Source of the DNA: an uncultured Chloroflexia bacterium
GTDB lineage: Bacteria; Chloroflexota; Anaerolineae; Anaerolineales; Villigracilaceae
NCBI GenBank assembly: GCA_963776475.1
Contig: CAVZMZ010000038.1
Location: 16,741 to 80,740 of the forward strand
DNA length: 64,000 nt
Direction: 5' to 3'
Shown here: positions 1-64,000 of the stretch, in pieces
Layout of the letters: the number at the start of each line of letters is the position of its first letter
Numbering within the stretch: position 1 is the first letter of the stretch
Program-made: the position numbers and the translations under genes
The notes under the pieces: generated by a model
Seen by the model: only the letters and a program-made list of their open reading frames with translations
Told to the model about the DNA's origin: nothing
Databases searched by the model: none

Positions 1-519
1 CCCATTAATCCCTCTGATCATGTCAATCAAACCGATCTGGGCGCGAACGGGCCGGTATTAAATCCGGACCCATTTATTGACAGATCCCCGGCAGGTACGG
101 ATCTTATCCAAGAGGCGCCAATATCCGGGACCCCGGTTGACGTTGATCCGCTGGGTGAGACCATTGCCCACGAAACTTCCATGGGTGAGACGGCCTCCCA
201 TGAAGGCCCTGCAAGCGAAAATGCAGCATCACCGGCCTCTCTGCCTGCATTACCGGGTTCTCTGCTTGGCCGTGAGGAGTCCGAGCAGCTACGCACGCGC
301 TGGAATGAGATCCAGGGCAAGTTTGTGGATGAACCGCGTGCGGCGGTCCAGCAGGCGGATGAGCTGGTATCCGAAGTGGTTCAGAAAATCATCAAGATAT
401 TTGCCAGCGAACACAGCTCGCTGGAAGGCCAGTGGAATCAGGGCATGGATGTTTCTACTGAAGATCTCCGTAAGGCCCTGGTGCAATACCGCACCTTTTT
501 TAACCGTTTGATCGTTTGA
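1..519 (+). CDS. 3' part of a hypothetical protein whose reading frame is open from the window start. The C-terminus carries a conserved-looking W-N-E-I-Q-G-K-F-V-D-E-P helical motif.
   Basis: Frame 1 has no stop from nt 1 to the TGA at 517-519. The track ORF 181..519 is only the part after an internal Met. Composition is coding-like, with no family I can name confidently. Confidence 0.4.
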   Translation, partial: PINPSDHVNQTDLGANGPVLNPDPFIDRSPAGTDLIQEAPISGTPVDVDPLGETIAHETSMGETASHEGPASENAASPASLPALPGSLLGREESEQLRTRWNEIQGKFVDEPRAAVQQADELVSEVVQKIIKIFASEHSSLEGQWNQGMDVSTEDLRKALVQYRTFFNRLIV

Positions 520-682
520 AAACAGATAAGTTAAAAAGGCGATACATTTTCCGTTGAAAGCACCAGGACCGCGGTCTGCGGCTGGTGCTTGAAATTCCCG
601 GATGGGATCGTACGATCAGAACGGCAATTTGTCCGTTTCGATCCATTTTTGCTTTATTCAGTTCTGATGGTCAAAGGATCTC

Positions 683-1939
683 TTGACACTCTTTGATGAT
701 ATTCTGGCACAATTTCCTCCCGAGGTTCAAGCAACCGTTCGTATGATCTGGGAGGCTTTGGGACCCACTGAAAAAGCCGGCTTCCTGTCGTTATTATCCG
801 GATTTCCAACGGATGCAAATTTGGTACGAAGGCTGGTCAAACTGACCACTGCCCAGATCCGGCAGGCATTTGGCCAAAAGCACCGGGTAGCCATCGTTGG
901 GCCGGCCAACGTTGGCAAATCCACCCTTTACAACCAGCTGGTACAAAATAAAGGCGACCTGGCCAGGGTGGGTCCCTTGCCGGGCACCACAACGGTCAAT
1001 CAACAGGCGGATGCGGCTCTGTTTACCGTGGTCGATACACCCGGCGCGGATGCAGTCGGGAGCCTGGGCGAAACCGAAAAGGATCTGGCGCTTTCGGCAG
1101 CCGAAGAGGCCGATTTCCTGGTGCTGGTTTACGACGCCATCCAGGGCATCAAAAAGACCGAGAAGGAACTATTTAACGAACTGTCTTCTCTGAAAAAGCC
1201 TTTCGTGGTGGTGCTGAACAAGATTGACCTGGTGCCCCGCAAGGATTTGCAAAGTGTCATTTCGAGTGCAGCGACAAACCTGGGCTTGAAGCCCGATCAA
1301 ATCGTCCCAATTGCCGCCAAAGACGGCAAGAACCTGGGCAAAGTCCTGTTGGCAGTGGCAGCCACCGAACCTGAGATGGTTTCCGCCCTGGGACAGGCAT
1401 TACCGGAATACCGCTGGCAGCTCGCCTGGCAAACCACCGTCAGGGCAGCCTCGATCTCGGCCGCCATTGCATTGGCGCCGCTGCCGTTCATCGATTTTGC
1501 GCCCCTGGTGATCACGCAGTCGATCATGGTAGTCAGTATTGCCCGCATTTACAACTACAAAATCACCCCACAGCGCGCCACCGAGCTGGTCGCCACTTTT
1601 GGCCTGGGGTTCCTGGGCCGGACGCTTTTCCAGGAGTTGAGCAAGCTGGAAGGGCTTCCGGGCTGGCTGCTAAGCGCCGCGATTGCTTCATCCACAACTG
1701 TGGTGATGGGCTACGCGGCCGTGCGCTGGTTTGATAAAGGCCAAAAGCTTTCGGCGGATGCCATCAATAAGCTTACCCACGAGGTTACCGCTTACCTGCT
1801 CAGTACCCTGAAAAGTCTCGGAAAACGCAAGCCGGGCCAAAAAGGTCTTCAACAGCGTGTGACCCAATCTCTGGAAAACTTGCCCATGGATGAAAGCCTC
1901 CCAGCACATAACCTTGAAACGGATGAAAATAATAATTAA
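683..1939 (+). CDS. GTP-binding protein with an HSR1/50S-ribosome-binding-type G domain and a C-terminal DUF697-like membrane region.
   Basis: P-loop GPANVGKST, G2 GTT, G3 DTPGAD and G4 NKID are present. The C-terminal half is hydrophobic. Confidence 0.6.
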   Translation: MTLFDDILAQFPPEVQATVRMIWEALGPTEKAGFLSLLSGFPTDANLVRRLVKLTTAQIRQAFGQKHRVAIVGPANVGKSTLYNQLVQNKGDLARVGPLPGTTTVNQQADAALFTVVDTPGADAVGSLGETEKDLALSAAEEADFLVLVYDAIQGIKKTEKELFNELSSLKKPFVVVLNKIDLVPRKDLQSVISSAATNLGLKPDQIVPIAAKDGKNLGKVLLAVAATEPEMVSALGQALPEYRWQLAWQTTVRAASISAAIALAPLPFIDFAPLVITQSIMVVSIARIYNYKITPQRATELVATFGLGFLGRTLFQELSKLEGLPGWLLSAAIASSTTVVMGYAAVRWFDKGQKLSADAINKLTHEVTAYLLSTLKSLGKRKPGQKGLQQRVTQSLENLPMDESLPAHNLETDENNN

Positions 1940-1982
1940 GGAATATTTCACTCCCTGAGCCATCCAGGACGGAGGAAACTTT

Positions 1983-3385
1983 TATGAGCAGCCACAATCG
2001 TTTCCCGGTTGAGCACGTCATTGTTCTCATGCTTGAGAACCGTTCTTACGACCATATGCTGGGTTACCTGCCCAACGGCCATGGACTGAAGGGCGATGAA
2101 TTCAATCTGGTCGATCCGTCCGACCCTGCCTCCGAGCGAGTTCTTGGTGAGCAACCGGGCTGACTATATTTCTGCCAACCCCGGGCATGATTTTGAAAGT
2201 GTCGAAATTCAGCTGTATGGCCAGGTTGGAGCGGTCGTGGATCCTGCGCCAATGAATGGCTTCGTCGCTGACCATATTGAAGAAGAGGGAAATATCGATG
2301 CGGGCAGGAAGATCATGGAATGCTTCGACCCTGACAAGCTCCCGGCGTTGACCACCCTGGCGCGCGAATTCTGTATCTGTGACCGCTGGTTCTCAGCGGT
2401 GCCAGGTCCCACCTGGCTAAACCGCTTCTTTGTTCATTCTGCAACGAGTGACGGGATGATCATCGATACTGTCAAACATAATTACAGGATGAAAACCATT
2501 TTTGACGTGCTTGGCAAGAATGGATTGTCATGGAATATCTATTATGGCGATATTCCTCAAAGCTTGGTCCTGGAGCATCACTGGCGGGCTCTGGAGCACT
2601 TTAAGCGCTTCGAAAAATTCTACGCGGATATAGAGAAGGGTGAGCTGGCCGCCTACTCTTTCATCGAGCCGCGTTTCATGAACTTTCATGAGTTTAAAGC
2701 AAATGATCAACATCCACCGCATGATGTGAAGCTGGGCGAATACCTCATAGCCGAGGTTTATGATACCCTGCGTAACAGTCCGCTTTGGGAGAAGAGCCTG
2801 CTCGTCGTACTCTATGATGAACATGGGGGCTTTTACGATCATGTCCCGCCGCCTGGCCGGGTGCCCAGCCCGGATGGGAAGAAGTCCAAGCATCCGCCCT
2901 TCGATTTCACCCGCCTGGGAGTGCGCGTCCCGGCCATCCTTGTTTCGCCTTATGTGGAAAAGGGCCAGGTGGATTCAACCATTTATGAACATTCCTCTTT
3001 GCCCGCCACGATCAGAACCCTGTTCAACTTGCCCGAAGGTCTGACGGCCAGGGACAAGGCTGCCAACACCTTCGAGAAGAATCTCTCCCGCAGCACTCCC
3101 CGCACCGACACGCCGCTCACGCTTCCGGTGCCGGGCGAAGCCGAAGAGATCCGCCGCCACCGTGAACTGCTCCGTATTAATGCACTGGAAAATTGGCGCC
3201 GGGGTGAAGTTGACCAGGCACAGATATCCTATGATCCTGTTTCCGACTTCCAGGAGTCGCTCGTAATGCTTGGGCATCTACTCAACAAGAAAGCGCACGG
3301 GAAAGCACATACTGACCCCATCCGGACCGAGCATGAGGCTGCCATTCATATCCACGAAAGCCTGGCTCGATTCCTGGAAAAATAA
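1983..3385 (+). CDS. Phosphoesterase family protein (phospholipase C / acid phosphatase AcpA type) with an apparent frameshift near 2130-2150.
   Basis: ORF 1983..2162 encodes the N-terminus, VIVLMLENRSYDHMLG, in one frame. The next frame (ORF 2096..3385) continues with ADYISANPGHDFESV and the rest of the family-typical sequence. Confidence 0.65.
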
Positions 3386-3448
3386 TTAGGTGTATCCATA
3401 TTGAGGTAACCCGATCCGACATCCTGGCGAATTGATGAAGTCTGATGC

Positions 3449-3516
3449 CTCCCCCAAGTGGCGGAGACAAACACTCCCCTGCGGATGGATGCGGACGGGG
3501 AGTGTTCGTTGTACCA
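3449..3516 (+). repeat. Copy 1 of a ~67-bp repeated palindromic element (CTCCCCCAAGTGGCGGAGACAAACACTCCCC...GGGGAGTGTT). It forms a GC-rich hairpin 64 nt downstream of the phosphoesterase gene and is terminator-like.
   Basis: About 85% identical to 6191-6257. The inverted repeat ACAAACACTCCCC/GGGGAGTGTTcGT has a ~17-nt loop. Confidence 0.6.
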
Positions 3517-3523
3517 TGAAACT

Positions 3524-3895
3524 ATGACACGCGTATATTTAGCCGATGCCCAACACGAAGAACGCTCTGCCCTTCGTCTGTTGCTGCTGGACCTCAACAT
3601 GGAAGTGGTCGGTGAGGCCGCCGATTGGACCACTACTTTGGCCCAGGCCCCGGCGACCTGCCTGGATATGCTGTTGGTGGACTGGGACTTGCTGCCTGTT
3701 GATCTGGGAATGCAATCCCTGGTTGTATTGCGCCAGGCCTGTCCAAATGCGATCGTGGTTGTGCTCATCAGTCATCTGGATGCCCGCCATCAGGCCGCCC
3801 TCTCCGCCGGCGCGGATGCATTTATCAGCAAAGGAGAGACTCCTGAACGCGTCGCCGAACGCCTGCGAGCCGCGGCAGAGAGCATCCGCCTTTAG
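3524..3895 (+). CDS. Single-domain response-regulator receiver protein (CheY-like).
   Basis: Receiver signature residues are present: LLVDWD (phospho-Asp), VVVLIS (Ser/Thr) and FISKGE (Lys). The track ORF starts at 3458 inside the upstream repeat; Met 3524 is the more likely start. Confidence 0.55.
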   Translation: MTRVYLADAQHEERSALRLLLLDLNMEVVGEAADWTTTLAQAPATCLDMLLVDWDLLPVDLGMQSLVVLRQACPNAIVVVLISHLDARHQAALSAGADAFISKGETPERVAERLRAAAESIRL

Positions 3896-4038
3896 GTTTT
3901 TGCCGGGCGAGTCTCAAAACGGGCAAGTGGTTTGAAAAACCGGCGCAATAAGCTGCCCCGAGCGCCCTGTTCAAAAGCCAGGACTATCTCGCCGGCGCAA
4001 ACTGGGACAGCTTTTTCAAATGATCGGAGGATCAAACG

Positions 4039-4278
4039 ATGAACAAAGATATATTAGCAGGAAAATGGAAACAAATCCGAGGCGAGGCTAAAGCCTGGTG
4101 GGGCAAACTCACCGACGATGACCTGGACCGGGCCGCCGGCAAGTTCGACGTTCTGGCTGGCGTGCTTCAGGAAAAGTACGGCTACACCCGCCAACGCGCT
4201 GCCGATGAAATCGACAAGCATGTGACGCAGTATGAGGCCAACCTGAAAAAGGAACCGGCGCCCGTCCCCACCAAATGA
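4039..4278 (+). CDS. CsbD family stress-response protein.
   Basis: A 79-aa protein with the typical CsbD sequence GKWKQIRGEAKAWWGKLTDDDLD...KYGYTRQRAADEIDKH. An RBS GGAGG sits upstream. Confidence 0.8.
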   Translation: MNKDILAGKWKQIRGEAKAWWGKLTDDDLDRAAGKFDVLAGVLQEKYGYTRQRAADEIDKHVTQYEANLKKEPAPVPTK

Positions 4279-4376
4279 AAGAAGAGGTGCACTGACCCCT
4301 CTCCCCGGAAAGCGAATAATTAACAAACATACACGGTATTCCGTGCAATCTGGACCTACTCATAGGAGATACGAAA

Positions 4377-4637
4377 ATGAATATCATCATCTACTTGATT
4401 GTTGCCGCAGTGATCGGTTGGATCGCGACCGAGCTCATGCATGACCGTTCGAACCTGCTCATTAATATCGTTGTGGCTGTCCTGGGTGCATTCCTGGCCG
4501 GTTACTTCCTCAGCCCCATCTTCCATGTTGGGACGATCAACCAGGCCATCACCATTCCAACCATGCTGTTGACACTTGCGGGGGCCGTCATCCTGCTGTT
4601 TGTAGTCAATCTCTTCCGCAGAAGCAGCCGGCGCTGA
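4377..4637 (+). CDS. GlsB/YeaQ/YmgE family transglycosylase-associated membrane protein.
   Basis: An 86-aa protein with two to three TM segments. The motif IIWIATELMH and a G-rich helix are typical of the family. Confidence 0.8.
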   Translation: MNIIIYLIVAAVIGWIATELMHDRSNLLINIVVAVLGAFLAGYFLSPIFHVGTINQAITIPTMLLTLAGAVILLFVVNLFRRSSRR

Positions 4638-4704
4638 CGCTAGTTTTACAAAATTCTGGAAATACAGGCCGGTTGCCCCGTAGCAACCATTTCGTAGAGT
4701 TGTT

Positions 4705-5148
4705 GTGAAGAACCGGCCTGATTGCTTTCATCAAGTAAAGGAGCTCAAATTGTCAGTCAACACGGTATCAGAAGTTCAAACGACCCAAAAAGAACCTGGA
4801 CGCGAACGACAAATTTTTACTTTCAAAGCCACCCAGGTTGTCTGGCTGTTACTCAGCATATTCGAAGCACTGCTGGCGCTGCGCTTCGTCTTGAAACTGA
4901 TCGGGGCTAACCCGGCCAGCCCGTTTGCGGTTGCTCTTTATGGTTTCACCGGCCTATTCCTGTTCCCCTTTACAAGCTTGATCGGGGCGCCTGCGGTGGG
5001 CGGCATGGTCCTGGAAGTCTCGACCTTGATTGCCATGCTGGTCTATGGCCTGATCGCATGGGCGGTTGAAAGAATAATCTTTGTGATCTTCTACCGTCCG
5101 CGCGGACCCGTCACGGAAACCACCACCACCGATCAGCATTCGCAATGA
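4705..5148 (+). CDS. YggT family membrane protein (probable).
   Basis: Hydrophobic YggT-like repeat segments (LRFVLKLIGANPASPF, LEVSTLIAMLVYGLI). The exact start is uncertain. Confidence 0.55.
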   Translation: MKNRPDCFHQVKELKLSVNTVSEVQTTQKEPGRERQIFTFKATQVVWLLLSIFEALLALRFVLKLIGANPASPFAVALYGFTGLFLFPFTSLIGAPAVGGMVLEVSTLIAMLVYGLIAWAVERIIFVIFYRPRGPVTETTTTDQHSQ

Positions 5149-5162
5149 AATAGAGGGAAAGT

Positions 5163-5354
5163 ATGGACACTTCGTCTGATAATTACAAATCGAATCCTGG
5201 TACCCAATCAGGCCCCTTACAGGCTTTATTTGGGACGATCGAAAGCCTCATCAGACGGGTGATCGGATTATTTACACTGACGGATGATGAGCAGTCGCAG
5301 GCTGGCATCTATCTGGGCGGCGAAGGCCGTGATTTTGATCAAGGAGATGAATAA
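5163..5354 (+). CDS. Small hypothetical protein (63 aa).
   Basis: An RBS GAGGGAAAG lies before the ATG. No recognisable family. Confidence 0.3.
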   Translation: MDTSSDNYKSNPGTQSGPLQALFGTIESLIRRVIGLFTLTDDEQSQAGIYLGGEGRDFDQGDE

Positions 5355-5355
5355 A

Positions 5356-5709
5356 ATGGAAAACAATACCGAAGAGAACGTCTACAACAAGTTTGGACCT
5401 TTGACCGTATTAATTGGCGCGCTGGTCGGCGGCCTGGCCGGGGCAACCGCAATGTGGCTGTTTGCACCCCAATCCGGAAGACGGACACGCGCCCAAATTC
5501 AAAACAAAACCATCCAGTTGCGTGACCGGACAACTACGAATATCAAGAAAGCGGTTGCCCAGGTACGCTCCGAAACCGGCAAGCTCACGGCTGGAGTATC
5601 GGAGAAGGCCGGGGAACTGAAGCAGCTTGGCCAGGATAAGCTCGTTCAACAGATGGACCGCGTGACCGCAGCTCTGGACGCCGGCAAAACGGCGGTTGAG
5701 ACTGCCTGA
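5356..5709 (+). CDS. YtxH domain-containing protein.
   Basis: An N-terminal TM segment (FGPLTVLIGALVGGLAGATAMWLFAP) is followed by an apolipoprotein-like helical region. The ATG at 5356 sits 10 nt after AAGGAG. Confidence 0.65.
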   Translation: MENNTEENVYNKFGPLTVLIGALVGGLAGATAMWLFAPQSGRRTRAQIQNKTIQLRDRTTTNIKKAVAQVRSETGKLTAGVSEKAGELKQLGQDKLVQQMDRVTAALDAGKTAVETA

Positions 5710-5797
5710 GATCAGATCATCCATATCCGCCCTGGCGGCTGACAAGGATCGCTGATCCGAAAGCCGCCATTCATTCAGGTTTGAGAGGAGCACCACC

Positions 5798-5983
5798 ATG
5801 AGATTCACTAAAAATATCGGCTTCCTGTTGTTAGCAATCTTCCTCATCTTGTACGGGCTGATCGCATTACTCAGTTTGAGCTTTGCGGGCCTGGGCGTGA
5901 TCATGGGGCTGCTTGGCCATTGCGGCTGGAGTCTTCATCCTGCTGGGCCGCTAAGCGACCTCCACCCGGCATTGAGCCGGTGA
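5798..5983 (+). CDS. Small hydrophobic membrane protein (61 aa), hypothetical.
   Basis: An RBS GAGAGGAG precedes the ATG. There are two predicted TM helices. Confidence 0.35.
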   Translation: MRFTKNIGFLLLAIFLILYGLIALLSLSFAGLGVIMGLLGHCGWSLHPAGPLSDLHPALSR

Positions 5984-6013
5984 CCTAGTATTGACCGATA
6001 AAGGAGAAACCTT

Positions 6014-6172
6014 ATGATTTGGACCATCATTGTAATTCTATTAATTTTATGGCTGCTCGGCTTTTTCGGCCGGAGGATCAGCCCAAGCTTCCCGCAGACC
6101 GGTGGTTGGATCCACACTCTGCTCGTTATTGTGATCATCCTGGTTATTTTGAGCCTCCTGCACGTCATATAG
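6014..6172 (+). CDS. lmo0937-family small membrane protein (52 aa).
   Basis: It is too short for the track. An RBS AAGGAG lies 7 nt upstream. The sequence MIWTIIVILLILWLLGFFGRR...IHTLLVIVIILVIL is characteristic of the family. Confidence 0.5.
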   Translation: MIWTIIVILLILWLLGFFGRRISPSFPQTGGWIHTLLVIVIILVILSLLHVI

Positions 6173-6190
6173 CTTTGTGCGTGGCAGGGT

Positions 6191-6257
6191 CTCCCCCAAG
6201 TGGCGGAGACAAACACTCCCCGGCGGATGGATGTAGCCGGGGAGTGTTTATTGTATG
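6191..6257 (+). repeat. Copy 2 of the ~67-bp repeated palindromic element. It has a perfect 14-bp GC-rich stem (6211-6224/6236-6249) and an 11-nt loop, followed by UUUAUUGUAU. It lies 19 nt after the lmo0937-like gene and looks like an intrinsic terminator.
   Basis: The inverted repeat was read directly from the sequence. It is near-identical to copy 1, with compensatory stem changes between the two copies. Confidence 0.6.
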
Positions 6258-6298
6258 ATAAGTTTATGCTTTACATACGGAAAGCTAGAGTTGTCTGG

Positions 6299-7237
6299 AT
6301 GCATCGACATCTGTCTATTGCCGTTATCTCGGCATTGATACTGTTGTTGCTGACCCTGGTAGCTTGCGGAACCCTGCCAGGGGCTCCCACCGCGCCAGAC
6401 GTGGTCATAGTCCTGGGTACGCCTGCGGGAACAAGCGACCAGGCAAATCTCATTGCTGCACTGACCCAGGAGCAGAATAATTCCGATTTCCAGGCGGCAG
6501 CCACCGCCGAAATTGTACGCGCCAATGCCCAGGCAACCTTGAATTCCGCCAACGCAACCTTGAACGCGGTTCAAACCCAGAACCAAGACAATGCCAATCT
6601 CGTCGCGGCCCAGATCGCGGCCACGGCCGAATTTATCCGTGCCAACGCGCAGGCGACTCTGGTTGCAGCCGTCTCGACACAGAGCGCCGCGTTAACCCAG
6701 GACGCGATGCGGCAGACCCAGACACAGTACGATTTGCAGGTGACGCAGGCCGCCGGGACACAGAGTGCGGATGCCATCCTGGCCCAGCAATATAAAAACG
6801 ATCTTGCCTCAGGCACCCAGACGGCGGTTGCCAATAATATCGCCACGCAAACCCAGGTGGCCGTGGTGACAGCCCAATTTTATGCCGACCAATCACGCCA
6901 GGTCGCTGCGCAAAGGCAAGTACCGCTCACTTTCCTATTGGTGTGGTGCCTGCCAGCATTTCTTGTGGTGGCAGCGGTTTTGGTTATTTGGGGAATCTGG
7001 CGCGGGATCAGGATTCAGCAGGCCAACCAGCGTATTCTCGACAATCCCAGCGAAAAGTTACCGCCACCTGAACGACCTCAACAAGATGATTCCTCGGCGT
7101 ATTCTGATAGAGACATTATCGATAGTCACTTTAAACTCACAAAGCCGGTTGACCAGTCACGCCGATGGATCGATGAAGTCAAGCGCAAGCTGCTGAGCAG
7201 CGATAAGAAAGATGAAGATGATCATACCGACGATTGA
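6299..7237 (+). CDS. Hypothetical Ala/Gln/Thr-rich lipoprotein-like protein with internal tandem repeats and a TM segment near the C-terminus.
   Basis: The start has a signal peptide and lipobox-like LVACG. The repeats AATAEIVRANAQATL and AATAEFIRANAQATL are present. The tail is acidic. The track start at 6200 is an artefact of the upstream repeat. Confidence 0.5.
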   Translation: MHRHLSIAVISALILLLLTLVACGTLPGAPTAPDVVIVLGTPAGTSDQANLIAALTQEQNNSDFQAAATAEIVRANAQATLNSANATLNAVQTQNQDNANLVAAQIAATAEFIRANAQATLVAAVSTQSAALTQDAMRQTQTQYDLQVTQAAGTQSADAILAQQYKNDLASGTQTAVANNIATQTQVAVVTAQFYADQSRQVAAQRQVPLTFLLVWCLPAFLVVAAVLVIWGIWRGIRIQQANQRILDNPSEKLPPPERPQQDDSSAYSDRDIIDSHFKLTKPVDQSRRWIDEVKRKLLSSDKKDEDDHTDD

Positions 7238-7871
7238 TCCACGTCATTTCGATCCTAAAGTTCGGCGGATCAGGATGCAGGTATCGGCAATCCTGAGAAA
7301 ATGGGGATTGCTGCCCCGCTTTAAACGCTGGCGGTTGACTCAAGACCCAGGCACTGGAATGATGGTACTGTTTGGCATACTCAATAACAAATATATTGCC
7401 ACGCATACCTCCATCCCATTCAGTGATTACTTCGATCCGCGCTTGTTGCATGATCTCGCCAATGACCTGCAGATGGAAGTAGTGTCTTGCAACAGCGATG
7501 GTCTCCGATATGCCTTCATCCTGGAGCGTGGCTCACTGGTCAAATTACCCACACACATCGACTATCCCTTCCTGGAGGGTGACAGGCTTTTTGTCCGTGT
7601 CGTCTACGCCGATCAGCCGGTAGCTGAATTGATGACCCCGCAAGTCAAGTCAGTTCCACCCTTTACTGTCGAGAGTGTTGAAGATCGAACCCTGGTCAAC
7701 CGGGATGTAATTGCTTTCTTGAAAGTTTTGGATGATATTAAACTAAAGGAGGAGGCTGCCTCAAAACTCGCGGCTCAAGGTCTGCCGGATGTTGTTGCGA
7801 TAGATCAGGCAGAATTCAATAAACGAGTAGCCGAGCACAAGGATGTTTGGCAGAAGCTCCACCCAGCTTAG
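7212..7871 (+). CDS. Hypothetical protein (219 aa).
   Basis: A long ORF of coding-like composition that overlaps the previous gene's end. No family recognised. Confidence 0.45.
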   Translation: MKMIIPTIDPRHFDPKVRRIRMQVSAILRKWGLLPRFKRWRLTQDPGTGMMVLFGILNNKYIATHTSIPFSDYFDPRLLHDLANDLQMEVVSCNSDGLRYAFILERGSLVKLPTHIDYPFLEGDRLFVRVVYADQPVAELMTPQVKSVPPFTVESVEDRTLVNRDVIAFLKVLDDIKLKEEAASKLAAQGLPDVVAIDQAEFNKRVAEHKDVWQKLHPA

Positions 7872-8025
7872 AAGATTGCTGCGATTGTTTGGATTTACCC
7901 AATCGTTTTTCTGTCATGTAAAAGACACAGATTGCCCGCATAACCTCAGCAGAACCCGGCCTCCCTTCAATAAGTAAGGGAGGCTACAAAAAGCAGCACA
8001 AAAAGAACAGAAAGTATGGAGAAGC

Positions 8026-9303
8026 ATGGCATTCGAATCACCTTCGCAACTGTATAACTGGACCTTCCGGCGGGTCGTGTGGGCCACCCTCGTCCTGGTT
8101 CTTGTTGCGCTTGGATTCTGGCTGCTTTACCGGTTTAACCAGGTAGTATTCATCTTGTTCATCGCCATCGTCCTGGGCACGGTCATCCGGCCGATCGTAA
8201 CCTGGCTTCACCGGCGCGGACTCCCCCGCATGCTCGGGCTCATTCTTGTTTACATCCTGCTGCTCGCCCTGTTTATCAGTTTCGTACTTTTGTTGGTTCC
8301 ATTGATCCTCAAGCAAGGCACTACGATTACTGCCGCGGTCCCGGGTTACTATCAGAGCCTGCGCGGATGGATGGTTAATTACCCAAATCAGTTGATGGTG
8401 CGCCTGGGTGCGTTTCTCCCGGCGACATTACCAAGTCTGATGCCGGTACTCCAGCCAACCGGACCTCAGGTGCTGGCTACTGCAGAGCAGGCACTGGGTT
8501 ATATATCCATGACGGCGAGGAGCATATTTACAGCCATCGTTATTCTGGTTTTAGCTTTTTACTGGACGCTGGATGGACCGCGTACCATCCAGTCCTTGTT
8601 ATTATTGGTTCCACAAGGCCAGCGCGAGAGCATTAGCCAACTTATATCGGCCATGGAAACCAAGGTGAGTTCCTTCATTGCCGGACAAGGTGTTCTTTGC
8701 CTGGTCATAGGCATCCTGGCGCTGATTTCTTATCTGATCATTGGCTTACCCAATGCCCTGGTGCTGGCCCTGGTGGCGGGCATTATGGAGGCCGTACCGA
8801 TGATCGGGCCTTTGCTTGGCGCCACCGCCGCAGGGCTGGTTGCCTTGTCCATTGCGCCTATCAAGCTGGTTTGGGTTATTATCGCGACAGTCATTATTCA
8901 GCAATTGGAGAACAACTTGCTGGTGCCACGCGTTATGCGTAAGGCAGTGGGGGTCAATCCTTTTGTCACCTTGTTGGCGTTTTTTGCTTTTAGCTCCTTG
9001 TTCGGCATAGCCGGCGCACTCATGGCGATTCCCATGGCAGCCATTATCCAGCTCTTGCTGGATCGCTTCGTCTTTCATACGGCAGTGCTGGAATCGGAGG
9101 TTTCGTCCGGACGTGATTATGCCAGCCGGCTGCGCTATGAAGCCCAGGACCTGGCCCAGGATCTGCGTAAACAGGCGCGGCTCACGAAAGGCGGCTCAGC
9201 TCTGAGGATCAAGCAGATTGACCAGGTTCTGGATGAAATCGAAACCATTACTACCGACCTCGATGCACTGCTGGCTCAGGTCCACACAACAGGCGCGTTA
9301 TGA
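8026..9303 (+). CDS. AI-2E family transporter (PerM/UPF0118).
   Basis: Eight TM segments and the conserved C-terminal motif LLVPRVMRKAVGVNPFVTLLA. An RBS GGAGAAG lies upstream. Confidence 0.8.
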   Translation: MAFESPSQLYNWTFRRVVWATLVLVLVALGFWLLYRFNQVVFILFIAIVLGTVIRPIVTWLHRRGLPRMLGLILVYILLLALFISFVLLLVPLILKQGTTITAAVPGYYQSLRGWMVNYPNQLMVRLGAFLPATLPSLMPVLQPTGPQVLATAEQALGYISMTARSIFTAIVILVLAFYWTLDGPRTIQSLLLLVPQGQRESISQLISAMETKVSSFIAGQGVLCLVIGILALISYLIIGLPNALVLALVAGIMEAVPMIGPLLGATAAGLVALSIAPIKLVWVIIATVIIQQLENNLLVPRVMRKAVGVNPFVTLLAFFAFSSLFGIAGALMAIPMAAIIQLLLDRFVFHTAVLESEVSSGRDYASRLRYEAQDLAQDLRKQARLTKGGSALRIKQIDQVLDEIETITTDLDALLAQVHTTGAL

Positions 9304-10568
9304 CGAAGCACATAGTCCGGATCGGTGCAGCCGTCATGACCACTTTGCTGGCGCTGGTGGTGCTGTGGCAGTTCCGGATGGCCGTCGTTTACGTATTGAT
9401 CTCGCTTGCGCTTGCGGCTGCGCTGCGCCCATTGGTTAACCGTCTGGTCGGGCGTCGCTTTGTTGTGCGTGCGGCCTGGATTCTTCTGTATGTGGTGGCC
9501 CTGGGCAGTTTTGGTTTCTTGATCTTCCAGATCGGCCAGGCCGTGGTCAGCGAGATTCAACATTTGGCCCAAACGGTTTCGGTCCAGGACGCGTGGAGGC
9601 TGCCGGTATGGCTGCAGGGCAGCGCTTTCCAACAGACGTTGGTCGGGCGGTTGCCACCACCGAGCAAACTCTTCGAAGCAGTGACCGGCAGCCAGGGGCA
9701 GCTCGTTCTTCCGGCCGTACTCGGCTTCACGCAGGGTATTGGCGGGGTTGTAAGCGCGGTACTGGTCATTTTGCTCTTGAGCCTGTATTGGAGCATCAAT
9801 CAAATCCATTTTGAACGACTCTGGCTGTCGCTGCTTCCACCCGGCCAGCGCAAACAGGCGCGTGGCATTTGGCGGACGATCAAGCCTGACCTCGGGGCTT
9901 ATATTCGCAGTGAGGTAGTCCAAAGCTTGCTCGCCGGGCTGCTATTAGGCCTGGGTTATTGGCTACTCGGGTCTCCATACCCAGCCCTGTTGGCCCTGGC
10001 CGGTGCTCTGGCATGGCTGATCCCCGTGGTGGGAGCGCCCCTGGCAGTGATATTGCCACTGTTGATGGGCATGCTGACCAGCGTACAGCTTAGTGTGTTT
10101 ACAGGCATCTTTACGCTGGTTGTCTTGATCGCTTTGGAAATATGGGTCAAACCACGCCTTTTCAGACGCAGGTGGATCAATCCCATTCTGACCCTGGTCA
10201 TACTCCTGGTTATGGCAGACGCTTTTGGTCTGCTTGGTGTTCTTGTGGCTCCGCCTTTATCTGTGGTAATCCAGATCCTGTGGAGTCGGCTGGTCAGCCG
10301 CCGGGCAGTTTTAGGTGCATCAGCACAGGTTTCAGACCTGAAGGAACGGCAGGCCCGTGTTTTGGAAACCATCAAAGCGATGGATGAACCACCTCTGCCC
10401 TTGGTAAGCAGCAGCATGGAGCGGCTTGCTCACTTGATCGAGAGAGCAGAACCAATTCTGCAAGTCGGTCTGACGGCCGCCGCACTCTCGGCAGAACCTC
10501 TTGAGCCACTCCAATCGCCCCAGCTTGTCGCCACTGAAGTCAAACCACCGGTAGCGAAAGATTTATGA
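9300..10568 (+). CDS. AI-2E family transporter, a tandem paralog of the previous gene.
   Basis: It has similar topology and motifs (VKPRLFRRRWINPILTLV) and overlaps the previous gene by 4 nt. Confidence 0.8.
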   Translation: MTKHIVRIGAAVMTTLLALVVLWQFRMAVVYVLISLALAAALRPLVNRLVGRRFVVRAAWILLYVVALGSFGFLIFQIGQAVVSEIQHLAQTVSVQDAWRLPVWLQGSAFQQTLVGRLPPPSKLFEAVTGSQGQLVLPAVLGFTQGIGGVVSAVLVILLLSLYWSINQIHFERLWLSLLPPGQRKQARGIWRTIKPDLGAYIRSEVVQSLLAGLLLGLGYWLLGSPYPALLALAGALAWLIPVVGAPLAVILPLLMGMLTSVQLSVFTGIFTLVVLIALEIWVKPRLFRRRWINPILTLVILLVMADAFGLLGVLVAPPLSVVIQILWSRLVSRRAVLGASAQVSDLKERQARVLETIKAMDEPPLPLVSSSMERLAHLIERAEPILQVGLTAAALSAEPLEPLQSPQLVATEVKPPVAKDL

Positions 10569-11497
10569 AGAAACAGATGCTGTCCGCCTCCAGCATGGCT
10601 GGAACTATAACGCAGCTTAGGAAGCAAGGAATCCGCAGCGCTCAGAGGCTTAATCTCTATACACATGGCTGGCTGGGAATTTTGGCGGGTGCTGCCAGGG
10701 AAACCCTGAAGCCCTACTCGACGATCGCCTCCGCGGCGATTGCCTACTTTGCCATCTTATCCTTATTTCCCCTCACACTCTTGAGCATTTCCATAGCCAG
10801 TTTCTACCTTGGCCCGTTGGTGGACCAACAACTCATCCTGCAAAAGCTCGAGTTTATTGCACCAGCCTTGGGCTTGTTATTGGGCCAAAATATTGACGAA
10901 ATCATACGGGCACGCGGGCCAGTAACTATTATCGCTGTAATCGGTCTGATCTGGTCTGCCTCCGCCATCTTTTCCACACTCAATCAAACTCTTAATGTAA
11001 TCTGGAGCAATAAACGCGCTCGCCCGTTTTGGAAAACGCGTGGCCTGGCGATATTGATCATCCTGGCTTTTGTTGGCCCGGCTCTTTTCCTGGCTTCGTT
11101 TGCCGGCAGCATGGTTACCAACCTGCGCCTCTGGTTGCCAGACCAGATCTTTCCGATTGGAGCCGCGCTCAGTTTCGTGGTGGCAATATTGCTGGATATT
11201 GCCTTATTCATGCTGCTTTACATGCTGCTTCCCCATGGATCTTCAACCTGGCGCGATGTTTTACCTGGCGCGTTAGGGGCCGGCCTGCTCTGGGAGCTAG
11301 CCAAGAAAGCATTTTTGTTATTTATTTCCACCTATATCTCCATGTCGAATCTGGTCTATGGTTCCGTGGCAGCCATTATTGCTTTCCTCACCTGGGCATA
11401 CTTGAGCGGTCTCATCTTTCTTTTAGGCGCTCACTTGAGCGTCTCTTATTACCGCCTCAAGCAACAGCAGAATGAAACGGTCGGCCAAATAGAATAG
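10565..11497 (+). CDS. YihY/BrkB (virulence factor BrkB / RNase BN-like) family membrane protein.
   Basis: Six TM segments and YihY-family N-terminal motifs. It overlaps the previous gene by 4 nt. Confidence 0.7.
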   Translation: MKKQMLSASSMAGTITQLRKQGIRSAQRLNLYTHGWLGILAGAARETLKPYSTIASAAIAYFAILSLFPLTLLSISIASFYLGPLVDQQLILQKLEFIAPALGLLLGQNIDEIIRARGPVTIIAVIGLIWSASAIFSTLNQTLNVIWSNKRARPFWKTRGLAILIILAFVGPALFLASFAGSMVTNLRLWLPDQIFPIGAALSFVVAILLDIALFMLLYMLLPHGSSTWRDVLPGALGAGLLWELAKKAFLLFISTYISMSNLVYGSVAAIIAFLTWAYLSGLIFLLGAHLSVSYYRLKQQQNETVGQIE

Positions 11498-11569
11498 ATT
11501 AATTATTAATTGCCCCTTACAGAATTGAAAAAAAGAGGCAGATGAATTTATCTAAAAGGACGGGACCCC

Positions 11570-12523
11570 ATGCAAGAAATCTCTGACAAGGAACCTCTCT
11601 TGGGAAAAAAACGGCGTTTGCGAGCCAAGCTGATCTTCAACCCCAGTGCCGGGGCGGCCAGACCATCTCCAATCGAAATAGTGGATGTGATCCATGAGAT
11701 GCAGGCCTGGAAGCTGGTGCCGGAAGCCTACCTGGTCGAACCGGGCTGCGACCTGCCGGGAGTAGTCCAGGAAGCCCTCGCGCAGGGCTTTCGAATGTTC
11801 GTGGTTTGCGGCGGTGACGGCACTATTTCTGCCGTGGCCAGAAGCCTGGCTGGGACAAACGCCACCCTGGGGGTTATCCCGATCGGCACACAAAATAACA
11901 CTGCCCTCAGTCTGAACATCCCGGATGATATCCCGGCTGCCATCGCCATCTTGCGAACCGGCCGGCGGATCAAAGTGGACGTCGGCATGGCCACTTGCGG
12001 AAAAATCAGCACCCCTTTCCTGGAGGTTTGCTCGGTGGGACTGGCCTCGACCCTCTTCCCGTCTGTGGACGATATCCAGCACGGCAACCTGGCCCAAATC
12101 GGCAATCTCCTATCGACCCTGGCCTCTTCCCCGCCCTCCGAGATCCATATGCTGCTGGATGACAAGCAGGAGATCCACGATCTGGGTCATGTGGTCCTGG
12201 TTTCCAATATGCCTTATATCGGCTTCCATTATCAGCTTGGCAAGGCAGCCTCATTCAAAGACGGGTTGCTGGATGTGCTTTTCTTTGCCGACCTGAACAA
12301 GTTGGAGTTGCTCGGGTATGTTCTCCAGGGAGTGGGGGAAGGCCATCCGGAAGACCAACGCATCCAGCACTTCCACGTGCGCAGGGTGGATATTGACACG
12401 CACCCATCCATGCCGGTCATGGCAGATGGGAACCCATTGGGAGAAGGCCCGGTGCGCATCGAAGTGCGCCGGCGCGTCCTGGCGATGATGGCCGGGCCGG
12501 AAGCGCCAAAGGCGCTGTCGTAA
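11570..12523 (+). CDS. Lipid kinase with a diacylglycerol-kinase catalytic domain (YegS/DgkA-like).
   Basis: LIFNPSAGAA, the VVCGGDGT motif and GVIPIGTQNN are present. Confidence 0.8.
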   Translation: MQEISDKEPLLGKKRRLRAKLIFNPSAGAARPSPIEIVDVIHEMQAWKLVPEAYLVEPGCDLPGVVQEALAQGFRMFVVCGGDGTISAVARSLAGTNATLGVIPIGTQNNTALSLNIPDDIPAAIAILRTGRRIKVDVGMATCGKISTPFLEVCSVGLASTLFPSVDDIQHGNLAQIGNLLSTLASSPPSEIHMLLDDKQEIHDLGHVVLVSNMPYIGFHYQLGKAASFKDGLLDVLFFADLNKLELLGYVLQGVGEGHPEDQRIQHFHVRRVDIDTHPSMPVMADGNPLGEGPVRIEVRRRVLAMMAGPEAPKALS

Positions 12524-12598
12524 TCTGGCGAGATCCTTGAGCAATAAACAGCAAATTCCTCGTCAATTGCGGCGAGGGCCAAGTGAAAGGCGAGTTAT

Positions 12599-13411
12599 AT
12601 GTTTCTTCGAAGAATGATTGGCATTCTTTTCGTTCTTGCTGCGGTAGCTGGAATTATTTTCAGCCTGGTTGGCCTGGTGGAAACATGGCGCTATCGTCCG
12701 GTGGTGACAAAAATAGTGACCGATAACCTGGCATTGGTCGATCGGGCCCTCTCTACCACGCAGGAAGTACTCACCATCGTTGATCAGGCATTGCAGACCA
12801 CATCCGTTGACGTTGTTTCCCTGCAGTCAACCACCCAGGCGCTCGTTCAGGCGATCCATACTGCAAACCCGATGCTTGATTCCCTGATCAGCCTGACCAA
12901 CAAAACTATTCCGGCTGCGGTCAGCGCCACTCAAACCTCTTTGGCCTCGGCTCAAAGTAGCGCACAGCTTATCGATAACGTACTGGCAACTCTGACCAGC
13001 CTGCCCTTTTCGCCGGTGGCCGCCTACAAGCCGGATGTACCTTTGCACACAGCCCTGGCCCAGGTCTCAACCAGCCTGGATACATTAATACCAGCGTTGG
13101 CAACCATCAACACCAGCCTGGCGGATGGTCAGACCAACCTGGGCGTAGTGGATGGCGAGCTGACCAAAATCTCTGCAACTACCCAAGGGATTACCAGCAC
13201 ACTCGCCAATGGGCAGGCGGTTATCGACCAGTATGAAGCCGTCACCACCCAGCTTAAGACGAATGTGGAAGCCGCGCAACATGCTGCTAATACCTGGATA
13301 TTGGCGATCACCTGGATTCTAAGCCTGGTATTCGGTTGGCTATTGGTAGCCCAGTTGGGGTTGGGTCTACAAGGCCTCGATTTTATACGGGGTCGCCGCA
13401 TTGTTCAATAA
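12599..13411 (+). CDS. Hypothetical membrane protein with N- and C-terminal TM helices and a Thr/Ala-rich helical middle.
   Basis: ORF and hydrophobicity only. Confidence 0.45.
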   Translation: MFLRRMIGILFVLAAVAGIIFSLVGLVETWRYRPVVTKIVTDNLALVDRALSTTQEVLTIVDQALQTTSVDVVSLQSTTQALVQAIHTANPMLDSLISLTNKTIPAAVSATQTSLASAQSSAQLIDNVLATLTSLPFSPVAAYKPDVPLHTALAQVSTSLDTLIPALATINTSLADGQTNLGVVDGELTKISATTQGITSTLANGQAVIDQYEAVTTQLKTNVEAAQHAANTWILAITWILSLVFGWLLVAQLGLGLQGLDFIRGRRIVQ

Positions 13412-13603
13412 ACCCTGGATTCCTATCCGCCATCGCAATTGTAAGAAGTGATGGATTTACTGCGAATAAGCCTGTGAGACTGGCGATCCATTCGGAGCCG
13501 TGGAGGGAGAACAAAGAGGACGCATGCTGCTTGTGATAAAGAAGTATCGGCCTGTTGCCTGGTTGCTTTTCCTTACAGCCAGCTTGTTTTTTTCATTGCC
13601 TGG

Positions 13604-14245
13604 ATGCCTTCCCAGATGCGGATTATTATTTGGCATGCCCTGGTGGCCCGTGGAATCCTTTCAGGTATGCTACTGGTCTTCAGCTTATTGGCGGTCTCGC
13701 TGGTGTGGTCCGTAGGTCAGCGCGTGGATGTCTGGGCTTTCTTGTTCTTCAACTTGCGAGGCTCGCGCCCGGTTTGGTTGGATTGGATCATGTTGGGATT
13801 CACCCAGATTGGCAGCGCCCTGGCTGCCCTGGCGATTGGATTGATTTTGTATTTGGCCAGCGATCACCTGGTAGCCTACGAATTTATTCTGGGGAGCATA
13901 ACGTTATGGATGATGGTGGAGTTAGTGAAAGCTCTGGTGCGAAGGTCACGACCAATTTATCGGGTGACTCAGGCGCGCATCGTTGGTTACCGGGCAATTG
14001 GACGATCTTTCCCGAGCGGACATACCAGCCAGGCATTCTTCATGGTGACACTGTTAGCTCCCTATTTCCGTGCCAACGCCTGGGTGGGGATTCTGCTCTA
14101 CGCCATTGCCCTGTTAGTGGGCCTCACGCGCATGTATGTAGGTGCTCATTACCCACGCGATGTGCTGGCGGGAGCTATCCTGGGCTGCGCCTGGGGGCTT
14201 TTGGGAGTGCTCGTGAACGGATATCTACTGAACGGTATCGGGTAG
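13604..14245 (+). CDS. PAP2 family phosphatase (phosphatidic-acid phosphatase type 2).
   Basis: The three PAP2 motifs are present: KALVRRSRP, SFPSGHTS and SRMYVGAHYPRD. Confidence 0.8.
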   Translation: MPSQMRIIIWHALVARGILSGMLLVFSLLAVSLVWSVGQRVDVWAFLFFNLRGSRPVWLDWIMLGFTQIGSALAALAIGLILYLASDHLVAYEFILGSITLWMMVELVKALVRRSRPIYRVTQARIVGYRAIGRSFPSGHTSQAFFMVTLLAPYFRANAWVGILLYAIALLVGLTRMYVGAHYPRDVLAGAILGCAWGLLGVLVNGYLLNGIG

Positions 14246-14354
14246 GCGGTGATGGCTGGGTCGGAAGCGCCAGAGTTTTTATCCATGGATGTTTCTTGGC
14301 ATAAGTGACCGTTGCAGGATTTAGACCTCCTGTAACAGTCTCACCCGGGTCGGT

Positions 14355-14546
14355 TTATTTTTTACGGTCCACCGCCGCCTTGACCAGTTTCACCGCCATC
14401 CTGCCGCCCGGAACGATCAACCCGGCTGCGTCCGCAGTCACGTCAAAGATCAGGTCACGCGTGAGCATGCCCTTGATCTGGTCGCTTTGTTTCTTTCCCC
14501 CGCTTTTTATCACTAACACCTGTACAAATCGGCAATTTAATTGCAT
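14355..14546 (-). pseudogene. Remnant duplicate of the 3' end of the hypothetical gene at 15820-16680.
   Basis: About 125 bp (14390-14510) are near-identical to 15880-16000. The encoded SGGKKQSDQIKGMLTRDLIFDVTADAAGLIVPGG matches the C-terminus of the full gene. Confidence 0.45.
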
Positions 14547-14612
14547 AATTGTGCAAGTTATGGCGCGATAAGCATATACCTTGGGTTAATCTTCAGTCAA
14601 TGGAGTTGTATT

Positions 14613-15765
14613 GTGATCGCCAGGATCCTTCAATCGAAGATCATCAGTCTCGCAGAGAAATTCCAGGTCATCACCCTGACCGGGCCAAGACAATCCGGTA
14701 AGACCACCCTTGTCAAGGCTGCCTTCCCAGTCCTGCCCTACGTCTCTCTGGAAGAGCCGGATGTCCGCCAAATCGCTTTGACCGATCCACGTGGATTCCT
14801 TGCCAATTATCCAGATGGGGCGGTCCTGGATGAAATCCAAAATGTACCGGATTTGTTTTCCTACATTCAAAGCCTGGTGGATGAAAACCGCCAGATCCGT
14901 TTCATCCTGACAGGCTCATCGAACTTCCTGCTCATGGAGAAGATCAGCCAAACCCTGGCAGGGCGGACCGCAATCTTGCATTTACTCCCGTTTTCCTTTG
15001 CCGAGCTCGAACCCGGACCGGTGCCTTATGAAAAGGTGATTTTCAAAGGACAATACCCGCGCATTTACGACCGTGAGATTTCCCCGACTGATTTTTACCC
15101 GTCCTATATCCAGACCTATGTCGAAAAAGATGTGCGCCTGATGAAAAACATTGGGGATATCAATACTTTTATTCAATTTACCAGGCTGTGCGCCGGACGC
15201 ACCGGGCAGCTTCTGAATTATGCCAGCCTTGCAAGCGATGCCGGGATCAGCCCGAACACTGCCAAAGCCTGGCTCTCTGTTCTTGAGAGTTCCTATATCC
15301 TGTATCGTCTGCAACCCTATCACCGCAGCTTTAACAAACGGTTGGTAAAATCGCCCAAGCTCTATTTCTACGATACCGGGGTGGCTTGTTCACTGCTGGG
15401 GATCCATACCGAAAATGATGTGACGCTGCATTACCTGAAAGGGGCACTATTTGAAAATCTGATCATTAATGAGTTCATCAAACGCAGCTTCAATCGTGGT
15501 GAAAATCGCCAGTCGTATTTTTGGCAGGAATTCCCGCGGGAAAGAGGTTGATTGTCTCCTGGTGGACGGGGAAAAGATCACTCCACTCGAGATCAAATCG
15601 GGTAAAACGATGTCTGCCAGCTACTTCGATAATCTCAATTATTGGCAAAGTCTGGCAGGCCTGCCGGAAAACCAGGGCTGCGTAGTCTATGGAGGAGAGG
15701 CTTCCATGCAAACAAAGGCTGGCGTTCTCATAAGTTGGCGTCATCTGGACCGCATTCCAGGCTGA
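14613..15765 (+). CDS. AAA-family ATPase with a C-terminal DUF4143 domain, carrying an apparent frameshift near 15535.
   Basis: Walker A LTGPRQSGKTTL. The frame switches at ...YFWQEFPR into GKEVDCLLVDGEKITPLEIKSGKT, the typical DUF4143 C-terminus. A likely GTG start is at 14613. The track pieces are 14541..15551 and 15469..15765. Confidence 0.65.
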
Positions 15766-15819
15766 GAGACATTTCTTTCCAGATGAGCTGTCAGTGGTCA
15801 GTTGTCAGAAATCGGCAAC

Positions 15820-16680
15820 CTAAAATCCATAATCCTCACTTCTTCCCCGGTCCATCGCGGCCTTGACCAGCTTCACGGCAATGCTGCCGCCCGGGACGAT
15901 CAACCCGGCTGCGTCCGCAGTCACGTCAAAGATCAGGTCACGCGTGAGCATGCCCTTGATCTGGTCGCTTTGTTTCTTTCCGCCGCTGTGCACTTCGCCG
16001 GTCAAGCCATCGAACTCCAGCACCACACGTTTAGCCTTGGTCGTCCACTCATATTCGAAGGCATACACCGGCCGGAAGTTAACATCCAGCGCTTCCACGT
16101 CCACCCGTTCTTCATGGATCTTCTGGGCCTGCACCGGCTTGATCACTTCCGCCAGCACCGTCCGGATGACCGTAGTGGCATGCGCTTGCGGCGGCACTAC
16201 TATTACCCCCACGGGCGCGAACTGGCCCAAGTCGGCGATCTCAGTCTTGGCATAGGACAGGTATTTGCTCAGGTCGATTTTCGTCCCCAGCCCATCAAAC
16301 GTAAAACTGTGCTGGCGTTCATCGATGCAGTGTTCCACCCCGGCCAGCGCAATGCTGGCGCCGCCCTTGGGAAGCACGGTCACCGGCAGATCCTGCCCAA
16401 GCGCCGTGACGTGCTGGACTTCCGGCCCGCTGACCTGGATGGTGTAGGTCTTATTGCGCTCATAGACCGTGCGCACCAGCACGTTGATCAGCCAAAAAGC
16501 TTCCAGCCGGCTTTCGTAAGATACGATCTGGATATCCTCCGGCTTGGGACGCGCGATCAGCGCCCCCAGGGTGCCGGTCACCAGGCTGGCCTTCTTCTGT
16601 TCGAGCCGGTCGCGCGCCACCTCCAATGAAATTTGAGGGATGAGATGGAAGGCACGTTCGACAGCCAGGAAAATATCCAT
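15820..16680 (-). CDS. Hypothetical protein (286 aa) of unknown family.
   Basis: A balanced-composition ORF on the minus strand; the opposite-strand ORF is Arg/His/Gly-rich. Its 3' end is duplicated at 14355-14546. Confidence 0.55.
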   Translation of the reverse strand: MDIFLAVERAFHLIPQISLEVARDRLEQKKASLVTGTLGALIARPKPEDIQIVSYESRLEAFWLINVLVRTVYERNKTYTIQVSGPEVQHVTALGQDLPVTVLPKGGASIALAGVEHCIDERQHSFTFDGLGTKIDLSKYLSYAKTEIADLGQFAPVGVIVVPPQAHATTVIRTVLAEVIKPVQAQKIHEERVDVEALDVNFRPVYAFEYEWTTKAKRVVLEFDGLTGEVHSGGKKQSDQIKGMLTRDLIFDVTADAAGLIVPGGSIAVKLVKAAMDRGRSEDYGF

Positions 16681-17143
16681 GGGGCACTCCTTTGTTTTTA
16701 TTTATCCATGCAATTATCGCACTTATTTCTGTCATTGCGAGGAGGATGCCCGCCTGCCCCGATGCACTAAAGGGGTCCCGACGAAGCAACCTGTACCACC
16801 CTTATTCGGGCTATAATTTGTTCGAGCACGGCGATCCTTGTTGCGAGACGGTCTCTTGCGACCTAATGACAATTCACGTTGATCGGTTTAGGGTATCTGG
16901 CCTCCTGTGGACCTGATAACGGCGTGTAACGCAGATGCACTCATGGCTGGCAATATCTTCAACCGGTGAAGAAAATCGGTTGCTCACCACCTTTGTCGAA
17001 ATTGGCGAGACGGATCTGGTCCGCCATTTCAGCCTCAGCCCAGAAAATCCGGTAAGTCCGGATCCTCAGCAGGATAGTTTTCACCGAATGGAGCCAGGCT
17101 AACTATGGAAGGGCAGTTCTTGCCAACTTTAGGGATTTTCACT

Positions 17144-18916
17144 TTAGTGATAAATCATTGGCAGATACACTCGGAAGGGGTCGGGTACTTGAATTGGCCC
17201 GCTGGTTGCAGTGGGTGTTGGGGTAGGCGTATGAGTGGGCGTGGAAGTTTTTGTGGTTGTTGGGGTAGGGGTTTGAGTTGGCGTGGAAGTTTTTGTGGTT
17301 GTTGGAGTAGGGGTTTGAGTTGGCGTGGAAGTTTTTGTGGGTGTTGGCGTAGGCGTTTGAGTTGAGGTGGGGGTTTTTGTGGATGTTGGGGTAGGCGTGT
17401 GGGTGGGGGTGTCGGTGGGAGTGGGCGACGGGGTTGGGGAACCCTGGGCTGCGGAATGGCAGTCGGTGGTGCCGGAATCGGTGAAGGTATAGCCCACGGC
17501 CGGCAGGAATTTCCAGCTATAGGAACTGCTGTTGAGGGTCAGTTGAAGCACCCCATAGAGGCCGGTCTGATTCCGGACGGCCTCGTTCGGGTCCAGCGGA
17601 TGCTCGGCATAGGTGTAGACCGGCCCAGGCGCTCCGCCGGTCCCGGCAAGAAACTCCCGGATGCCGTCTGAAGCGGCCTGTTCGGATGGATCAACCAGGT
17701 TGAAGCGTTCATAGTTGTGGTTGTGACCGTTGACCACAATATCCGCCTTATATTGGTAGAGCAGATCCCACCAGTCAGCCGAGATGGTGAAGCCGCCGAA
17801 CTGGCCGCTACTAAAGCGGGGGTGGTGCCAGGCGGCCAGGATGCACTTGCCGGGATTGGCTGCCAGGTCATTCTTCAACCAATTGTACTGAGCTGAACCC
17901 GGCCCACAGCCTCCCACCTGGGAACACATGGTGTTAAGCACGATCACGTGCCAGCTGCCGCCAATGTTGTAACTGTAATATCCACCCGGCGCCGTTCCGG
18001 CGCCAGAGCCGTAGTAGGCGAAATAAGGGGCTGCGCCGCTGGGAGGCAGGTAGTCGTGATTGCCGATGGCCGCGTGGGTGACGCTCAGGAAGCTGCCCCA
18101 GTTCGGCCCATAAACATCTTCGTACTGATCATCATAGGAGGCCGGCGCGGCCTCGTTATTGACATTATCGCCGGCCGTCTGGACCATTGCACCGGGATTG
18201 GCCGCGATCACACTGCGGATCAGGTCGCCGGTCTTTTTGCAGTTGGGGCTATAGTCGACCCCGCCATCATCATAGCGGCAAATATCGCCGGCCACGAGCA
18301 GGATATGGCTGGTGGAGTCAGGCGTGGTGGTGGGGGTGGGCGTGCCGGTGGAAGTGGACAGGGTCAGGACCAATTGAGGAGCGTTCACGCCGAATTCACA
18401 CGAAGAAAAAATGACCGCGGTCGCGCCGGCCGTTGTGAGGGCCAGGCTGTAGGTTCCATTCCCCGGCACATAGGAGGTCACATCCCAAGTGATCCATGTT
18501 CCGGCCGTAATGGGGGAAGCGCTGCTGATGACGCCCCCAATTGCGGGAGCCGTATTGTAGTTGAGCGTGGTTTCACTCCAGCTATTATCGGCAACGGCGC
18601 CGGCATGGAGGCTCTCGGAGGTGGACGAGTTGGCATATACCCTCAGCTCCGCCCGGCTGACGGCTTGGTCCGGCAGCAGACCGGAGATGGTGAAACGGAG
18701 AAAACTGTTCGTGATCGGCGAACCGTCCACCGCCAGGGTAGCCAACGTGCCGAAGGTGGCTGCGGGGGTGACATAGCTGTCATAGGTATCGGCAACCGCC
18801 GGAAATGTCAGGGTCTGGGTCTGGGCAGACACAGGGATAAGGGAGTGATCACCAATAATGAAGGCAGCGATGAGAACTGTCAGGAAGAGATACCGTTTAA
18901 ACGCGTGGAAAGACAT
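17144..18916 (-). CDS. Secreted calcineurin-like metallophosphoesterase with an N-terminal carbohydrate-binding-like domain and a C-terminal Pro/Thr repeat linker.
   Basis: A signal peptide, the motifs GDICRYDD, GNHDY and VNGHNHNYERF, and a C-terminal (TPTQTPTPTTTKTS)n repeat. Confidence 0.8.
   Translation of the reverse strand: MSFHAFKRYLFLTVLIAAFIIGDHSLIPVSAQTQTLTFPAVADTYDSYVTPAATFGTLATLAVDGSPITNSFLRFTISGLLPDQAVSRAELRVYANSSTSESLHAGAVADNSWSETTLNYNTAPAIGGVISSASPITAGTWITWDVTSYVPGNGTYSLALTTAGATAVIFSSCEFGVNAPQLVLTLSTSTGTPTPTTTPDSTSHILLVAGDICRYDDGGVDYSPNCKKTGDLIRSVIAANPGAMVQTAGDNVNNEAAPASYDDQYEDVYGPNWGSFLSVTHAAIGNHDYLPPSGAAPYFAYYGSGAGTAPGGYYSYNIGGSWHVIVLNTMCSQVGGCGPGSAQYNWLKNDLAANPGKCILAAWHHPRFSSGQFGGFTISADWWDLLYQYKADIVVNGHNHNYERFNLVDPSEQAASDGIREFLAGTGGAPGPVYTYAEHPLDPNEAVRNQTGLYGVLQLTLNSSSYSWKFLPAVGYTFTDSGTTDCHSAAQGSPTPSPTPTDTPTHTPTPTSTKTPTSTQTPTPTPTKTSTPTQTPTPTTTKTSTPTQTPTPTTTKTSTPTHTPTPTPTATSGPIQVPDPFRVYLPMIYH
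17190..17400. repeat. About five imperfect tandem copies of a 42-bp unit that encodes the Pro/Thr linker.
   Basis: GGCGTGGAAGTTTTTGTGGTTGTTGGGGTAGGGGTTTGAGTT is repeated with small variations. Confidence 0.7.
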
Positions 18917-19627
18917 CCAGTAATTCCTTTCGGGCCCATTACCAATAATAAAGAGCAGGCAAGATCAGGATTGGGCCGATCCTGAAGGGGCAAGCGCGCC
19001 GGGCAAGAATGAAGCAATACCCGGGGCATAGATAAATTCCCGGGGAACAGACGCGCCGGAGGCGCAGCCTGTCACACCGACAGGCCTGGTTCGAAGCTAT
19101 TTAATTGAAGTGAAAAAACTTTGGCTGGGAAGCTGCTGCGACGAAAAAGAACCGGTAAGTCACGATGATAGGGCAATAAAGCTTTGGTAATATATCGCCA
19201 TACCAAGTATTCGTCAGGGGACAAGTGTCACCTTATAAGTGGAATAATATCTTCCATTCATGATGGTTTTAGTGGCTCTCTGGCTTAGTATCTGGGCTGA
19301 GAATGAAGAGATCTTTAAGTTCAACAATTCCAGTAAGTTACAGGTTTCCACTTTACTACAGGTAGAGCGGCAAGTGAAACAATGCAATACTCCGTATTTA
19401 ATGGTTTTCGCCTATTTTGGCGGGAGATTACCCATGACTGGGCACACGTGCTTCGACGGAAGTACGCCGTCTCACAATGACACTGGGGCAAGGGATTGCT
19501 TCGCCCAAAGACGGCTCGCATTGACAATTTCTGTTGCCTGTAAGAAAGCATTGGAGCCCGACTGCCATGGAAAAGTGGTGCTATACTGCAGGCATGGCTG
19601 CCCCTGTTTTCCGACACCCATCCGAAG

Positions 19628-19849
19628 ATGGAAGCCCTGCAAATCGAATTATGGCGGCAGGCGAGCCCCACTCGCAAAATGCAGATTTTGGCTCAGCTCA
19701 ATACCGCTGCCAGGCTGCTGGCGCTGGCGGGCCTGCGCTGGCAGTATCCAGAAGCCGGCGAGGAAGAACTGCATCGCCGGCTGGCAGACCGGGTATTGGG
19801 AGAGGACCTGGCCCGCAAAGTATACGGGGAAATGCAGAATGCAAAATGA
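19628..19849 (+). CDS. Small helical hypothetical protein (73 aa). A 52-aa ORF overlaps it at about 19838-19996.
   Basis: The peptide looks coding, inside an otherwise low-coding-density 1.1-kb stretch. Confidence 0.3.
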   Translation: MEALQIELWRQASPTRKMQILAQLNTAARLLALAGLRWQYPEAGEEELHRRLADRVLGEDLARKVYGEMQNAK

Positions 19850-20055
19850 ACCGATCGAAGTTACGCTAAAGGGGACGGGGGTTTTGGAAACGCTCGGCAT
19901 CTCTTACCTGATTGGAGGCCTGCTGGCCAGGGATGGGTCAGTCAGCTTGCCGCCAGAGACTATTATGATAAAAACGATTGACTTCATCAAAATTTAAATG
20001 TACAATCGCCACATTAATCGCTTCTAGCTCTTGATCAAGGCACAGGAGAACAACC

Positions 20056-20679
20056 ATGTGGCATATCCAACCGGTTCCCGATGATAGTGTTGAAGAGTCG
20101 TTGCGTGAATTTTATAAAGCCGATCTCGAAAAAGATGGCTATGTCTGGAACACCAGCCGGGTCTGGAGCCACAGACCCGAGCTGATGGGTCTGTGGATGC
20201 AGCTATTCAAAAAGATCCGCTCCAACCTGCGGCTGCGCAGCTACGAGCTGGTGACCCTGGCCGCCACGCGCAGCATGGGCTGCATCTACTGCATGTTGGC
20301 GCACGGCGCGGTCCTGCGCAAAAACGGCTTTACGGCCCAACAGGTCATTGCCATCCTGGAAGATCCCCACACTGCCGGGCTTAGCCCGCAGGAGGTCCAC
20401 CTGATGGACTACTCCGCCAGGATCAGCCGCGACTCCAAGTCGATCGGCCAGGCAGATATCGACCTCCTGCACCAGGATGGCCTGACCGATCCGCAGATTA
20501 CCGACGTGGCGCTGGCAGCCGTCGCCCGCAACTTTCTCAGCCGCTATTTTGATGCCCTGGGCGCCGGTCCCGACCCGGAGCTGATCGCCAAAGAGCCCGA
20601 GCTGTGGGACTACCTGAAGGATTGGGATAAACACTTCGACCAGCAAGGTACGCCGGTCGCGCGCAGTCTCCCCGCTTAG
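20056..20679 (+). CDS. Carboxymuconolactone decarboxylase / AhpD-like peroxidase-related family protein.
   Basis: The CxxCxxxH motif CIYCMLAH. An RBS AGGAGA lies upstream. Confidence 0.75.
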   Translation: MWHIQPVPDDSVEESLREFYKADLEKDGYVWNTSRVWSHRPELMGLWMQLFKKIRSNLRLRSYELVTLAATRSMGCIYCMLAHGAVLRKNGFTAQQVIAILEDPHTAGLSPQEVHLMDYSARISRDSKSIGQADIDLLHQDGLTDPQITDVALAAVARNFLSRYFDALGAGPDPELIAKEPELWDYLKDWDKHFDQQGTPVARSLPA

Positions 20680-20701
20680 GGAGCACAGACTTCCGAAGTT
20701 T

Positions 20702-21843
20702 TCATATCAAAATTTTCCTCCCCAGCGCCCTCAGGAACGGCCCCGCCGGCGGCGAGCGCAGGATCTGCAGGTCCTCCCACAGGTTCGAGTTGCCATCCAG
20801 GAACTTGAGCACACGCCCGGCCGGGTTCCGGGCGAAGATCGAAGCCAGGATCGGACGGCCCAGCTCAGGTTCCTTCGCAAAAACGTCCAGCACGACACCA
20901 TCATAAAATCGAAAGCGCACTGGGTCGGGCGGGATGGCAAACGGGTTAGCATGCCGGTTCAACGAATCCACGATCCGGCGCGAATCGCGTTGGATGCGGG
21001 CGAAGGCATAGCCCGTGGAGGGTTTCACCCGCCCGCCAGCGCGTGCCGATGGCCAGGATGCGCCTGTCCCAGCCGGCGCGGGAACGGGTGGTCCGTCATG
21101 GGGATGACCCCCTGCTCGGTTTCAAGGATGCGGTAGTCTTTCAATCCGAAGTTTGTGGCGAGGTACTCTCGCAGGGCGGCTTCATACTCCCCATCCGGCA
21201 GCACCTGCGGGGAAAATAGGGTGTACTCCACCAGGGCATTTGTCTTGCTGAACGGCAGGATATAGAAGAATGTCACGCCGCCGCGTTGGGGCGTGCGCAG
21301 ATCGAATAAAGTCACCGTCTGCGGGTCGAAAACCGGTGTTGCGGTCTCGATCTCCCAGCCGCGGAAGTGCTGTTTCAGATAATTGTAGTGTGTTGGGTCC
21401 GGGAGCACGTCCGACGGACGGATGCGGCTGTCGAAGGCCCATTGGGCCGCGTAGCGCTCGCCGCCCACGTGCAGAGTGGCGTTATCCTGCCCATCCTCCA
21501 GCTCCGCCAGCCCGCGCACGAAAGTGACCGCATGCTTTTCGAGCTCGGCGCGCGCATAGTTGTAAAAATCAAGGCCGCGCAGCATTTGGTAGCGCAGCGG
21601 GCTCAGCTCCCAGGTCTGGTCGAAGCCCTCGGATTGGAAGCGCAGGCTCGGCCAAACCTGGCGGGCGATGCCATCGTAGGGCGTCGGCCGGTCGGCCCAG
21701 AAACACCAGGTGCGGTCGTTGCTGTCCTTGGCCTCCTTTTCGACGATCAGGATGGATTTATTTCCAAGCGGGCCCTTGACCAGCTCGAGGGCCAGGCTCA
21801 ATCCGGCCGCGCCGCCGCCCAGGATGGCAAAGTCGTAGATCAT
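20702..21843 (-). CDS. crtY: Lycopene cyclase (CrtY/CrtL-type, FAD-dependent) with an apparent frameshift at a GGGCGGG run near 21030.
   Basis: The N-terminus MIYDFAILGGGAAGLSLA is a Rossmann fold. The C-terminal piece (ORF 20702..21028) contains KPSTGYAF, the CrtY signature. The ATG overlaps the P450 stop codon (ATGA). Confidence 0.7.
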
Positions 21844-23129
21844 CGCGGCCGCACCTGCATGAACACGCCCGGACGCGGCTCGAGCGTTGCGCCCATGTGG
21901 AGGTGCACACGTGGGCGGGTGAGCACAAACTGGCAGCGCTGGAACAGGCGCGCCAGCACTACTTTGGCCTCCACCTGGGCAAAGTTCGCACCCAGGCAGT
22001 TCCGCGCTCCGGCGCCGAACGGCAGGTAGGTATACGGGGTCTGCAGCTTGCCGGGGGCAAAGCGCTGCGGGTCGAAGCGCTCGGGCTCCGGCCAATGCGC
22101 CTCATCGTGCTGCGTGGCATAGATGGAGACCATCACCCGTTCGCCTTTTGGGATCGCGTACCCGCACACCGCCAGGTCCTGCGTGGATTGGCGGTTGCCG
22201 ACATGGATGGGCGGGTAGAGGCGCAGCAACTCGTCGATAACCTGTTTGAAATAGACCAGCGCCTCGACCTGTTCGGGCGTGGGCGGCGACGCCATGTCCA
22301 GGCTGGCGGTTTCGGCCTGCAAAGTTGGCAGCACCTGGGGATGGCTGCCCACCAGGTACAGCGTCCAGGCCAGCAGGGCTGTGCTGGTATCGTGCCCGGC
22401 GATGAACAGGGTCAACATCTGGTCCCGGATCAGGTCATCGGGCATGCCGTCCGCGATCAACCCGCTCAGCAGGTCCGCGCCCCCGGTTGGATGAGCACGC
22501 CGTTCCCGGATCAGACCATACAGATAGGCATCGACCGCTGCGATCGAAGCTTTGTACTGTTTGCGGGGCGTACCCACCAGCCACAGGCCCGGGGAAATGA
22601 ACTTGAGCATGTCCAGGATGGCCGGGAAGAGCCGCTCCAGGTCGGGGGTCATGTCCACGTCGAACAGGGTATCCATCACGATCAGCAGGGCCAGCTTGCG
22701 CATTTCGACCAGCATATCGCAGGTCTTTCCGGGCTCCCAGGCGCTGATGACTTGCTCCGTCCGCCGCCACATTTTGTCGATGTAACCTGCCACCTGCTGG
22801 CGGTGCAGGGCCGGCATGACCTTGCGGCGCAGGCTGTCGTGCGTCTCGCCGTCCTCCACCAGCAGCCCGTGCCGCAGCAGGCCGGTGACCGGGTCGGATT
22901 CATTTCGCCAGTGCAATACGGCCCGTCCTTCCGTCAGGGCGAAATGGGTGGCCTCCTGTCCGGATAGGAACACCGGGCTGAAACCCGGCAGCCGGATGCG
23001 AAAAACGTAGCCCAACTGCCGGCGCATGGCCAAGAGCGCCCCCAGCAGGTTACGCGGCCCGAAGAGTTCTTTGAGCGCCGCCAGGCCGGCGGATGAATCT
23101 GGAACGGGTGGTTGAGACATATTATTCAT
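21840..23129 (-). CDS. Cytochrome P450, a likely carotenoid-modifying enzyme.
   Basis: The haem-binding loop FGAGARNCLG, an EXXR motif, and a position inside the crt operon. Confidence 0.85.
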   Translation of the reverse strand: MNNMSQPPVPDSSAGLAALKELFGPRNLLGALLAMRRQLGYVFRIRLPGFSPVFLSGQEATHFALTEGRAVLHWRNESDPVTGLLRHGLLVEDGETHDSLRRKVMPALHRQQVAGYIDKMWRRTEQVISAWEPGKTCDMLVEMRKLALLIVMDTLFDVDMTPDLERLFPAILDMLKFISPGLWLVGTPRKQYKASIAAVDAYLYGLIRERRAHPTGGADLLSGLIADGMPDDLIRDQMLTLFIAGHDTSTALLAWTLYLVGSHPQVLPTLQAETASLDMASPPTPEQVEALVYFKQVIDELLRLYPPIHVGNRQSTQDLAVCGYAIPKGERVMVSIYATQHDEAHWPEPERFDPQRFAPGKLQTPYTYLPFGAGARNCLGANFAQVEAKVVLARLFQRCQFVLTRPRVHLHMGATLEPRPGVFMQVRPR

Positions 23130-24099
23130 CGTACCAAACGGTTACATCCTTCAACGTCTGCGTCTTGAACCAGATTTCCGGCAGGCGTCGCAGCTTGCCC
23201 AGTGCGCCGATGTGGGCGCGCCGGGAAAAGACATCGTAGTCGTATGCCTCGATATCCTCCAGGATGGCCTCATACAGATCCGCAGCGGCTGCGATGGCAA
23301 AACGGCCGTCGCCATTGAGCATGGCGATCCCGGGCCGGGCCTCGGCGTACATGCGCCGGACACGCTCGATCTGGAAGCGCATGAACTTTTTCCAGCGCGG
23401 GCTGAGTATCCCGCCGGCGATGTCATCTACGCTGAGGCCGAACTGCTGCAGGTCCTCCACGGGCAGGTACAGGTGCCCGTTGCGCCAGTCTTCGGCCACG
23501 TCCCGCAGGATGTTGGTCACCTGCAACGCCACGCCCAGCTTGATGGCATATGGGATCGCCTCGGGACCGGAAAATCCGACAATGTGCATGGCCATCAGGC
23601 CGACTGTCGAAGCCACCTGGTAGGCATATTCGGCCAGCTCCTCGAAGCTCTGGTAGCTGCAGTGGGTCAGATCGGAAGCCACCCCGTTGAGCAGTTGTTC
23701 GGCGTAACCGAGCGGGATGCCGAACTTCAGGCGGGTATCCGCCCAGGCCAGCGCCACCAGGTCCAGATCGGAGGGGTGGGCGGAGAGCGAGCGTGAGCGC
23801 CAGGCGTTCAGAGCCGGCATGGGATCGGCGGTCAGGCTGCGGTCGACGATATCGTCGCTGACCCGGCAAAAGGCATACAGGGCGCGCATCGCCTGGCGCT
23901 TCTCCCTCGGCAGCAGGCCGGAAGCCAGGTGGAACGTCCGGCTGTTGTGGCGGGTGATATCTTCACAGGCCCGGTAAGCCTGGTTCAACAGATTCGAATC
24001 CATGGTTGCAATGGAAGGCAGCGTGCGATGGTCGAAGGCCTCCAGCGCCATCCCCAGTAAATTGGATTCCCAGGGTAAATTGTTAGGTTGAATTGTCAT
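23122..24099 (-). CDS. crtB: Phytoene synthase (squalene/phytoene synthase family).
   Basis: Asp-rich motifs VSDDIVD and a DxxxD, ~320 aa. An RBS GGAGG lies 6 nt before the ATG at 24099. Confidence 0.85.
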   Translation of the reverse strand: MTIQPNNLPWESNLLGMALEAFDHRTLPSIATMDSNLLNQAYRACEDITRHNSRTFHLASGLLPREKRQAMRALYAFCRVSDDIVDRSLTADPMPALNAWRSRSLSAHPSDLDLVALAWADTRLKFGIPLGYAEQLLNGVASDLTHCSYQSFEELAEYAYQVASTVGLMAMHIVGFSGPEAIPYAIKLGVALQVTNILRDVAEDWRNGHLYLPVEDLQQFGLSVDDIAGGILSPRWKKFMRFQIERVRRMYAEARPGIAMLNGDGRFAIAAAADLYEAILEDIEAYDYDVFSRRAHIGALGKLRRLPEIWFKTQTLKDVTVWYDE

Positions 24100-24125
24100 T
24101 GGATACCTCCAAGGTTATTTACGGA

Positions 24126-25661
24126 TTAAGATCTGGCCGTCAAAAAATCAGCCCGGCTAATTTTGTGTCCAACTGGCACTTCTTCACCAAGTTCCTTCTG
24201 GATGCGCTCGGCGGTCAGTCTGGCAGACAGCAGGACGATCGGCAGGCCGGTGCCCGGATGGGTGCTGGCGCCTGCGAAGTACAGGTTCTTGTAACGCGGG
24301 TGGCGATTGTGCGGGCGCAGATACCCGACCTGGGCGAAGTTGTGGCTCAGGCCGAAAGCCGAGCCCTTGGCCAGGTTGAGCTGCTTGAGATAATCCGGCG
24401 GGCCCATGCTCTCTTCCAGCAGGATGCGTTTCCCCAGGTCCTTGACGCCGATCCCTTCCAGCCGCTCGATGACGAAGCTGCGGGCGCGTTCACGCAGGGC
24501 TGCCCAATCCTGCGGCTGTTCCGCGTTGATGTGCCCGACCGGTACCAGCACCATCAGCGCATCCCCATCCTCGGGCGCGAAGGACGGATCGGTGCGGGCC
24601 GGGGCGTTTACGTAAAACGAGGGGGTCTGCGGCAGGCTGAGATCTTTGAAGATCCGCTCGAAGGAGGCCCGGTATTCGTCGTCCGCCAGGAAGACGTTAT
24701 GGTGCAGCAGCTCGGGGGATTTTTCGCCTTTCACGCCCCAGTAAAACATCAGCGCCGAGGAGGTGTATTTCTTCTGCGCAAGCTTCGCGGCGCTGCCGTC
24801 CTCGGGCAGCAGGTTGGAATAGACGTACGGCAGGTCGGCATTGGCGACTACCAGGTCGGCCGGTATGTCTTTGCCGTCCTCCAGCCTGACCCCGGTCGCG
24901 CGCGATCCTTCGACGTTGATCTGCGTGACCGCCTGCCCGTACTCGAAGCGCACTCCCAACCCCGCTGCGATCTGCTCGAGCGTCTCGATCGGCCGGTACA
25001 TGCCGCCCTTCGGGAACCAGACCCCGTCCCCCAGCTCGGTGTACTGCAGCAGCGAGAAGGTCGCCGGGGCCTCGTATGGGCTGAGACCCAGGTACATATT
25101 CTGGAACGAGAAGGCCGCCTGCAGCCGGCTGTCCTTGAAATAGCGCTGCGTGTTGCTGGCGTGGCTGACCAGCGCCTTCAGCTTGAATAATAGCGGCAGG
25201 TTCTTGAGGTCGAAATACTCCGCCAGCGAATAAAAATTGCGCCCGACGAATTTTTCCAGGCTGAGTTGGTAATTGGTATAGCCTTCCGCCATGAACTTAA
25301 GGAACTGTCCAAAGGCGCCCGGTTCGAGCGCATCCAGTTGCTCACGCATGCGCGGCATCTGGTAGGTCAGGTCCAGGCGGGTGCCATCGTGGAAGTGCGC
25401 CCGGTAGGTCGGGTCCAGGTGGATAAGCTCGAGGTGGTCTTGCATGCGCTCTCCAAGCGCGGCGTAGGTTTCGGCGAATACTTCCGGCATCAAGAAAAGG
25501 GTGGGGCCTTTGTCAAAGCGATAGCCGTCTTTCTGGATGAAGTCAGCCCGCCCGCCGGGGTGTGTGGATTTTTCGACCACGGTAACTTTGTGCCCGGCGC
25601 GTGCCAGCCGCCCCGCCACGGCGATGCCCCCGATACCAGCTCCAATGACAATGATGTTCAT
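24126..25661 (-). CDS. crtI: Phytoene desaturase (CrtI family).
   Basis: An N-terminal dinucleotide-binding fold MNIIVIGAGIGGIAVAGRLARAGHKVTVVEK, ~510 aa. Confidence 0.9.
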   Translation of the reverse strand: MNIIVIGAGIGGIAVAGRLARAGHKVTVVEKSTHPGGRADFIQKDGYRFDKGPTLFLMPEVFAETYAALGERMQDHLELIHLDPTYRAHFHDGTRLDLTYQMPRMREQLDALEPGAFGQFLKFMAEGYTNYQLSLEKFVGRNFYSLAEYFDLKNLPLLFKLKALVSHASNTQRYFKDSRLQAAFSFQNMYLGLSPYEAPATFSLLQYTELGDGVWFPKGGMYRPIETLEQIAAGLGVRFEYGQAVTQINVEGSRATGVRLEDGKDIPADLVVANADLPYVYSNLLPEDGSAAKLAQKKYTSSALMFYWGVKGEKSPELLHHNVFLADDEYRASFERIFKDLSLPQTPSFYVNAPARTDPSFAPEDGDALMVLVPVGHINAEQPQDWAALRERARSFVIERLEGIGVKDLGKRILLEESMGPPDYLKQLNLAKGSAFGLSHNFAQVGYLRPHNRHPRYKNLYFAGASTHPGTGLPIVLLSARLTAERIQKELGEEVPVGHKISRADFLTARS

Positions 25662-26453
25662 GTCTAAATTCTCCTATTTTTATCCTAATCAACCGGATTA
25701 TAGGATAAACTCCTCGTTTTGTCAATGTTTTGTACATGTATTGTACAATTAATATCGACAAGATTATCAGGATGTCATTGTCTGTGGTTTATTCTTTTGA
25801 AATTAATAACTGGCTGGTTGTGCCCCGTTCAAGGGGCTTGGTTGCTGCGATCGACGATAAATCGTCGGGCGGCTATGATCTCCCCCTTCCTAAATAAGAA
25901 CGTTTGTGCTAAAATTGTGGCATGCATTCTTCCATGCCACGTCCCTGCCTCTTTTCTGCTACCTATCCATTTACGCTCTTCAAAAAGGGCAGGGGTCGGG
26001 GGATGGACATTCGTTCCGCGGAAATCGACAAAAAGTGTACTTTAAATCCGTCTGCCGCCTTCATTGCAGCAGGCAGTGGTCAGCAGTCAGCCGTCAACAG
26101 TCGACAGTCGCCGGTCAATCTCTCCATTCGTTCCTTCGTTCGTTTTTTTTCTGCGGAACGAAACTTGTACCCTTTTGCCTGCTCCGACTGTCCTGACTTT
26201 TCTTGCCAGGGCTCAATTTGCGGGGCACCCCACATGAGCACAGGCTATCCGGGTATGCCTGCACTTCCCGAAGAGCAGCGGGACGTTGTGCGGCAGGTAC
26301 AAGTGTCTGTATTTAATTAGGACTTATTACGCATTCTCTAAAGGCCTGAGCGGCAACTCAGTCTCGTATAATTACGAAATGGCGCATCACAGCCTTGATT
26401 GCAGCACGCCCGCATTTATTTATTTGGTATTGGAGCAAATCAAGGAGATACAT

Positions 26454-27110
26454 ATGACACAACCCCAACCCGATGGCTACCTCGCCGTTCCCTCAACCGG
26501 CAGCGGCGAGCCTGTGTTGATCCTCCACGCCTGGTGGGGGCTGAACGATACCCTCAAGGCGTTCTGTGACCGGCTGGCCGGATCCGGCTTCGTGGCCTTC
26601 GCCCCGGACCTCTATCATGGTAAGGTTGCAGATACCATTGCCGGTGCGGAAGCCTTGCGCAACGTACTCAACGCCAACCAGTTCCAAGCCCAGGCCGAGA
26701 TCGCGCAGGCAGCACTGTTCCTCAACGAACGTGTTGGCTCCGCTGGCCGCGGCCTGGCAGTGATCGGCTTCTCTCTGGGCGCCTCTTATGCGCTCGATCT
26801 GACCGCCGCCCATCCCGAACACATCCGTTCCGTCGTCCTCTTTTACGGGACCGGCGGCGGCGACTTCAGCAGCTCAAGAGCCGCCTTCCTCGGTCATTTT
26901 GCCGAGGACGATGAGTTTGAGCCAAAGCCCTACGTCGACGAGCTGGAGCAATCCCTGCGGAGTGCCGGCCGCCCGGTGACTTTCTATCGTTACAGCGGCG
27001 CCGGGCACTGGTTCTTTGAACCTGACCGCCCGCAGGCTTACAACCCGGCGGCAGCCAGCCTGGCGTGGGATCGGACCCTGGACTTCCTGAGGCAAGCCTC
27101 AATTACTTGA
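26454..27110 (+). CDS. Dienelactone hydrolase family protein.
   Basis: An alpha/beta hydrolase with GFSLGA. An RBS AAGGAG lies 7 nt before the ATG at 26454. The upstream part of track ORF 26286..27110 is not coding-like. Confidence 0.7.
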   Translation: MTQPQPDGYLAVPSTGSGEPVLILHAWWGLNDTLKAFCDRLAGSGFVAFAPDLYHGKVADTIAGAEALRNVLNANQFQAQAEIAQAALFLNERVGSAGRGLAVIGFSLGASYALDLTAAHPEHIRSVVLFYGTGGGDFSSSRAAFLGHFAEDDEFEPKPYVDELEQSLRSAGRPVTFYRYSGAGHWFFEPDRPQAYNPAAASLAWDRTLDFLRQASIT

Positions 27111-28281
27111 ACCTTGCCTCATATTTCCGGCCCTTCCACACCACTCCGCGCCCCGAGAGCACCTTCCAGGTGGAAGCCAACATCATGGCAGCAAAGATGC
27201 CGGCCCCCAGCGGGATGGTCCATGCATACCAGACCGGGATTTTCATCGCTCGCAATGCCAGGCCGCGCCAGAGGATGAGATAGCCCCACAGCACTGCTGC
27301 CTCCAGGGCCACCAACCAGGCTCCGGAGCCGGGGTCTGCCCGCCACCACAGCAATCCCGCCAGCAGCCACAGCGGCAGCGCCAGCGCCGCCACCAGGTTC
27401 AGGAAAGCTCCGACTGCCCCCAATAGCAGCATCCCGGCCGAGCCTCTCAGACCCAGGTAGATATTTTTTGTCCAGCCTTCCCACATTTCAGGAAGGGAAT
27501 GATACATGCGGGTCAGCGCCACCTGCCGGCCATCTGCGATTACCAGCCGGTAGCCGGCGCCCTTGACCAGCACCGCCATGTCTTTATCTTCCACGATCGA
27601 GTTCTTGAGCGCGGCATGCCCGCCGACGGCCTGATAGACACTGCGCTTGATAAAGATGAACTGCCCGTTGGCAATGGCATCCTTGCGCCGGGGATCGTTG
27701 ACCTTGCGCGGCGAAAACCCGACCGAGAGCGCCGTGAACACCAGCGGCAGGACCACGCGTTCCCAGAATGTCTCGACCTCCTGCCCGGTCATGATGGTAA
27801 AGAGGTCCGCCCGAGTCTCTTGCGCTTTGGCCAACACCGAAGCCAGCGCCTGTGGCCCGGCAAAGGTATCCGCGTCCACAAAGCACAACCATTCGCCGTG
27901 GGCGGCTTGCGCAGCCTGGTACAGGGCGTACGGTTTCCCGGCCCAGCCTGGCGGCAGTTCCGCTCCGTGCAGAATCTTCAGCCTCCCATCCTGCTCCGAA
28001 ACCAGTTGCAGGATTTCCGGTGTGCTGTCCGTCGAACGGTCATCCAGAACGATCAGCTCGAAGTACGGCCAGGTCTGCGCCAGCAGGCATTCCACGCAGC
28101 GTTGGATGTTACGGGCTTCATTGCGCGCTGGCACCAGGATGGAGATCAATGGCGTGCCATCCGGGACCGGCGGGACAGGTGTAACCACCACATCCATCCG
28201 GTGCTGGTTGTGCAGCCAGGTGACGATCCCTATGCCGGCGACACACGCCAGGCTGGAGAGGACGATCAGAAAGATGGTCAA
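27103..28281 (-). CDS. Glycosyltransferase family 2 with a C-terminal multi-TM domain (CrtQ/CruC-like architecture).
   Basis: GT-A motifs ISILVPARNE and LDDRS, DAD, and four to five C-terminal TM helices. Confidence 0.75.
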   Translation of the reverse strand: MTIFLIVLSSLACVAGIGIVTWLHNQHRMDVVVTPVPPVPDGTPLISILVPARNEARNIQRCVECLLAQTWPYFELIVLDDRSTDSTPEILQLVSEQDGRLKILHGAELPPGWAGKPYALYQAAQAAHGEWLCFVDADTFAGPQALASVLAKAQETRADLFTIMTGQEVETFWERVVLPLVFTALSVGFSPRKVNDPRRKDAIANGQFIFIKRSVYQAVGGHAALKNSIVEDKDMAVLVKGAGYRLVIADGRQVALTRMYHSLPEMWEGWTKNIYLGLRGSAGMLLLGAVGAFLNLVAALALPLWLLAGLLWWRADPGSGAWLVALEAAVLWGYLILWRGLALRAMKIPVWYAWTIPLGAGIFAAMMLASTWKVLSGRGVVWKGRKYEARFK

Positions 28282-28424
28282 GGCAATACAATATTTTTAA
28301 CACGAAGGACACGAACGCTACACGAAGGTTCACGAAGGAAGAAAACTAAGTATTTCCTTTGTGTTGTTCTTCGGTTTACGTCGTGTCCTTTGTGTCCGTC
28401 GTGTTTAATTCTTGTGTTTAGCTC

Positions 28425-29630
28425 TTAAAGTCCGGCAGCTTTGCGCAGCGCCGGGGCTTTATCTGTATTTTCCCAGGGGAACTGGACGTCGTCCCGCCCG
28501 AAGTGACCATAGGCAGCGGTCTTGCGGTAGATCGGGCGCCGCAGGTCCAGGTCGCGGATGATCGCACCCGGGCGCAGGTCGAAGTGCTCGAGGATCAGCT
28601 TGCCGATCTCCTCGTCCGCCACCTTGCCAGTCCCGAAGGTCTCGACGTTGACCGAGAGCGGGTGCGCAATCCCGATGGCATACGCCACCTGGATTTCGCA
28701 GCGATCGGCCAATCCGGCCGCCACCACGTTCTTGGCGGCCCAACGGGCGGCATAGGCTGCCGAGCGGTCCACCTTGGTCGGGTCCTTCCCGGAGAACGAG
28801 CCGCCGCCATGCCGGCCCATGCCGCCGTAGGTGTCCACGATGATCTTGCGCCCGGTCACGCCCGCGTCGCCCATCGGTCCGCCGATGACAAAACGCCCGG
28901 TCGGGTTGACATAGTATTTGAGGGCCTTGTCGACCATGCCGGCCGGCAGGGTCGGGATGATGACGTGCTCCATGATGCCTTCCTCGATATCGGCGTGGGA
29001 AACCTCCGCAGAATGCTGGGTGCTGATCAGCACCGTGTCGATGCGCTTGGGTTTGCCGTAGGCATATTCGATTGTCACCTGCGACTTGCCATCCGGGCGC
29101 AGCCAGGGCAGTTCGCCGGCCTTGCGCACCTCAGCCAGTTTGCGGGTCAGCTTGTGGGCCAGGTAGATTGGCATTGGCATCAACTGCTCGGTCTCGTTGC
29201 AGGCATACCCGAACATCATGCCCTGGTCACCGGCGCCGATCAGATCGATCTGGTCCTGGTCGCCATCCTTGGCCTCCAAAGACTTGCTGACGCCCATATC
29301 GATATCCGGGCTCTGGCTGGCGATGGCGGATAACACTCCGCAGGTGTTGCCGTCAAAGCCCTTCTCGCTGCTGTCGTAGCCGATCTCCTTGACGACTCTG
29401 CGGACGAGATCATCAAAGTTGACGAATGCATTGGTGGTGATCTCGCCCAGTACCATCACGAAGCCGGTCTTGGTGGCCACTTCGCATGCCACGCGGCTCA
29501 TCGGGTCCTGCTCGAAGCAGGCGTCCAGGACCGAATCGGCGATCTGGTCGCACAGCTTGTCAGGATGGCCCTCAGTAACCGATTCTGAGGTGAACAGTAA
29601 TTTTGGAGAGGACATAAAAGTGGTTGTCAT
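28425..29630 (-). CDS. metK: S-adenosylmethionine synthetase.
   Basis: The signature [34 protein letters not shown] and the N-terminus [12 protein letters not shown]. Confidence 0.95.
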
Positions 29631-29649
29631 TGTTTCCCTTTCTATAATA

Positions 29650-29835
29650 GAAATTGCCCTTTCGAAAGAAAGGGCAATTGCACATTGTGCGCGGCTGCCC
29701 TCTCATCTTCCAGATTCGGACGACCATATAGGTCGCTCCTACTGCCGGATTTGGCACCGTGTTCGGCTTAACGCCGACCGGTTGTCGAGGCATCATCGGG
29801 CCGGTCCCTCCGCCTCTCTGGATAAGAGTGCCGAT
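29650..29835 (-). promoter_or_regulatory. SAM-I (S-box) riboswitch with an intrinsic-terminator expression platform in the metK leader.
   Basis: On the minus strand: CUCUUAUCCAGAGAGGCGGAGGGACCGGCCCGAUGAUGCCUCGACAACCGGUCGG.... This is followed by the terminator GCAAUUGCCCUUUC-UUUC-GAAAGGGCAAUU plus UCUAUUAU, and then the RBS and metK ATG. Confidence 0.85.
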
Positions 29836-29985
29836 TAGGGCTATTTGATTGTTCGGGATGATACCACAGGTCATATCGTGAAGCAAGTAGAGATATTGGC
29901 CCATCCCCTTGCTCCCAGCTCAAGTCCCGCCTTTGTGAAAAACATGACCCAAAGCAGTGCTACAATTGGGCTGAGAGGAGATGCC

Positions 29986-30789
29986 GTGAATAAAAAACCT
30001 TTTGCCCCGAAATATTATCAGCTATTTGGTATTGCATTTCTACTCATTTTTGCGGGGGTATCCTGCCTGCCAACGTTCAGGACGCCTGCAGCCGCGCCCC
30101 TCATCCAGACGGTCGTCGTAGACCGCGAAGTTACCAGGGAAGTAACCGTTGAAGTGACCCAGATCGTTGAAATTCCCGTGACCCTCACGCCCACCCCGAC
30201 TCCGATTCCGATCGATACCCCCACTCCCACGCTTTCACCCACCAGCGCGGCCTCACCCACGATCACGCAAACACCCGTGCCCCCGGTGGTGTCGATCCTT
30301 GTGCATACCCAGTGCCTGTATGGTCCCGATCCCGTTTATCTCAACAAATACGAAATCCTGGCGAACAGTGCACAGTGGGTAATTGGGCGCAACCAGGATG
30401 GCACCTGGCTGCTCGTCGACGGTACCGACCACAAGACTCCCTGCTGGGTAAAAACCGGTATTGTAAAAGTGACGAATGGCATCCTTACCGAAGTTCCGGT
30501 TACGGATCCGGTGTTGTCGCCCTATTCCAGCCTCTATACTCCGCCGCAAGCCGTCAGCACTTTTCGGGCAGACAAGGACGTCACTATTTTCTGGCAGCCC
30601 ATCCCGATGACCGAAGCCGATTACCACGGTTATCTGATCGAAGCCTGGCTCTGCCAGGGAGGACAACTGGTTTTCACGCCGCTTAGTTATGAAACTTCCT
30701 TTGACCAGAATAGCTCCATGCTGGCGATTAAAGTTACCGGACGAAAGCGGCTGCCTCGAGCCGTCCAGCGCCCGCATTTATACTGTTGA
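29986..30789 (+). CDS. Secreted or lipoprotein-like hypothetical protein, paralog 1 of 3. It has a VT-rich periodic segment, a Pro/Thr linker and a Cys-containing, SH3b-like C-terminal domain.
   Basis: A probable GTG start at 29986 (GGAG upstream); the track ORF starts at 29845. The signal peptide is FGIAFLLIFAGVSC. The C-terminal domain is conserved with 30883.. and 31787.. Confidence 0.55.
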   Translation: MNKKPFAPKYYQLFGIAFLLIFAGVSCLPTFRTPAAAPLIQTVVVDREVTREVTVEVTQIVEIPVTLTPTPTPIPIDTPTPTLSPTSAASPTITQTPVPPVVSILVHTQCLYGPDPVYLNKYEILANSAQWVIGRNQDGTWLLVDGTDHKTPCWVKTGIVKVTNGILTEVPVTDPVLSPYSSLYTPPQAVSTFRADKDVTIFWQPIPMTEADYHGYLIEAWLCQGGQLVFTPLSYETSFDQNSSMLAIKVTGRKRLPRAVQRPHLYC

Positions 30790-30882
30790 TAACCAGGGCT
30801 ATTCCAACTGGAAGCAAGTCCCCTGGCCAGCCTGGCCAGCACCCTCGCCTGCACCAACAGCAACTTAATAAAAGGACGACGA

Positions 30883-31755
30883 TTGAATTTAATGGTTCGC
30901 CCAGTTGCATTGAAATACTTTATTAATTTCCTGGTCGGTTGCTTGCTCATTTTCGGTGCTGTCGCCTGTGCCTCGCCGGCGGCTCCAACCACACCTGAGC
31001 CCCGGATGGTTGAAGTCACCCGGGTCGAAACGCGCGTGGTGACCTCTGAGGTGACACGCGTGCTGGAAGTCTCCATCACGAACACGCCCACACCAACCCC
31101 GGTCGAGATCGCCACCCTCACTGAAACCCCCACCCTGACTCGCGTTCTTTCGCCCACTCCAACCCTGGAGTTGCCGAGGGTGAGTATCCTCGAACAATCC
31201 CCATGCATGTACGGGCCCGGCTCGGCTTATCTTTTCAAGTACGGGTTGAACGCCACAGTTTGGATGCGCGTGATCGGGCGCAACGAAGATGGATCCTGGC
31301 TGCTCGTCAGGGCCGGCAACGACCAAGATTCGAACGCCTGCTGGATCGAAGCCACGCGGGTCAAGTTCCTCTCGGGGGAGATCAAAAATGTCCCGGTCTT
31401 CTGGATCGGCTTGCCTTATTCGACCCTGTACCTGCCCCCGGCAGAGATCAGCGCCAACCGCGTGGGGAACGAAGTCACCATCTTCTGGTCGCCGGTCGAT
31501 ATGACCGAGGATGATTACCGCGGTTACCTGGTCGAGGCCTGGGTCTGCCAGGGCGGCAAACAGGTGCTCGTCCCGATCAAATACGAGACAACTTTCGACC
31601 AGAACAATTCCATGATCTCGGTCAAGGTGACGGATGAACCCGGCTGTGACGTGCCCTCACGCGCCCGCCTGTATACGGCTGAAAAACATGGTTATACCAA
31701 TTACCGCATGGTCCCCTGGCCGGGGCTCGAACAGACGGCCACGCCCGCGCCTTGA
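30883..31755 (+). CDS. Secreted or lipoprotein-like hypothetical protein, paralog 2 of 3.
   Basis: The signal plus lipobox GAVAC; VEVTRVETRVVTSEVTRV; a Pro/Thr linker; the conserved C-terminal domain (CMYGPG...ACW...EAWVCQGG). Confidence 0.6.
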   Translation: MNLMVRPVALKYFINFLVGCLLIFGAVACASPAAPTTPEPRMVEVTRVETRVVTSEVTRVLEVSITNTPTPTPVEIATLTETPTLTRVLSPTPTLELPRVSILEQSPCMYGPGSAYLFKYGLNATVWMRVIGRNEDGSWLLVRAGNDQDSNACWIEATRVKFLSGEIKNVPVFWIGLPYSTLYLPPAEISANRVGNEVTIFWSPVDMTEDDYRGYLVEAWVCQGGKQVLVPIKYETTFDQNNSMISVKVTDEPGCDVPSRARLYTAEKHGYTNYRMVPWPGLEQTATPAP

Positions 31756-31786
31756 TCATCTCCCTGCTCACTTACGCCAGGATCTT

Positions 31787-32617
31787 ATGAACGAACGGAA
31801 AACCCTTTTGAAGACCTACCAGGCTTGCATGCTCTTTTTGCTGCTGGTTATCGCCGGCAGCGCCTGTTCCTCCCTGGGGTTGAATTCAGCCGATGCGCCA
31901 GCTGTCCCACCCATCCAGGTAACGCAAGTGATCACCCGGGTGGTCACCCAGGATGTGACCCAGGAAGTGACCAGGATCGTAGAAGTGCCTGTGACCGTTA
32001 CACCTGCGCCCACCCTGGAATTTACCTCTACACCCGAAATCTCCACGACCGGCTCGACCGAACTGCCATTGGCCTCGATCCTGGTATATTCCGACTGCCT
32101 GTACGGTCCGGGAACCTTCTACCTGTATAAGACCAGCATAGCCGCTGGCAGCCAAATGGAGGCAGTGGGGCGAAACCAGGATGGCACCTGGATCAATGTA
32201 GAGGATGTGAATGGCTGGAATGCCTGCTGGATCCCGGTCAACCAGGCCGAACTCAGCCGCGGCAGCGTCAATGACCTGCCGCTCGTTTCCACCGTCCTGC
32301 CGATTACCCGCTACGATTACAGTTCCCCATCAGCAATCGCACGGCGGTCCGGGAACGAGGTGACCGTAAGCTGGAAGGCCGTATGGATGTCCACGGATGA
32401 GGTGCGCGGATACTTGATCGAAGCATGGGTCTGTCAGGATGGGAAATATATCTATCTCCCGGTCTTTGTCAGTACCACGTATGATGAGAATGTAGGCACG
32501 ATATCGGTCAAGATCAGGGATGAGGCGGGCTGCGCAGAAACTCCCAGCGCCCGGATTGCCTCGGCCGGAATGCGCGGGTATACCTTGTGGGAGAAGATCT
32601 TCTGGCCCCCTTATTAG
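31787..32617 (+). CDS. Secreted or lipoprotein-like hypothetical protein, paralog 3 of 3.
   Basis: The signal plus lipobox IAGSAC; VTQVITRVVTQDVTQEVTRIVEV; the conserved C-terminal domain. Confidence 0.6.
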   Translation: MNERKTLLKTYQACMLFLLLVIAGSACSSLGLNSADAPAVPPIQVTQVITRVVTQDVTQEVTRIVEVPVTVTPAPTLEFTSTPEISTTGSTELPLASILVYSDCLYGPGTFYLYKTSIAAGSQMEAVGRNQDGTWINVEDVNGWNACWIPVNQAELSRGSVNDLPLVSTVLPITRYDYSSPSAIARRSGNEVTVSWKAVWMSTDEVRGYLIEAWVCQDGKYIYLPVFVSTTYDENVGTISVKIRDEAGCAETPSARIASAGMRGYTLWEKIFWPPY

Positions 32618-32766
32618 CAGGTCCAGGCTGCAACCAGCCTTCCAGCGCCCACATGCATACTGCCGAGAAACGCAGTTATTTTGGAGAATGGTTTTTTTTG
32701 GCCGTGAAATGAACGGCCAGTTGGTGACTCAAAAATTTCTACCTGGATATTTCAAAAGGAACCACT

Positions 32767-34185
32767 ATGCCTGGCTACTCGGAATTCGTTCAGAAATACC
32801 CCTCTTACGATCAGACCCACGATCTCGACGAGCTGCGTGAGCGGGATTATTCCCGTCTCGACCGGCTTGGCCAGATCTACCTGGACTATACCGGCGGCGG
32901 GTTGTACGCCGAGTCGCAGTTGCGTGCCCACCAGCGGATCCTGGACGAAAATGTCTTCGGCAACCCGCATTCTTCCAACCCGACTTCCCAGGCCGCCACG
33001 CGCATGATCGAAAGCACCCGCCAGACCATCCTGCAGTTTTTCAACGCAGACCCGGCTGAGTACACCGTCATCTTCACGCTGAATGCCAGCGGAGCATTAA
33101 AACTGGTTGGAGAATCCTATCCTTTCGGTCCAGGTTCCCACTACCTGCTGACTTTCGATAACCATAACTCGGTCAATGGGATCCGGGAATATGCACATGC
33201 CCGGGGCGCCGAAGTAACGTACCTCCCGGTGGCGTTGCCGGATATCCGCGTGGACACGCAATCCCTGGATGCCGCCCTGGACCTGGGAAATCATCCAAAC
33301 GGAGGGAAACAGCCGACGGCAGAACACAACCTGTTCGCGTATCCGGCCCAATCCAATTTCTCCTCGGTAGTCCATCCGTTGGAGTGGATCGAGCGTGCGC
33401 ATGCCAAAGGCTGGGATGTTCTGCTGGATGCAGCTGCCTTTGCACCCACCAATCCGCTGGACCTTTCCAAATATAAGCCGGACTTTGTACCGCTCTCTTT
33501 TTATAAAATCTTCGGCTACCCGACCGGCATCGGGGCCTTGCTGGCTCGGCGTGAAACCCTGAAAAAGTTACAACGCCCCTGGTTTGCCGGTGGAACGATC
33601 ACGGTCGCCTCGGTCCAGGGTGATAAATATTACCTGGCCGAAGCTCCGGCTGCTTTTGAGGATGGCACCCTGGATTACCTCAACATCCCGGCGGTGGAGA
33701 TTGGGCTGAAGCATATCCAGTCCATCGGTTACGATACCATTCATGAACGGGTGCGCTGCCTTACCGGCTGGCTGTTGGACAATCTATCGGCAATGAAGCA
33801 TAAAAATGGCCAGCCCTTGGTGCGAATTTACGGGCCGTTGGACTCGGTCAGGCGCGGTGGGGCAGTGACCGCCAACTTTTTTAATAAGGAAGGCGGGCCA
33901 ATCGACCACCGATTCATCGAGGCGCAGGCCAACCAATCCAACATCTCCCTGCGGACCGGCTGCTTCTGCAACCCCGGGGCGGGTGAGATTGCCCTGGGTA
34001 TTTCAAGGATGGAACTGGCCGCCTGCTTCACGAGCCCGGGCCACGACCAGCGTTTGAGCCTGGATGATTTCCGTATCTGCATAGATGGCAAATCTTCCGG
34101 AGCAGTGCGCGCGTCTGTCGGAATGGTCAGCAATTTTGAGGACGTGCAGGGCTTTTTGACGTTTGCAGAAAGTCTGCTTGAATAG
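32767..34185 (+). CDS. Class V aminotransferase-fold PLP-dependent enzyme, resembling the N-terminal domain of molybdenum-cofactor sulfurase.
   Basis: YLDYTGGGLYAESQ and a fold-type I pattern, 472 aa. Confidence 0.65.
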   Translation: MPGYSEFVQKYPSYDQTHDLDELRERDYSRLDRLGQIYLDYTGGGLYAESQLRAHQRILDENVFGNPHSSNPTSQAATRMIESTRQTILQFFNADPAEYTVIFTLNASGALKLVGESYPFGPGSHYLLTFDNHNSVNGIREYAHARGAEVTYLPVALPDIRVDTQSLDAALDLGNHPNGGKQPTAEHNLFAYPAQSNFSSVVHPLEWIERAHAKGWDVLLDAAAFAPTNPLDLSKYKPDFVPLSFYKIFGYPTGIGALLARRETLKKLQRPWFAGGTITVASVQGDKYYLAEAPAAFEDGTLDYLNIPAVEIGLKHIQSIGYDTIHERVRCLTGWLLDNLSAMKHKNGQPLVRIYGPLDSVRRGGAVTANFFNKEGGPIDHRFIEAQANQSNISLRTGCFCNPGAGEIALGISRMELAACFTSPGHDQRLSLDDFRICIDGKSSGAVRASVGMVSNFEDVQGFLTFAESLLE

Positions 34186-34199
34186 GCCAAATAAGGATT

Positions 34200-34400
34200 T
34201 TGAGCATGCCTGTCCCCACCCGTACTCAAATCCATCCCGGCCTGCGGGTCCGGATCGTCCTGAAGCAGGACCAGCCGACTGGCAAGCTGACCGAGGGGAT
34301 TGTCAAAGATATCCTTACCAGCTCGCCTACGCACCCGCACGGCATCAAGGTCCGATTGATGGATGGGCAGGTTGGGCGGGTGAAGGAAATTGTTGGCTAA
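34200..34400 (+). CDS. YwbE/DUF2196 family small protein.
   Basis: A 66-aa protein ending in GKLTEGIVKDILT...HPHGIKVRL.DGQVGRVKEI. Confidence 0.6.
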   Translation: MSMPVPTRTQIHPGLRVRIVLKQDQPTGKLTEGIVKDILTSSPTHPHGIKVRLMDGQVGRVKEIVG

Positions 34401-34485
34401 ACGCTAATGAAATTGATATACGATTTCCGGATGTGTATTGTAAAATGACAGGGAAGCATCATACTATTTTAAGGAGAGGAATTTA

Positions 34486-35275
34486 ATGAATACTTCCCGT
34501 AAGTTTTGGCTTGTCCTGGTCGGAGCTGTGCTGGGGATGGTTTTAATTGCCTGTTCGTGTGGCTCATTAATTCCAACCCCCACGCCAGTGCCCCTGCCGA
34601 CAGCCACCTTGCCGCCGGTTCCGACCGGCATTACCGAGCCAGAGTCCCAGCCTGGCCGGATACTGGTTGGATGCGGAAACGAATGATGTGCATACCATCG
34701 CATGGCAAAACGGTGAGTACGTGGTCACTTCGTCTGCTTCACCGGACGACACGCTTACCATCACCGGCCAATCCTGGTCGAATGGCACGCTCACCTGGAC
34801 CTATGCTGTCCAATCCACCGGTGTATCGGTCACCTTCTCAACCTCGTCGGCCAGCTCTGACAGCCTGTATACAAACTGGTCGAACAGTAACGGAAACTCG
34901 GGCACCGAGACTCTGCAGCGCGTGTCTTCGCCAATCCCGCCTCAGAGTGTCGCCCCATAGCCACTTGCCACACAGCCACCGGCGCAAGGCAACATAGCCG
35001 GACGTTGGAAAGATCCGGATACTACCGGCACCGTTACCACTATCATTGCGGTGGACGGTGGATATGCGGTCGAATCCGTGATTAACCCGGATCGTGGTGG
35101 GAATGAGCTTACGAAAACAGACTGGTCGAACGGTGTATTGACCTGGACGTACTGCATCCCCGGAGGAAACTGCCTTACCAGTGCAACAGTATCCCTGGAG
35201 GGTGACAGTTTATTTACGACCTGGACAGATGACCGGGGATACTCCGGAACAACGACCTTCGAAAGACTGCCATAA
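34486..35275 (+). pseudogene. Fragmented lipoprotein gene. It has a signal peptide plus lipobox, then two copies of a ~75-aa beta-rich repeat. It is interrupted by a +1 frameshift near 34650 and an in-frame TAG at 34958.
   Basis: The pieces are 34486..34686 (frame 1, MNTSRKFWLVLVGAVLGMVLIACSCG), 34667..34960 and 35051..35275. The last two are in the same frame, separated only by the TAG. Repeat motif: WSNGxLTWTY...SLxTxWxxxxGxSGT. Confidence 0.4.
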
Positions 35276-35606
35276 GCCTGATCAACGGTTTCATACAAAA
35301 TGCCCTGAGGAAAGCCCATTCTCAGGGCAGATTTTTAACTAATTTTTGTCCATCCTGGCTAAAGAGGCAATATGAAACTTATCCAAATTCTTGCGTTTCC
35401 TCTTAACCATTGCTATACTAAAAGTGCATGTGTGTATGGGTGAACCGAAATCCTGTCAAATAAAAAAACCATCCGGTTCTGGCGGGTTTACGATCCGCTC
35501 GAGCGCGAGGCCGCGATCAAAGTTCTGCTGCACGGGATGTTGCACGACGTGCAGATCCGCTGAGCATATTTTAAGGCTGGGAAGGTAAGTTTCAGGAGAG
35601 AAACCT

Positions 35607-36831
35607 ATGAAGATTCGCTCCATCACGTACTTCTGTAATCCCGGTTGGCCGCTAGACGAGTCGGAGATCGAATGGGCAGGGAAATTCCTTAGCGATGCAA
35701 CGGCTGCATATAAGGCTGCCGGGTTCGAGGTCGAAGTCAACCCGGCTGGCGACTGTGCCCTTTTTGCAGATGCTCGGTGCAGACAAAATCGATGAAACAC
35801 CCAGGCTGGCAGAACAAGTCGCCGCAGCGATCCAATCTGCCGGGATCGCTTACGCTGCACTGGGACCGGCTCAACCCGAGGTTCTGGAAAGTTTTGCCGT
35901 CATCCCCGAGGCCATTGCCGCCGCCGAAAATATTTTCTTCTCCGGTACAGTGGCAGATGCCCGGTTCGGGATTTCCATGCCTGCCTTACAAGCCTGTGCG
36001 AACGTCATTACCCGCTGCAGCCGCATCACTCCGGATGGCTTTGGCAACCTGCGCTTTGCCGCACTGGCGAATGTCAAGCCGGGATCACCCTTCTTCCCGG
36101 CTGCCTACCACGGCCATGATGATCCGGTTTTTTCAATTGCAACTGAAGCAGCAGATCTGGCCTTGCAGGTTTTTACCAAAGCCCGCTCAGTAACCGATGG
36201 CCAATGGATGCTTGCTTCTGAGATCGAAAAATACGGCAAAGAGCTGGCCGTGGTCGGTGATGAGCTCGGTCGCAGCGCCTCGATCGTGTTTGGTGGGATT
36301 GACTTCTCCCTTGCACCTTTCCCGTCTGAATCTGCCTCAATCGGCGCGGCCATGGAGAGGTTGGGGGTGCCGAAGGCCGGATTGCATGGTTCATTGGCGG
36401 CTGCGGCAATCCTGACGGAAATTGTTGAGCGCGCTCGATTTTCTGGAACCGGGTTCAATGGATTGATGCTGCCGGTCCTGGAAGATTCGTTCCTGGCCCA
36501 GCGGGCGGCCGAGGGGACGTTGACTGTCAAAGATTTATTGCTATATTCGGCTGTGTGTGGCACCGGGCTGGATACGGTCCCGTTACCGGGCGATACCACC
36601 CCGGACCAAATTGCTGCCTTATTGCTTGACCTTTCCGCAATGTCGCTGCGTTTGAATAAACCTCTCACGGCGCGGTTGATGCCAATCCCGGGGAAAAAGG
36701 CCGGAGATCCAACCAATTTCAATTTTGAATATTTCGCAAACAGCCGGGTCATGGCGCTGGAGGCCGAGCCACTGAAACCGCCCCTCTCCGAATCAAGGCG
36801 TTTCACATTGGCTCCTCACCATTCGCACTGA
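35607..36831 (+). CDS. DUF711 (UPF0210) family protein with an apparent frameshift in a T5 run near 35763.
   Basis: The N-terminus MKIRSITYF is in one frame (ORF 35607..35795). The remainder follows from ...QMLGADKIDETP in the next frame (ORF 35695..36831). Confidence 0.6.
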
Positions 36832-36862
36832 GTGAAGCAGGTTGGCAGTATAATCTACCCGT

Positions 36863-38074
36863 ATGACAATCCTCACCGGCAAGCACATCCTGCTCGGCGT
36901 CACCGGCTCCATCGCCGTATATAAATCCTGTGAACTGGCGTCGAAATTGACTCAGGCCGGCGCCCAGGTGGATGTGATCCTTACCCCGGCTGCCGAAAAA
37001 TTTGTCACGCCGCTTACTTTCCAGTCCGTAACTGGCCGCAAGGCATTCTCTGAAGCTGATTTGTGGGGAGGGCAGGCACATGTCCTGCATGTCGGGCTCG
37101 GGCATAGCGCCGACTTGCTGGTCATTGCTCCGTGCACTGCGAACACGCTTGGTAAATTAGCACATGGGATTGCCGATAATTTGCTTACCATCACTGCACT
37201 GGCAGCCCGCTGTCCTTTGCTGGTCGCGCCGGCCATGGATGTGGGGATCTACACCCATCCTGCCACGCAGGACAATGTTCGAATCCTTGCGGAGCGTGGT
37301 GTTTATTTTGCCGGTCCCGCCGAGGGGCGCATGGCCTCCGGGTTGGAGGGCAAAGGCCGCTTTCTGGAACCGATCGAATTGTTGGGCCATATCCGTCTTG
37401 CGCTGGGCAGGGATGGCCAGTTGGCTCACAAAACGATCGTCGTCACTGCCGGAGGAACTCAGGAAGCGCTTGATCCGGCGCGTGTATTGACCAACAGATC
37501 TTCCGGAAAACAGGGTTACGCCCTGGCCCAGGCCGCGCTTGACGCGGGCGCAACCGTCGTCCTGATCAGCGCGCCGACGGCACTAACCCCGCCGGTGGGA
37601 ACACGGTTTATCGCTGTTACCACTGCCCAGCAGATGCTGGAAGCCGTCCTGGCCGAGTCAGCCCGGGCAGATGCACTCATTATGGCTGCGGCAGTGGCCG
37701 ATTTCCGCCCGCAGCGGGTTGAAAAAACCAAGCTAAAAAAGCGGGATGGTATTCCGCAGGTCGAGCTGGAGGCTGCCCCGGATGTTCTGGCGGCTGTGTC
37801 GGGTATGGGCTCCAGCAGGCCGCGGGTGGTTATTGGGTTTGCCGCTGAAAGCCGGGACCTGCTCGAAAATGCAGAGGCAAAGCTAAAGGCCAAGAATCTG
37901 GACATGATTGCCGCCAACGATATTTCCGCTCCGGATTCCGGCTTTGGTGTGGATACGAACCATGTCACCCTGCTGTTTTCTGACGAAATGAAACAACCCC
38001 TGCCATTGATGAGTAAGTCAGAAGTGGCAGAGACAATCATCGCCCGTTTAACAATGCTGCTGGAGAACAAATGA
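36863..38074 (+). CDS. coaBC: Bifunctional phosphopantothenoylcysteine decarboxylase / phosphopantothenate-cysteine ligase.
   Basis: A flavoprotein N-domain (LLGVTGSIAVYKS) and a C-terminal DFP ligase domain, ~400 aa. Confidence 0.9.
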   Translation: MTILTGKHILLGVTGSIAVYKSCELASKLTQAGAQVDVILTPAAEKFVTPLTFQSVTGRKAFSEADLWGGQAHVLHVGLGHSADLLVIAPCTANTLGKLAHGIADNLLTITALAARCPLLVAPAMDVGIYTHPATQDNVRILAERGVYFAGPAEGRMASGLEGKGRFLEPIELLGHIRLALGRDGQLAHKTIVVTAGGTQEALDPARVLTNRSSGKQGYALAQAALDAGATVVLISAPTALTPPVGTRFIAVTTAQQMLEAVLAESARADALIMAAAVADFRPQRVEKTKLKKRDGIPQVELEAAPDVLAAVSGMGSSRPRVVIGFAAESRDLLENAEAKLKAKNLDMIAANDISAPDSGFGVDTNHVTLLFSDEMKQPLPLMSKSEVAETIIARLTMLLENK

Positions 38075-38806
38075 CAAGAGTGCTGGTAATTTCCGACATA
38101 CATGCCAATATCACCGCGCTCGAGGCTGTCCTGGCTGACGCCGGAAACGTGGACGAGGTTTGGTGCCTGGGTGACATTGCAGGATACGGCCCGGATCCAA
38201 ACGAATGTATCCAACGCATCCGGGCCTTGCCGCAACCAACCTGTATGATGGGCAACCACGATTATGCCGCCATTGGTGATATGGCGCTTGAAACATTTAA
38301 TATCGACGCCAAAAAGGCTCTTCTCTGGCAACGCAACGTACTAACAGATTCGAGCAAGAATTTTCTGCACACGTTTTTGCAGGAACCGAAGGTGTGCGGA
38401 GAAGTTACCCTGGTGCATGGCAGCCCGCGCGACCCGATCTGGGAATACATTATGAATACACTGGTGGCACGGATTAACCTGGACCATTTTGAAACCCCCT
38501 GGTGTTTTGTTGGTCATTCGCATTTTCAGGCGGTTTTCAAACACCATTCTGAAACCGATGAGATGTCCATTGAGGTGCCTGGCGCGGGCGAACAATATGA
38601 GATAAATCAACGAGGCTATATTGAATCCCGGCTCAGTGGGTCAGCCGCGCGACCGGGACCCTCGAGCGGCTTATGCAATATTCAATCCCGAAGCCAAAAT
38701 TTGGGAGCCGCGCCGGGTGGAATATGATATTAAATCAGTGCAGCAGCGCATCCTGGATGCCGGCCTACCGCCGCGGCATGCCGAGCGTTTGGCTGGGGGC
38801 TGGTAA
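38071..38806 (+). CDS. YfcE-like metallophosphoesterase with an apparent frameshift near 38605-38620.
   Basis: The N-terminal motifs VISDIHAN, GDIAGYGP and GNHD. The C-terminal NPGSVGQPRDRDPRAAYAIF is in the adjacent frame (ORF 38621..38806). Confidence 0.7.
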
Positions 38807-38936
38807 AGAAGCTGGTCAGGAGTTGAAGGGGGTACTTGCCATCGCAGCAAGGTTCCAGGTTGGGAGGAACATATACCGGATGCAGAGCGTCTAGGAAGGA
38901 GACCAACCTTACACTCTGTATTGAGGAGAAGCAGCC

Positions 38937-39904
38937 ATGAAGAAAAAATCGTTTTCATTTTTGTAGTTCTGATTATGGTACTGACCGCCTGCGGTGCAAA
39001 ATCCGCTTCCACACCCTCCCCGGCCGCAATCGCACCGGACATGCGCGCAAACGGTACAGGCGGCGTAACCAATGAGGCGGTCCCTGGACTGGCGCCGGCC
39101 CCTTCAGTGGATGGTTACACTGGCAAGTCAACTACCAGCACGGCAGTGACCCAGGAACGGATGGTCACTATGACTGTAGACTTGAGTATCGTGGTTGCCG
39201 ACCCACAGAAAAAGATGGATGCCATCAATCAGATGGCCAAAGACCTGGGCGGCTACCTTCTCTCAATGAACATGTCCCAGGTTTATGCATCGAATGGTGA
39301 GACCGTCCCGCAAGGGAGTATTTCCATCCGTGTCCCTTCCGCGAAACTGGATGATGCCCTGAGCCAGATCAAAACGGGTGTGGTGGATGTGCCGAGCGAT
39401 AACCGTTCCGGCCAGGATGTGACCTCCCAATATGTCGATCTGCAAAGCCAGCTGACCAACCTGCAGAAGGCCGAGCAGGATCTCCAGGCCATCATGGATG
39501 AGGCGAAGAACAACTCCGGCAACGACACCACCACCAAGACCCAGGATGTGCTGAACGTCTACAGCCAGATCGTCAGCATCCGCGGGCAGATCGAGCAAAT
39601 CACGGGGCAGATGAAATACCTTGAAGAGACCACCTCAACCTCGGCAATCAATGTGACTCTGATCGCTGAGCAAACCATCCAGCCGATTGAAATTGGCGGA
39701 TGGAAACCACAAGGCGTGGCGCGCGACGCTGTGCAGGCGCTGGTCAAATTCCTGCAAGGGTTCGTGAACTTCATCATCTACCTTGTGTTGCTCGTCCTGC
39801 CGATCCTGATCGTAGTCTTTGGGCCGATAGCTCTGGTCATCTGGGGCATCCTTGCCCTGGTCAAGAGTCGCAAGGCAAAGAAAGCCGCCGCCCTGGCGAA
39901 ATAA
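38937..39904 (+). CDS. DUF4349 domain lipoprotein with an apparent frameshift in the A6 run right after the start.
   Basis: The ATG at 38937 follows GAGGAG and reads MKKK; a shift then gives VFIFVVLIMVLTACG. There is a coiled-coil middle and a C-terminal TM helix with KSRKAKK. Confidence 0.6.
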
Positions 39905-40006
39905 GATCCAACCTGAAAACCAAGTCCATAACCGGGCGCAGACTCAACGGCTGCGCCCGGCCTTTTTGTATTGATGGATATCAGCGGATGTTATAATCCT
40001 TAAGAT

Positions 40007-40717
40007 ATGGAGAACGTTGTTCATGCCGCCCAGCAACTCTTCGGCATCCGCCTGACCGGGCGGCAGGTGGCAGCACTCATAAAGTTTGAGAATGAACTCC
40101 TGATTTGGAACGAAAGATTCAACCTGACAGCCATCCGCGATTCAGAGGGGATCCGCACCAAACACTTCCTGGATTCTTTTTCATGCTCACTGGCCTGGAA
40201 GGACAACCCGCCCAAACGGCTGATCGACGTGGGCACCGGGGCAGGTTTTCCAGGTATCCCGTTAAAGATCCTCTATCCATCCATGGCATTGACGCTGGTC
40301 GAATCGGTTGGCAAGAAGGCCGCCTTTTGCCGCCATATGGTCGAGGTTCTGAAGTTGGAGACGGTCGAGGTGCTTACTGCCCGCGCCGAAGAATTGGGAC
40401 AACTGCCTGTTTACCGCGAGACCTACGATTGGGCTGTGGCGCGTGCCGTGGCAGCCCTGCCGGTACTGGCAGAATATCTCCTGCCGCTTGCAAAAGTGGG
40501 CGGACGGATGCTGGCTCAGAAAGGTCATAGTGGGCCAGCCGAAGCGCATAGCTCGGAACAGGCGTTGAAGCTCCTGGGTGGGCGGATTCGAAACCTGCTG
40601 GCGGTGACCTTGCCAGGAGTGGCGGAAGAACGTTATCTTGTGGTGATCGACAAAGTAGCGGCAACGCCTCCCCAATACCCTCGCAAACCGGGTTTCCCGG
40701 CTAAAAAACCGCTGTAA
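40007..40717 (+). CDS. rsmG: 16S rRNA (guanine527-N7)-methyltransferase.
   Basis: A GidB-family sequence with the SAM-binding DVGTGAGFPGIPL. Confidence 0.85.
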   Translation: MENVVHAAQQLFGIRLTGRQVAALIKFENELLIWNERFNLTAIRDSEGIRTKHFLDSFSCSLAWKDNPPKRLIDVGTGAGFPGIPLKILYPSMALTLVESVGKKAAFCRHMVEVLKLETVEVLTARAEELGQLPVYRETYDWAVARAVAALPVLAEYLLPLAKVGGRMLAQKGHSGPAEAHSSEQALKLLGGRIRNLLAVTLPGVAEERYLVVIDKVAATPPQYPRKPGFPAKKPL

Positions 40718-40779
40718 GCGCAACACCTACTCTAAAACCTCTTCGATCCAGTACTCTCTCCCCCCCGTTTCTCTTTTCA

Positions 40780-40995
40780 TCAGCCTATATAGATACTGTA
40801 ATAACCTTCAGCGCGGGCTGACACCAATCCTGCTTCTGCAAGTTTGGACAAATGGTGCGAGATGGTGGGAGCTTTCAGGTTCAATAAGGCGGCGAGCTCC
40901 TCCACACTGTACTCTTGCCGGGCCAGCAGGCCGACTATTTTTAGCCGGTTGGCATCGGCTAACGCCTTGAAGAAAACCACCAGTTCTGCGTTCAT
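40780..40995 (-). CDS. ArsR/SmtB-family HTH transcriptional regulator (short).
   Basis: ALADANRLKIVGLLARQEYSVEELAALLNLKAPTISHHLSKLAEAGLV. Confidence 0.6.
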   Translation of the reverse strand: MNAELVVFFKALADANRLKIVGLLARQEYSVEELAALLNLKAPTISHHLSKLAEAGLVSARAEGYYSIYIG

Positions 40996-41264
40996 TTTGG
41001 CCTCCAGTAGCGCGAGCCGTCGCGTTTCCGTTCAAGCATCCCGGCGTCGACCAGGTCGCGTCGCAAGCCAGATATGTCCGGGTTGAAATTGGCCAGAATC
41101 AAGTTGACTTCCTTCTCCGTATAATTTGCGCCAACGGTGAAGGCGTTGATCAAATAATCCAGGATGATTTGCAGCTTGGCGGGTTGAAACGGGATTTGCT
41201 TGATGGTCCCATCCGGGTTCAGGTATGCAGCCAGGACCCGCCGCCTGTTCTTTCCCAAATCCAC
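40992..41264 (-). CDS. DUF2087 domain protein.
   Basis: A 90-aa protein with a 4-nt overlap with the downstream ArsR HTH gene. Such domains are usually fused C-terminally to ArsR HTH; here they are separate and in the opposite order. Confidence 0.5.
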   Translation of the reverse strand: MDLGKNRRRVLAAYLNPDGTIKQIPFQPAKLQIILDYLINAFTVGANYTEKEVNLILANFNPDISGLRRDLVDAGMLERKRDGSRYWRPK

Positions 41265-41361
41265 TTCCGGAGTATAGTGCCACGGTGGGCATTCGGGGCG
41301 CTGCGGTATAATGCCGATACAGAAAGAGGTCGCATTAGAATTAATTATTGGAGGTATATCT

Positions 41362-42279
41362 GTGGATCTGCCTAAACATGCATACTTTAAAGGTAAGATT
41401 GTGCCCTACTCGGAAGCGAAGGTTGGAGTAGCCACGCACGCCCTAAATTATGGGACGGCAGTTTTTGGGGGCTTGCGCGGATATTGGAATGAAGATAAGA
41501 AAAAACTATTTGTTTTTCGTCCGATTGACCACTACCGCCGATTCCTGAATTCATGCCGGATCATGTGCATGGAATTCGACCAAACACCTGAAGGCCTTAC
41601 GAACTTGACACTGGAACTCCTCCGCCAGGATGCCTATCAGGAAAACATCTATATCCGGCCCCTGGCCTATAAAGCCGATGAGGGGATCGGTGTTCGTTTG
41701 CATGACCTGAGGGATGAATTGACCATCTTTGCCATTCCTTTCGGTCTTTACATTAAAAATGATACCTCTGCCCATGTGACGATTTCCTCCTGGCGGCGCA
41801 TTGACGATAACTCGATTCCGGCCCGTGGCAAAATCAGCGGTGCCTATGCCAGTTCGGCGCTGATAAAAACCGACGCCGCCCGGGGAGGTTTTGATGAAGG
41901 TCTTGTTCTAACTCAGGATGGTCATCTGGCCGAAGGCAGCGCCATGAATATCTTCATGTTTCGGGATGGCGTGCTGGTTACTCCGCCAATCACGGATAAT
42001 ATCCTGGAAGGAATTACCCGCCGTTCCGTGATGGAACTGGCGAAAAACGAATTGGGGCTGACGGTCGTTCAACGCCAGATAGACCGGTCGGAGATTTACA
42101 TTTGCGATGAATTTTTCCTGACAGGCACAGCAGTCCAGATCACTGCGGTGACCAAAGTAGACCATCGTCCGATTGGTAAGGGCGTGATGGGACCGGTAAC
42201 CGATTCGTTACGCAAGCTATTCGATAAGATTCTGCTTGGGAACAATCCGAAATATGCGCATTGGAATGTCGCGGTCTGA
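41362..42279 (+). CDS. ilvE: Branched-chain amino-acid aminotransferase (class IV).
   Basis: ThALNYGTAVFGGLRGY and a class-IV fold. A GTG start lies 8 nt after GGAGG; the track ORF starts at 41311. Confidence 0.85.
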   Translation: MDLPKHAYFKGKIVPYSEAKVGVATHALNYGTAVFGGLRGYWNEDKKKLFVFRPIDHYRRFLNSCRIMCMEFDQTPEGLTNLTLELLRQDAYQENIYIRPLAYKADEGIGVRLHDLRDELTIFAIPFGLYIKNDTSAHVTISSWRRIDDNSIPARGKISGAYASSALIKTDAARGGFDEGLVLTQDGHLAEGSAMNIFMFRDGVLVTPPITDNILEGITRRSVMELAKNELGLTVVQRQIDRSEIYICDEFFLTGTAVQITAVTKVDHRPIGKGVMGPVTDSLRKLFDKILLGNNPKYAHWNVAV

Positions 42280-42302
42280 TTTCGCCAATTTCACCTGGAA
42301 TA

Positions 42303-42332
42303 AAAAATGCGGCCGCCGGCCGCATTTTGTTA
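42303..42332. terminator. Bidirectional intrinsic terminator between ilvE and the converging gene.
   Basis: AAAAAATGCGGCCGCCGGCCGCATTTTGTT: a GC stem flanked by an A-run and a T-run. Confidence 0.6.
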
Positions 42333-42344
42333 ATTCAATAATCC

Positions 42345-43082
42345 CTAGCGCGTTACAGTGAAAACGATCATCACCAAATTCTTTGCGCAATCATCAAATG
42401 TATCAAAATAGGTCTTATCAGTCAGCGGCTTGCCATTATTATCGAAAAGCTGGACCCAAAGCGTGCCGGTTGAGGCGATGGGTTTGGTGCCCAGTTTGTC
42501 GAATTCGAAACCTGACGTACCATAGGCCGGATTGCCGCCACTCAAAACGATGCTGTTAATCGTCGTACCATTCAGGTCGCCACCCATCTGGACGGTTTGA
42601 AACAGTAGAGGTTTATTGGTCGCGTCCAGCACTTTCCCACCTGCTCCCATCCAATTGCAAGCCAGGTCTGGATGAATGGTGGTACTGGCCTGATAAGTAA
42701 TAACTGCTGAGGCGGGCATGGCCGTAGGGGAGACCGTCGGTGTACCAGAGGCCGTAGGCTCCAAAGTGAGGGTTGGAGTGATCAATAACGGAACTGACGT
42801 CCAGGTGGGAGCTTTTGTTCGAGTTGGTAGCGGTGAATTGGTTGGAGTAGGCGTCCAGGTAGCGGCTAGTGGAATGATCGTAGGGGTTGGCGTGGAAGTT
42901 TTAAAAAGGGTGGGGAGCGGCGCCGGAGGGAAGGGGTTGTAAGCTCCGTTGGGGTTGATGAAAATAGCAGTGAAATAATATGCCAGATAAATAACCAGCA
43001 GCAAGACAAGGATCGTCAGGATATTCCAGATCACTGGTTTTCGTTTCACTTTCGGTTCAGGTTTTAGCTCAAAATTATCCAT
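42345..43082 (-). CDS. Membrane-anchored hypothetical protein with a Pro/Thr-rich linker and a C-terminal globular domain.
   Basis: The start MDNFELK at 43082 follows GGAG. There is a TM helix and PTPT repeats. Confidence 0.5.
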   Translation of the reverse strand: MDNFELKPEPKVKRKPVIWNILTILVLLLVIYLAYYFTAIFINPNGAYNPFPPAPLPTLFKTSTPTPTIIPLAATWTPTPTNSPLPTRTKAPTWTSVPLLITPTLTLEPTASGTPTVSPTAMPASAVITYQASTTIHPDLACNWMGAGGKVLDATNKPLLFQTVQMGGDLNGTTINSIVLSGGNPAYGTSGFEFDKLGTKPIASTGTLWVQLFDNNGKPLTDKTYFDTFDDCAKNLVMIVFTVTR

Positions 43083-43105
43083 TGTTTTGTCTCCGGGGAC
43101 ACATT

Positions 43106-44002
43106 TCAAGGGGTAAAGAGAATTTTACCCTTAATTCTCTCTTGAGTAAGCCAATCCTGCACGGCGCGTTCCTGGAGAGTCAGTAAGGCGTCTGGAGATA
43201 GAGGTCGGGCGGGGTCACGCGCCACCACATAAAGGATGTCATAACCGGCCGCGGTTTGGATAATATCGCTGTATTGACCAGCCTGGAGAGCGAATGCCGC
43301 CGTCTCGATGGCAGGATCAGACAGATACCCTCGAGGAAACCAGCCCAACTCACCTTTTGTAACCGGGTCATATTGAGCAGCCAGATCGTTGAAATTCCAG
43401 CCTGCCTTCAGATAGCCGAGCGCCTGTTGGGCCGCATCTGCATTATAGAGCAAAATCTGTTTTACGTGTACCTGTTCAGCGGTAGCAGGGACGGATGCGG
43501 CGAGCTGATCACGCATTGAAGCTGCGGCCATCTGTCGGCGTAAATCGGATCTGAACGCCTCATCTGTATATCCGTGGGCTGTTTCCCAGGCAGTCAGGGC
43601 CTGCTGGCCTCCCACCTGGGTGGCCAAGCTATCGATGCGACTCTGTAATGCCGCATCCTCCACACGAATTCCTTTGGCTGCCGCACCCTGCGCCAGCAGA
43701 AGGGTATCAACGAACTCATCCTGCACAGCTTTTGTAGCTGCCTCCAGGTTGGCGGTGTTGCCCATGGCTGTCTGGGCCTGCTGGTAGCGGGCCAGTTCAG
43801 CATTGAATTCGTCTACGGTTATGCCTTCACCGTTGACGGAAAGCGCCAAAGGAATGGGGGTGATGGTTGGGGTCGGTGAAGGAGTGGGAGTAGGAGTAGG
43901 AGATGCGGGTAGCAGATTGATTGCGCCCGGAGCCGAACAGGCGGTCAGGACAAGGAAAAGGCTAAAGCAAGCGAATTTGCGAAGGGAAGTGGGGGAACTC
44001 AT
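43106..44002 (-). CDS. Parvulin-type peptidyl-prolyl cis-trans isomerase lipoprotein (SurA/PrsA-like).
   Basis: A lipobox LVLTAC, a PT linker, and the PpiC domain VHVKQILL...GELGWFPRGYL. Confidence 0.75.
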   Translation of the reverse strand: MSSPTSLRKFACFSLFLVLTACSAPGAINLLPASPTPTPTPSPTPTITPIPLALSVNGEGITVDEFNAELARYQQAQTAMGNTANLEAATKAVQDEFVDTLLLAQGAAAKGIRVEDAALQSRIDSLATQVGGQQALTAWETAHGYTDEAFRSDLRRQMAAASMRDQLAASVPATAEQVHVKQILLYNADAAQQALGYLKAGWNFNDLAAQYDPVTKGELGWFPRGYLSDPAIETAAFALQAGQYSDIIQTAAGYDILYVVARDPARPLSPDALLTLQERAVQDWLTQERIKGKILFTP

Positions 44003-44019
44003 TGTTCAGGATTATACCA

Positions 44020-44050
44020 ATTAAATAAAACAGGGGCACGGCATGCCGTG
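44020..44050 (-). terminator. Intrinsic terminator after groEL.
   Basis: On the minus strand, the perfect palindrome CAGGGGCACGGCATGCCGTGCCCCTG is followed by TTTTATTTAATT. Confidence 0.6.
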
Positions 44051-44073
44051 CCCCTGCTCGAAACGCAGGTGGT

Positions 44074-45717
44074 TTAGTAGTCCATTCCGCCGCCGGGGGG
44101 CATGGCGGGGGCTGACTTTTCTTTTTCAGGTACGTCGGTGACCAGACATTCAGTGGTCAGGATCATCGCAGCGATGGAGGCGGCATTTTCAAGGGCACCG
44201 CGTACGACCTTGAGCGGGTCAATGACGCCGGCCTTGAGCATATCGCCGTATTCTTCGGTGATGACGTTATAGCCGAGATGCTTATTGCCCTGTTCCTTGG
44301 CAAGTCGGCGGACGTTCTCGATAATGACTGCACCGTCCTGACCGGCATTCTCAGCCAGTCTGCGGATGGGGGCTTCGAGGGCCTTGCGGACAATGGCAAC
44401 GCCGATGGTCTCATCATCGCCATCCATCTTGACTTTGTCGAGGGAGGCAACAGCGTTGATGAAGACGATTTCACCACCGGGGACAATGCCTTCTTCGATG
44501 GCAGCGCGTGTGGCCGAGAGGGCGTCTTCGACGCGGTGTTTCTTCTCTTTGAGTTCGGTCTCGGTGGCTGCGCCGACACGGATGATGGCTACGCCGCCGG
44601 AGAGCTTGGCCAAACGCTCCTGCAGTTTTTCCTTGTCGTAATCGCTGGTGCTCTTGTCGATCTCGACACGGATCTGCTCGATGCGGCCCTTGATCTGGGC
44701 GGCATCACCCTTGCCACCAACGATGGTGGTGTTGTCTTTGTCAGCAACGACTTTCTCAGCCTTGCCGAGGTCCTGCAGGGTGGTGGTTTCAAGCTTGCGG
44801 CCAGTCTCTTCGGAGATGAGTTGACCGCCGGTAAGAGTGGCAATATCCTGCATCATGGCCTTGCGGCGATCGCCGAAGCCAGGGGCTTTGACAGCCAGCA
44901 CGTTCAACATGCCGCGCAGTTTGTTCAGCACGAGAGTGGCCAGGGCTTCGCCGTCAATATCCTCTGCAATGATGACCAGGTCGCGTTTGCCGATCTGGAC
45001 AAGTTTTTCCAGCACCGGGACAATGTCCTGGGCGGCGGAAATTTTCTTGTCGTAGATGAGGATGTAAGGTTCGGGGATCACTGATTCCATGTGCTCGGAA
45101 TCGGTGATGAAGTAGGCTGACATGTAACCGCGATCAAACTGCATGCCTTCGACATACTCCGTCTCGAACTGCAGGGACTTGGACTCTTCGACGGTGATGA
45201 CGCCGTCTTTGCCGACTTTGTCCATCACGTCTGCAATCAGTTTACCGATCTCGGGGTCAGCCGCGGAGTTGGTGGCAACCGAGGCGATTTCTTCTTTTGT
45301 CTCGATCTTCTGGGCCATTTTGCGCAGGGCGGCGACGACAGTCTCCACGCCCCGGCTGATGCCGAGTTTCAGGCGCATCGGGTTGGCGCCGGCGGCCAGG
45401 TTCTTCAGGCCTTCCGTTACAATGGCATGCGCCAGTACGGTGGAGGTGGTGGTTCCATCACCGGCGATATCATTGGTTTTGGTGGCGGCTTCCTTGAGAA
45501 GCTGCGCGCCCATATTCGCAAAGGGATCTTCCAGTTCGATTTCCTTGGCAACCGTCACGCCGTCATGGGTGATGGTGGGGGAGCCGAACTTCCGGTCCAG
45601 GGCCACATTGCGGCCTTTGGGGCCAAGCGTGGTGCCGACAGCATTGGCGACCACATCAATGCCTTGCTGTAATCGCCGGCGGGCGTCTTCGGAAAATACG
45701 AGTTGTTTTGCAGCCAT
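44074..45717 (-). CDS. groL: Chaperonin GroEL.
   Basis: A 547-aa protein with [12 protein letters not shown] and a C-terminal GGM-like tail. GGAGG lies 8 nt before the ATG. Confidence 0.95.
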
Positions 45718-46036
45718 AATTCATTCCTCCAATCAGATAATTTACTTTAACGATGGCGAGGATGTCGCTCTCGCGCAGGATGAGCAGTTTCTTGCCATCC
45801 ACTTTGATTTCGGTGCCGGAATACTTGGCGTACAAGACTTTGTCGCCCACGGCTACATCCATGGCGATGCGCTTTCCGTCCTCATCACGGTCGCCAGGTC
45901 CAACGGCCAGGACGTTGCCCTGCTGGGGTTTTTCTTTCGCCGTTTCGGGGAGCACAATGCCTCCCGCGGTGATATCCTCTTGCTCGATGGGTTCGATCAC
46001 CACACGGCTGCCGAGGGGTTTGAGATTAAGTGCCAT
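45656..46036 (-). CDS. groS: Co-chaperonin GroES. The ORF as sequenced runs ~30 codons past the expected ...ILAIVK end into groEL.
   Basis: [16 protein letters not shown]...ILAIVK is canonical. A TAA lies in the +1 frame at ~45757, so an indel near the AAA run is likely. Confidence 0.85.
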
Positions 46037-46067
46037 ATTCGCCTCCTGAATAAATTTTTGCAGTATT

Positions 46068-46094
46068 TTAGCACTCTACTACTTAGAGTGCTAA
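46068..46094. promoter_or_regulatory. CIRCE operator (HrcA binding site) of the groESL operon.
   Basis: TTAGCACTC-TACTACTTA-GAGTGCTAA exactly matches the CIRCE consensus. Confidence 0.85.
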
Positions 46095-46098
46095 GACT

Positions 46099-46127
46099 AT
46101 GATACATGCCTTCTGGAAGAACGTCAA
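46099..46127 (-). promoter_or_regulatory. Sigma-70-type promoter of groESL.
   Basis: On the minus strand, TTGACG, a 17-nt spacer and TATCAT lie immediately upstream of CIRCE. Confidence 0.5.
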
Positions 46128-46196
46128 GGGGAAAATTAAAGGATTAACGAAATTCTGATATATCGCCAACATGCCTGCCGGATTTACCAACTGTCC

Positions 46197-47657
46197 TTAA
46201 GGCACGGGAGTGTACTTCGGAGTGATCAGGGGGATCACGGTAACACCGGGTGTGGTGACCGGCGTCTGGGTTCGGGCTGCTGTGACTTCTGCGCAGATTG
46301 CAAGACCCACATCCGCATTTCGGGTAATGATCGTATTGTCGGGATACGTGACCTTTAATTGGGTCAACAAACTCACCACCTCCGGGCAGTATTCGGGCTT
46401 GTTTGGTGCAAATGCGGATAGAACAGAGCCGAGATCCAGGTAATACGTGGCGCTGTTGGGGTTTAGCACCAAAGGTTTCACTTCGACGCCGACACAACTA
46501 CTCCCGGCCAGGACAGCCTGGCATGAAGCTTGTGCATCACAACCTTCCACGGCGCACCTCAAGGCAATAATGGATGTCTCGAAATTGCGACCCCGTTTGT
46601 AGATATCCCCGAGTTGGCCATACAGGTCGGCGTTGGTATGGGTCCAATTCGATGGCTTTCTGGGCATTCAGAGCGGCCGCGAAGAACTGACCTTGCTGGG
46701 CATATGTTTTCGCGATCGCCATGTAAGGCGAAGGATCACTGATCTTGAGTTGATCGTTGATGGTGATTGCCTTGGCATAACTTGCGCGTGCGCTGGTGTA
46801 GAGATCGCTCTGTTCGGACGGGACGGTGCTAAGAAAAGCCAGGGTGCGGTAATTATGCCCAATGGTAATGTAGAGGAAAGTCAGGTTGGGGTTGATCGTC
46901 GAGTGCCTTTTGGTATTCCTCAATTGCCTGGCTATAATTGGCGGTCGATTCAAGATAATAGCCATAGACGCGATGGACATCCATCACCTGCGGGCCCAGT
47001 TGCAGCGCAGGCTTGATATAAAGAGCAGGCCTGGTCCCATTTCTGTTCATCAATCAGGATTTCAGCACGATATGCCAGGGCCAGAGGGTTCTGGCTATTC
47101 AGCCTGAGAGCGTTGACGGCATCCTGTTCGGCCTCGAAGATGAAATCGGCGGATTTTTTGTCTCCGGTGCGCAAGGGATCCAGGGCAGGATCGGCATTCC
47201 AGTCCAGGACGAAGGAGCGGATGGCATAGGCGTCGCTGTCATCAGGGGCGATGGCAACGGCTTGATCGGCAGATTGCAGCGCTTCCGTAAGCCGTTTCAG
47301 GCGGTCGGTATCATTGGAAAGCAGGCGGGAGGAATAGGTCTGGATGCGCGCCAATTCGGTCCAGACCTTCGGATCATTTGTGCTACCCTGGGTGGTTGCC
47401 TGCTGGTAAGCGGCAATGGCCAAATTCAGAGCGCCGGCTTTAAATTGGGTCTCACCTTCGAGAACCAGGGAATTAATCGTCCTCGTGGAGGTGGGGGTGG
47501 GATCAAAGGGATTGCGGATGGTGCCCGTTTGAAGCCGTGAAGTAAACCAAACCCCGGCGAGGATGAGGATTACCAGGGTGAACAGGCGATAGAGGTTGGA
47601 TGGGCGGCGCCAAAAAGGGGTGCGGGCAAACAGCGTCCGGCGACGGGTCACTTTCAT
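46197..47657 (-). pseudogene. TPR-repeat membrane-anchored protein (gene B) fragmented by at least three frameshifts.
   Basis: The start MKVTRRR is at 47657, with a TM helix. TPR-like content continues through ORFs 46950..47816, 46853..47053, 46537..46980 and 46197..46667 in changing frames. Confidence 0.5.
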
Positions 47658-48936
47658 GGGGTTGGGGTGACCCCGGGAGTGGCTGAAGCCTGCGGAGAGG
47701 CCGTGCCAATATTCTTGGCACATAAATCCTGGGCATAATTGGCGTTGTATACGGCATTTTCGTTTGACCGGAAGGCATCCAGGATGGTTTGAGTTAGCGG
47801 CAGGGCCTCGGCGCAATGGTCATTTTGGGCCAGTACAAGTGCATAGGTGTAATAGTATATGGAAACCCAGGACCCATTATCGGTTGTGGGTAGAGGCTGG
47901 ATGGTTTGTCCATCGGCCGTCTTACCGCCATTAATGGTCAGTGAAAGCTGTTCAATGGCAGATTGCCATTCGTTATTTTTATAAAGCATGTAGCCCCAAT
48001 TACCGCGCAGGTCAGGATCTGTTGGAGCATCCTGAACGGCCGCATTCGCATACTGTTCGGCCTGAGTAAACTGGCCAATGGTGGCTAACGCGCGTGAACT
48101 GTAGAGTTCAGGCAGGTAATCAGATGGATTGAGGGTATTGGCAAGCGTATATTGCTGGATGGCCTGGTCGATCACTCCCAGGGACTTATAGGTTACACCG
48201 AGCTGCAGGTGGATTTCGGAAATATTTTTGTTGACGTTGATGGCAGCCAGATATTCCTGGACAGCCTGTTCCTGGTTGCCGGTGAGTTGGTAGATATAGG
48301 CGCGTGCCCAGTGCGCCTCCAGGCTGTTGGGCGCCAGGTTGGTGGCTGTCCCGGGACTCGTCAATGGCAGTTTGGATCGGGTCGATGTACGGACCGGCAC
48401 TGTTTTCGAACATCTTTCCATATAAGAAAGCATCATAAGCATGCGCCAGGCCATTATTGGGATCCAATCGCAGTGCATTTTGAAGCGAGTCGTCTGCCGT
48501 TGTGTAATCGCCTTTCTGGGTCAGCGCCCAGCCGCGCACGGCATAGTGCCATGGAACTATTGGGGTTGAGTAGCAAGGAATTTTCGGCATTAACCAAAGC
48601 GTCATCATACTTCCCGGCAAAAATCTGGACACGCGCCAACGCAATATATAGCGCCGGGTCATTCGGTGTTAGACGGATGGCCTCCATATAGGTATCGATT
48701 GACTGGAGCAGTTTCCCTTCGGCAAACAGCCCTTCCGCCTCGGTGACGTAGGACTCCGGGGCACGTGTGACGGTGGGGGTTGGCATGAAGGGTGTCTGTG
48801 CGGTTGGCAGTACGAACCGGTCAACGTACGTGACAAACGCAATCAAGATCACCAGCAAAAACAACCAGGAACCAGTTGATCTTAGGCCGCCGCTGGCGCA
48901 AATTCCATTTTGAACCTCGTAAGTACATGCAATCAT
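47654..48936 (-). pseudogene. TPR-repeat membrane-anchored protein (gene A) fragmented by at least two frameshifts. Its stop overlaps the start of gene B (ATGA).
   Basis: The start MIACTYEV is followed by a TM helix. TPR sense switches between ORFs 48454..48936, 48186..48662 and 47654..48478. Confidence 0.5.
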
Positions 48937-49147
48937 CTTACCATCTGATGCAAATTGGCGTCAATCCCTCTTTGGGCTTCACATTGTAGGGGTTCGGGGA
49001 TAATGGCCGTTAGCAGAATCAACCACCGCTTCCCCAATGGCTTTTACATGCCCAGCCAAGCGGCGGCGATAGCAAAGTTTCCAGACTTTGTGAAAACCTT
49101 GCAATCCCTCTTGTCAGACATCCGGCTTACGGCTAGAATGGTTTAAT

Positions 49148-49909
49148 ATGGAGTTCGACGTCTTTACACTCCTGCCTGAAGTTTTTCCCCCTTATCTAGA
49201 GAGCAGCATTCTTCAACGCGCCCGCCAACGTGGGCTGATAGAAGTACGTGTCCATAATATCCGCGACTGGGCTACAGACAAGCATCATGTCACCGACGAT
49301 GAACCTTACGGTGGTGGCGGCGGAATGGTAATGAAAGTGGAACCGGTCTTCGCTGCGGTCGGAAGTGTGCTAGGGCCTTCCGCCCCACAGGTGGGGGGCA
49401 ATTGCCCGGTTATTTTGTTGACTCCCCAGGGGCGTGTTTTCAACCAGGTCATTGCGATGGAACTCGCACGCTACCCGCACGTGGCTTTGATCTGCGGCCG
49501 CTACGAAGGCGTGGATGAACGCATCCGCGAACACCTGGTTACTGACCAAATCTCGATTGGCGATTACGTGCTGACCGGCGGCGAACTCCCTGCGTTGATT
49601 CTTATCGATGCGCTGGCGCGCCTTCTCCCTGGCGTACTGGGCGATCCAGATGGACCCTTCGACGACTCCCACGCTTCAGGCTTGTTGGAATATCCGCACT
49701 ACACTCGTCCTCCGGAATTCCACGGTTGGACTGTTCCGGAGATCCTGGTTTCCGGCAACCATGCCAGGATCGAGAACTGGCGGCGGGAACAGTCCTTGCG
49801 GCGAACATTCAAGCATCGCCCGGATTTGCTTGAAAAAGCAAATCTGGATGATGCAGACCAAAAAATGCTAAAAAAAATCATTGATGAGGAGAGGTCTGAT
49901 GAAGTTTAA
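49148..49909 (+). CDS. trmD: tRNA (guanine37-N1)-methyltransferase.
   Basis: An SPOUT/TrmD fold with YGGGGGMVM and [10 protein letters not shown]. Confidence 0.9.
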
Positions 49910-51170
49910 TTATGGCAAGATTTTCCTGCTTGGCTTTGGTTTTTTCGGCGTCAGTATTATTTGGGGAGTGTATAACGCTTTTGTGCCAATTTTTCTATCT
50001 GACAAGTTCCACCTGGCTCCGATCTGGATCGGGTTCTTTATGACGCTCGACAATATTGCGGCGTTGTTCATTCAGCCACCGGTCGGAGCCTGGTCGGATC
50101 GCCTGCGGACCAAGCTCGGACGGCGCCTGCCGTTCATCCTGATTGGCGCGCCGCTGGGTGCTGTGGCCTTTGGTTTTGTTCCAATGGCTGCCATCTTGCC
50201 GCTGTTTGTAGCCTGTACCAGCACACTCATTTTGAGTATGGCGATCTGGCGTACGCCGGTGGTCGCTCTCATGCCAGACATTACACCGTCTGGAAAACGC
50301 TCGCAGGCCAACGGTATTATTAATTTTATGGGTGGCATTGGTACGATCATCGCCTTGCAGACCGGCGGGACGCTTTACAAACTCAGCCCGAGTTTTCCCT
50401 TCTGGATGGGATCGGTGCTGGTTGTCCTGGCGGCACTAATGGTGCTATTTTTTATCCGTGAGCCAAAGAATTATGATGAATCAGAAATTGAACCCAATAT
50501 GTTCGCCAGCTTGCGCGAAGTGCTGAAGGATAAAGATAAAAGCGCATTATGGCTGTTCCTGGCGATTTTCTTCTGGTTCATCGGTTACGCGGCGGTCGAC
50601 GCATTTTTTACTTTGTATGCGAAAAAACACCTCGGCCTTAATGAGGGCGATGGAGCGACTTTGCTTTCCGTACTGCCGCTTCTATTTGTTATCTTTGCCA
50701 TCCCGTCCGGGATTATTGCCAGCAAGATTGGACGAAGGGTAACCATTTCCATCGGGCTGGTCCTGATGACGGCAGTACTTATTTGCCTGTATATCTTTCC
50801 GCCGACAGCGCTGTTGACCCCGGTTACAAAACTGCCATTGGTGGGAATCCCTCTTGTGGAGGGTGGCCCGCGCATGCTTACCCTGGCAGGGGTGTTGCTG
50901 ATGTTTGCCGGAGTTGCCTGGGCCTTCGTTAATATCAATTCTCTGCCGATGGTGGTGGATATGACCAGCGCGGCCCGTATCGGGACTTATACCGGCCTGT
51001 ATTACCTGTTCTCGACCCTGTCTGCCATCGTTGGACCGAATGTCAACGGATGGATCATCCAACTTACCAGCGGAAACTACAATAACATTATGCTGTTTGC
51101 TCCGATCTTTATGGTCATCGCCCTAGTGCTCATGTGGGGCGTCCGGCGAGGCGAGGCGCGTGTTGTTTAG
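49899..51170 (+). CDS. MFS transporter.
   Basis: Twelve TM helices and a DRLxxKLGRR-like motif ([14 protein letters not shown]). The start at MKFNYG overlaps the trmD end. Confidence 0.75.
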
Positions 51171-51229
51171 CGGCAAACAAGAGCGGGAGCCAGTGTGGTA
51201 CATATGAACCGATCAGAAAGAACGCGGCC

Positions 51230-52279
51230 ATGAAAAAATCTCGCTTTGTGTCGGTATTTCTTACATTGCTTATTTTATTAGCATCCGGCTGCGCACCAAA
51301 ACCTGCCGATTGCAAACAGCCGGAAGTTTTTTGCGTTGGCCTGGTGACGGATGTCGGTGGTCACAATGATCATTCCTACAATCAAGCTGCCTGGGATGGA
51401 TTACAACAGGCCAAGCGCAGTGGCGTGATCACGTGGTTGGCTTCCATCGATACAGTCGATGCCAGGGATTATGATGAAAATATCCGCGTCTTTGGCGAGG
51501 CTGGTTATGATGTGATCGTGACGGTTGGGAGTGCCATGGTGGACGCAACCCGCTCCGCGGCGGATTCATATCCAAACACGTATTTTATAGGCGTGGACCA
51601 GGACCAATCGGAAAACCAGAATTTCAGTCCAACCTTGACCGGGCTTGTATTTGCAGAGGATCAGATCGGTTATCTGGCGGGCGCGTTTGCGGCCTTGATG
51701 TCGAAAACCGGCCAAATCGGTGCAGTATGTGCCAGTGATGCGTTGCCATCTATAAAACGATATGGTGATGGGTTTGTGGCAGGCGCTGCTTATATAAGTC
51801 CGGACGTAAAGACGACGGTTATTTATCATAATGAAGTCGGTCTTGATCAGACCTTTGTCGATCCGGATTGGGGTGCGGCGCAGGCGAATTCGTTGGTTGA
51901 CTCTGGTGCGGATATCATCTTTGGTGTGGGCGGTGAGACAGGAAGCAATGCCATTGTCGCAGCGGTGGCGCGCGGCGCCTATGCAATTGGTGTCGATACC
52001 GATCAATATTATGCCCTACCGGTGGCTGCCCCACATTTATATGTAAGTGTTTTGAAGATGATTGCCCCGGCTGTTACGGAGTTGATTCAAACTGCCAAAG
52101 ACGCACAAGCCGGGATCTCTGTTTTCCCTACCGGCAATTTTAGGGGACAGGTCGGTCTGTCGCCCTACCATGACCTGGATTCATCCATCCCGGATGAAGT
52201 TAAGACGCGCATGGCTGATTTGAATCAAGCCTTGCTTGCGGGTCAGATCCAGACTGGAGTATCAGTGACATCCCCGTAA
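51230..52279 (+). CDS. BMP-family ABC transporter substrate-binding lipoprotein (Med/PnrA-like), copy 1.
   Basis: The start MKKSRFVSVFLTLLILLASGCAP with a lipobox, and a BMP-fold sequence. Confidence 0.8.
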   Translation: MKKSRFVSVFLTLLILLASGCAPKPADCKQPEVFCVGLVTDVGGHNDHSYNQAAWDGLQQAKRSGVITWLASIDTVDARDYDENIRVFGEAGYDVIVTVGSAMVDATRSAADSYPNTYFIGVDQDQSENQNFSPTLTGLVFAEDQIGYLAGAFAALMSKTGQIGAVCASDALPSIKRYGDGFVAGAAYISPDVKTTVIYHNEVGLDQTFVDPDWGAAQANSLVDSGADIIFGVGGETGSNAIVAAVARGAYAIGVDTDQYYALPVAAPHLYVSVLKMIAPAVTELIQTAKDAQAGISVFPTGNFRGQVGLSPYHDLDSSIPDEVKTRMADLNQALLAGQIQTGVSVTSP

Positions 52280-52314
52280 CGGGTGGGATGGTTGGCGCAT
52301 GCCAAAATTCATCT

Positions 52315-52343
52315 TGTAATAACCCTCAAGACCCTGTATACTA
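52315..52343 (+). promoter_or_regulatory. Sigma-70-like promoter before the second BMP gene and the ABC operon.
   Basis: TTGTAA, a 17-nt spacer and TATACT, followed by a ~150-nt leader. Confidence 0.45.
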
Positions 52344-52489
52344 GATTGTGAAGAATTATGCTTACTAATCGAAAGTTCAATTAAATAATAAAGGAGGTGC
52401 AACCTGCAATTTGTAGGCTCTACGAAACAGCCCGTTCATTCGAATGCCACTGCTTAACCACATTTGATTATCAAAATTGAAGGAGAAGA

Positions 52490-53596
52490 ATGAAAATGAA
52501 GAAAATGAGTTTCGTTTTCACACTTTTGGCCGCCGCTGCCATTCTGCTGTCTGCCTGCGGCCCGGCTGCCACGCCGGCGACTCAGGCTCCAGCTGCCAAG
52601 ATCAAGGTTGGCGAAGTAACCGACTTGGGCGGCGTGAATGACAAATCCTTTAACGCTCTCGCCTGGAAAGGTGTCCAGGATGCCATGGCTCAATTGGGTG
52701 TGGATGGCAAGTTCCTGCAATCCACCCAGCAGTCCGACTATGCCAAGAACATCCAGCAGATGCTTACCGAAAAGCAGGACCTGATTGTCACCGTCGGCTT
52801 CCTGCTGGGCGTCGATACCGCCACGGCTGCCAAGGCCAACCCGAACCAGAAGTTCGCCATCGTTGACTACACTTACCCGGATTGCTATCCGGGTGCGGTC
52901 GAAGGCAAGGACTGCGGTTCCTCCAAGGACCTGCCGAATGTGCGCGGCCTGGCCTTCCAGACCGACGAAGCAGGCTTCCTGGCCGGCTATCTGGCGGCTG
53001 GCATGACCAAGACAGGCACCGTTGGCACCTTCGGTGGCATCCAGCTCCCGACCGTGACCATCTTCATGGATGGTTTCGTGGCGGGCGTCAAGTATTACAA
53101 CCAGAAGCACACCACGACCGTCAAGGTGTTGGGCTGGGACGCTGCCACGCAGAAGGGTACTTTTGTAGGCAACTTCAATTCCACGGATGATGGCAAGAAT
53201 ACCGCCACTTCCCTGGCTCAGGAAGGCGCCGACATTGTCATGCCGGTCGCCGGCGCGGTTGGTCTGGGCTCGGCTGCCTATTGCCAGACCAGCACGAAGT
53301 GCTTGATCATCGGCGTGGATACCGACTGGTTTGTTTCCTCTCCGGAATATGCCGATGTCGAGTTGAGCAGCGTCCAGAAGAAGATCGATGTGGCCGTTCT
53401 CAAGACCATCCAGGACGTTGTCAATGGCAAGTTCACCGGCGGAACAGTAACTTACAAACTCGCCGATGGCGGTGTGGATCTGGCCCCCTTCCACAATTTC
53501 GACAGCCAGGTGCCTCAAACCCTGAAGGATGAAATTACCCAGGCGAAAGCTGATATCATCAGCGGCAAAATCACTGTTGCCAGCTTTCTGAAATAG
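52490..53596 (+). CDS. BMP-family ABC transporter substrate-binding lipoprotein, copy 2.
   Basis: A lipobox LLSACG. It is similar to copy 1 (GVDTDQ/GVDTDW). Confidence 0.85.
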   Translation: MKMKKMSFVFTLLAAAAILLSACGPAATPATQAPAAKIKVGEVTDLGGVNDKSFNALAWKGVQDAMAQLGVDGKFLQSTQQSDYAKNIQQMLTEKQDLIVTVGFLLGVDTATAAKANPNQKFAIVDYTYPDCYPGAVEGKDCGSSKDLPNVRGLAFQTDEAGFLAGYLAAGMTKTGTVGTFGGIQLPTVTIFMDGFVAGVKYYNQKHTTTVKVLGWDAATQKGTFVGNFNSTDDGKNTATSLAQEGADIVMPVAGAVGLGSAAYCQTSTKCLIIGVDTDWFVSSPEYADVELSSVQKKIDVAVLKTIQDVVNGKFTGGTVTYKLADGGVDLAPFHNFDSQVPQTLKDEITQAKADIISGKITVASFLK

Positions 53597-53682
53597 TCTG
53601 TTCGTCATGTCCTAAGGGCCGGGGATTATTCCCCGGCCCTTCTACAATAACAATTCATAGTTTTTATCCAGGAGAAATTTGC

Positions 53683-55254
53683 ATGCCACCGGTTTTGGAA
53701 TTGCGTGGGATCACGAAATCTTTTCCGGGCGTTTTGGCAAATGATGCCATTGACTTGTCTGTAGAGAAAGGGAAAATCCTGGCCTTGCTGGGGGAGAATG
53801 GCGCAGGCAAAACCACCTTGATGAATATTCTTTATGGACTTTATAAACCGGATAAAGGGCAAATATTGATCAATGGGGAGGAAGTTGCCATCCACGGCCC
53901 CAGCGATGCGATTGCCCGGGGGATTGGCATGGTCCACCAGCATTTCATGCTCATCCCGGTGATGACAGCCACAGAAAATGTCATGCTGGGAGTGGAACCA
54001 ATCCGGAATGGAATTTTCCTGGACAAGGCCAAAGTAGCTAAGCGTATCCAGGAGATCTCGAAGCAATACGATCTGGAAGTGGATCCACAAGCTTATATCG
54101 GGGATCTTCCGGTGGGGGCACAGCAACGAGTTGAAATTATTAAGGTTTTATACCGTCATGCGGATATCCTGATTTTGGATGAACCAACGGCAGTCCTGAC
54201 CCCACAGGAAGTGGAAGGATTGTTCAAAGTGTTACGATCGCTGGTTGCCAGCGGGAAATCGATCATTTTTATCACGCATAAACTTAAGGAAGTCCTGGCA
54301 ATTGCCGACCAAATTATCGTTCTGCGCAGTGGCCGTGTGGTCGGCTCAGTGGATACCAAAAGCGCCTCCCAGGAAAAACTGGCTGCCATGATGGTGGGAC
54401 GCGAAGTAAACCTGGTGGTTAAGAAGAAACCCGCATCACCCAAAGATGTGGTTTTGAGTGTGAAGGATTTGTATGTCCGGGATGAGCGTCAGAATTTAAC
54501 AGTAAATGGTACTTCTTTTGACGTACGCGCAGGCGAGGTGTTGGGTATCGCCGGTGTACAGGGCAACGGCCAGACCGAGTTGGTCTATGCACTGACGGGA
54601 CTTACGCCGCTGGTCAGCGGGGAAATCTGCATTATGGACAAACCGGTCCACCATACTTCCCCGCGTAATATTTTGGAGAGGGGGGTCGCACATATCCCCG
54701 AGGACCGGCAAAAGCATGGCCTGATCCTTACTTTTCCTGTCCAGGATAACCTGGTATTGTGCACGTATTATCAGCCGCCTTTTGCCAAAGGGCTGGCGCT
54801 GCAGCAAAAGATCATCCTCGAAACGGCTGAAAAACTGGTCGAACAATATGATGTACGCACTCCCAATGTATTTGTGCCGGTATCCACGTTGTCGGGCGGC
54901 AACCAGCAGAAAGTGATCGTAGCACGTGAATTCTCGCGGCCGATCCACTTGCTGATTGCTTCACAGCCAACGCGCGGCCTGGATGTCGGTTCGATTGAAT
55001 ATATCCACAGCCGTATTATCGAAAAACGGGATGAAGGAACAGCCGTGCTGCTGGTTTCCCCTGAACTGGATGAGATCATTGCCCTGTCTGACCGTATCGC
55101 CGTGATGTACAAAGGGCAAATCGTGGGAATTCTGCCTGCGGCCAGGATCAATAAAGCCTACCTGGGCCTGCTCATGGCTGGAGTCAAACCCTCCGAAGCT
55201 CTCGAGACGACTCCCGCCACCATACAGGAAACCGAAGTGGAACGCGTTTTTTAG
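53683..55254 (+). CDS. ABC transporter ATP-binding protein with two ABC domains.
   Basis: Walker A GENGAGKTT and LSGG signatures appear in both halves, 523 aa. Confidence 0.9.
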   Translation: MPPVLELRGITKSFPGVLANDAIDLSVEKGKILALLGENGAGKTTLMNILYGLYKPDKGQILINGEEVAIHGPSDAIARGIGMVHQHFMLIPVMTATENVMLGVEPIRNGIFLDKAKVAKRIQEISKQYDLEVDPQAYIGDLPVGAQQRVEIIKVLYRHADILILDEPTAVLTPQEVEGLFKVLRSLVASGKSIIFITHKLKEVLAIADQIIVLRSGRVVGSVDTKSASQEKLAAMMVGREVNLVVKKKPASPKDVVLSVKDLYVRDERQNLTVNGTSFDVRAGEVLGIAGVQGNGQTELVYALTGLTPLVSGEICIMDKPVHHTSPRNILERGVAHIPEDRQKHGLILTFPVQDNLVLCTYYQPPFAKGLALQQKIILETAEKLVEQYDVRTPNVFVPVSTLSGGNQQKVIVAREFSRPIHLLIASQPTRGLDVGSIEYIHSRIIEKRDEGTAVLLVSPELDEIIALSDRIAVMYKGQIVGILPAARINKAYLGLLMAGVKPSEALETTPATIQETEVERVF

Positions 55255-55266
55255 GAGGACTTCAAC

Positions 55267-56532
55267 TTGACTGCAAACGCAACCCCAACCAATCCGGAGG
55301 CAACCAAATCCTCAGGGAAGCAGAGGCAGGGCTCAAAACTCCTCCAGACATTACTGGTGCCCGCTCTGGCGGTACTGACCGGCTTCATTATCGGAGCCAT
55401 CGTGATTGCGTTATCCAATGACGCGGTCATTGTAGCCTACCGAAACTTCTTCCATGCCCCTGGCGCGGCACTGGCAGCCACCTGGAATGCTATTTCCATC
55501 GCTTACGGGTCACTTTTTTATGGATCTTTTGGCAGTCTCCCTGAAATCTACCGAGGTCTCCAGAGCTATTTTGCAACTGGCGACAACAAACTTATCCTAA
55601 AAGCAATTTATCCAATCACTGAAAGCCTGACTGCTGTTACGCCATACATCCTGGCCGGATTGGCAGTGGCGGTGGGATTCAAGTGTGGCCTTTTCAATAT
55701 CGGTGCGGAAGGGCAATTCGGGATCGGAGCGTTGTCCTCGGCTTTCGTAGGGTACAGCATCCATGGTCTGCCCTGGTATATCCATCTACCGCTGGCTATG
55801 CTGGCGGGGGCAGCCGGAGGCGCCCTGTGGGGGGCCATACCAGGTTTATTGAAGGGGCTTACAGGGGCGCATGAAGTTGTAACCACCATCATGATGAATT
55901 ATATTTCTTACAGTTTGAGCAACTGGTTATTGAACGGCCCGATGAAAGCGCCTGGATTCAGGCCACTGACGCCTGTTATTGATAATTCGGCCATGCTGCC
56001 GCGTTTCTTCCCGGCTCCGTTACGCTTCAACTGGGGCTTTATTGTGGCATTGGCGGTGGCCGCTCTCGTCTATTGGTTCCTGTTCAAGACCACGATTGGT
56101 TTTGAAATCCGGGCGGTTGGTGCCAATCCGGATGGCGCCCGTTATGCCGGGATGAATATCGTGAAAAATTTTGTGATCGCCATGACCCTCAGCGGAGGCT
56201 TGGCCGGCCTGGCGGGGGCAGCCCAGGTGCTGGGTGTCGATCACTGGGTGGGGCAGGGCTTTTCTGCCGGCTACGGCTTTGATTCCATTGCGATCGCCCT
56301 GCTGGGGCAAAGTCATCCCTTTGGGGTGGTTCTGTCGGCCTTTTTGTGGGGCACGCTGCGCAGCGGCGCGACCAGCATGCAATTTACGGCAGGGGTGCCG
56401 ATCGAGATCATATCCATTATCCAGGGATTGGTGATCGTTTTCGTGGCCGCACCGGCTGTCATCCGCTGGATCTACCGCATCCGCGCCATCCGCACCGAGA
56501 CAACCGTCCTGACGCGCGGCTGGGGTAAATAA
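55267..56532 (+). CDS. ABC transporter permease (BMP/nucleoside-type).
   Basis: A multi-TM protein; a TTG start per the track. Confidence 0.8.
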   Translation: MTANATPTNPEATKSSGKQRQGSKLLQTLLVPALAVLTGFIIGAIVIALSNDAVIVAYRNFFHAPGAALAATWNAISIAYGSLFYGSFGSLPEIYRGLQSYFATGDNKLILKAIYPITESLTAVTPYILAGLAVAVGFKCGLFNIGAEGQFGIGALSSAFVGYSIHGLPWYIHLPLAMLAGAAGGALWGAIPGLLKGLTGAHEVVTTIMMNYISYSLSNWLLNGPMKAPGFRPLTPVIDNSAMLPRFFPAPLRFNWGFIVALAVAALVYWFLFKTTIGFEIRAVGANPDGARYAGMNIVKNFVIAMTLSGGLAGLAGAAQVLGVDHWVGQGFSAGYGFDSIAIALLGQSHPFGVVLSAFLWGTLRSGATSMQFTAGVPIEIISIIQGLVIVFVAAPAVIRWIYRIRAIRTETTVLTRGWGK

Positions 56533-56578
56533 CCTTTGATCCGTCATACCAAAAAGACGTTGTGATAATAAGGATTGT

Positions 56579-57847
56579 ATGACAACCAATCTGGCCCTAA
56601 ATAACAAAAAGAAATCCACTCCCCGCACCCGCCTGGTCCCGGGTATTGTGCTTATTATCGCCGGCCTGGCTATCCTGCTCCTGTTTGGCCGGAACATTCA
56701 ACCCGGGCTGCAATCCACGTTTGGTCTCACCCCACAAGGAGATTCGAATGTCATTCCGATCCCGGACCTGGTTCTACCGGCCCAGCCTGCCATCTATGTG
56801 TTGGCGCTTGTAACGGTCTTTTTGGGGGCCTGGCAGTTGGCGCGCGGGATCCGGTCGACTAACCTGCTGGTCGGGCTGGTTGCCTTTTGTTATGTTGCCG
56901 CTTTCCTGGTCTGGGCAGCCATGGGTAGATCGATGGACCTGGTGGGCATGATGAATACCTCCCTGGTCAGGGCTACCCCGATCGCACTGGCGGCCTTATG
57001 CGGGGTGGTCAGCGAACGTGCGGCTGTGGTCAATATAGGAATCGAAGGGATCATGCTATTGTCAGCCATGACCTCCGTCATGCTGGCCTCTTTGACCCAC
57101 AACCTTTACTTGGGCCTCCTGGCTGGGATGCTGACCGGGATGTTCGTGGCAGCCCTGCACGCCATACTGGTCATCCAATTCAGGGTTGATCAGATCATCA
57201 GCGGCGTGGCCGTCAATATTGTTGGAGCGGGTGCCTCCAGTTTCATTTCCAACCGCTACCTGCAAATATCCAATACTCTCAATAATTCCGGGGTTTTCCC
57301 CAATTTAGCGATCCCCGGCCTTGTAAAAATCCCGATCCTGGGGCCGGTCCTTTTTGAGAACAACATCATGGTTTACCTCATGCTTATCCTGGTGGCAGTC
57401 ACCTTTGTGGTGCTGTTCTATACACGCTGGGGACTGCGCACCCGCGCGGTGGGTGAACATCCCAAGGCGGCGGATACACTGGGTATCAATGTTTACATGA
57501 TGCGTTATGTGAATGTGATCCTGGGCGGCATGATCGCCGGGATGGGCGGAGCCTACTTCACCATCGGTTCGGTTGGGCGGTTCGACAAACTCATGACGGC
57601 CGGTAAGGGTTTCATCGGCCTGGCGGCCATGATTTTCGGCAACTGGAACCCGATCGGAGCACTGGGTTCATCATTGATTTTCGGCTTTGCTGACAGCCTG
57701 CAGATCAAGATGCAGATTTTGAGCATTCCCATCCCGACTGAATTCCTGCAAATGGCTCCATATATTGTAACAATCGTTGTCTTAGCCGGCCTGGTAGGTC
57801 GGGTCCACACGCCTGCGGCAGATGGCACACCCTACATAAAACAATAA
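56579..57847 (+). CDS. ABC transporter permease (second).
   Basis: A multi-TM protein, paralogous to the previous one. Confidence 0.85.
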   Translation: MTTNLALNNKKKSTPRTRLVPGIVLIIAGLAILLLFGRNIQPGLQSTFGLTPQGDSNVIPIPDLVLPAQPAIYVLALVTVFLGAWQLARGIRSTNLLVGLVAFCYVAAFLVWAAMGRSMDLVGMMNTSLVRATPIALAALCGVVSERAAVVNIGIEGIMLLSAMTSVMLASLTHNLYLGLLAGMLTGMFVAALHAILVIQFRVDQIISGVAVNIVGAGASSFISNRYLQISNTLNNSGVFPNLAIPGLVKIPILGPVLFENNIMVYLMLILVAVTFVVLFYTRWGLRTRAVGEHPKAADTLGINVYMMRYVNVILGGMIAGMGGAYFTIGSVGRFDKLMTAGKGFIGLAAMIFGNWNPIGALGSSLIFGFADSLQIKMQILSIPIPTEFLQMAPYIVTIVVLAGLVGRVHTPAADGTPYIKQ

Positions 57848-57868
57848 CCTGACTCGGGCAATCACAAT

Positions 57869-57907
57869 TCAGGGACGACGGAACTCCGTCGTCCCTGAAT
57901 TATTTTC
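57869..57907 (+). terminator. Intrinsic terminator of the ABC operon.
   Basis: CAGGGACGACGG-AACT-CCGTCGTCCCTG followed by AATTATTTTCG. Confidence 0.65.
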
Positions 57908-58067
57908 GAATCGAAAGATGAAAATCTTGTCACTAGAGTACGAGATCTCCAGACTTTGTGTTCCGAACAGGTCTGCTACGCACGCCCGGGTTTGTTCGTA
58001 TGTAATATGGACTCCGTGAAAATGCGGTATAGTTGCTTTTTCTAAGGATAGAAAAGGAGTAAGAACA

Positions 58068-60071
58068 ATGATTCAGATATTGATCGGCGCAGGGGTCATC
58101 TTCCTGCTGATCCTTTTGATCGTAATTCTCTCTGGGATTCGCTTTATCCCCAATAACCGGATTGGCATGATCGAAAAACGGTGGAGTTCCAAGGGTTCCG
58201 TCAAAGGCGGACTGATCGCCCTGAAAGGCGAGGCAGGCTACCAGCCACAGATCCTGCGTGGCGGGCTGCATTACCTGATGCCGATCCAGTACGTCGTCCA
58301 TATGGCGCCGCTGGTGACCATCTCCCAAGGCAAAATCGGCTACATCTTTGCCCGGGATGGCAAGCAGCTTGACCCGGCGCAGGTACTGGCTTCCAATGCC
58401 ACCGTCCAGGATTTCCAGGATGTGGAAGGGTTCTTGAAAAATGGCGGGCAACGCGGACCTCAACGCCGTATCCTGCGTGAAGGCACGTATGCTTTTAACC
58501 TGGTCCAATTCATCGTGATTACCGAAGAGCGTGTTTACGCGCTATCGCTCAGCAAGGAAGAAGCGGATACCGTCCGCAGCATGGCCGAGGTGATCGGGCA
58601 GCGCTACGGCTTCCGTCCGGTGGTGATTAAAGACACGGATGACACGGTCGGGGTTGTCACCGTGCATGACGGTCCGTCCCTGGTCCAGGGTGAAATTATC
58701 GCTCCGATTATGGGTGATGTTGCGGCACAAGAAGGGACCTACCATAACAGTTTCCAGGATGCCGATAAATTCCTGGCGGCCGGGGGTATGCGCGGCCGCC
58801 AGTTGCAAGTGCTGGTGGAAGGTACCTATTACATCAACCGCTTATTCGCCACCGTGGAAATGATCCAGAAATCTGTCATCGAAGTCGGTAATGTGGGCGT
58901 GGTGGTTTCGTACACCGGCGCCATGGGCGCCGACCTCTCGGGCAAGGATTACCGGCATGGTGAATTAGCTTCCAAAGGCAATCGCGGCGTTTGGAACGAA
59001 CCGCTTCTGCCCGGCAAATATGCGTTCAATACCTATGCCGGAAAAATGATCTCTGTCCCGACCACCAACTTCATCCTGAAATGGATCCGCAGCAAATCGG
59101 GCGCCCATCATTATGATGAGAACCTGTCCGAGGTCTCGCTCATTACCAAGGATGCCTTTGAACCCTCCCTGCCGCTCTCGGTGGTGGTGCATATTGACTA
59201 CCAGATGGCTCCGCTCGTCATCCAACGCTTCGGGGATATCAAGAAATTAGTGGAGCAGACCCTCGACCCAATGGTGTCGGCATACTTCAAGAACGTTGGC
59301 CAGACGCGCACACTCATCCAACTTTTGCAGGAACGCAGTGCCATCCAGCAACAGGCCAGCACCGAGATGAAGGAAAAGTTTGCCCATTACAACCTGCAAT
59401 TGGAAGAAGTTTTGATCGGCACGCCCTCCTCACCCGCGAACGATACCCAAATCGAAACCATCCTTACCCAACTGCGCTCCCGGCAAATTGCCACCGAGCA
59501 GGTGGAAACCTATAACCGGCAGGAACAGGCTGCCGTTAAGGAACGCGAACTGCGTGAGGCCGAGTCGCGTGCCCAGATGCAGACCAAAATGACCGAGGCC
59601 GAGCTGAGTATCAATATTCAGACCAACCAGGGCAAGGCCGAATACCAGCGCTCGATCCAGCAAGCTTCCCAGATCCGCGCCCTGGCCGAAGCGGAATCCG
59701 AAAGGATCGCCCGCATCGGTATTGCCCAGGCGCTGGCGACCGAGGAACAAGTGCGGGCTTATGGCGGTCCGCAGTTCCAGGTGACTCAGCAGGTGCTCAA
59801 CCGCTTCTCTGAAGCCATCCAGGCCTCCGGAGTGGATGTGGTCCCGCGCGTGGTGGTCAGTGGCGGCGGCAGAGGCGATGGCGAACAAGGCAGCAGTACC
59901 AGCAGCATCATGGAGGCTTTGTTGACCATGCTGCTCTCCGACCGGTTCGGCGCAATGGCGCAGGAAGCACAACGTGCTCCGCGTTCCCCGGAAGCCGAAG
60001 CCCTGCGTGAACAGATCCGCAAGGATATGCAGAATAAAACCAGCCAGCCGGAAGAAAAGAAAAAGAAATAA
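58068..60071 (+). CDS. Flotillin-like SPFH/band-7 domain protein (YqiK-like) with a long coiled-coil C-terminus.
   Basis: An N-terminal TM helix, an SPFH core, and an extended EA-rich helical region, 667 aa. Confidence 0.8.
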   Translation: MIQILIGAGVIFLLILLIVILSGIRFIPNNRIGMIEKRWSSKGSVKGGLIALKGEAGYQPQILRGGLHYLMPIQYVVHMAPLVTISQGKIGYIFARDGKQLDPAQVLASNATVQDFQDVEGFLKNGGQRGPQRRILREGTYAFNLVQFIVITEERVYALSLSKEEADTVRSMAEVIGQRYGFRPVVIKDTDDTVGVVTVHDGPSLVQGEIIAPIMGDVAAQEGTYHNSFQDADKFLAAGGMRGRQLQVLVEGTYYINRLFATVEMIQKSVIEVGNVGVVVSYTGAMGADLSGKDYRHGELASKGNRGVWNEPLLPGKYAFNTYAGKMISVPTTNFILKWIRSKSGAHHYDENLSEVSLITKDAFEPSLPLSVVVHIDYQMAPLVIQRFGDIKKLVEQTLDPMVSAYFKNVGQTRTLIQLLQERSAIQQQASTEMKEKFAHYNLQLEEVLIGTPSSPANDTQIETILTQLRSRQIATEQVETYNRQEQAAVKERELREAESRAQMQTKMTEAELSINIQTNQGKAEYQRSIQQASQIRALAEAESERIARIGIAQALATEEQVRAYGGPQFQVTQQVLNRFSEAIQASGVDVVPRVVVSGGGRGDGEQGSSTSSIMEALLTMLLSDRFGAMAQEAQRAPRSPEAEALREQIRKDMQNKTSQPEEKKKK

Positions 60072-60095
60072 TCGAGTTTTCCATCAGGAGCGACT

Positions 60096-60867
60096 ATGAC
60101 CCGTTGGATCGCCATTACGCGCGCAGTCAGCAGTTCCATCGCTGACTGCGAACTGACCTTCCTGGAGCGCATCCCGATCGACCTGGAGAATGCCCGCCGC
60201 CAGCACCATGCCTACGAAGCAGTCTTGCGTTCCATGGGCGTGGAAGTGATGTCGCTGCCCGAAGAGCCGCACCTGCCCGACGCAGTCTTCGTTGAAGATG
60301 TTGCCATCCTGCTGGATGAGTGCGCTGTCCTCACCCGGCCCGGGGCCGAATCGCGGCGGCCCGAGTCGGCATCCATCTCCCGGGCACTGGCGCCTTACCG
60401 GGAACTGCTAAGCATCCAGGCTCCTGCCACGGTCGATGGCGGCGATGTACTTGTGGTTGGCAGGCAGGTTTTCGTCGGATTGTCCAGCCGCTCGAACCGA
60501 TCTGCAATTGAGCAGATGCAGGCTTTCCTGGCTCCCTTTGGCTATTCTGTGAGGGCCATCCCGGTCAGCGGCTGCCTGCATCTGAAATCGGCTGTGACGC
60601 AGGTGGCGCAAGCCACCTTGTTGATCAATCCGGATTGGGTGGAAAGGAAGAACTTCCCCGGCATGGAGTTCATCGAGGTGGATTTCCTCCGAGCCTTATG
60701 CAGCCAATGCCTTGCTGGTCGGGGAAAAGCTGCTCTACCAACCCGCCTACCCAAGAACGCTCTCCCGGCTGGCTGCGGCGGAAATCCATCCGCTGCTTGT
60801 GGACCAGTCTGAACTGGCCAAGGCCGAGGGAGCCCTGACGTGTTGTTCGCTGATCTTCAAGGGGTAA
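60096..60867 (+). CDS. Amidinotransferase-superfamily enzyme (dimethylarginine dimethylaminohydrolase-like) with an apparent frameshift near 60690.
   Basis: The C-terminus EPYAANALLVGEKLLYQPAYPRT...AEGALTCCSLIFKG, with its catalytic Cys, is in the +1 frame relative to ORF 60096..60812. Confidence 0.65.
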
Positions 60868-60879
60868 ATCCAACCTTCC

Positions 60880-60915
60880 GAATTTTGACTTTTTGCTCAA
60901 TCTGGTAACGCCCCT
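60880..60915 (+). terminator. Intrinsic terminator after the DDAH-like gene.
   Basis: GCCCCTGGC-AGAACACC-GCCAGGGGC followed by ATTCCTTATT. Confidence 0.55.
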
Positions 60916-61032
60916 GGCAGAACACCGCCAGGGGCATTCCTTATTGCAGAAAGTTAGCTTGTCAGGGGGTGCGTGAATGAGAACTTCACATCAATTTAGT
61001 GACATCTATCATATTCCCCGATTTGAATGTGA

Positions 61033-61446
61033 GTGTATAATGCATTCGGAGCCATGAATATGATCAGAACCGAACTACCTTCCAGTCTCGCCAAAGTAAG
61101 TGACCTATTACAAGTCATCAGCCCTGAAGTACGCCTGGAAATTCTGATGGCGATCGGCGCGGGTGAGGCTTGTGTCTGTCACCTGGAGGCCAGTCTTGGG
61201 TACCGCCAGGCCTATATATCCCAGAATCTAATGGCGCTGCGCGAAGCCGGCTTGCTCAGCACCCGGCGGGATGGCAAGTACATTTATTATCGATTGGAAA
61301 AACCGGAAATCATGGAGATGGTGGATCTGGCAGTCCGCCTGTCAGGCTTTGATGTTTCGAGTATAACCGCCAAGGTTAATCAGGCGAAGGCCAGCTGCGA
61401 TTGTCCCAACTGTTCCACTCAAAAAGAAACTCATGTCGTCAAATAA
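61033..61446 (+). CDS. ArsR/SmtB-family metalloregulator with a Cys-rich C-terminal tail.
   Basis: An HTH with the CVCHLE metal-site motif and a C-terminal CDCPNC. The likely true start is the ATG at 61060, 9 nt after GGAG. Confidence 0.7.
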   Translation: MYNAFGAMNMIRTELPSSLAKVSDLLQVISPEVRLEILMAIGAGEACVCHLEASLGYRQAYISQNLMALREAGLLSTRRDGKYIYYRLEKPEIMEMVDLAVRLSGFDVSSITAKVNQAKASCDCPNCSTQKETHVVK

Positions 61447-62683
61447 AGAATACTGGCTGGAAATAGACGAGCAAGGCCGGCTGGTATTGCCACCAGAGGC
61501 CTTGGAGCTGTACGGGATCCGACCGGGCACGCAGATCCTGATGCAGGCAAGCCAAAACGGACTGAGCCTGCAACGGCCGACTACGCACCTGGCTAAAGTC
61601 TATGTTGAACCAACTTCGCGCTGCAACCTGACCTGCCGGACCTGCATTCGCAATGCATGGAAAGAACAGCAGGGCGATATGTCGGCGGCGACATGGGAGC
61701 GCGTGATCGAAAGCCTGAAAGCGCTGACCTTCCGCCCGGATGTTTTCTTCGGTGGCTTTGGCGAACCGCTCCTGCTGCCGGATATCGCCCGGATGGTATC
61801 TCAGGCTAAATCCGTGGCCGCCAAGGTCGAGTTGATCACCAACGGCATCCTGTTGACCGAGGAGCGCTCACGGGAACTGATCGATGCCGGTTTGGATATC
61901 CTGTGGATTTCTCTGGATGGCGCCACCCCGGAAAGTTATAGCGATGTCCGGTTGGGAGCAGTTCTGCCGCAGGTCCTTGAAAATATCAAACGCCTGGCGA
62001 TCATGCGGCATGAAACCGCCCGCATTCCTGAGATCGGCATCTCCTTTGTGGCAATGCGTCGAAATATTGCCGATCTGCCGGCCCTGATCAGGATCAGTCA
62101 AAAATTTGGTATTTCACGATTTATGGTGACGAATGTCCTGCCTTACACACAGGAGATGTGCAAGGAAATGCTTTATACACGCAGCCTGGATATGCTGGAC
62201 ACAACCCCTTCGCCATGGGCGCCGCGCATCGACCTGCCGCGCATTGACCTGAATGATGCCAGCCAGGAGGCGATCATCCACACGATGCGCTACAGGAGCA
62301 ATGTTCATTTGAACGGCGTAACGCTGGGGCATGACCGGGGGCGCTGCCCGTTCATAGAACGGGGTTCGGTAGTGGTGGGTTGGAACGGGGCAGTCAGCCC
62401 GTGCCTGGCCTTGATGCATGGCTACGACACCTTTCTAAACGATCAACGCAGGACGGTACGCCAGTGTGTATATGGCAACCTCCAGGAGCAGAGTCTTTTG
62501 TCGATCTGGGAGGCGCAGGAGTACGCCGCTTTCCGCAGGCACGTCCAGGAATTCGACTTTTCTCCGTGTACCTGGTGCGGCGGCTGCGAATTGATCGATA
62601 ACAATGAAGAAGATTGCTTTGGCAATATGTTTCCCACATGCGGCGGTTGTCTATGGGCGCAAGGTGTGATCCGGTGCCCGTAG
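61433..62683 (+). CDS. Radical SAM protein with a C-terminal SPASM domain and an N-terminal SpoVT/AbrB-like swapped-hairpin domain.
   Basis: A CNLTCRTC (CxxxCxxC) cluster and a C-terminal Cys-rich SPASM region (CPFIERG...CTWCGGCELID...CGGC). The N-terminus reads EYWLEIDEQGRLVLPPEALELYGIRPGTQI. Confidence 0.8.
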   Translation: MSSNKEYWLEIDEQGRLVLPPEALELYGIRPGTQILMQASQNGLSLQRPTTHLAKVYVEPTSRCNLTCRTCIRNAWKEQQGDMSAATWERVIESLKALTFRPDVFFGGFGEPLLLPDIARMVSQAKSVAAKVELITNGILLTEERSRELIDAGLDILWISLDGATPESYSDVRLGAVLPQVLENIKRLAIMRHETARIPEIGISFVAMRRNIADLPALIRISQKFGISRFMVTNVLPYTQEMCKEMLYTRSLDMLDTTPSPWAPRIDLPRIDLNDASQEAIIHTMRYRSNVHLNGVTLGHDRGRCPFIERGSVVVGWNGAVSPCLALMHGYDTFLNDQRRTVRQCVYGNLQEQSLLSIWEAQEYAAFRRHVQEFDFSPCTWCGGCELIDNNEEDCFGNMFPTCGGCLWAQGVIRCP

Positions 62684-62707
62684 AACGATATTGAAAAGGA
62701 TTAAAGA

Positions 62708-63157
62708 ATGTTAGATTTCCTGGAAACCACGGTTGACAAATTCACCTTCAAGGTGGCCACTGACCGTTTTTATTCTTCGGAAGGGGTCTGGGTGAAAGAG
62801 GAGAACGGACATGTTCGTATTGGGCTGTCTGACTTTGTCCAGCAGCGCAGCGGGGATGTGGCCTTTGCGGATGTCAAGACGGCTGGGACAATCCTGGCTA
62901 TTGGAGATGAGGTGGCGAGCATCGAGACGATCAAGGTGAATATTGCCTACACAGCGCCGATCAACGGAAAAATTGCAGAAGTAAACCCTGCCATGATTGA
63001 CGCTCCGGAGGCAATCAACCAGGACCCGTACGGGAACGGTTGGCTGGCAGTCATGGAAGTCACCAATTGGGATGAAGAGAAGACCAAACTGCTCGACCCG
63101 CAGGCCTACTTCGAGATCATGAAGGGCCAGGCGCAAGAGGAAACAAAGAAACTATGA
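62708..63157 (+). CDS. Glycine-cleavage H-protein-like lipoyl carrier.
   Basis: Matches GcvH, including the lipoyl-lysine motif ASIETIKVNIAYTAPINGKIAEVN. Confidence 0.75.
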   Translation: MLDFLETTVDKFTFKVATDRFYSSEGVWVKEENGHVRIGLSDFVQQRSGDVAFADVKTAGTILAIGDEVASIETIKVNIAYTAPINGKIAEVNPAMIDAPEAINQDPYGNGWLAVMEVTNWDEEKTKLLDPQAYFEIMKGQAQEETKKL

Positions 63158-63582
63158 TGGAAAAAATTAAAAAAGTTGTTATCGTGCCCTGCAGCGGGAT
63201 CGGCAAACCGTACGGCACTGTCAGCCGTGAAGCAGCCTACGCTGTTAGCGAAGATCTGCGTCCCGAACAGACCCAACTAGTCCCGCTGGCTTTGTTGGTT
63301 CTCGGTGACGAAGCCTCCAGGTCGGTAGTCGCCGAATACCCGGCGATTACCATCGATGGCTGCAAGCTGGCCTGTGCTGCGAAAATGGTTCAACAAAGCG
63401 GCGGCATGGTCGCACACGAAATAGCCGTTCTGGATGTTTACCGTCGCCACAAGGACCTCAAGCCCCTGGGCATCGCCGAACTCAACGAGGGCGGGCAAAA
63501 ATTGGCGCGGGTCCTGGCCGAGGAAATGACCACCATGGTCGACGGTCTTATCTCCAGAAAACAGGGAGGCGAAAATGCCTGA
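63154..63582 (+). CDS. DGC-domain protein (putative zinc-binding, Cys-rich).
   Basis: VVIVPCSGIGK and the conserved ITIDGCKLACAAK. Confidence 0.6.
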   Translation: MMEKIKKVVIVPCSGIGKPYGTVSREAAYAVSEDLRPEQTQLVPLALLVLGDEASRSVVAEYPAITIDGCKLACAAKMVQQSGGMVAHEIAVLDVYRRHKDLKPLGIAELNEGGQKLARVLAEEMTTMVDGLISRKQGGENA

Positions 63583-64000
63583 GCTGCCCAGGAAGAAAGT
63601 TGGGATCGTCTCCTGCTCCGGGGAAGAACTGCCGGAGGTACGGTGACACGCCTGGCGGCCTTGCGGGTTCTCGAACAACTGCGTCCGGCGGATACGGTCA
63701 CGATCTGCCTGCCCCTATTCCTGGCGGGTGGGGAAGGCGACCGGGCTTTTGCAAAATTCTATCCGACGATTGCCATCGACGGCTGCGACAAGCGCTGCGC
63801 AGCACACGGCACCGAAATGTATTCCGGCAAGCCGGCTGCGAGCATTGTCGTCACCGATCTCATCGCGGAACGAGGCCTGGGAAAACCGGAAGGCAAGCGC
63901 CGGCTGAACGAGGCCGGCAAGCAGGCCGTGGAGGCGACCGCAGCCAGGATGGCTGAGCTGGTGGACGAACTGCTCCAAAAACACTGGAACCGGACGGCAG
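63579..64000 (+). CDS. Second DGC-domain protein, running off the window, with an apparent frameshift at a G-run near 63635.
   Basis: MPELPRKKVGIVSCSGEELPE shifts into TVTRLAALRVLEQL...TIAIDGCDKRCAAHG. Confidence 0.5.

Follow-up and report, generated by a model that had tools for sequence, protein, structure and literature searches.

The end of the window (the whole 64,000-nucleotide stretch of DNA analyzed here) is best explained as the front half, nearest the promoter, of an arsenic-resistance operon that is repressed by ArsR and belongs to an Anaerolineae-like Chloroflexota bacterium. The conserved functional unit of this operon is best explained as a quartet encoding a GcvH-like lipoyl carrier, two DGC-domain proteins (DGC1 and DGC2) and an OsmC-like protein, often followed by a ferredoxin. 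This widely conserved, undescribed set of thiol proteins around a spare lipoic acid carrier may, we tentatively propose, act as a protein-dithiol relay, which, if true, would be a new accessory mechanism against arsenite.

Five genes lie on the + strand between positions 61033 and 64000 and encode ArsR, a radical SAM (rSAM)/SPASM enzyme, the GcvH-like protein, DGC1 and part of DGC2. An earlier note on this DNA had called the same five genes, and they were confirmed, the first four with Pfam/NCBIfam profile scores. The features of the region are as follows.

60910..60935, + strand: GC-rich terminator-like hairpin that ends the upstream DDAH-like gene; 5' operon boundary
60978..61032, + strand: putative promoter/operator region 5' of arsR, a block kept in four orthologous loci
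61033..61446, + strand: ArsR/SmtB repressor (HTH_5, 35.5 bits; NF033788, 75.4 bits)
61433..62683, + strand: rSAM/SPASM enzyme, 416 aa (Radical_SAM, 61.8 bits; SPASM, 50.5 bits)
61433..61585, + strand: SpoVT/AbrB-like N-terminal domain of the rSAM, residues 1 to 51 (subthreshold Pfam match and AF2 model)
62345..62680, + strand: SPASM auxiliary-cluster region of the rSAM, residues 305 to 416 (nine invariant Cys)
62708..63157, + strand: GcvH-like lipoyl carrier, 149 aa (GCV_H, 105.4 bits)
63154..63582, + strand: DGC1, DGC-domain protein, 142 aa (DGC, 54.3 bits)
63575..64000, + strand: DGC2, 5' part of a 243-aa DGC plus CxCGSG-domain protein, cut by the window end

The tight spacing described earlier holds, as gene ends overlap or nearly abut: ArsR and rSAM overlap by 14 nt, GcvH and DGC1 by 4 nt and DGC1 and DGC2 by 8 nt, with a single gap, of 24 nt, between rSAM and GcvH. 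DNA similarity to a close relative (locus L001) starts only at 60978 and runs to the window end at 88.7% identity. The conserved block 5' of arsR contains a promoter-like TTCACA-16-TATCAT (60985 to 61012) and short inverted repeats (TCAC..GTGA and ATATTC..GAATGT) that may serve as the operator for ArsR. The ArsR score exceeds the NF033788 cutoff of 55, and its CVC motif (C47 and C49; nt 61171 to 61179) matches in position the As(III) site of R773 ArsR; a CxCxxC motif is conserved at the C terminus. The arsR gene is real, but the start assigned earlier, GTG 61033, is probably not the true one, which is likelier to be ATG 61054 or 61060, after GGAG. The window also encodes a cytochrome P450, and the organism therefore meets O2.

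Both DGC proteins reported earlier are present, but DGC2 is frameshifted rather than an intact open reading frame. DGC1 has three invariant Cys residues (C13, C70 and C74) in the loops after β1 and β3 of a flavodoxin-like fold modeled with confidence (pLDDT, 90). Residues 1 to 21 and 22 to 142 of DGC2 lie in different frames, and a GGG run near 63637 lacks one G relative to four orthologues; this 1-nt deletion is probably a long-read assembly indel. Similar frameshifts occur in the neighboring DDAH-like gene and several related contigs. In close relatives, DGC2 is fused to an orphan CxCGSG domain, in which no ArsD similarity was detected.

The cluster is cut by the window end, as had been recognized, and in relatives the operon goes on past DGC2 with ars genes. 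The earlier description of an undescribed module stands, but the arsenic-resistance operon was missed; its further ars genes would lie past the window end, out of sight of that reading. Beyond that point, L001 carries OsmC, ferredoxin, Thioredoxin_3 and SBF/Acr3 genes, and the order in the nearest relative, from which we infer the continuation here, is the rest of DGC2, OsmC-like, ferredoxin, ArsE/MTH895-type thioredoxin-like and Acr3. The ferredoxin of the relatives is small (∼66 aa) and of the 2×[4Fe-4S] type, the thioredoxin-like protein is above the threshold of TIGR00412 (“MTH895/ArsE family”), and Acr3, at 459 bits, clears the TIGR00832 cutoff of 283. In some loci, genes for AhpD-like protein, ArsC (of the LMWP type) or ArsD/ArsA come next, with both ArsD and ArsA present in L091. 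Some islands carry TauE, DsbD-like and ThiS-like genes.

Conservation of the neighborhood, a check proposed in the earlier note, was found for the quartet, which occurs in the fixed order GcvH-DGC1-DGC2-OsmC, always among ars genes. This arrangement is far beyond chance; about 25 independent loci share the gene order, with protein identities of 40 to 90%. A ferredoxin gene lies 3' of OsmC in eight loci, an AhpD-core protein is encoded in the operon in at least nine, and in one variant OsmC directly follows GcvH with no DGC genes. The OsmC-like protein (40 bits against Pfam OsmC) retains the first Cys and, ten residues N-terminal to it, a PE-Glu; Ser takes the place of the canonical second Cys, and a new Cys is invariant. 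Full-text literature searches returned no description of the module, in agreement with the earlier failure to match the module to a described system.

The GcvH-like protein retains the lipoyl-lysine motif, as previously read from the DNA: K76 in ETIK (codon 62933 to 62935) aligns with the lipoyl lysine of Thermus thermophilus GcvH (1onl). This lysine is invariant, the GcvH-like protein contains no Cys, and an invariant N-terminal extension (lE..vDKFTF) lies outside the alignments to solved GcvH chains. The earlier view that this is not the canonical gcvH was borne out: the protein scores under both NCBIfam GcvH cutoffs, and no glycine cleavage T, P or L genes were found among the 20 largest window open reading frames scanned or among the Pfam-annotated or marker-surveyed genes of related loci.

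The mechanism that we favor, with confidence just short of an even chance, is an arsenite-induced protein-dithiol relay in which thiol peroxidases of the OsmC/AhpD type are supplied by the lipoyl carrier. As(III) would free ArsR from its operator, and the cell would then make a dedicated lipoylated carrier, the dihydrolipoyl arm of which would reduce the OsmC-like and AhpD-like proteins. With its peroxidatic Cys kept and the usual resolving Cys lost, the OsmC-like protein would therefore need an outside dithiol. The Cys-rich DGC proteins and the ferredoxin could serve the reducing side or bind As(III), and As(III) binding may be a further role of the carrier, together with the Cys3 DGC proteins. 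Peroxide/thiol defense would be kept running while arsenite occupies housekeeping lipoyl enzymes, and arsenite would be exported by Acr3.

Several observations weigh against this relay. First, the OsmC-like protein is atypical, in its low Pfam score as in its missing resolving Cys, and may be no peroxidase. Second, the dihydrolipoyl arm would itself be bound by As(III). Third, no genes for dihydrolipoamide dehydrogenase or lipoate ligase/synthase are present among the annotated genes of the loci examined. Fourth, the relay leaves unexplained the restriction of the quartet to ars operons and the occurrence of DGC with ArsP/ArsE but without GcvH or OsmC; direct As(III) binding fits these two facts better.

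Such binding defines a possible, although rather unlikely, alternative, in which the dihydrolipoyl arm, together with the Cys3 sites in the two DGC proteins, would act directly as an As(III) chaperone or sink, shielding essential lipoyl enzymes and handing arsenite, in the manner of ArsD, to Acr3 or ArsA, while the OsmC-like, ferredoxin and ArsE-like proteins would keep thiols reduced. Arsenite classically binds vicinal dithiols, dihydrolipoate among them, with high affinity, and the As(III) sites of ArsR and ArsD consist of three thiolates; the invariant Cys of DGC1, in adjacent loops, likewise number exactly three. The quartet lies only within ars operons, beside Acr3 or ArsD/ArsA, and one As-induced operon combines DGC with ArsP and ArsE in the absence of GcvH and OsmC. 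However, we know of no lipoyl protein that serves as a metalloid chaperone, and the conserved peroxidatic-type Cys/Glu pair of the OsmC-like protein and the GcvH-OsmC pairing that survives without DGC genes would be left without a role. The lack of ArsD similarity in the DGC2 C-terminal domain also argues against it.

The rSAM has CX3CX2C at residues 64 to 71 (nt 61622 to 61645) and, further toward the C terminus, invariant C305, C324, C379, C382, C385, C395, C403, C406 and C415. The AbrB-like N-terminal domain assigned earlier scores under the Pfam threshold (PF04014, 16.6 bits; E = 0.0075), but the AlphaFold (AF2) model contains a β-β-α-β-β unit at residues 10 to 46 (pLDDT, 82 to 90), and one homologue has a precomputed PF04014 match. 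The supposition that the enzyme falls outside characterized subfamilies agrees with its best NCBIfam models, TIGR04317 (304 bits; cutoff, 380) and TIGR04311 (250 bits; cutoff, 400), both under cutoff. An improbable reading concerns this enzyme alone, which might act on arsenic chemistry or on an arsenite-sensitive dithiolene/dithiol cofactor. It could be an O2-independent C-As bond lyase, with the As(III) product leaving via Acr3, or a maturation/repair enzyme for tungsto-/molybdopterin enzymes such as AOR. Acr3, ArsP or ArsC lies within 5 kb, often directly adjacent, in 21 of the 45 rSAM-seeded loci with a flank of ≥5 kb. Sister members, some AbrB fused, adjoin AOR and MoaD in other loci and are interspersed with ars-linked ones in a neighbor-joining tree. 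To our knowledge, the O2-dependent C-As lyase ArsI has no anaerobic counterpart, and PhnJ of C-P lyase is a radical SAM enzyme. Nevertheless, these data are association only and do not separate C-As lyase from cofactor maturation; the homologues are uncharacterized, and the structural neighbors are generic SPASM/twitch enzymes (BtrN, SkfB, SuiB, PqqE and anSME).

We give still less credence to the proposal of the earlier note that the rSAM acts on the GcvH-like or DGC proteins, maturing or cross-linking them, for example by installing a new or alternative lipoyl-type cofactor. In the window, as in L001 to L003, L007 to L010, L013 and L088, the rSAM gene lies directly 5' of GcvH and the ends of the two genes are coupled; peptides and proteins are common SPASM substrates, and the modeled AbrB-like domain could recruit a protein substrate. 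These points are outweighed by the mobility of the gene, which in many loci has another place in the operon (after Acr3 or before ArsR in some), is not found within 10 kb in the quartet loci L090, L091/L092 and L094 (in L091, synteny with the window holds on either side of the rSAM position), adjoins Acr3 or ArsR without the quartet in at least 12 loci and, as noted, adjoins AOR and MoaD in others. A dedicated maturase role is therefore unlikely, and the rSAM gene is better regarded as an independent, facultative member of ars islands. The 25 best NCBIfam matches of the enzyme are SPASM/MoaA-type families, with no LipA, BioB or LipS model among them; LipS1 and LipS2 are BioB megacluster members (PMC10332631).

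Highly improbable is sulfur trafficking, in which the GcvH-like protein would be an LbpA-type sulfane-sulfur carrier, e.g., in making or breaking thioarsenic species. LbpA proteins already provide an example of GcvH paralogues that work on their own in sulfur metabolism (PMC6067878), and the TauE, DsbD-like and ThiS-like genes of some islands are consistent with it. ArsR also matches the sulfite/persulfide sensor BigR at 58.9 bits, but this is far under the cutoff of 155, the CVC motif is of the arsenite type, and no sHdr, sLpl(AB), LipS, rhodanese, TusA or DsrE was found among the annotated genes of the loci examined. An ordinary glycine cleavage gcvH with neighbors unrelated by chance has a strong GCV_H match and a conserved lipoyl lysine in its favor but is effectively refuted by the neighborhood (linkage to DGC, OsmC and ars genes fixed in about 25 loci and no gcvT, gcvP or lpd found nearby in the window open reading frames scanned or related loci), besides the subcutoff scores and the extra N-terminal motif, and its probability is negligible.

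Among known systems, the rSAM most resembles TIGR04317 (“tungsten cofactor oxidoreductase radical SAM maturase”), a family with a predicted function that belongs to AOR-MoaD-rSAM clusters, e.g., Thermovirga lienii pTLIE01: of all models this one scored highest, with an alignment that spans it from end to end, and some AbrB-fused homologues lie beside AOR and MoaD. Unlike that family, the window enzyme is below the cutoff, is only 31% identical to the Thermovirga member, which lacks the N-terminal domain, and resides in an ars operon without AOR.

Rack and coworkers reportedly described, in 2015, a GcvH-L/LplA2/SirTM/macrodomain operon in Staphylococcus and Streptococcus, similarly a spare GcvH-like carrier in a stress operon with proposed redox defense; the present cluster has no gene for a sirtuin, a macrodomain protein or a ligase, would be controlled by arsenite and pairs its carrier with DGC, OsmC and ars proteins. 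LbpA of sHdr sulfur oxidation is encoded with shdr, sLpl(AB) and the lipS1/lipS2 radical SAM genes (PMC6067878, PMC10332631). It is likewise a GcvH paralogue that keeps the lipoyl lysine outside glycine cleavage in a dedicated operon, but none of those genes is present here, and the SPASM-type rSAM is unrelated to LipS.

ArsD and ArsA form an arsenite metallochaperone system in which ArsD hands arsenite to ArsA. Pseudodesulfovibrio mercurii ND132 has an As-induced arsR5-arsP-arsE-DGC operon (bioRxiv 10.1101/2022.10.17.512643). In both, as here, genes for small, soluble, Cys-rich proteins neighbor those for arsenic pumps, and ND132 shares a PF08859 DGC and a PF13192 ArsE-type protein in one As-responsive operon. 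ArsD has a thioredoxin fold, whereas the DGC proteins are flavodoxin-like and the DGC2 C-terminal domain has no detectable similarity to it; the ND132 operon lacks GcvH, OsmC and rSAM genes.

The AhpC/AhpD/DlaT/Lpd set of Mycobacterium tuberculosis is a lipoyl-dependent peroxidase system. Ohr/OsmC proteins are described as lipoyl-dependent peroxidases as well (Cussiol 2010, PMC2903379, as cited in PMC5384416). In these systems, protein-bound dihydrolipoamide reduces OsmC-family or AhpD-core proteins, and OsmC-family and AhpD-core (CMD) proteins accompany the lipoyl carrier here. Their donor is a 2-oxoacid dehydrogenase E2 recycled by Lpd, whereas here it would be a dedicated GcvH paralogue. 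In Trichomonas vaginalis hydrogenosomes, according to the accounts cited, H and L proteins detoxify peroxides with OsmC (Nyvltova 2016, pmid 26794804; PMC11316075, PMC5384416). As described there, that system shares with ours a stand-alone lipoyl-carrier H-protein outside glycine cleavage, an OsmC-family partner and a low-oxygen habitat. Unlike in Trichomonas, a gene for the L-protein (dihydrolipoamide dehydrogenase) is missing from the cluster here, the canonical resolving Cys is absent from the OsmC-like protein, a ferredoxin and two DGC proteins come in addition, and the unit, with predicted peroxide activity, is under ArsR in an arsenic operon, where GcvH-like and OsmC-like genes are always linked and, in L053, directly adjacent.

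All five genes that the earlier note had placed at 61033-64000 are present on the same strand, and they follow a terminator-like hairpin and a conserved block of sequence:

60910-60935: terminator-like hairpin, closing the gene upstream of the operon
60978-61032: conserved promoter/operator-like block, 5' of arsR
61033-61446, plus strand: ArsR (HTH_5; NF033788 above cutoff)
61433-62683, plus strand: radical SAM/SPASM enzyme (rSAM) of 416 aa (Radical_SAM, 61.8 bits; SPASM, 50.5 bits)
62708-63157, plus strand: GcvH-like protein (GCV_H, PF01597, 105.4 bits)
63154-63582, plus strand: DGC1 (DGC, PF08859, 54.3 bits)
63575 to beyond the window end, plus strand: DGC2, the second DGC gene

Successive genes are joined, in order, by a 14-nt overlap, a 24-nt gap, a 4-nt overlap, and an 8-nt overlap, and such overlapping or near-abutting ends fit a single transcription unit. 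From orthologue alignment and a GGAG sequence, the likelier start of ArsR is ATG 61054 or 61060, not GTG 61033.

The closest of the related loci compared with the window (handles L001 to L095) is L001, in which the rSAM is 93% identical and DNA identity is 88.7% from 60978 to the window end. There, DGC2 is followed first by an OsmC-like gene and the gene for a 2x[4Fe-4S]-type ferredoxin of ∼66 aa, and then by those for a thioredoxin-like protein scoring above the TIGR00412 cutoff (“MTH895/ArsE family”) and for the arsenite pump Acr3, whose orthologue in L002 scores 459.5 bits for TIGR00832 (cutoff, 282.8). Other loci carry LMWP-type ArsC, ArsP, or ArsD/ArsA downstream, and an AhpD-core protein is frequent in relatives. 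The cluster had previously been matched to no described type of system; because L001 continues to Acr3 and other loci carry ars genes, the gene order of relatives, from which the downstream half is read, indicates that it is very probably the promoter-proximal part of an operon for arsenic resistance. Some of these operons encode a “DF family (seleno)protein” (NF049942, 82.9 bits) between Acr3 and ArsC or ArsE (L002, 13983-14288; L006, 7491-7802; L018, 8332).

The reading of DGC2 is split over two frames in the window, where a GGG run near 63637 is one G short in alignment with four orthologues. The adjoining DDAH-like gene (60096-60867, plus strand) also appears frameshifted: Pfam matches to its 238-aa DDAH/amidinotransferase-like open reading frame end at residue 143, and the C-terminal “...EGALTCCSLIF” motif lies in a different frame (60712-60867), a pattern in keeping with assembly indel errors. 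Frameshifts in DGC2, DGC1, GcvH, or OsmC recur in related long contigs of the same ENA series (L001, 12152-12884; L002, 11720-12149; L006, 4839-6003; L090, 11153-11701; L094, 11596-12044), so that gene calls in these assemblies are unreliable at homopolymers. Given the missing G, the DDAH-like frameshift, and the frameshifts in related contigs, the DGC2 break is read as a probable assembly indel rather than biology. Programmed frameshifting was rejected, because the break is a homopolymer deletion relative to four orthologues and other indels occur in the same assembly.

The core of the operon is a quartet of genes in fixed order. In 80 metagenome loci collected by rSAM alignment and annotated by BLAST against the cluster proteins, GcvH, DGC1, DGC2, and OsmC are contiguous and in the same order in ∼20, and the quartet occurs in five more loci seeded with GcvH or DGC1; every locus with the quartet also carries ars genes. 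A contig scan with a single protein as the query found three loci only. One variant (L053, 1583-2341) has an rSAM, a GcvH-like protein, and an OsmC-like protein, with GcvH followed directly by OsmC and no DGC genes. Close homologues of each protein of the module number in the thousands in sediment and wetland metagenomes.

The regulator (NF033788, 75.4 bits; cutoff, 55) is an ArsR/SmtB repressor with a predicted As(III)-type cysteine site: its CVC motif (C47, C49) lies in the helix preceding the HTH, where R773 ArsR has its As(III) site, ELCVCDL. A C-terminal CxCxxC motif (residues 122 to 127; 61396-61416), conserved in orthologues, is possibly a second metalloid-binding site.

The GcvH-like protein keeps its lipoyl lysine. 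K76 in ETIK, a match to the motif E-[ST]-[VI]-K, aligns with the lipoyl lysine of 1onl and is invariant in 14 orthologues. The N-terminal extension lE..vDKFTF is likewise invariant, and the protein contains no cysteines. It reaches neither curated GcvH model (TIGR00527, 90 against a cutoff of 115.85; NF002270, 109.1 against 117), and gcvT, gcvP, and lpd were found neither among the 20 largest open reading frames of the window nor among the annotated genes of ten Pfam-annotated related loci. The earlier suggestion that this is not a canonical gcvH is thereby upheld, and canonical glycine cleavage was rejected.

Both proteins previously assigned to the DGC family pass the Pfam gathering score of 27, DGC1 with 54.3 bits in the window and DGC2 with 60.3 bits in an intact orthologue. 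The cysteines of the PCSG, DGC, and xxxC motifs are invariant. In intact orthologues, DGC2 is a 243-aa fusion protein, its DGC domain being followed by an orphan one that contains an invariant CxCGSGIP motif; this C-terminal domain gave no match in Pfam or NCBIfam and no similarity to ArsD, ArsE-like thioredoxin, or any PDB chain. No relatives of DGC1 were found in the plasmid collection.

The OsmC-like gene lies outside the window, and its orthologue scores 40.1 bits for PF02566 (cutoff, 27.5). In alignment with 2onf and 2d7v, two OsmC-like structures, it retains the first (peroxidatic-position) cysteine and the glutamate at −10, serine occupies the position of the canonical second cysteine, and another cysteine, in SY[DE]C, is invariant. 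With the second cysteine replaced, an external dithiol would be needed. The ∼66-aa ferredoxin gene, missed by gene callers in several loci, including L001, comes after OsmC with overlapping ends in several loci (L001, 13330-13524; L003, L006, L018, L090, L091, and L092) and is instead 5' of an rSAM copy in L017 (4746-4946, immediately before) and L043 (2841-3041).

Arsenite toxicity is largely due to binding of vicinal dithiols, for which lipoyl cofactors are the textbook target. AhpD-type proteins of Mycobacterium tuberculosis are lipoamide dependent. In the hydrogenosomes of Trichomonas, OsmC is driven by an H protein that stands alone, together with an L protein (Nyvltova 2016, as cited in PMC11316075 and PMC5384416). 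On these two precedents, we propose an arsenite-induced protein-dithiol relay in which a dedicated lipoyl carrier would serve OsmC/AhpD-type enzymes, with the DGC proteins and the ferredoxin on its reducing or arsenic-binding side. The step from lipoyl carrier to OsmC is the link with the best precedent, and the relay would operate beside Acr3 export. Elsewhere in the window, genes for a cytochrome P450 (21840-23129, minus strand) and a flavin amine-oxidase/desaturase-like protein (24126-25661, minus strand) imply O2-dependent metabolism in this Chloroflexota genome, and the P450 gene indicates that the bacterium is exposed to oxygen.

The main rival to the dithiol relay is that As(III) would be captured directly, at the Cys3 sites of the DGC proteins and at the dihydrolipoyl arm, which would then act as a chaperone or decoy. 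Capture accounts better than the relay for the restriction of the module to ars operons. It also accounts for the presence of a DGC gene in P. mercurii ND132 within an As-induced operon, arsR5-arsP-arsE-DGC (bioRxiv 10.1101/2022.10.17.512643). The two models are compatible with each other. A more elaborate proposal, which we consider rather unlikely, is that the lipoylated H-protein paralogue is a swinging arm whose dihydrolipoyl group, with the Cys3 DGC proteins, captures As(III) and passes it to Acr3 or ArsA, the AbrB-fused rSAM being an anaerobic arsenic-specific enzyme, e.g., an O2-independent C-As lyase or one for the repair of arsenite-damaged dithiolene cofactors. If true, this would add a cofactor-based (lipoyl) type of metalloid chaperone or decoy, the first of its kind.

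For the rSAM itself, PF04055 (61.8 bits), PF13186 (50.5 bits), a CX3CX2C motif spanning residues 64 to 71, and a Cys-rich SPASM C terminus bear out the earlier identification. Across 52 sequences, C64, C68, and C71 and nine cysteines of the C-terminal SPASM region vary little or not at all. The N-terminal 50 residues match AbrB/MazE (PF04014) at 16.6 bits, below the threshold of 24.7 (E, 0.0075); they form a beta-beta-alpha-beta-beta unit in the AlphaFold (AF2) model (pLDDT, 82 to 90), and a PF04014 match is precomputed for one rSAM homologue (P0012). The enzyme falls in no well-characterized subfamily: it stays under the cutoffs of its top curated models, TIGR04317 (304.3 bits against 380) and TIGR04311 (250 bits against 400), both of which have functions that are only predicted, and Foldseek returned generic SPASM/twitch enzymes only. 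A SAM riboswitch (RF00162, 75.8 bits; 29700-29828, minus strand) lies directly 5' of metK, encoding SAM synthetase (28425-29630, minus strand).

TIGR04317 is named for a context of tungsten aldehyde:ferredoxin oxidoreductase (AOR) and MoaD, and a minority of AbrB-fused rSAM homologues do adjoin AOR and a MoaD-like gene (L014, 2723-5065; L019, 7634-9804; L054, 5160-7162; L095, Thermovirga pTLIE01). Such adjacency occurs in just 3 to 7 of 87 related loci, and in a neighbor-joining tree the AOR/MoaD-linked enzymes are scattered among ars-linked members. The window rSAM scores under the TIGR04317 cutoff and the window has no AOR, findings that do not fit a tungsten-cofactor maturase. In Thermovirga, the rSAM of the bona fide AOR-MoaD-rSAM set is only 31% identical to the window enzyme and has no N-terminal domain, and rSAM relatives in the plasmid collection are distant AOR-linked ones only. 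A lipoyl synthase of the LipA/LipS type was rejected, since the 25 best NCBIfam matches are all SPASM/MoaA-type and include no LipA, BioB, or LipS model; LipS1/S2 are BioB-like rather than SPASM (PMC10332631).

The earlier note suggested a module, possibly for protein-level modification, with the GcvH-like and DGC proteins as apparent partners of the rSAM. The idea of a maturase and its substrates is weakened by the distribution of the enzyme, which behaves independently of the quartet and is facultative. It lies directly 5' of GcvH (as in the window), after Acr3, or before ArsR, and it adjoins Acr3 or ArsR without the quartet in at least 12 loci. Flanking sequence of 5 kb or more is available for 45 rSAM-seeded loci; Acr3, ArsP, or ArsC lies within 5 kb in 21 of these, and the quartet is present in 15. 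Conversely, L090, L091/L092, and L094 have the quartet without an rSAM within 10 kb. L091 (1-11153) is syntenic with window positions 51135-64000, sharing MFS, Bmp, ABC transporter, and Band_7 genes upstream and GcvH, DGC1, and DGC2 downstream, yet it lacks the rSAM; it also lacks the DDAH-like gene, its ArsR is diverged, OsmC follows the two DGC genes, and a second ArsR and then ArsD, ArsA, and ArsC lie downstream. A RiPP maturase was rejected on gene order, the position of the rSAM shifting independently of its neighbours. Tandem paralogous rSAM pairs occur in several loci (L044, L048, L050, L057, L065, L072, and L077). In 14 loci, a protein of ∼178 aa adjoins the rSAM or sits in ars islands; its C terminus carries the PF04060 “FeS” motif found in the N termini of CFeSP and RnfB (L034, 2263-2796; also L006, L015, L038, L046, L048, L056, L070, L071, L078, and L094).

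Sulfur trafficking of the LbpA type by the GcvH-like protein is improbable, as the LbpA/sHdr system is linked to shdr, sLpl(AB), and LipS1/LipS2 and the window-type loci lack all of these markers among their annotated genes. The Trichomonas couple has an L protein, whereas no Pyr_redox-type gene (dihydrolipoamide dehydrogenase) is listed in any Pfam-annotated window-type cluster, which has a small ferredoxin instead. Full-text literature searches found no description of a GcvH/DGC/OsmC/rSAM ars module; their sole useful result was that one ars operon, in ND132, includes a DGC gene. Stand-alone GcvH paralogues (LbpA, GcvH-L), coupling of H protein to OsmC, and redox helpers in ars operons are already known kinds; no paper reached by the searches describes the gene combination, the ars-associated family of AbrB-fused rSAM enzymes, or the orphan CxCGSG domain. 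A dedicated, ArsR-controlled lipoyl carrier with OsmC/AhpD-type and DGC proteins in ars operons suggests that some bacteria defend or exploit arsenite-dithiol chemistry. The ars repertoire would gain four or five new genes, the orphan DGC and CxCGSG domains would acquire a physiological setting, and a large rSAM/SPASM family would be defined as arsenic associated.
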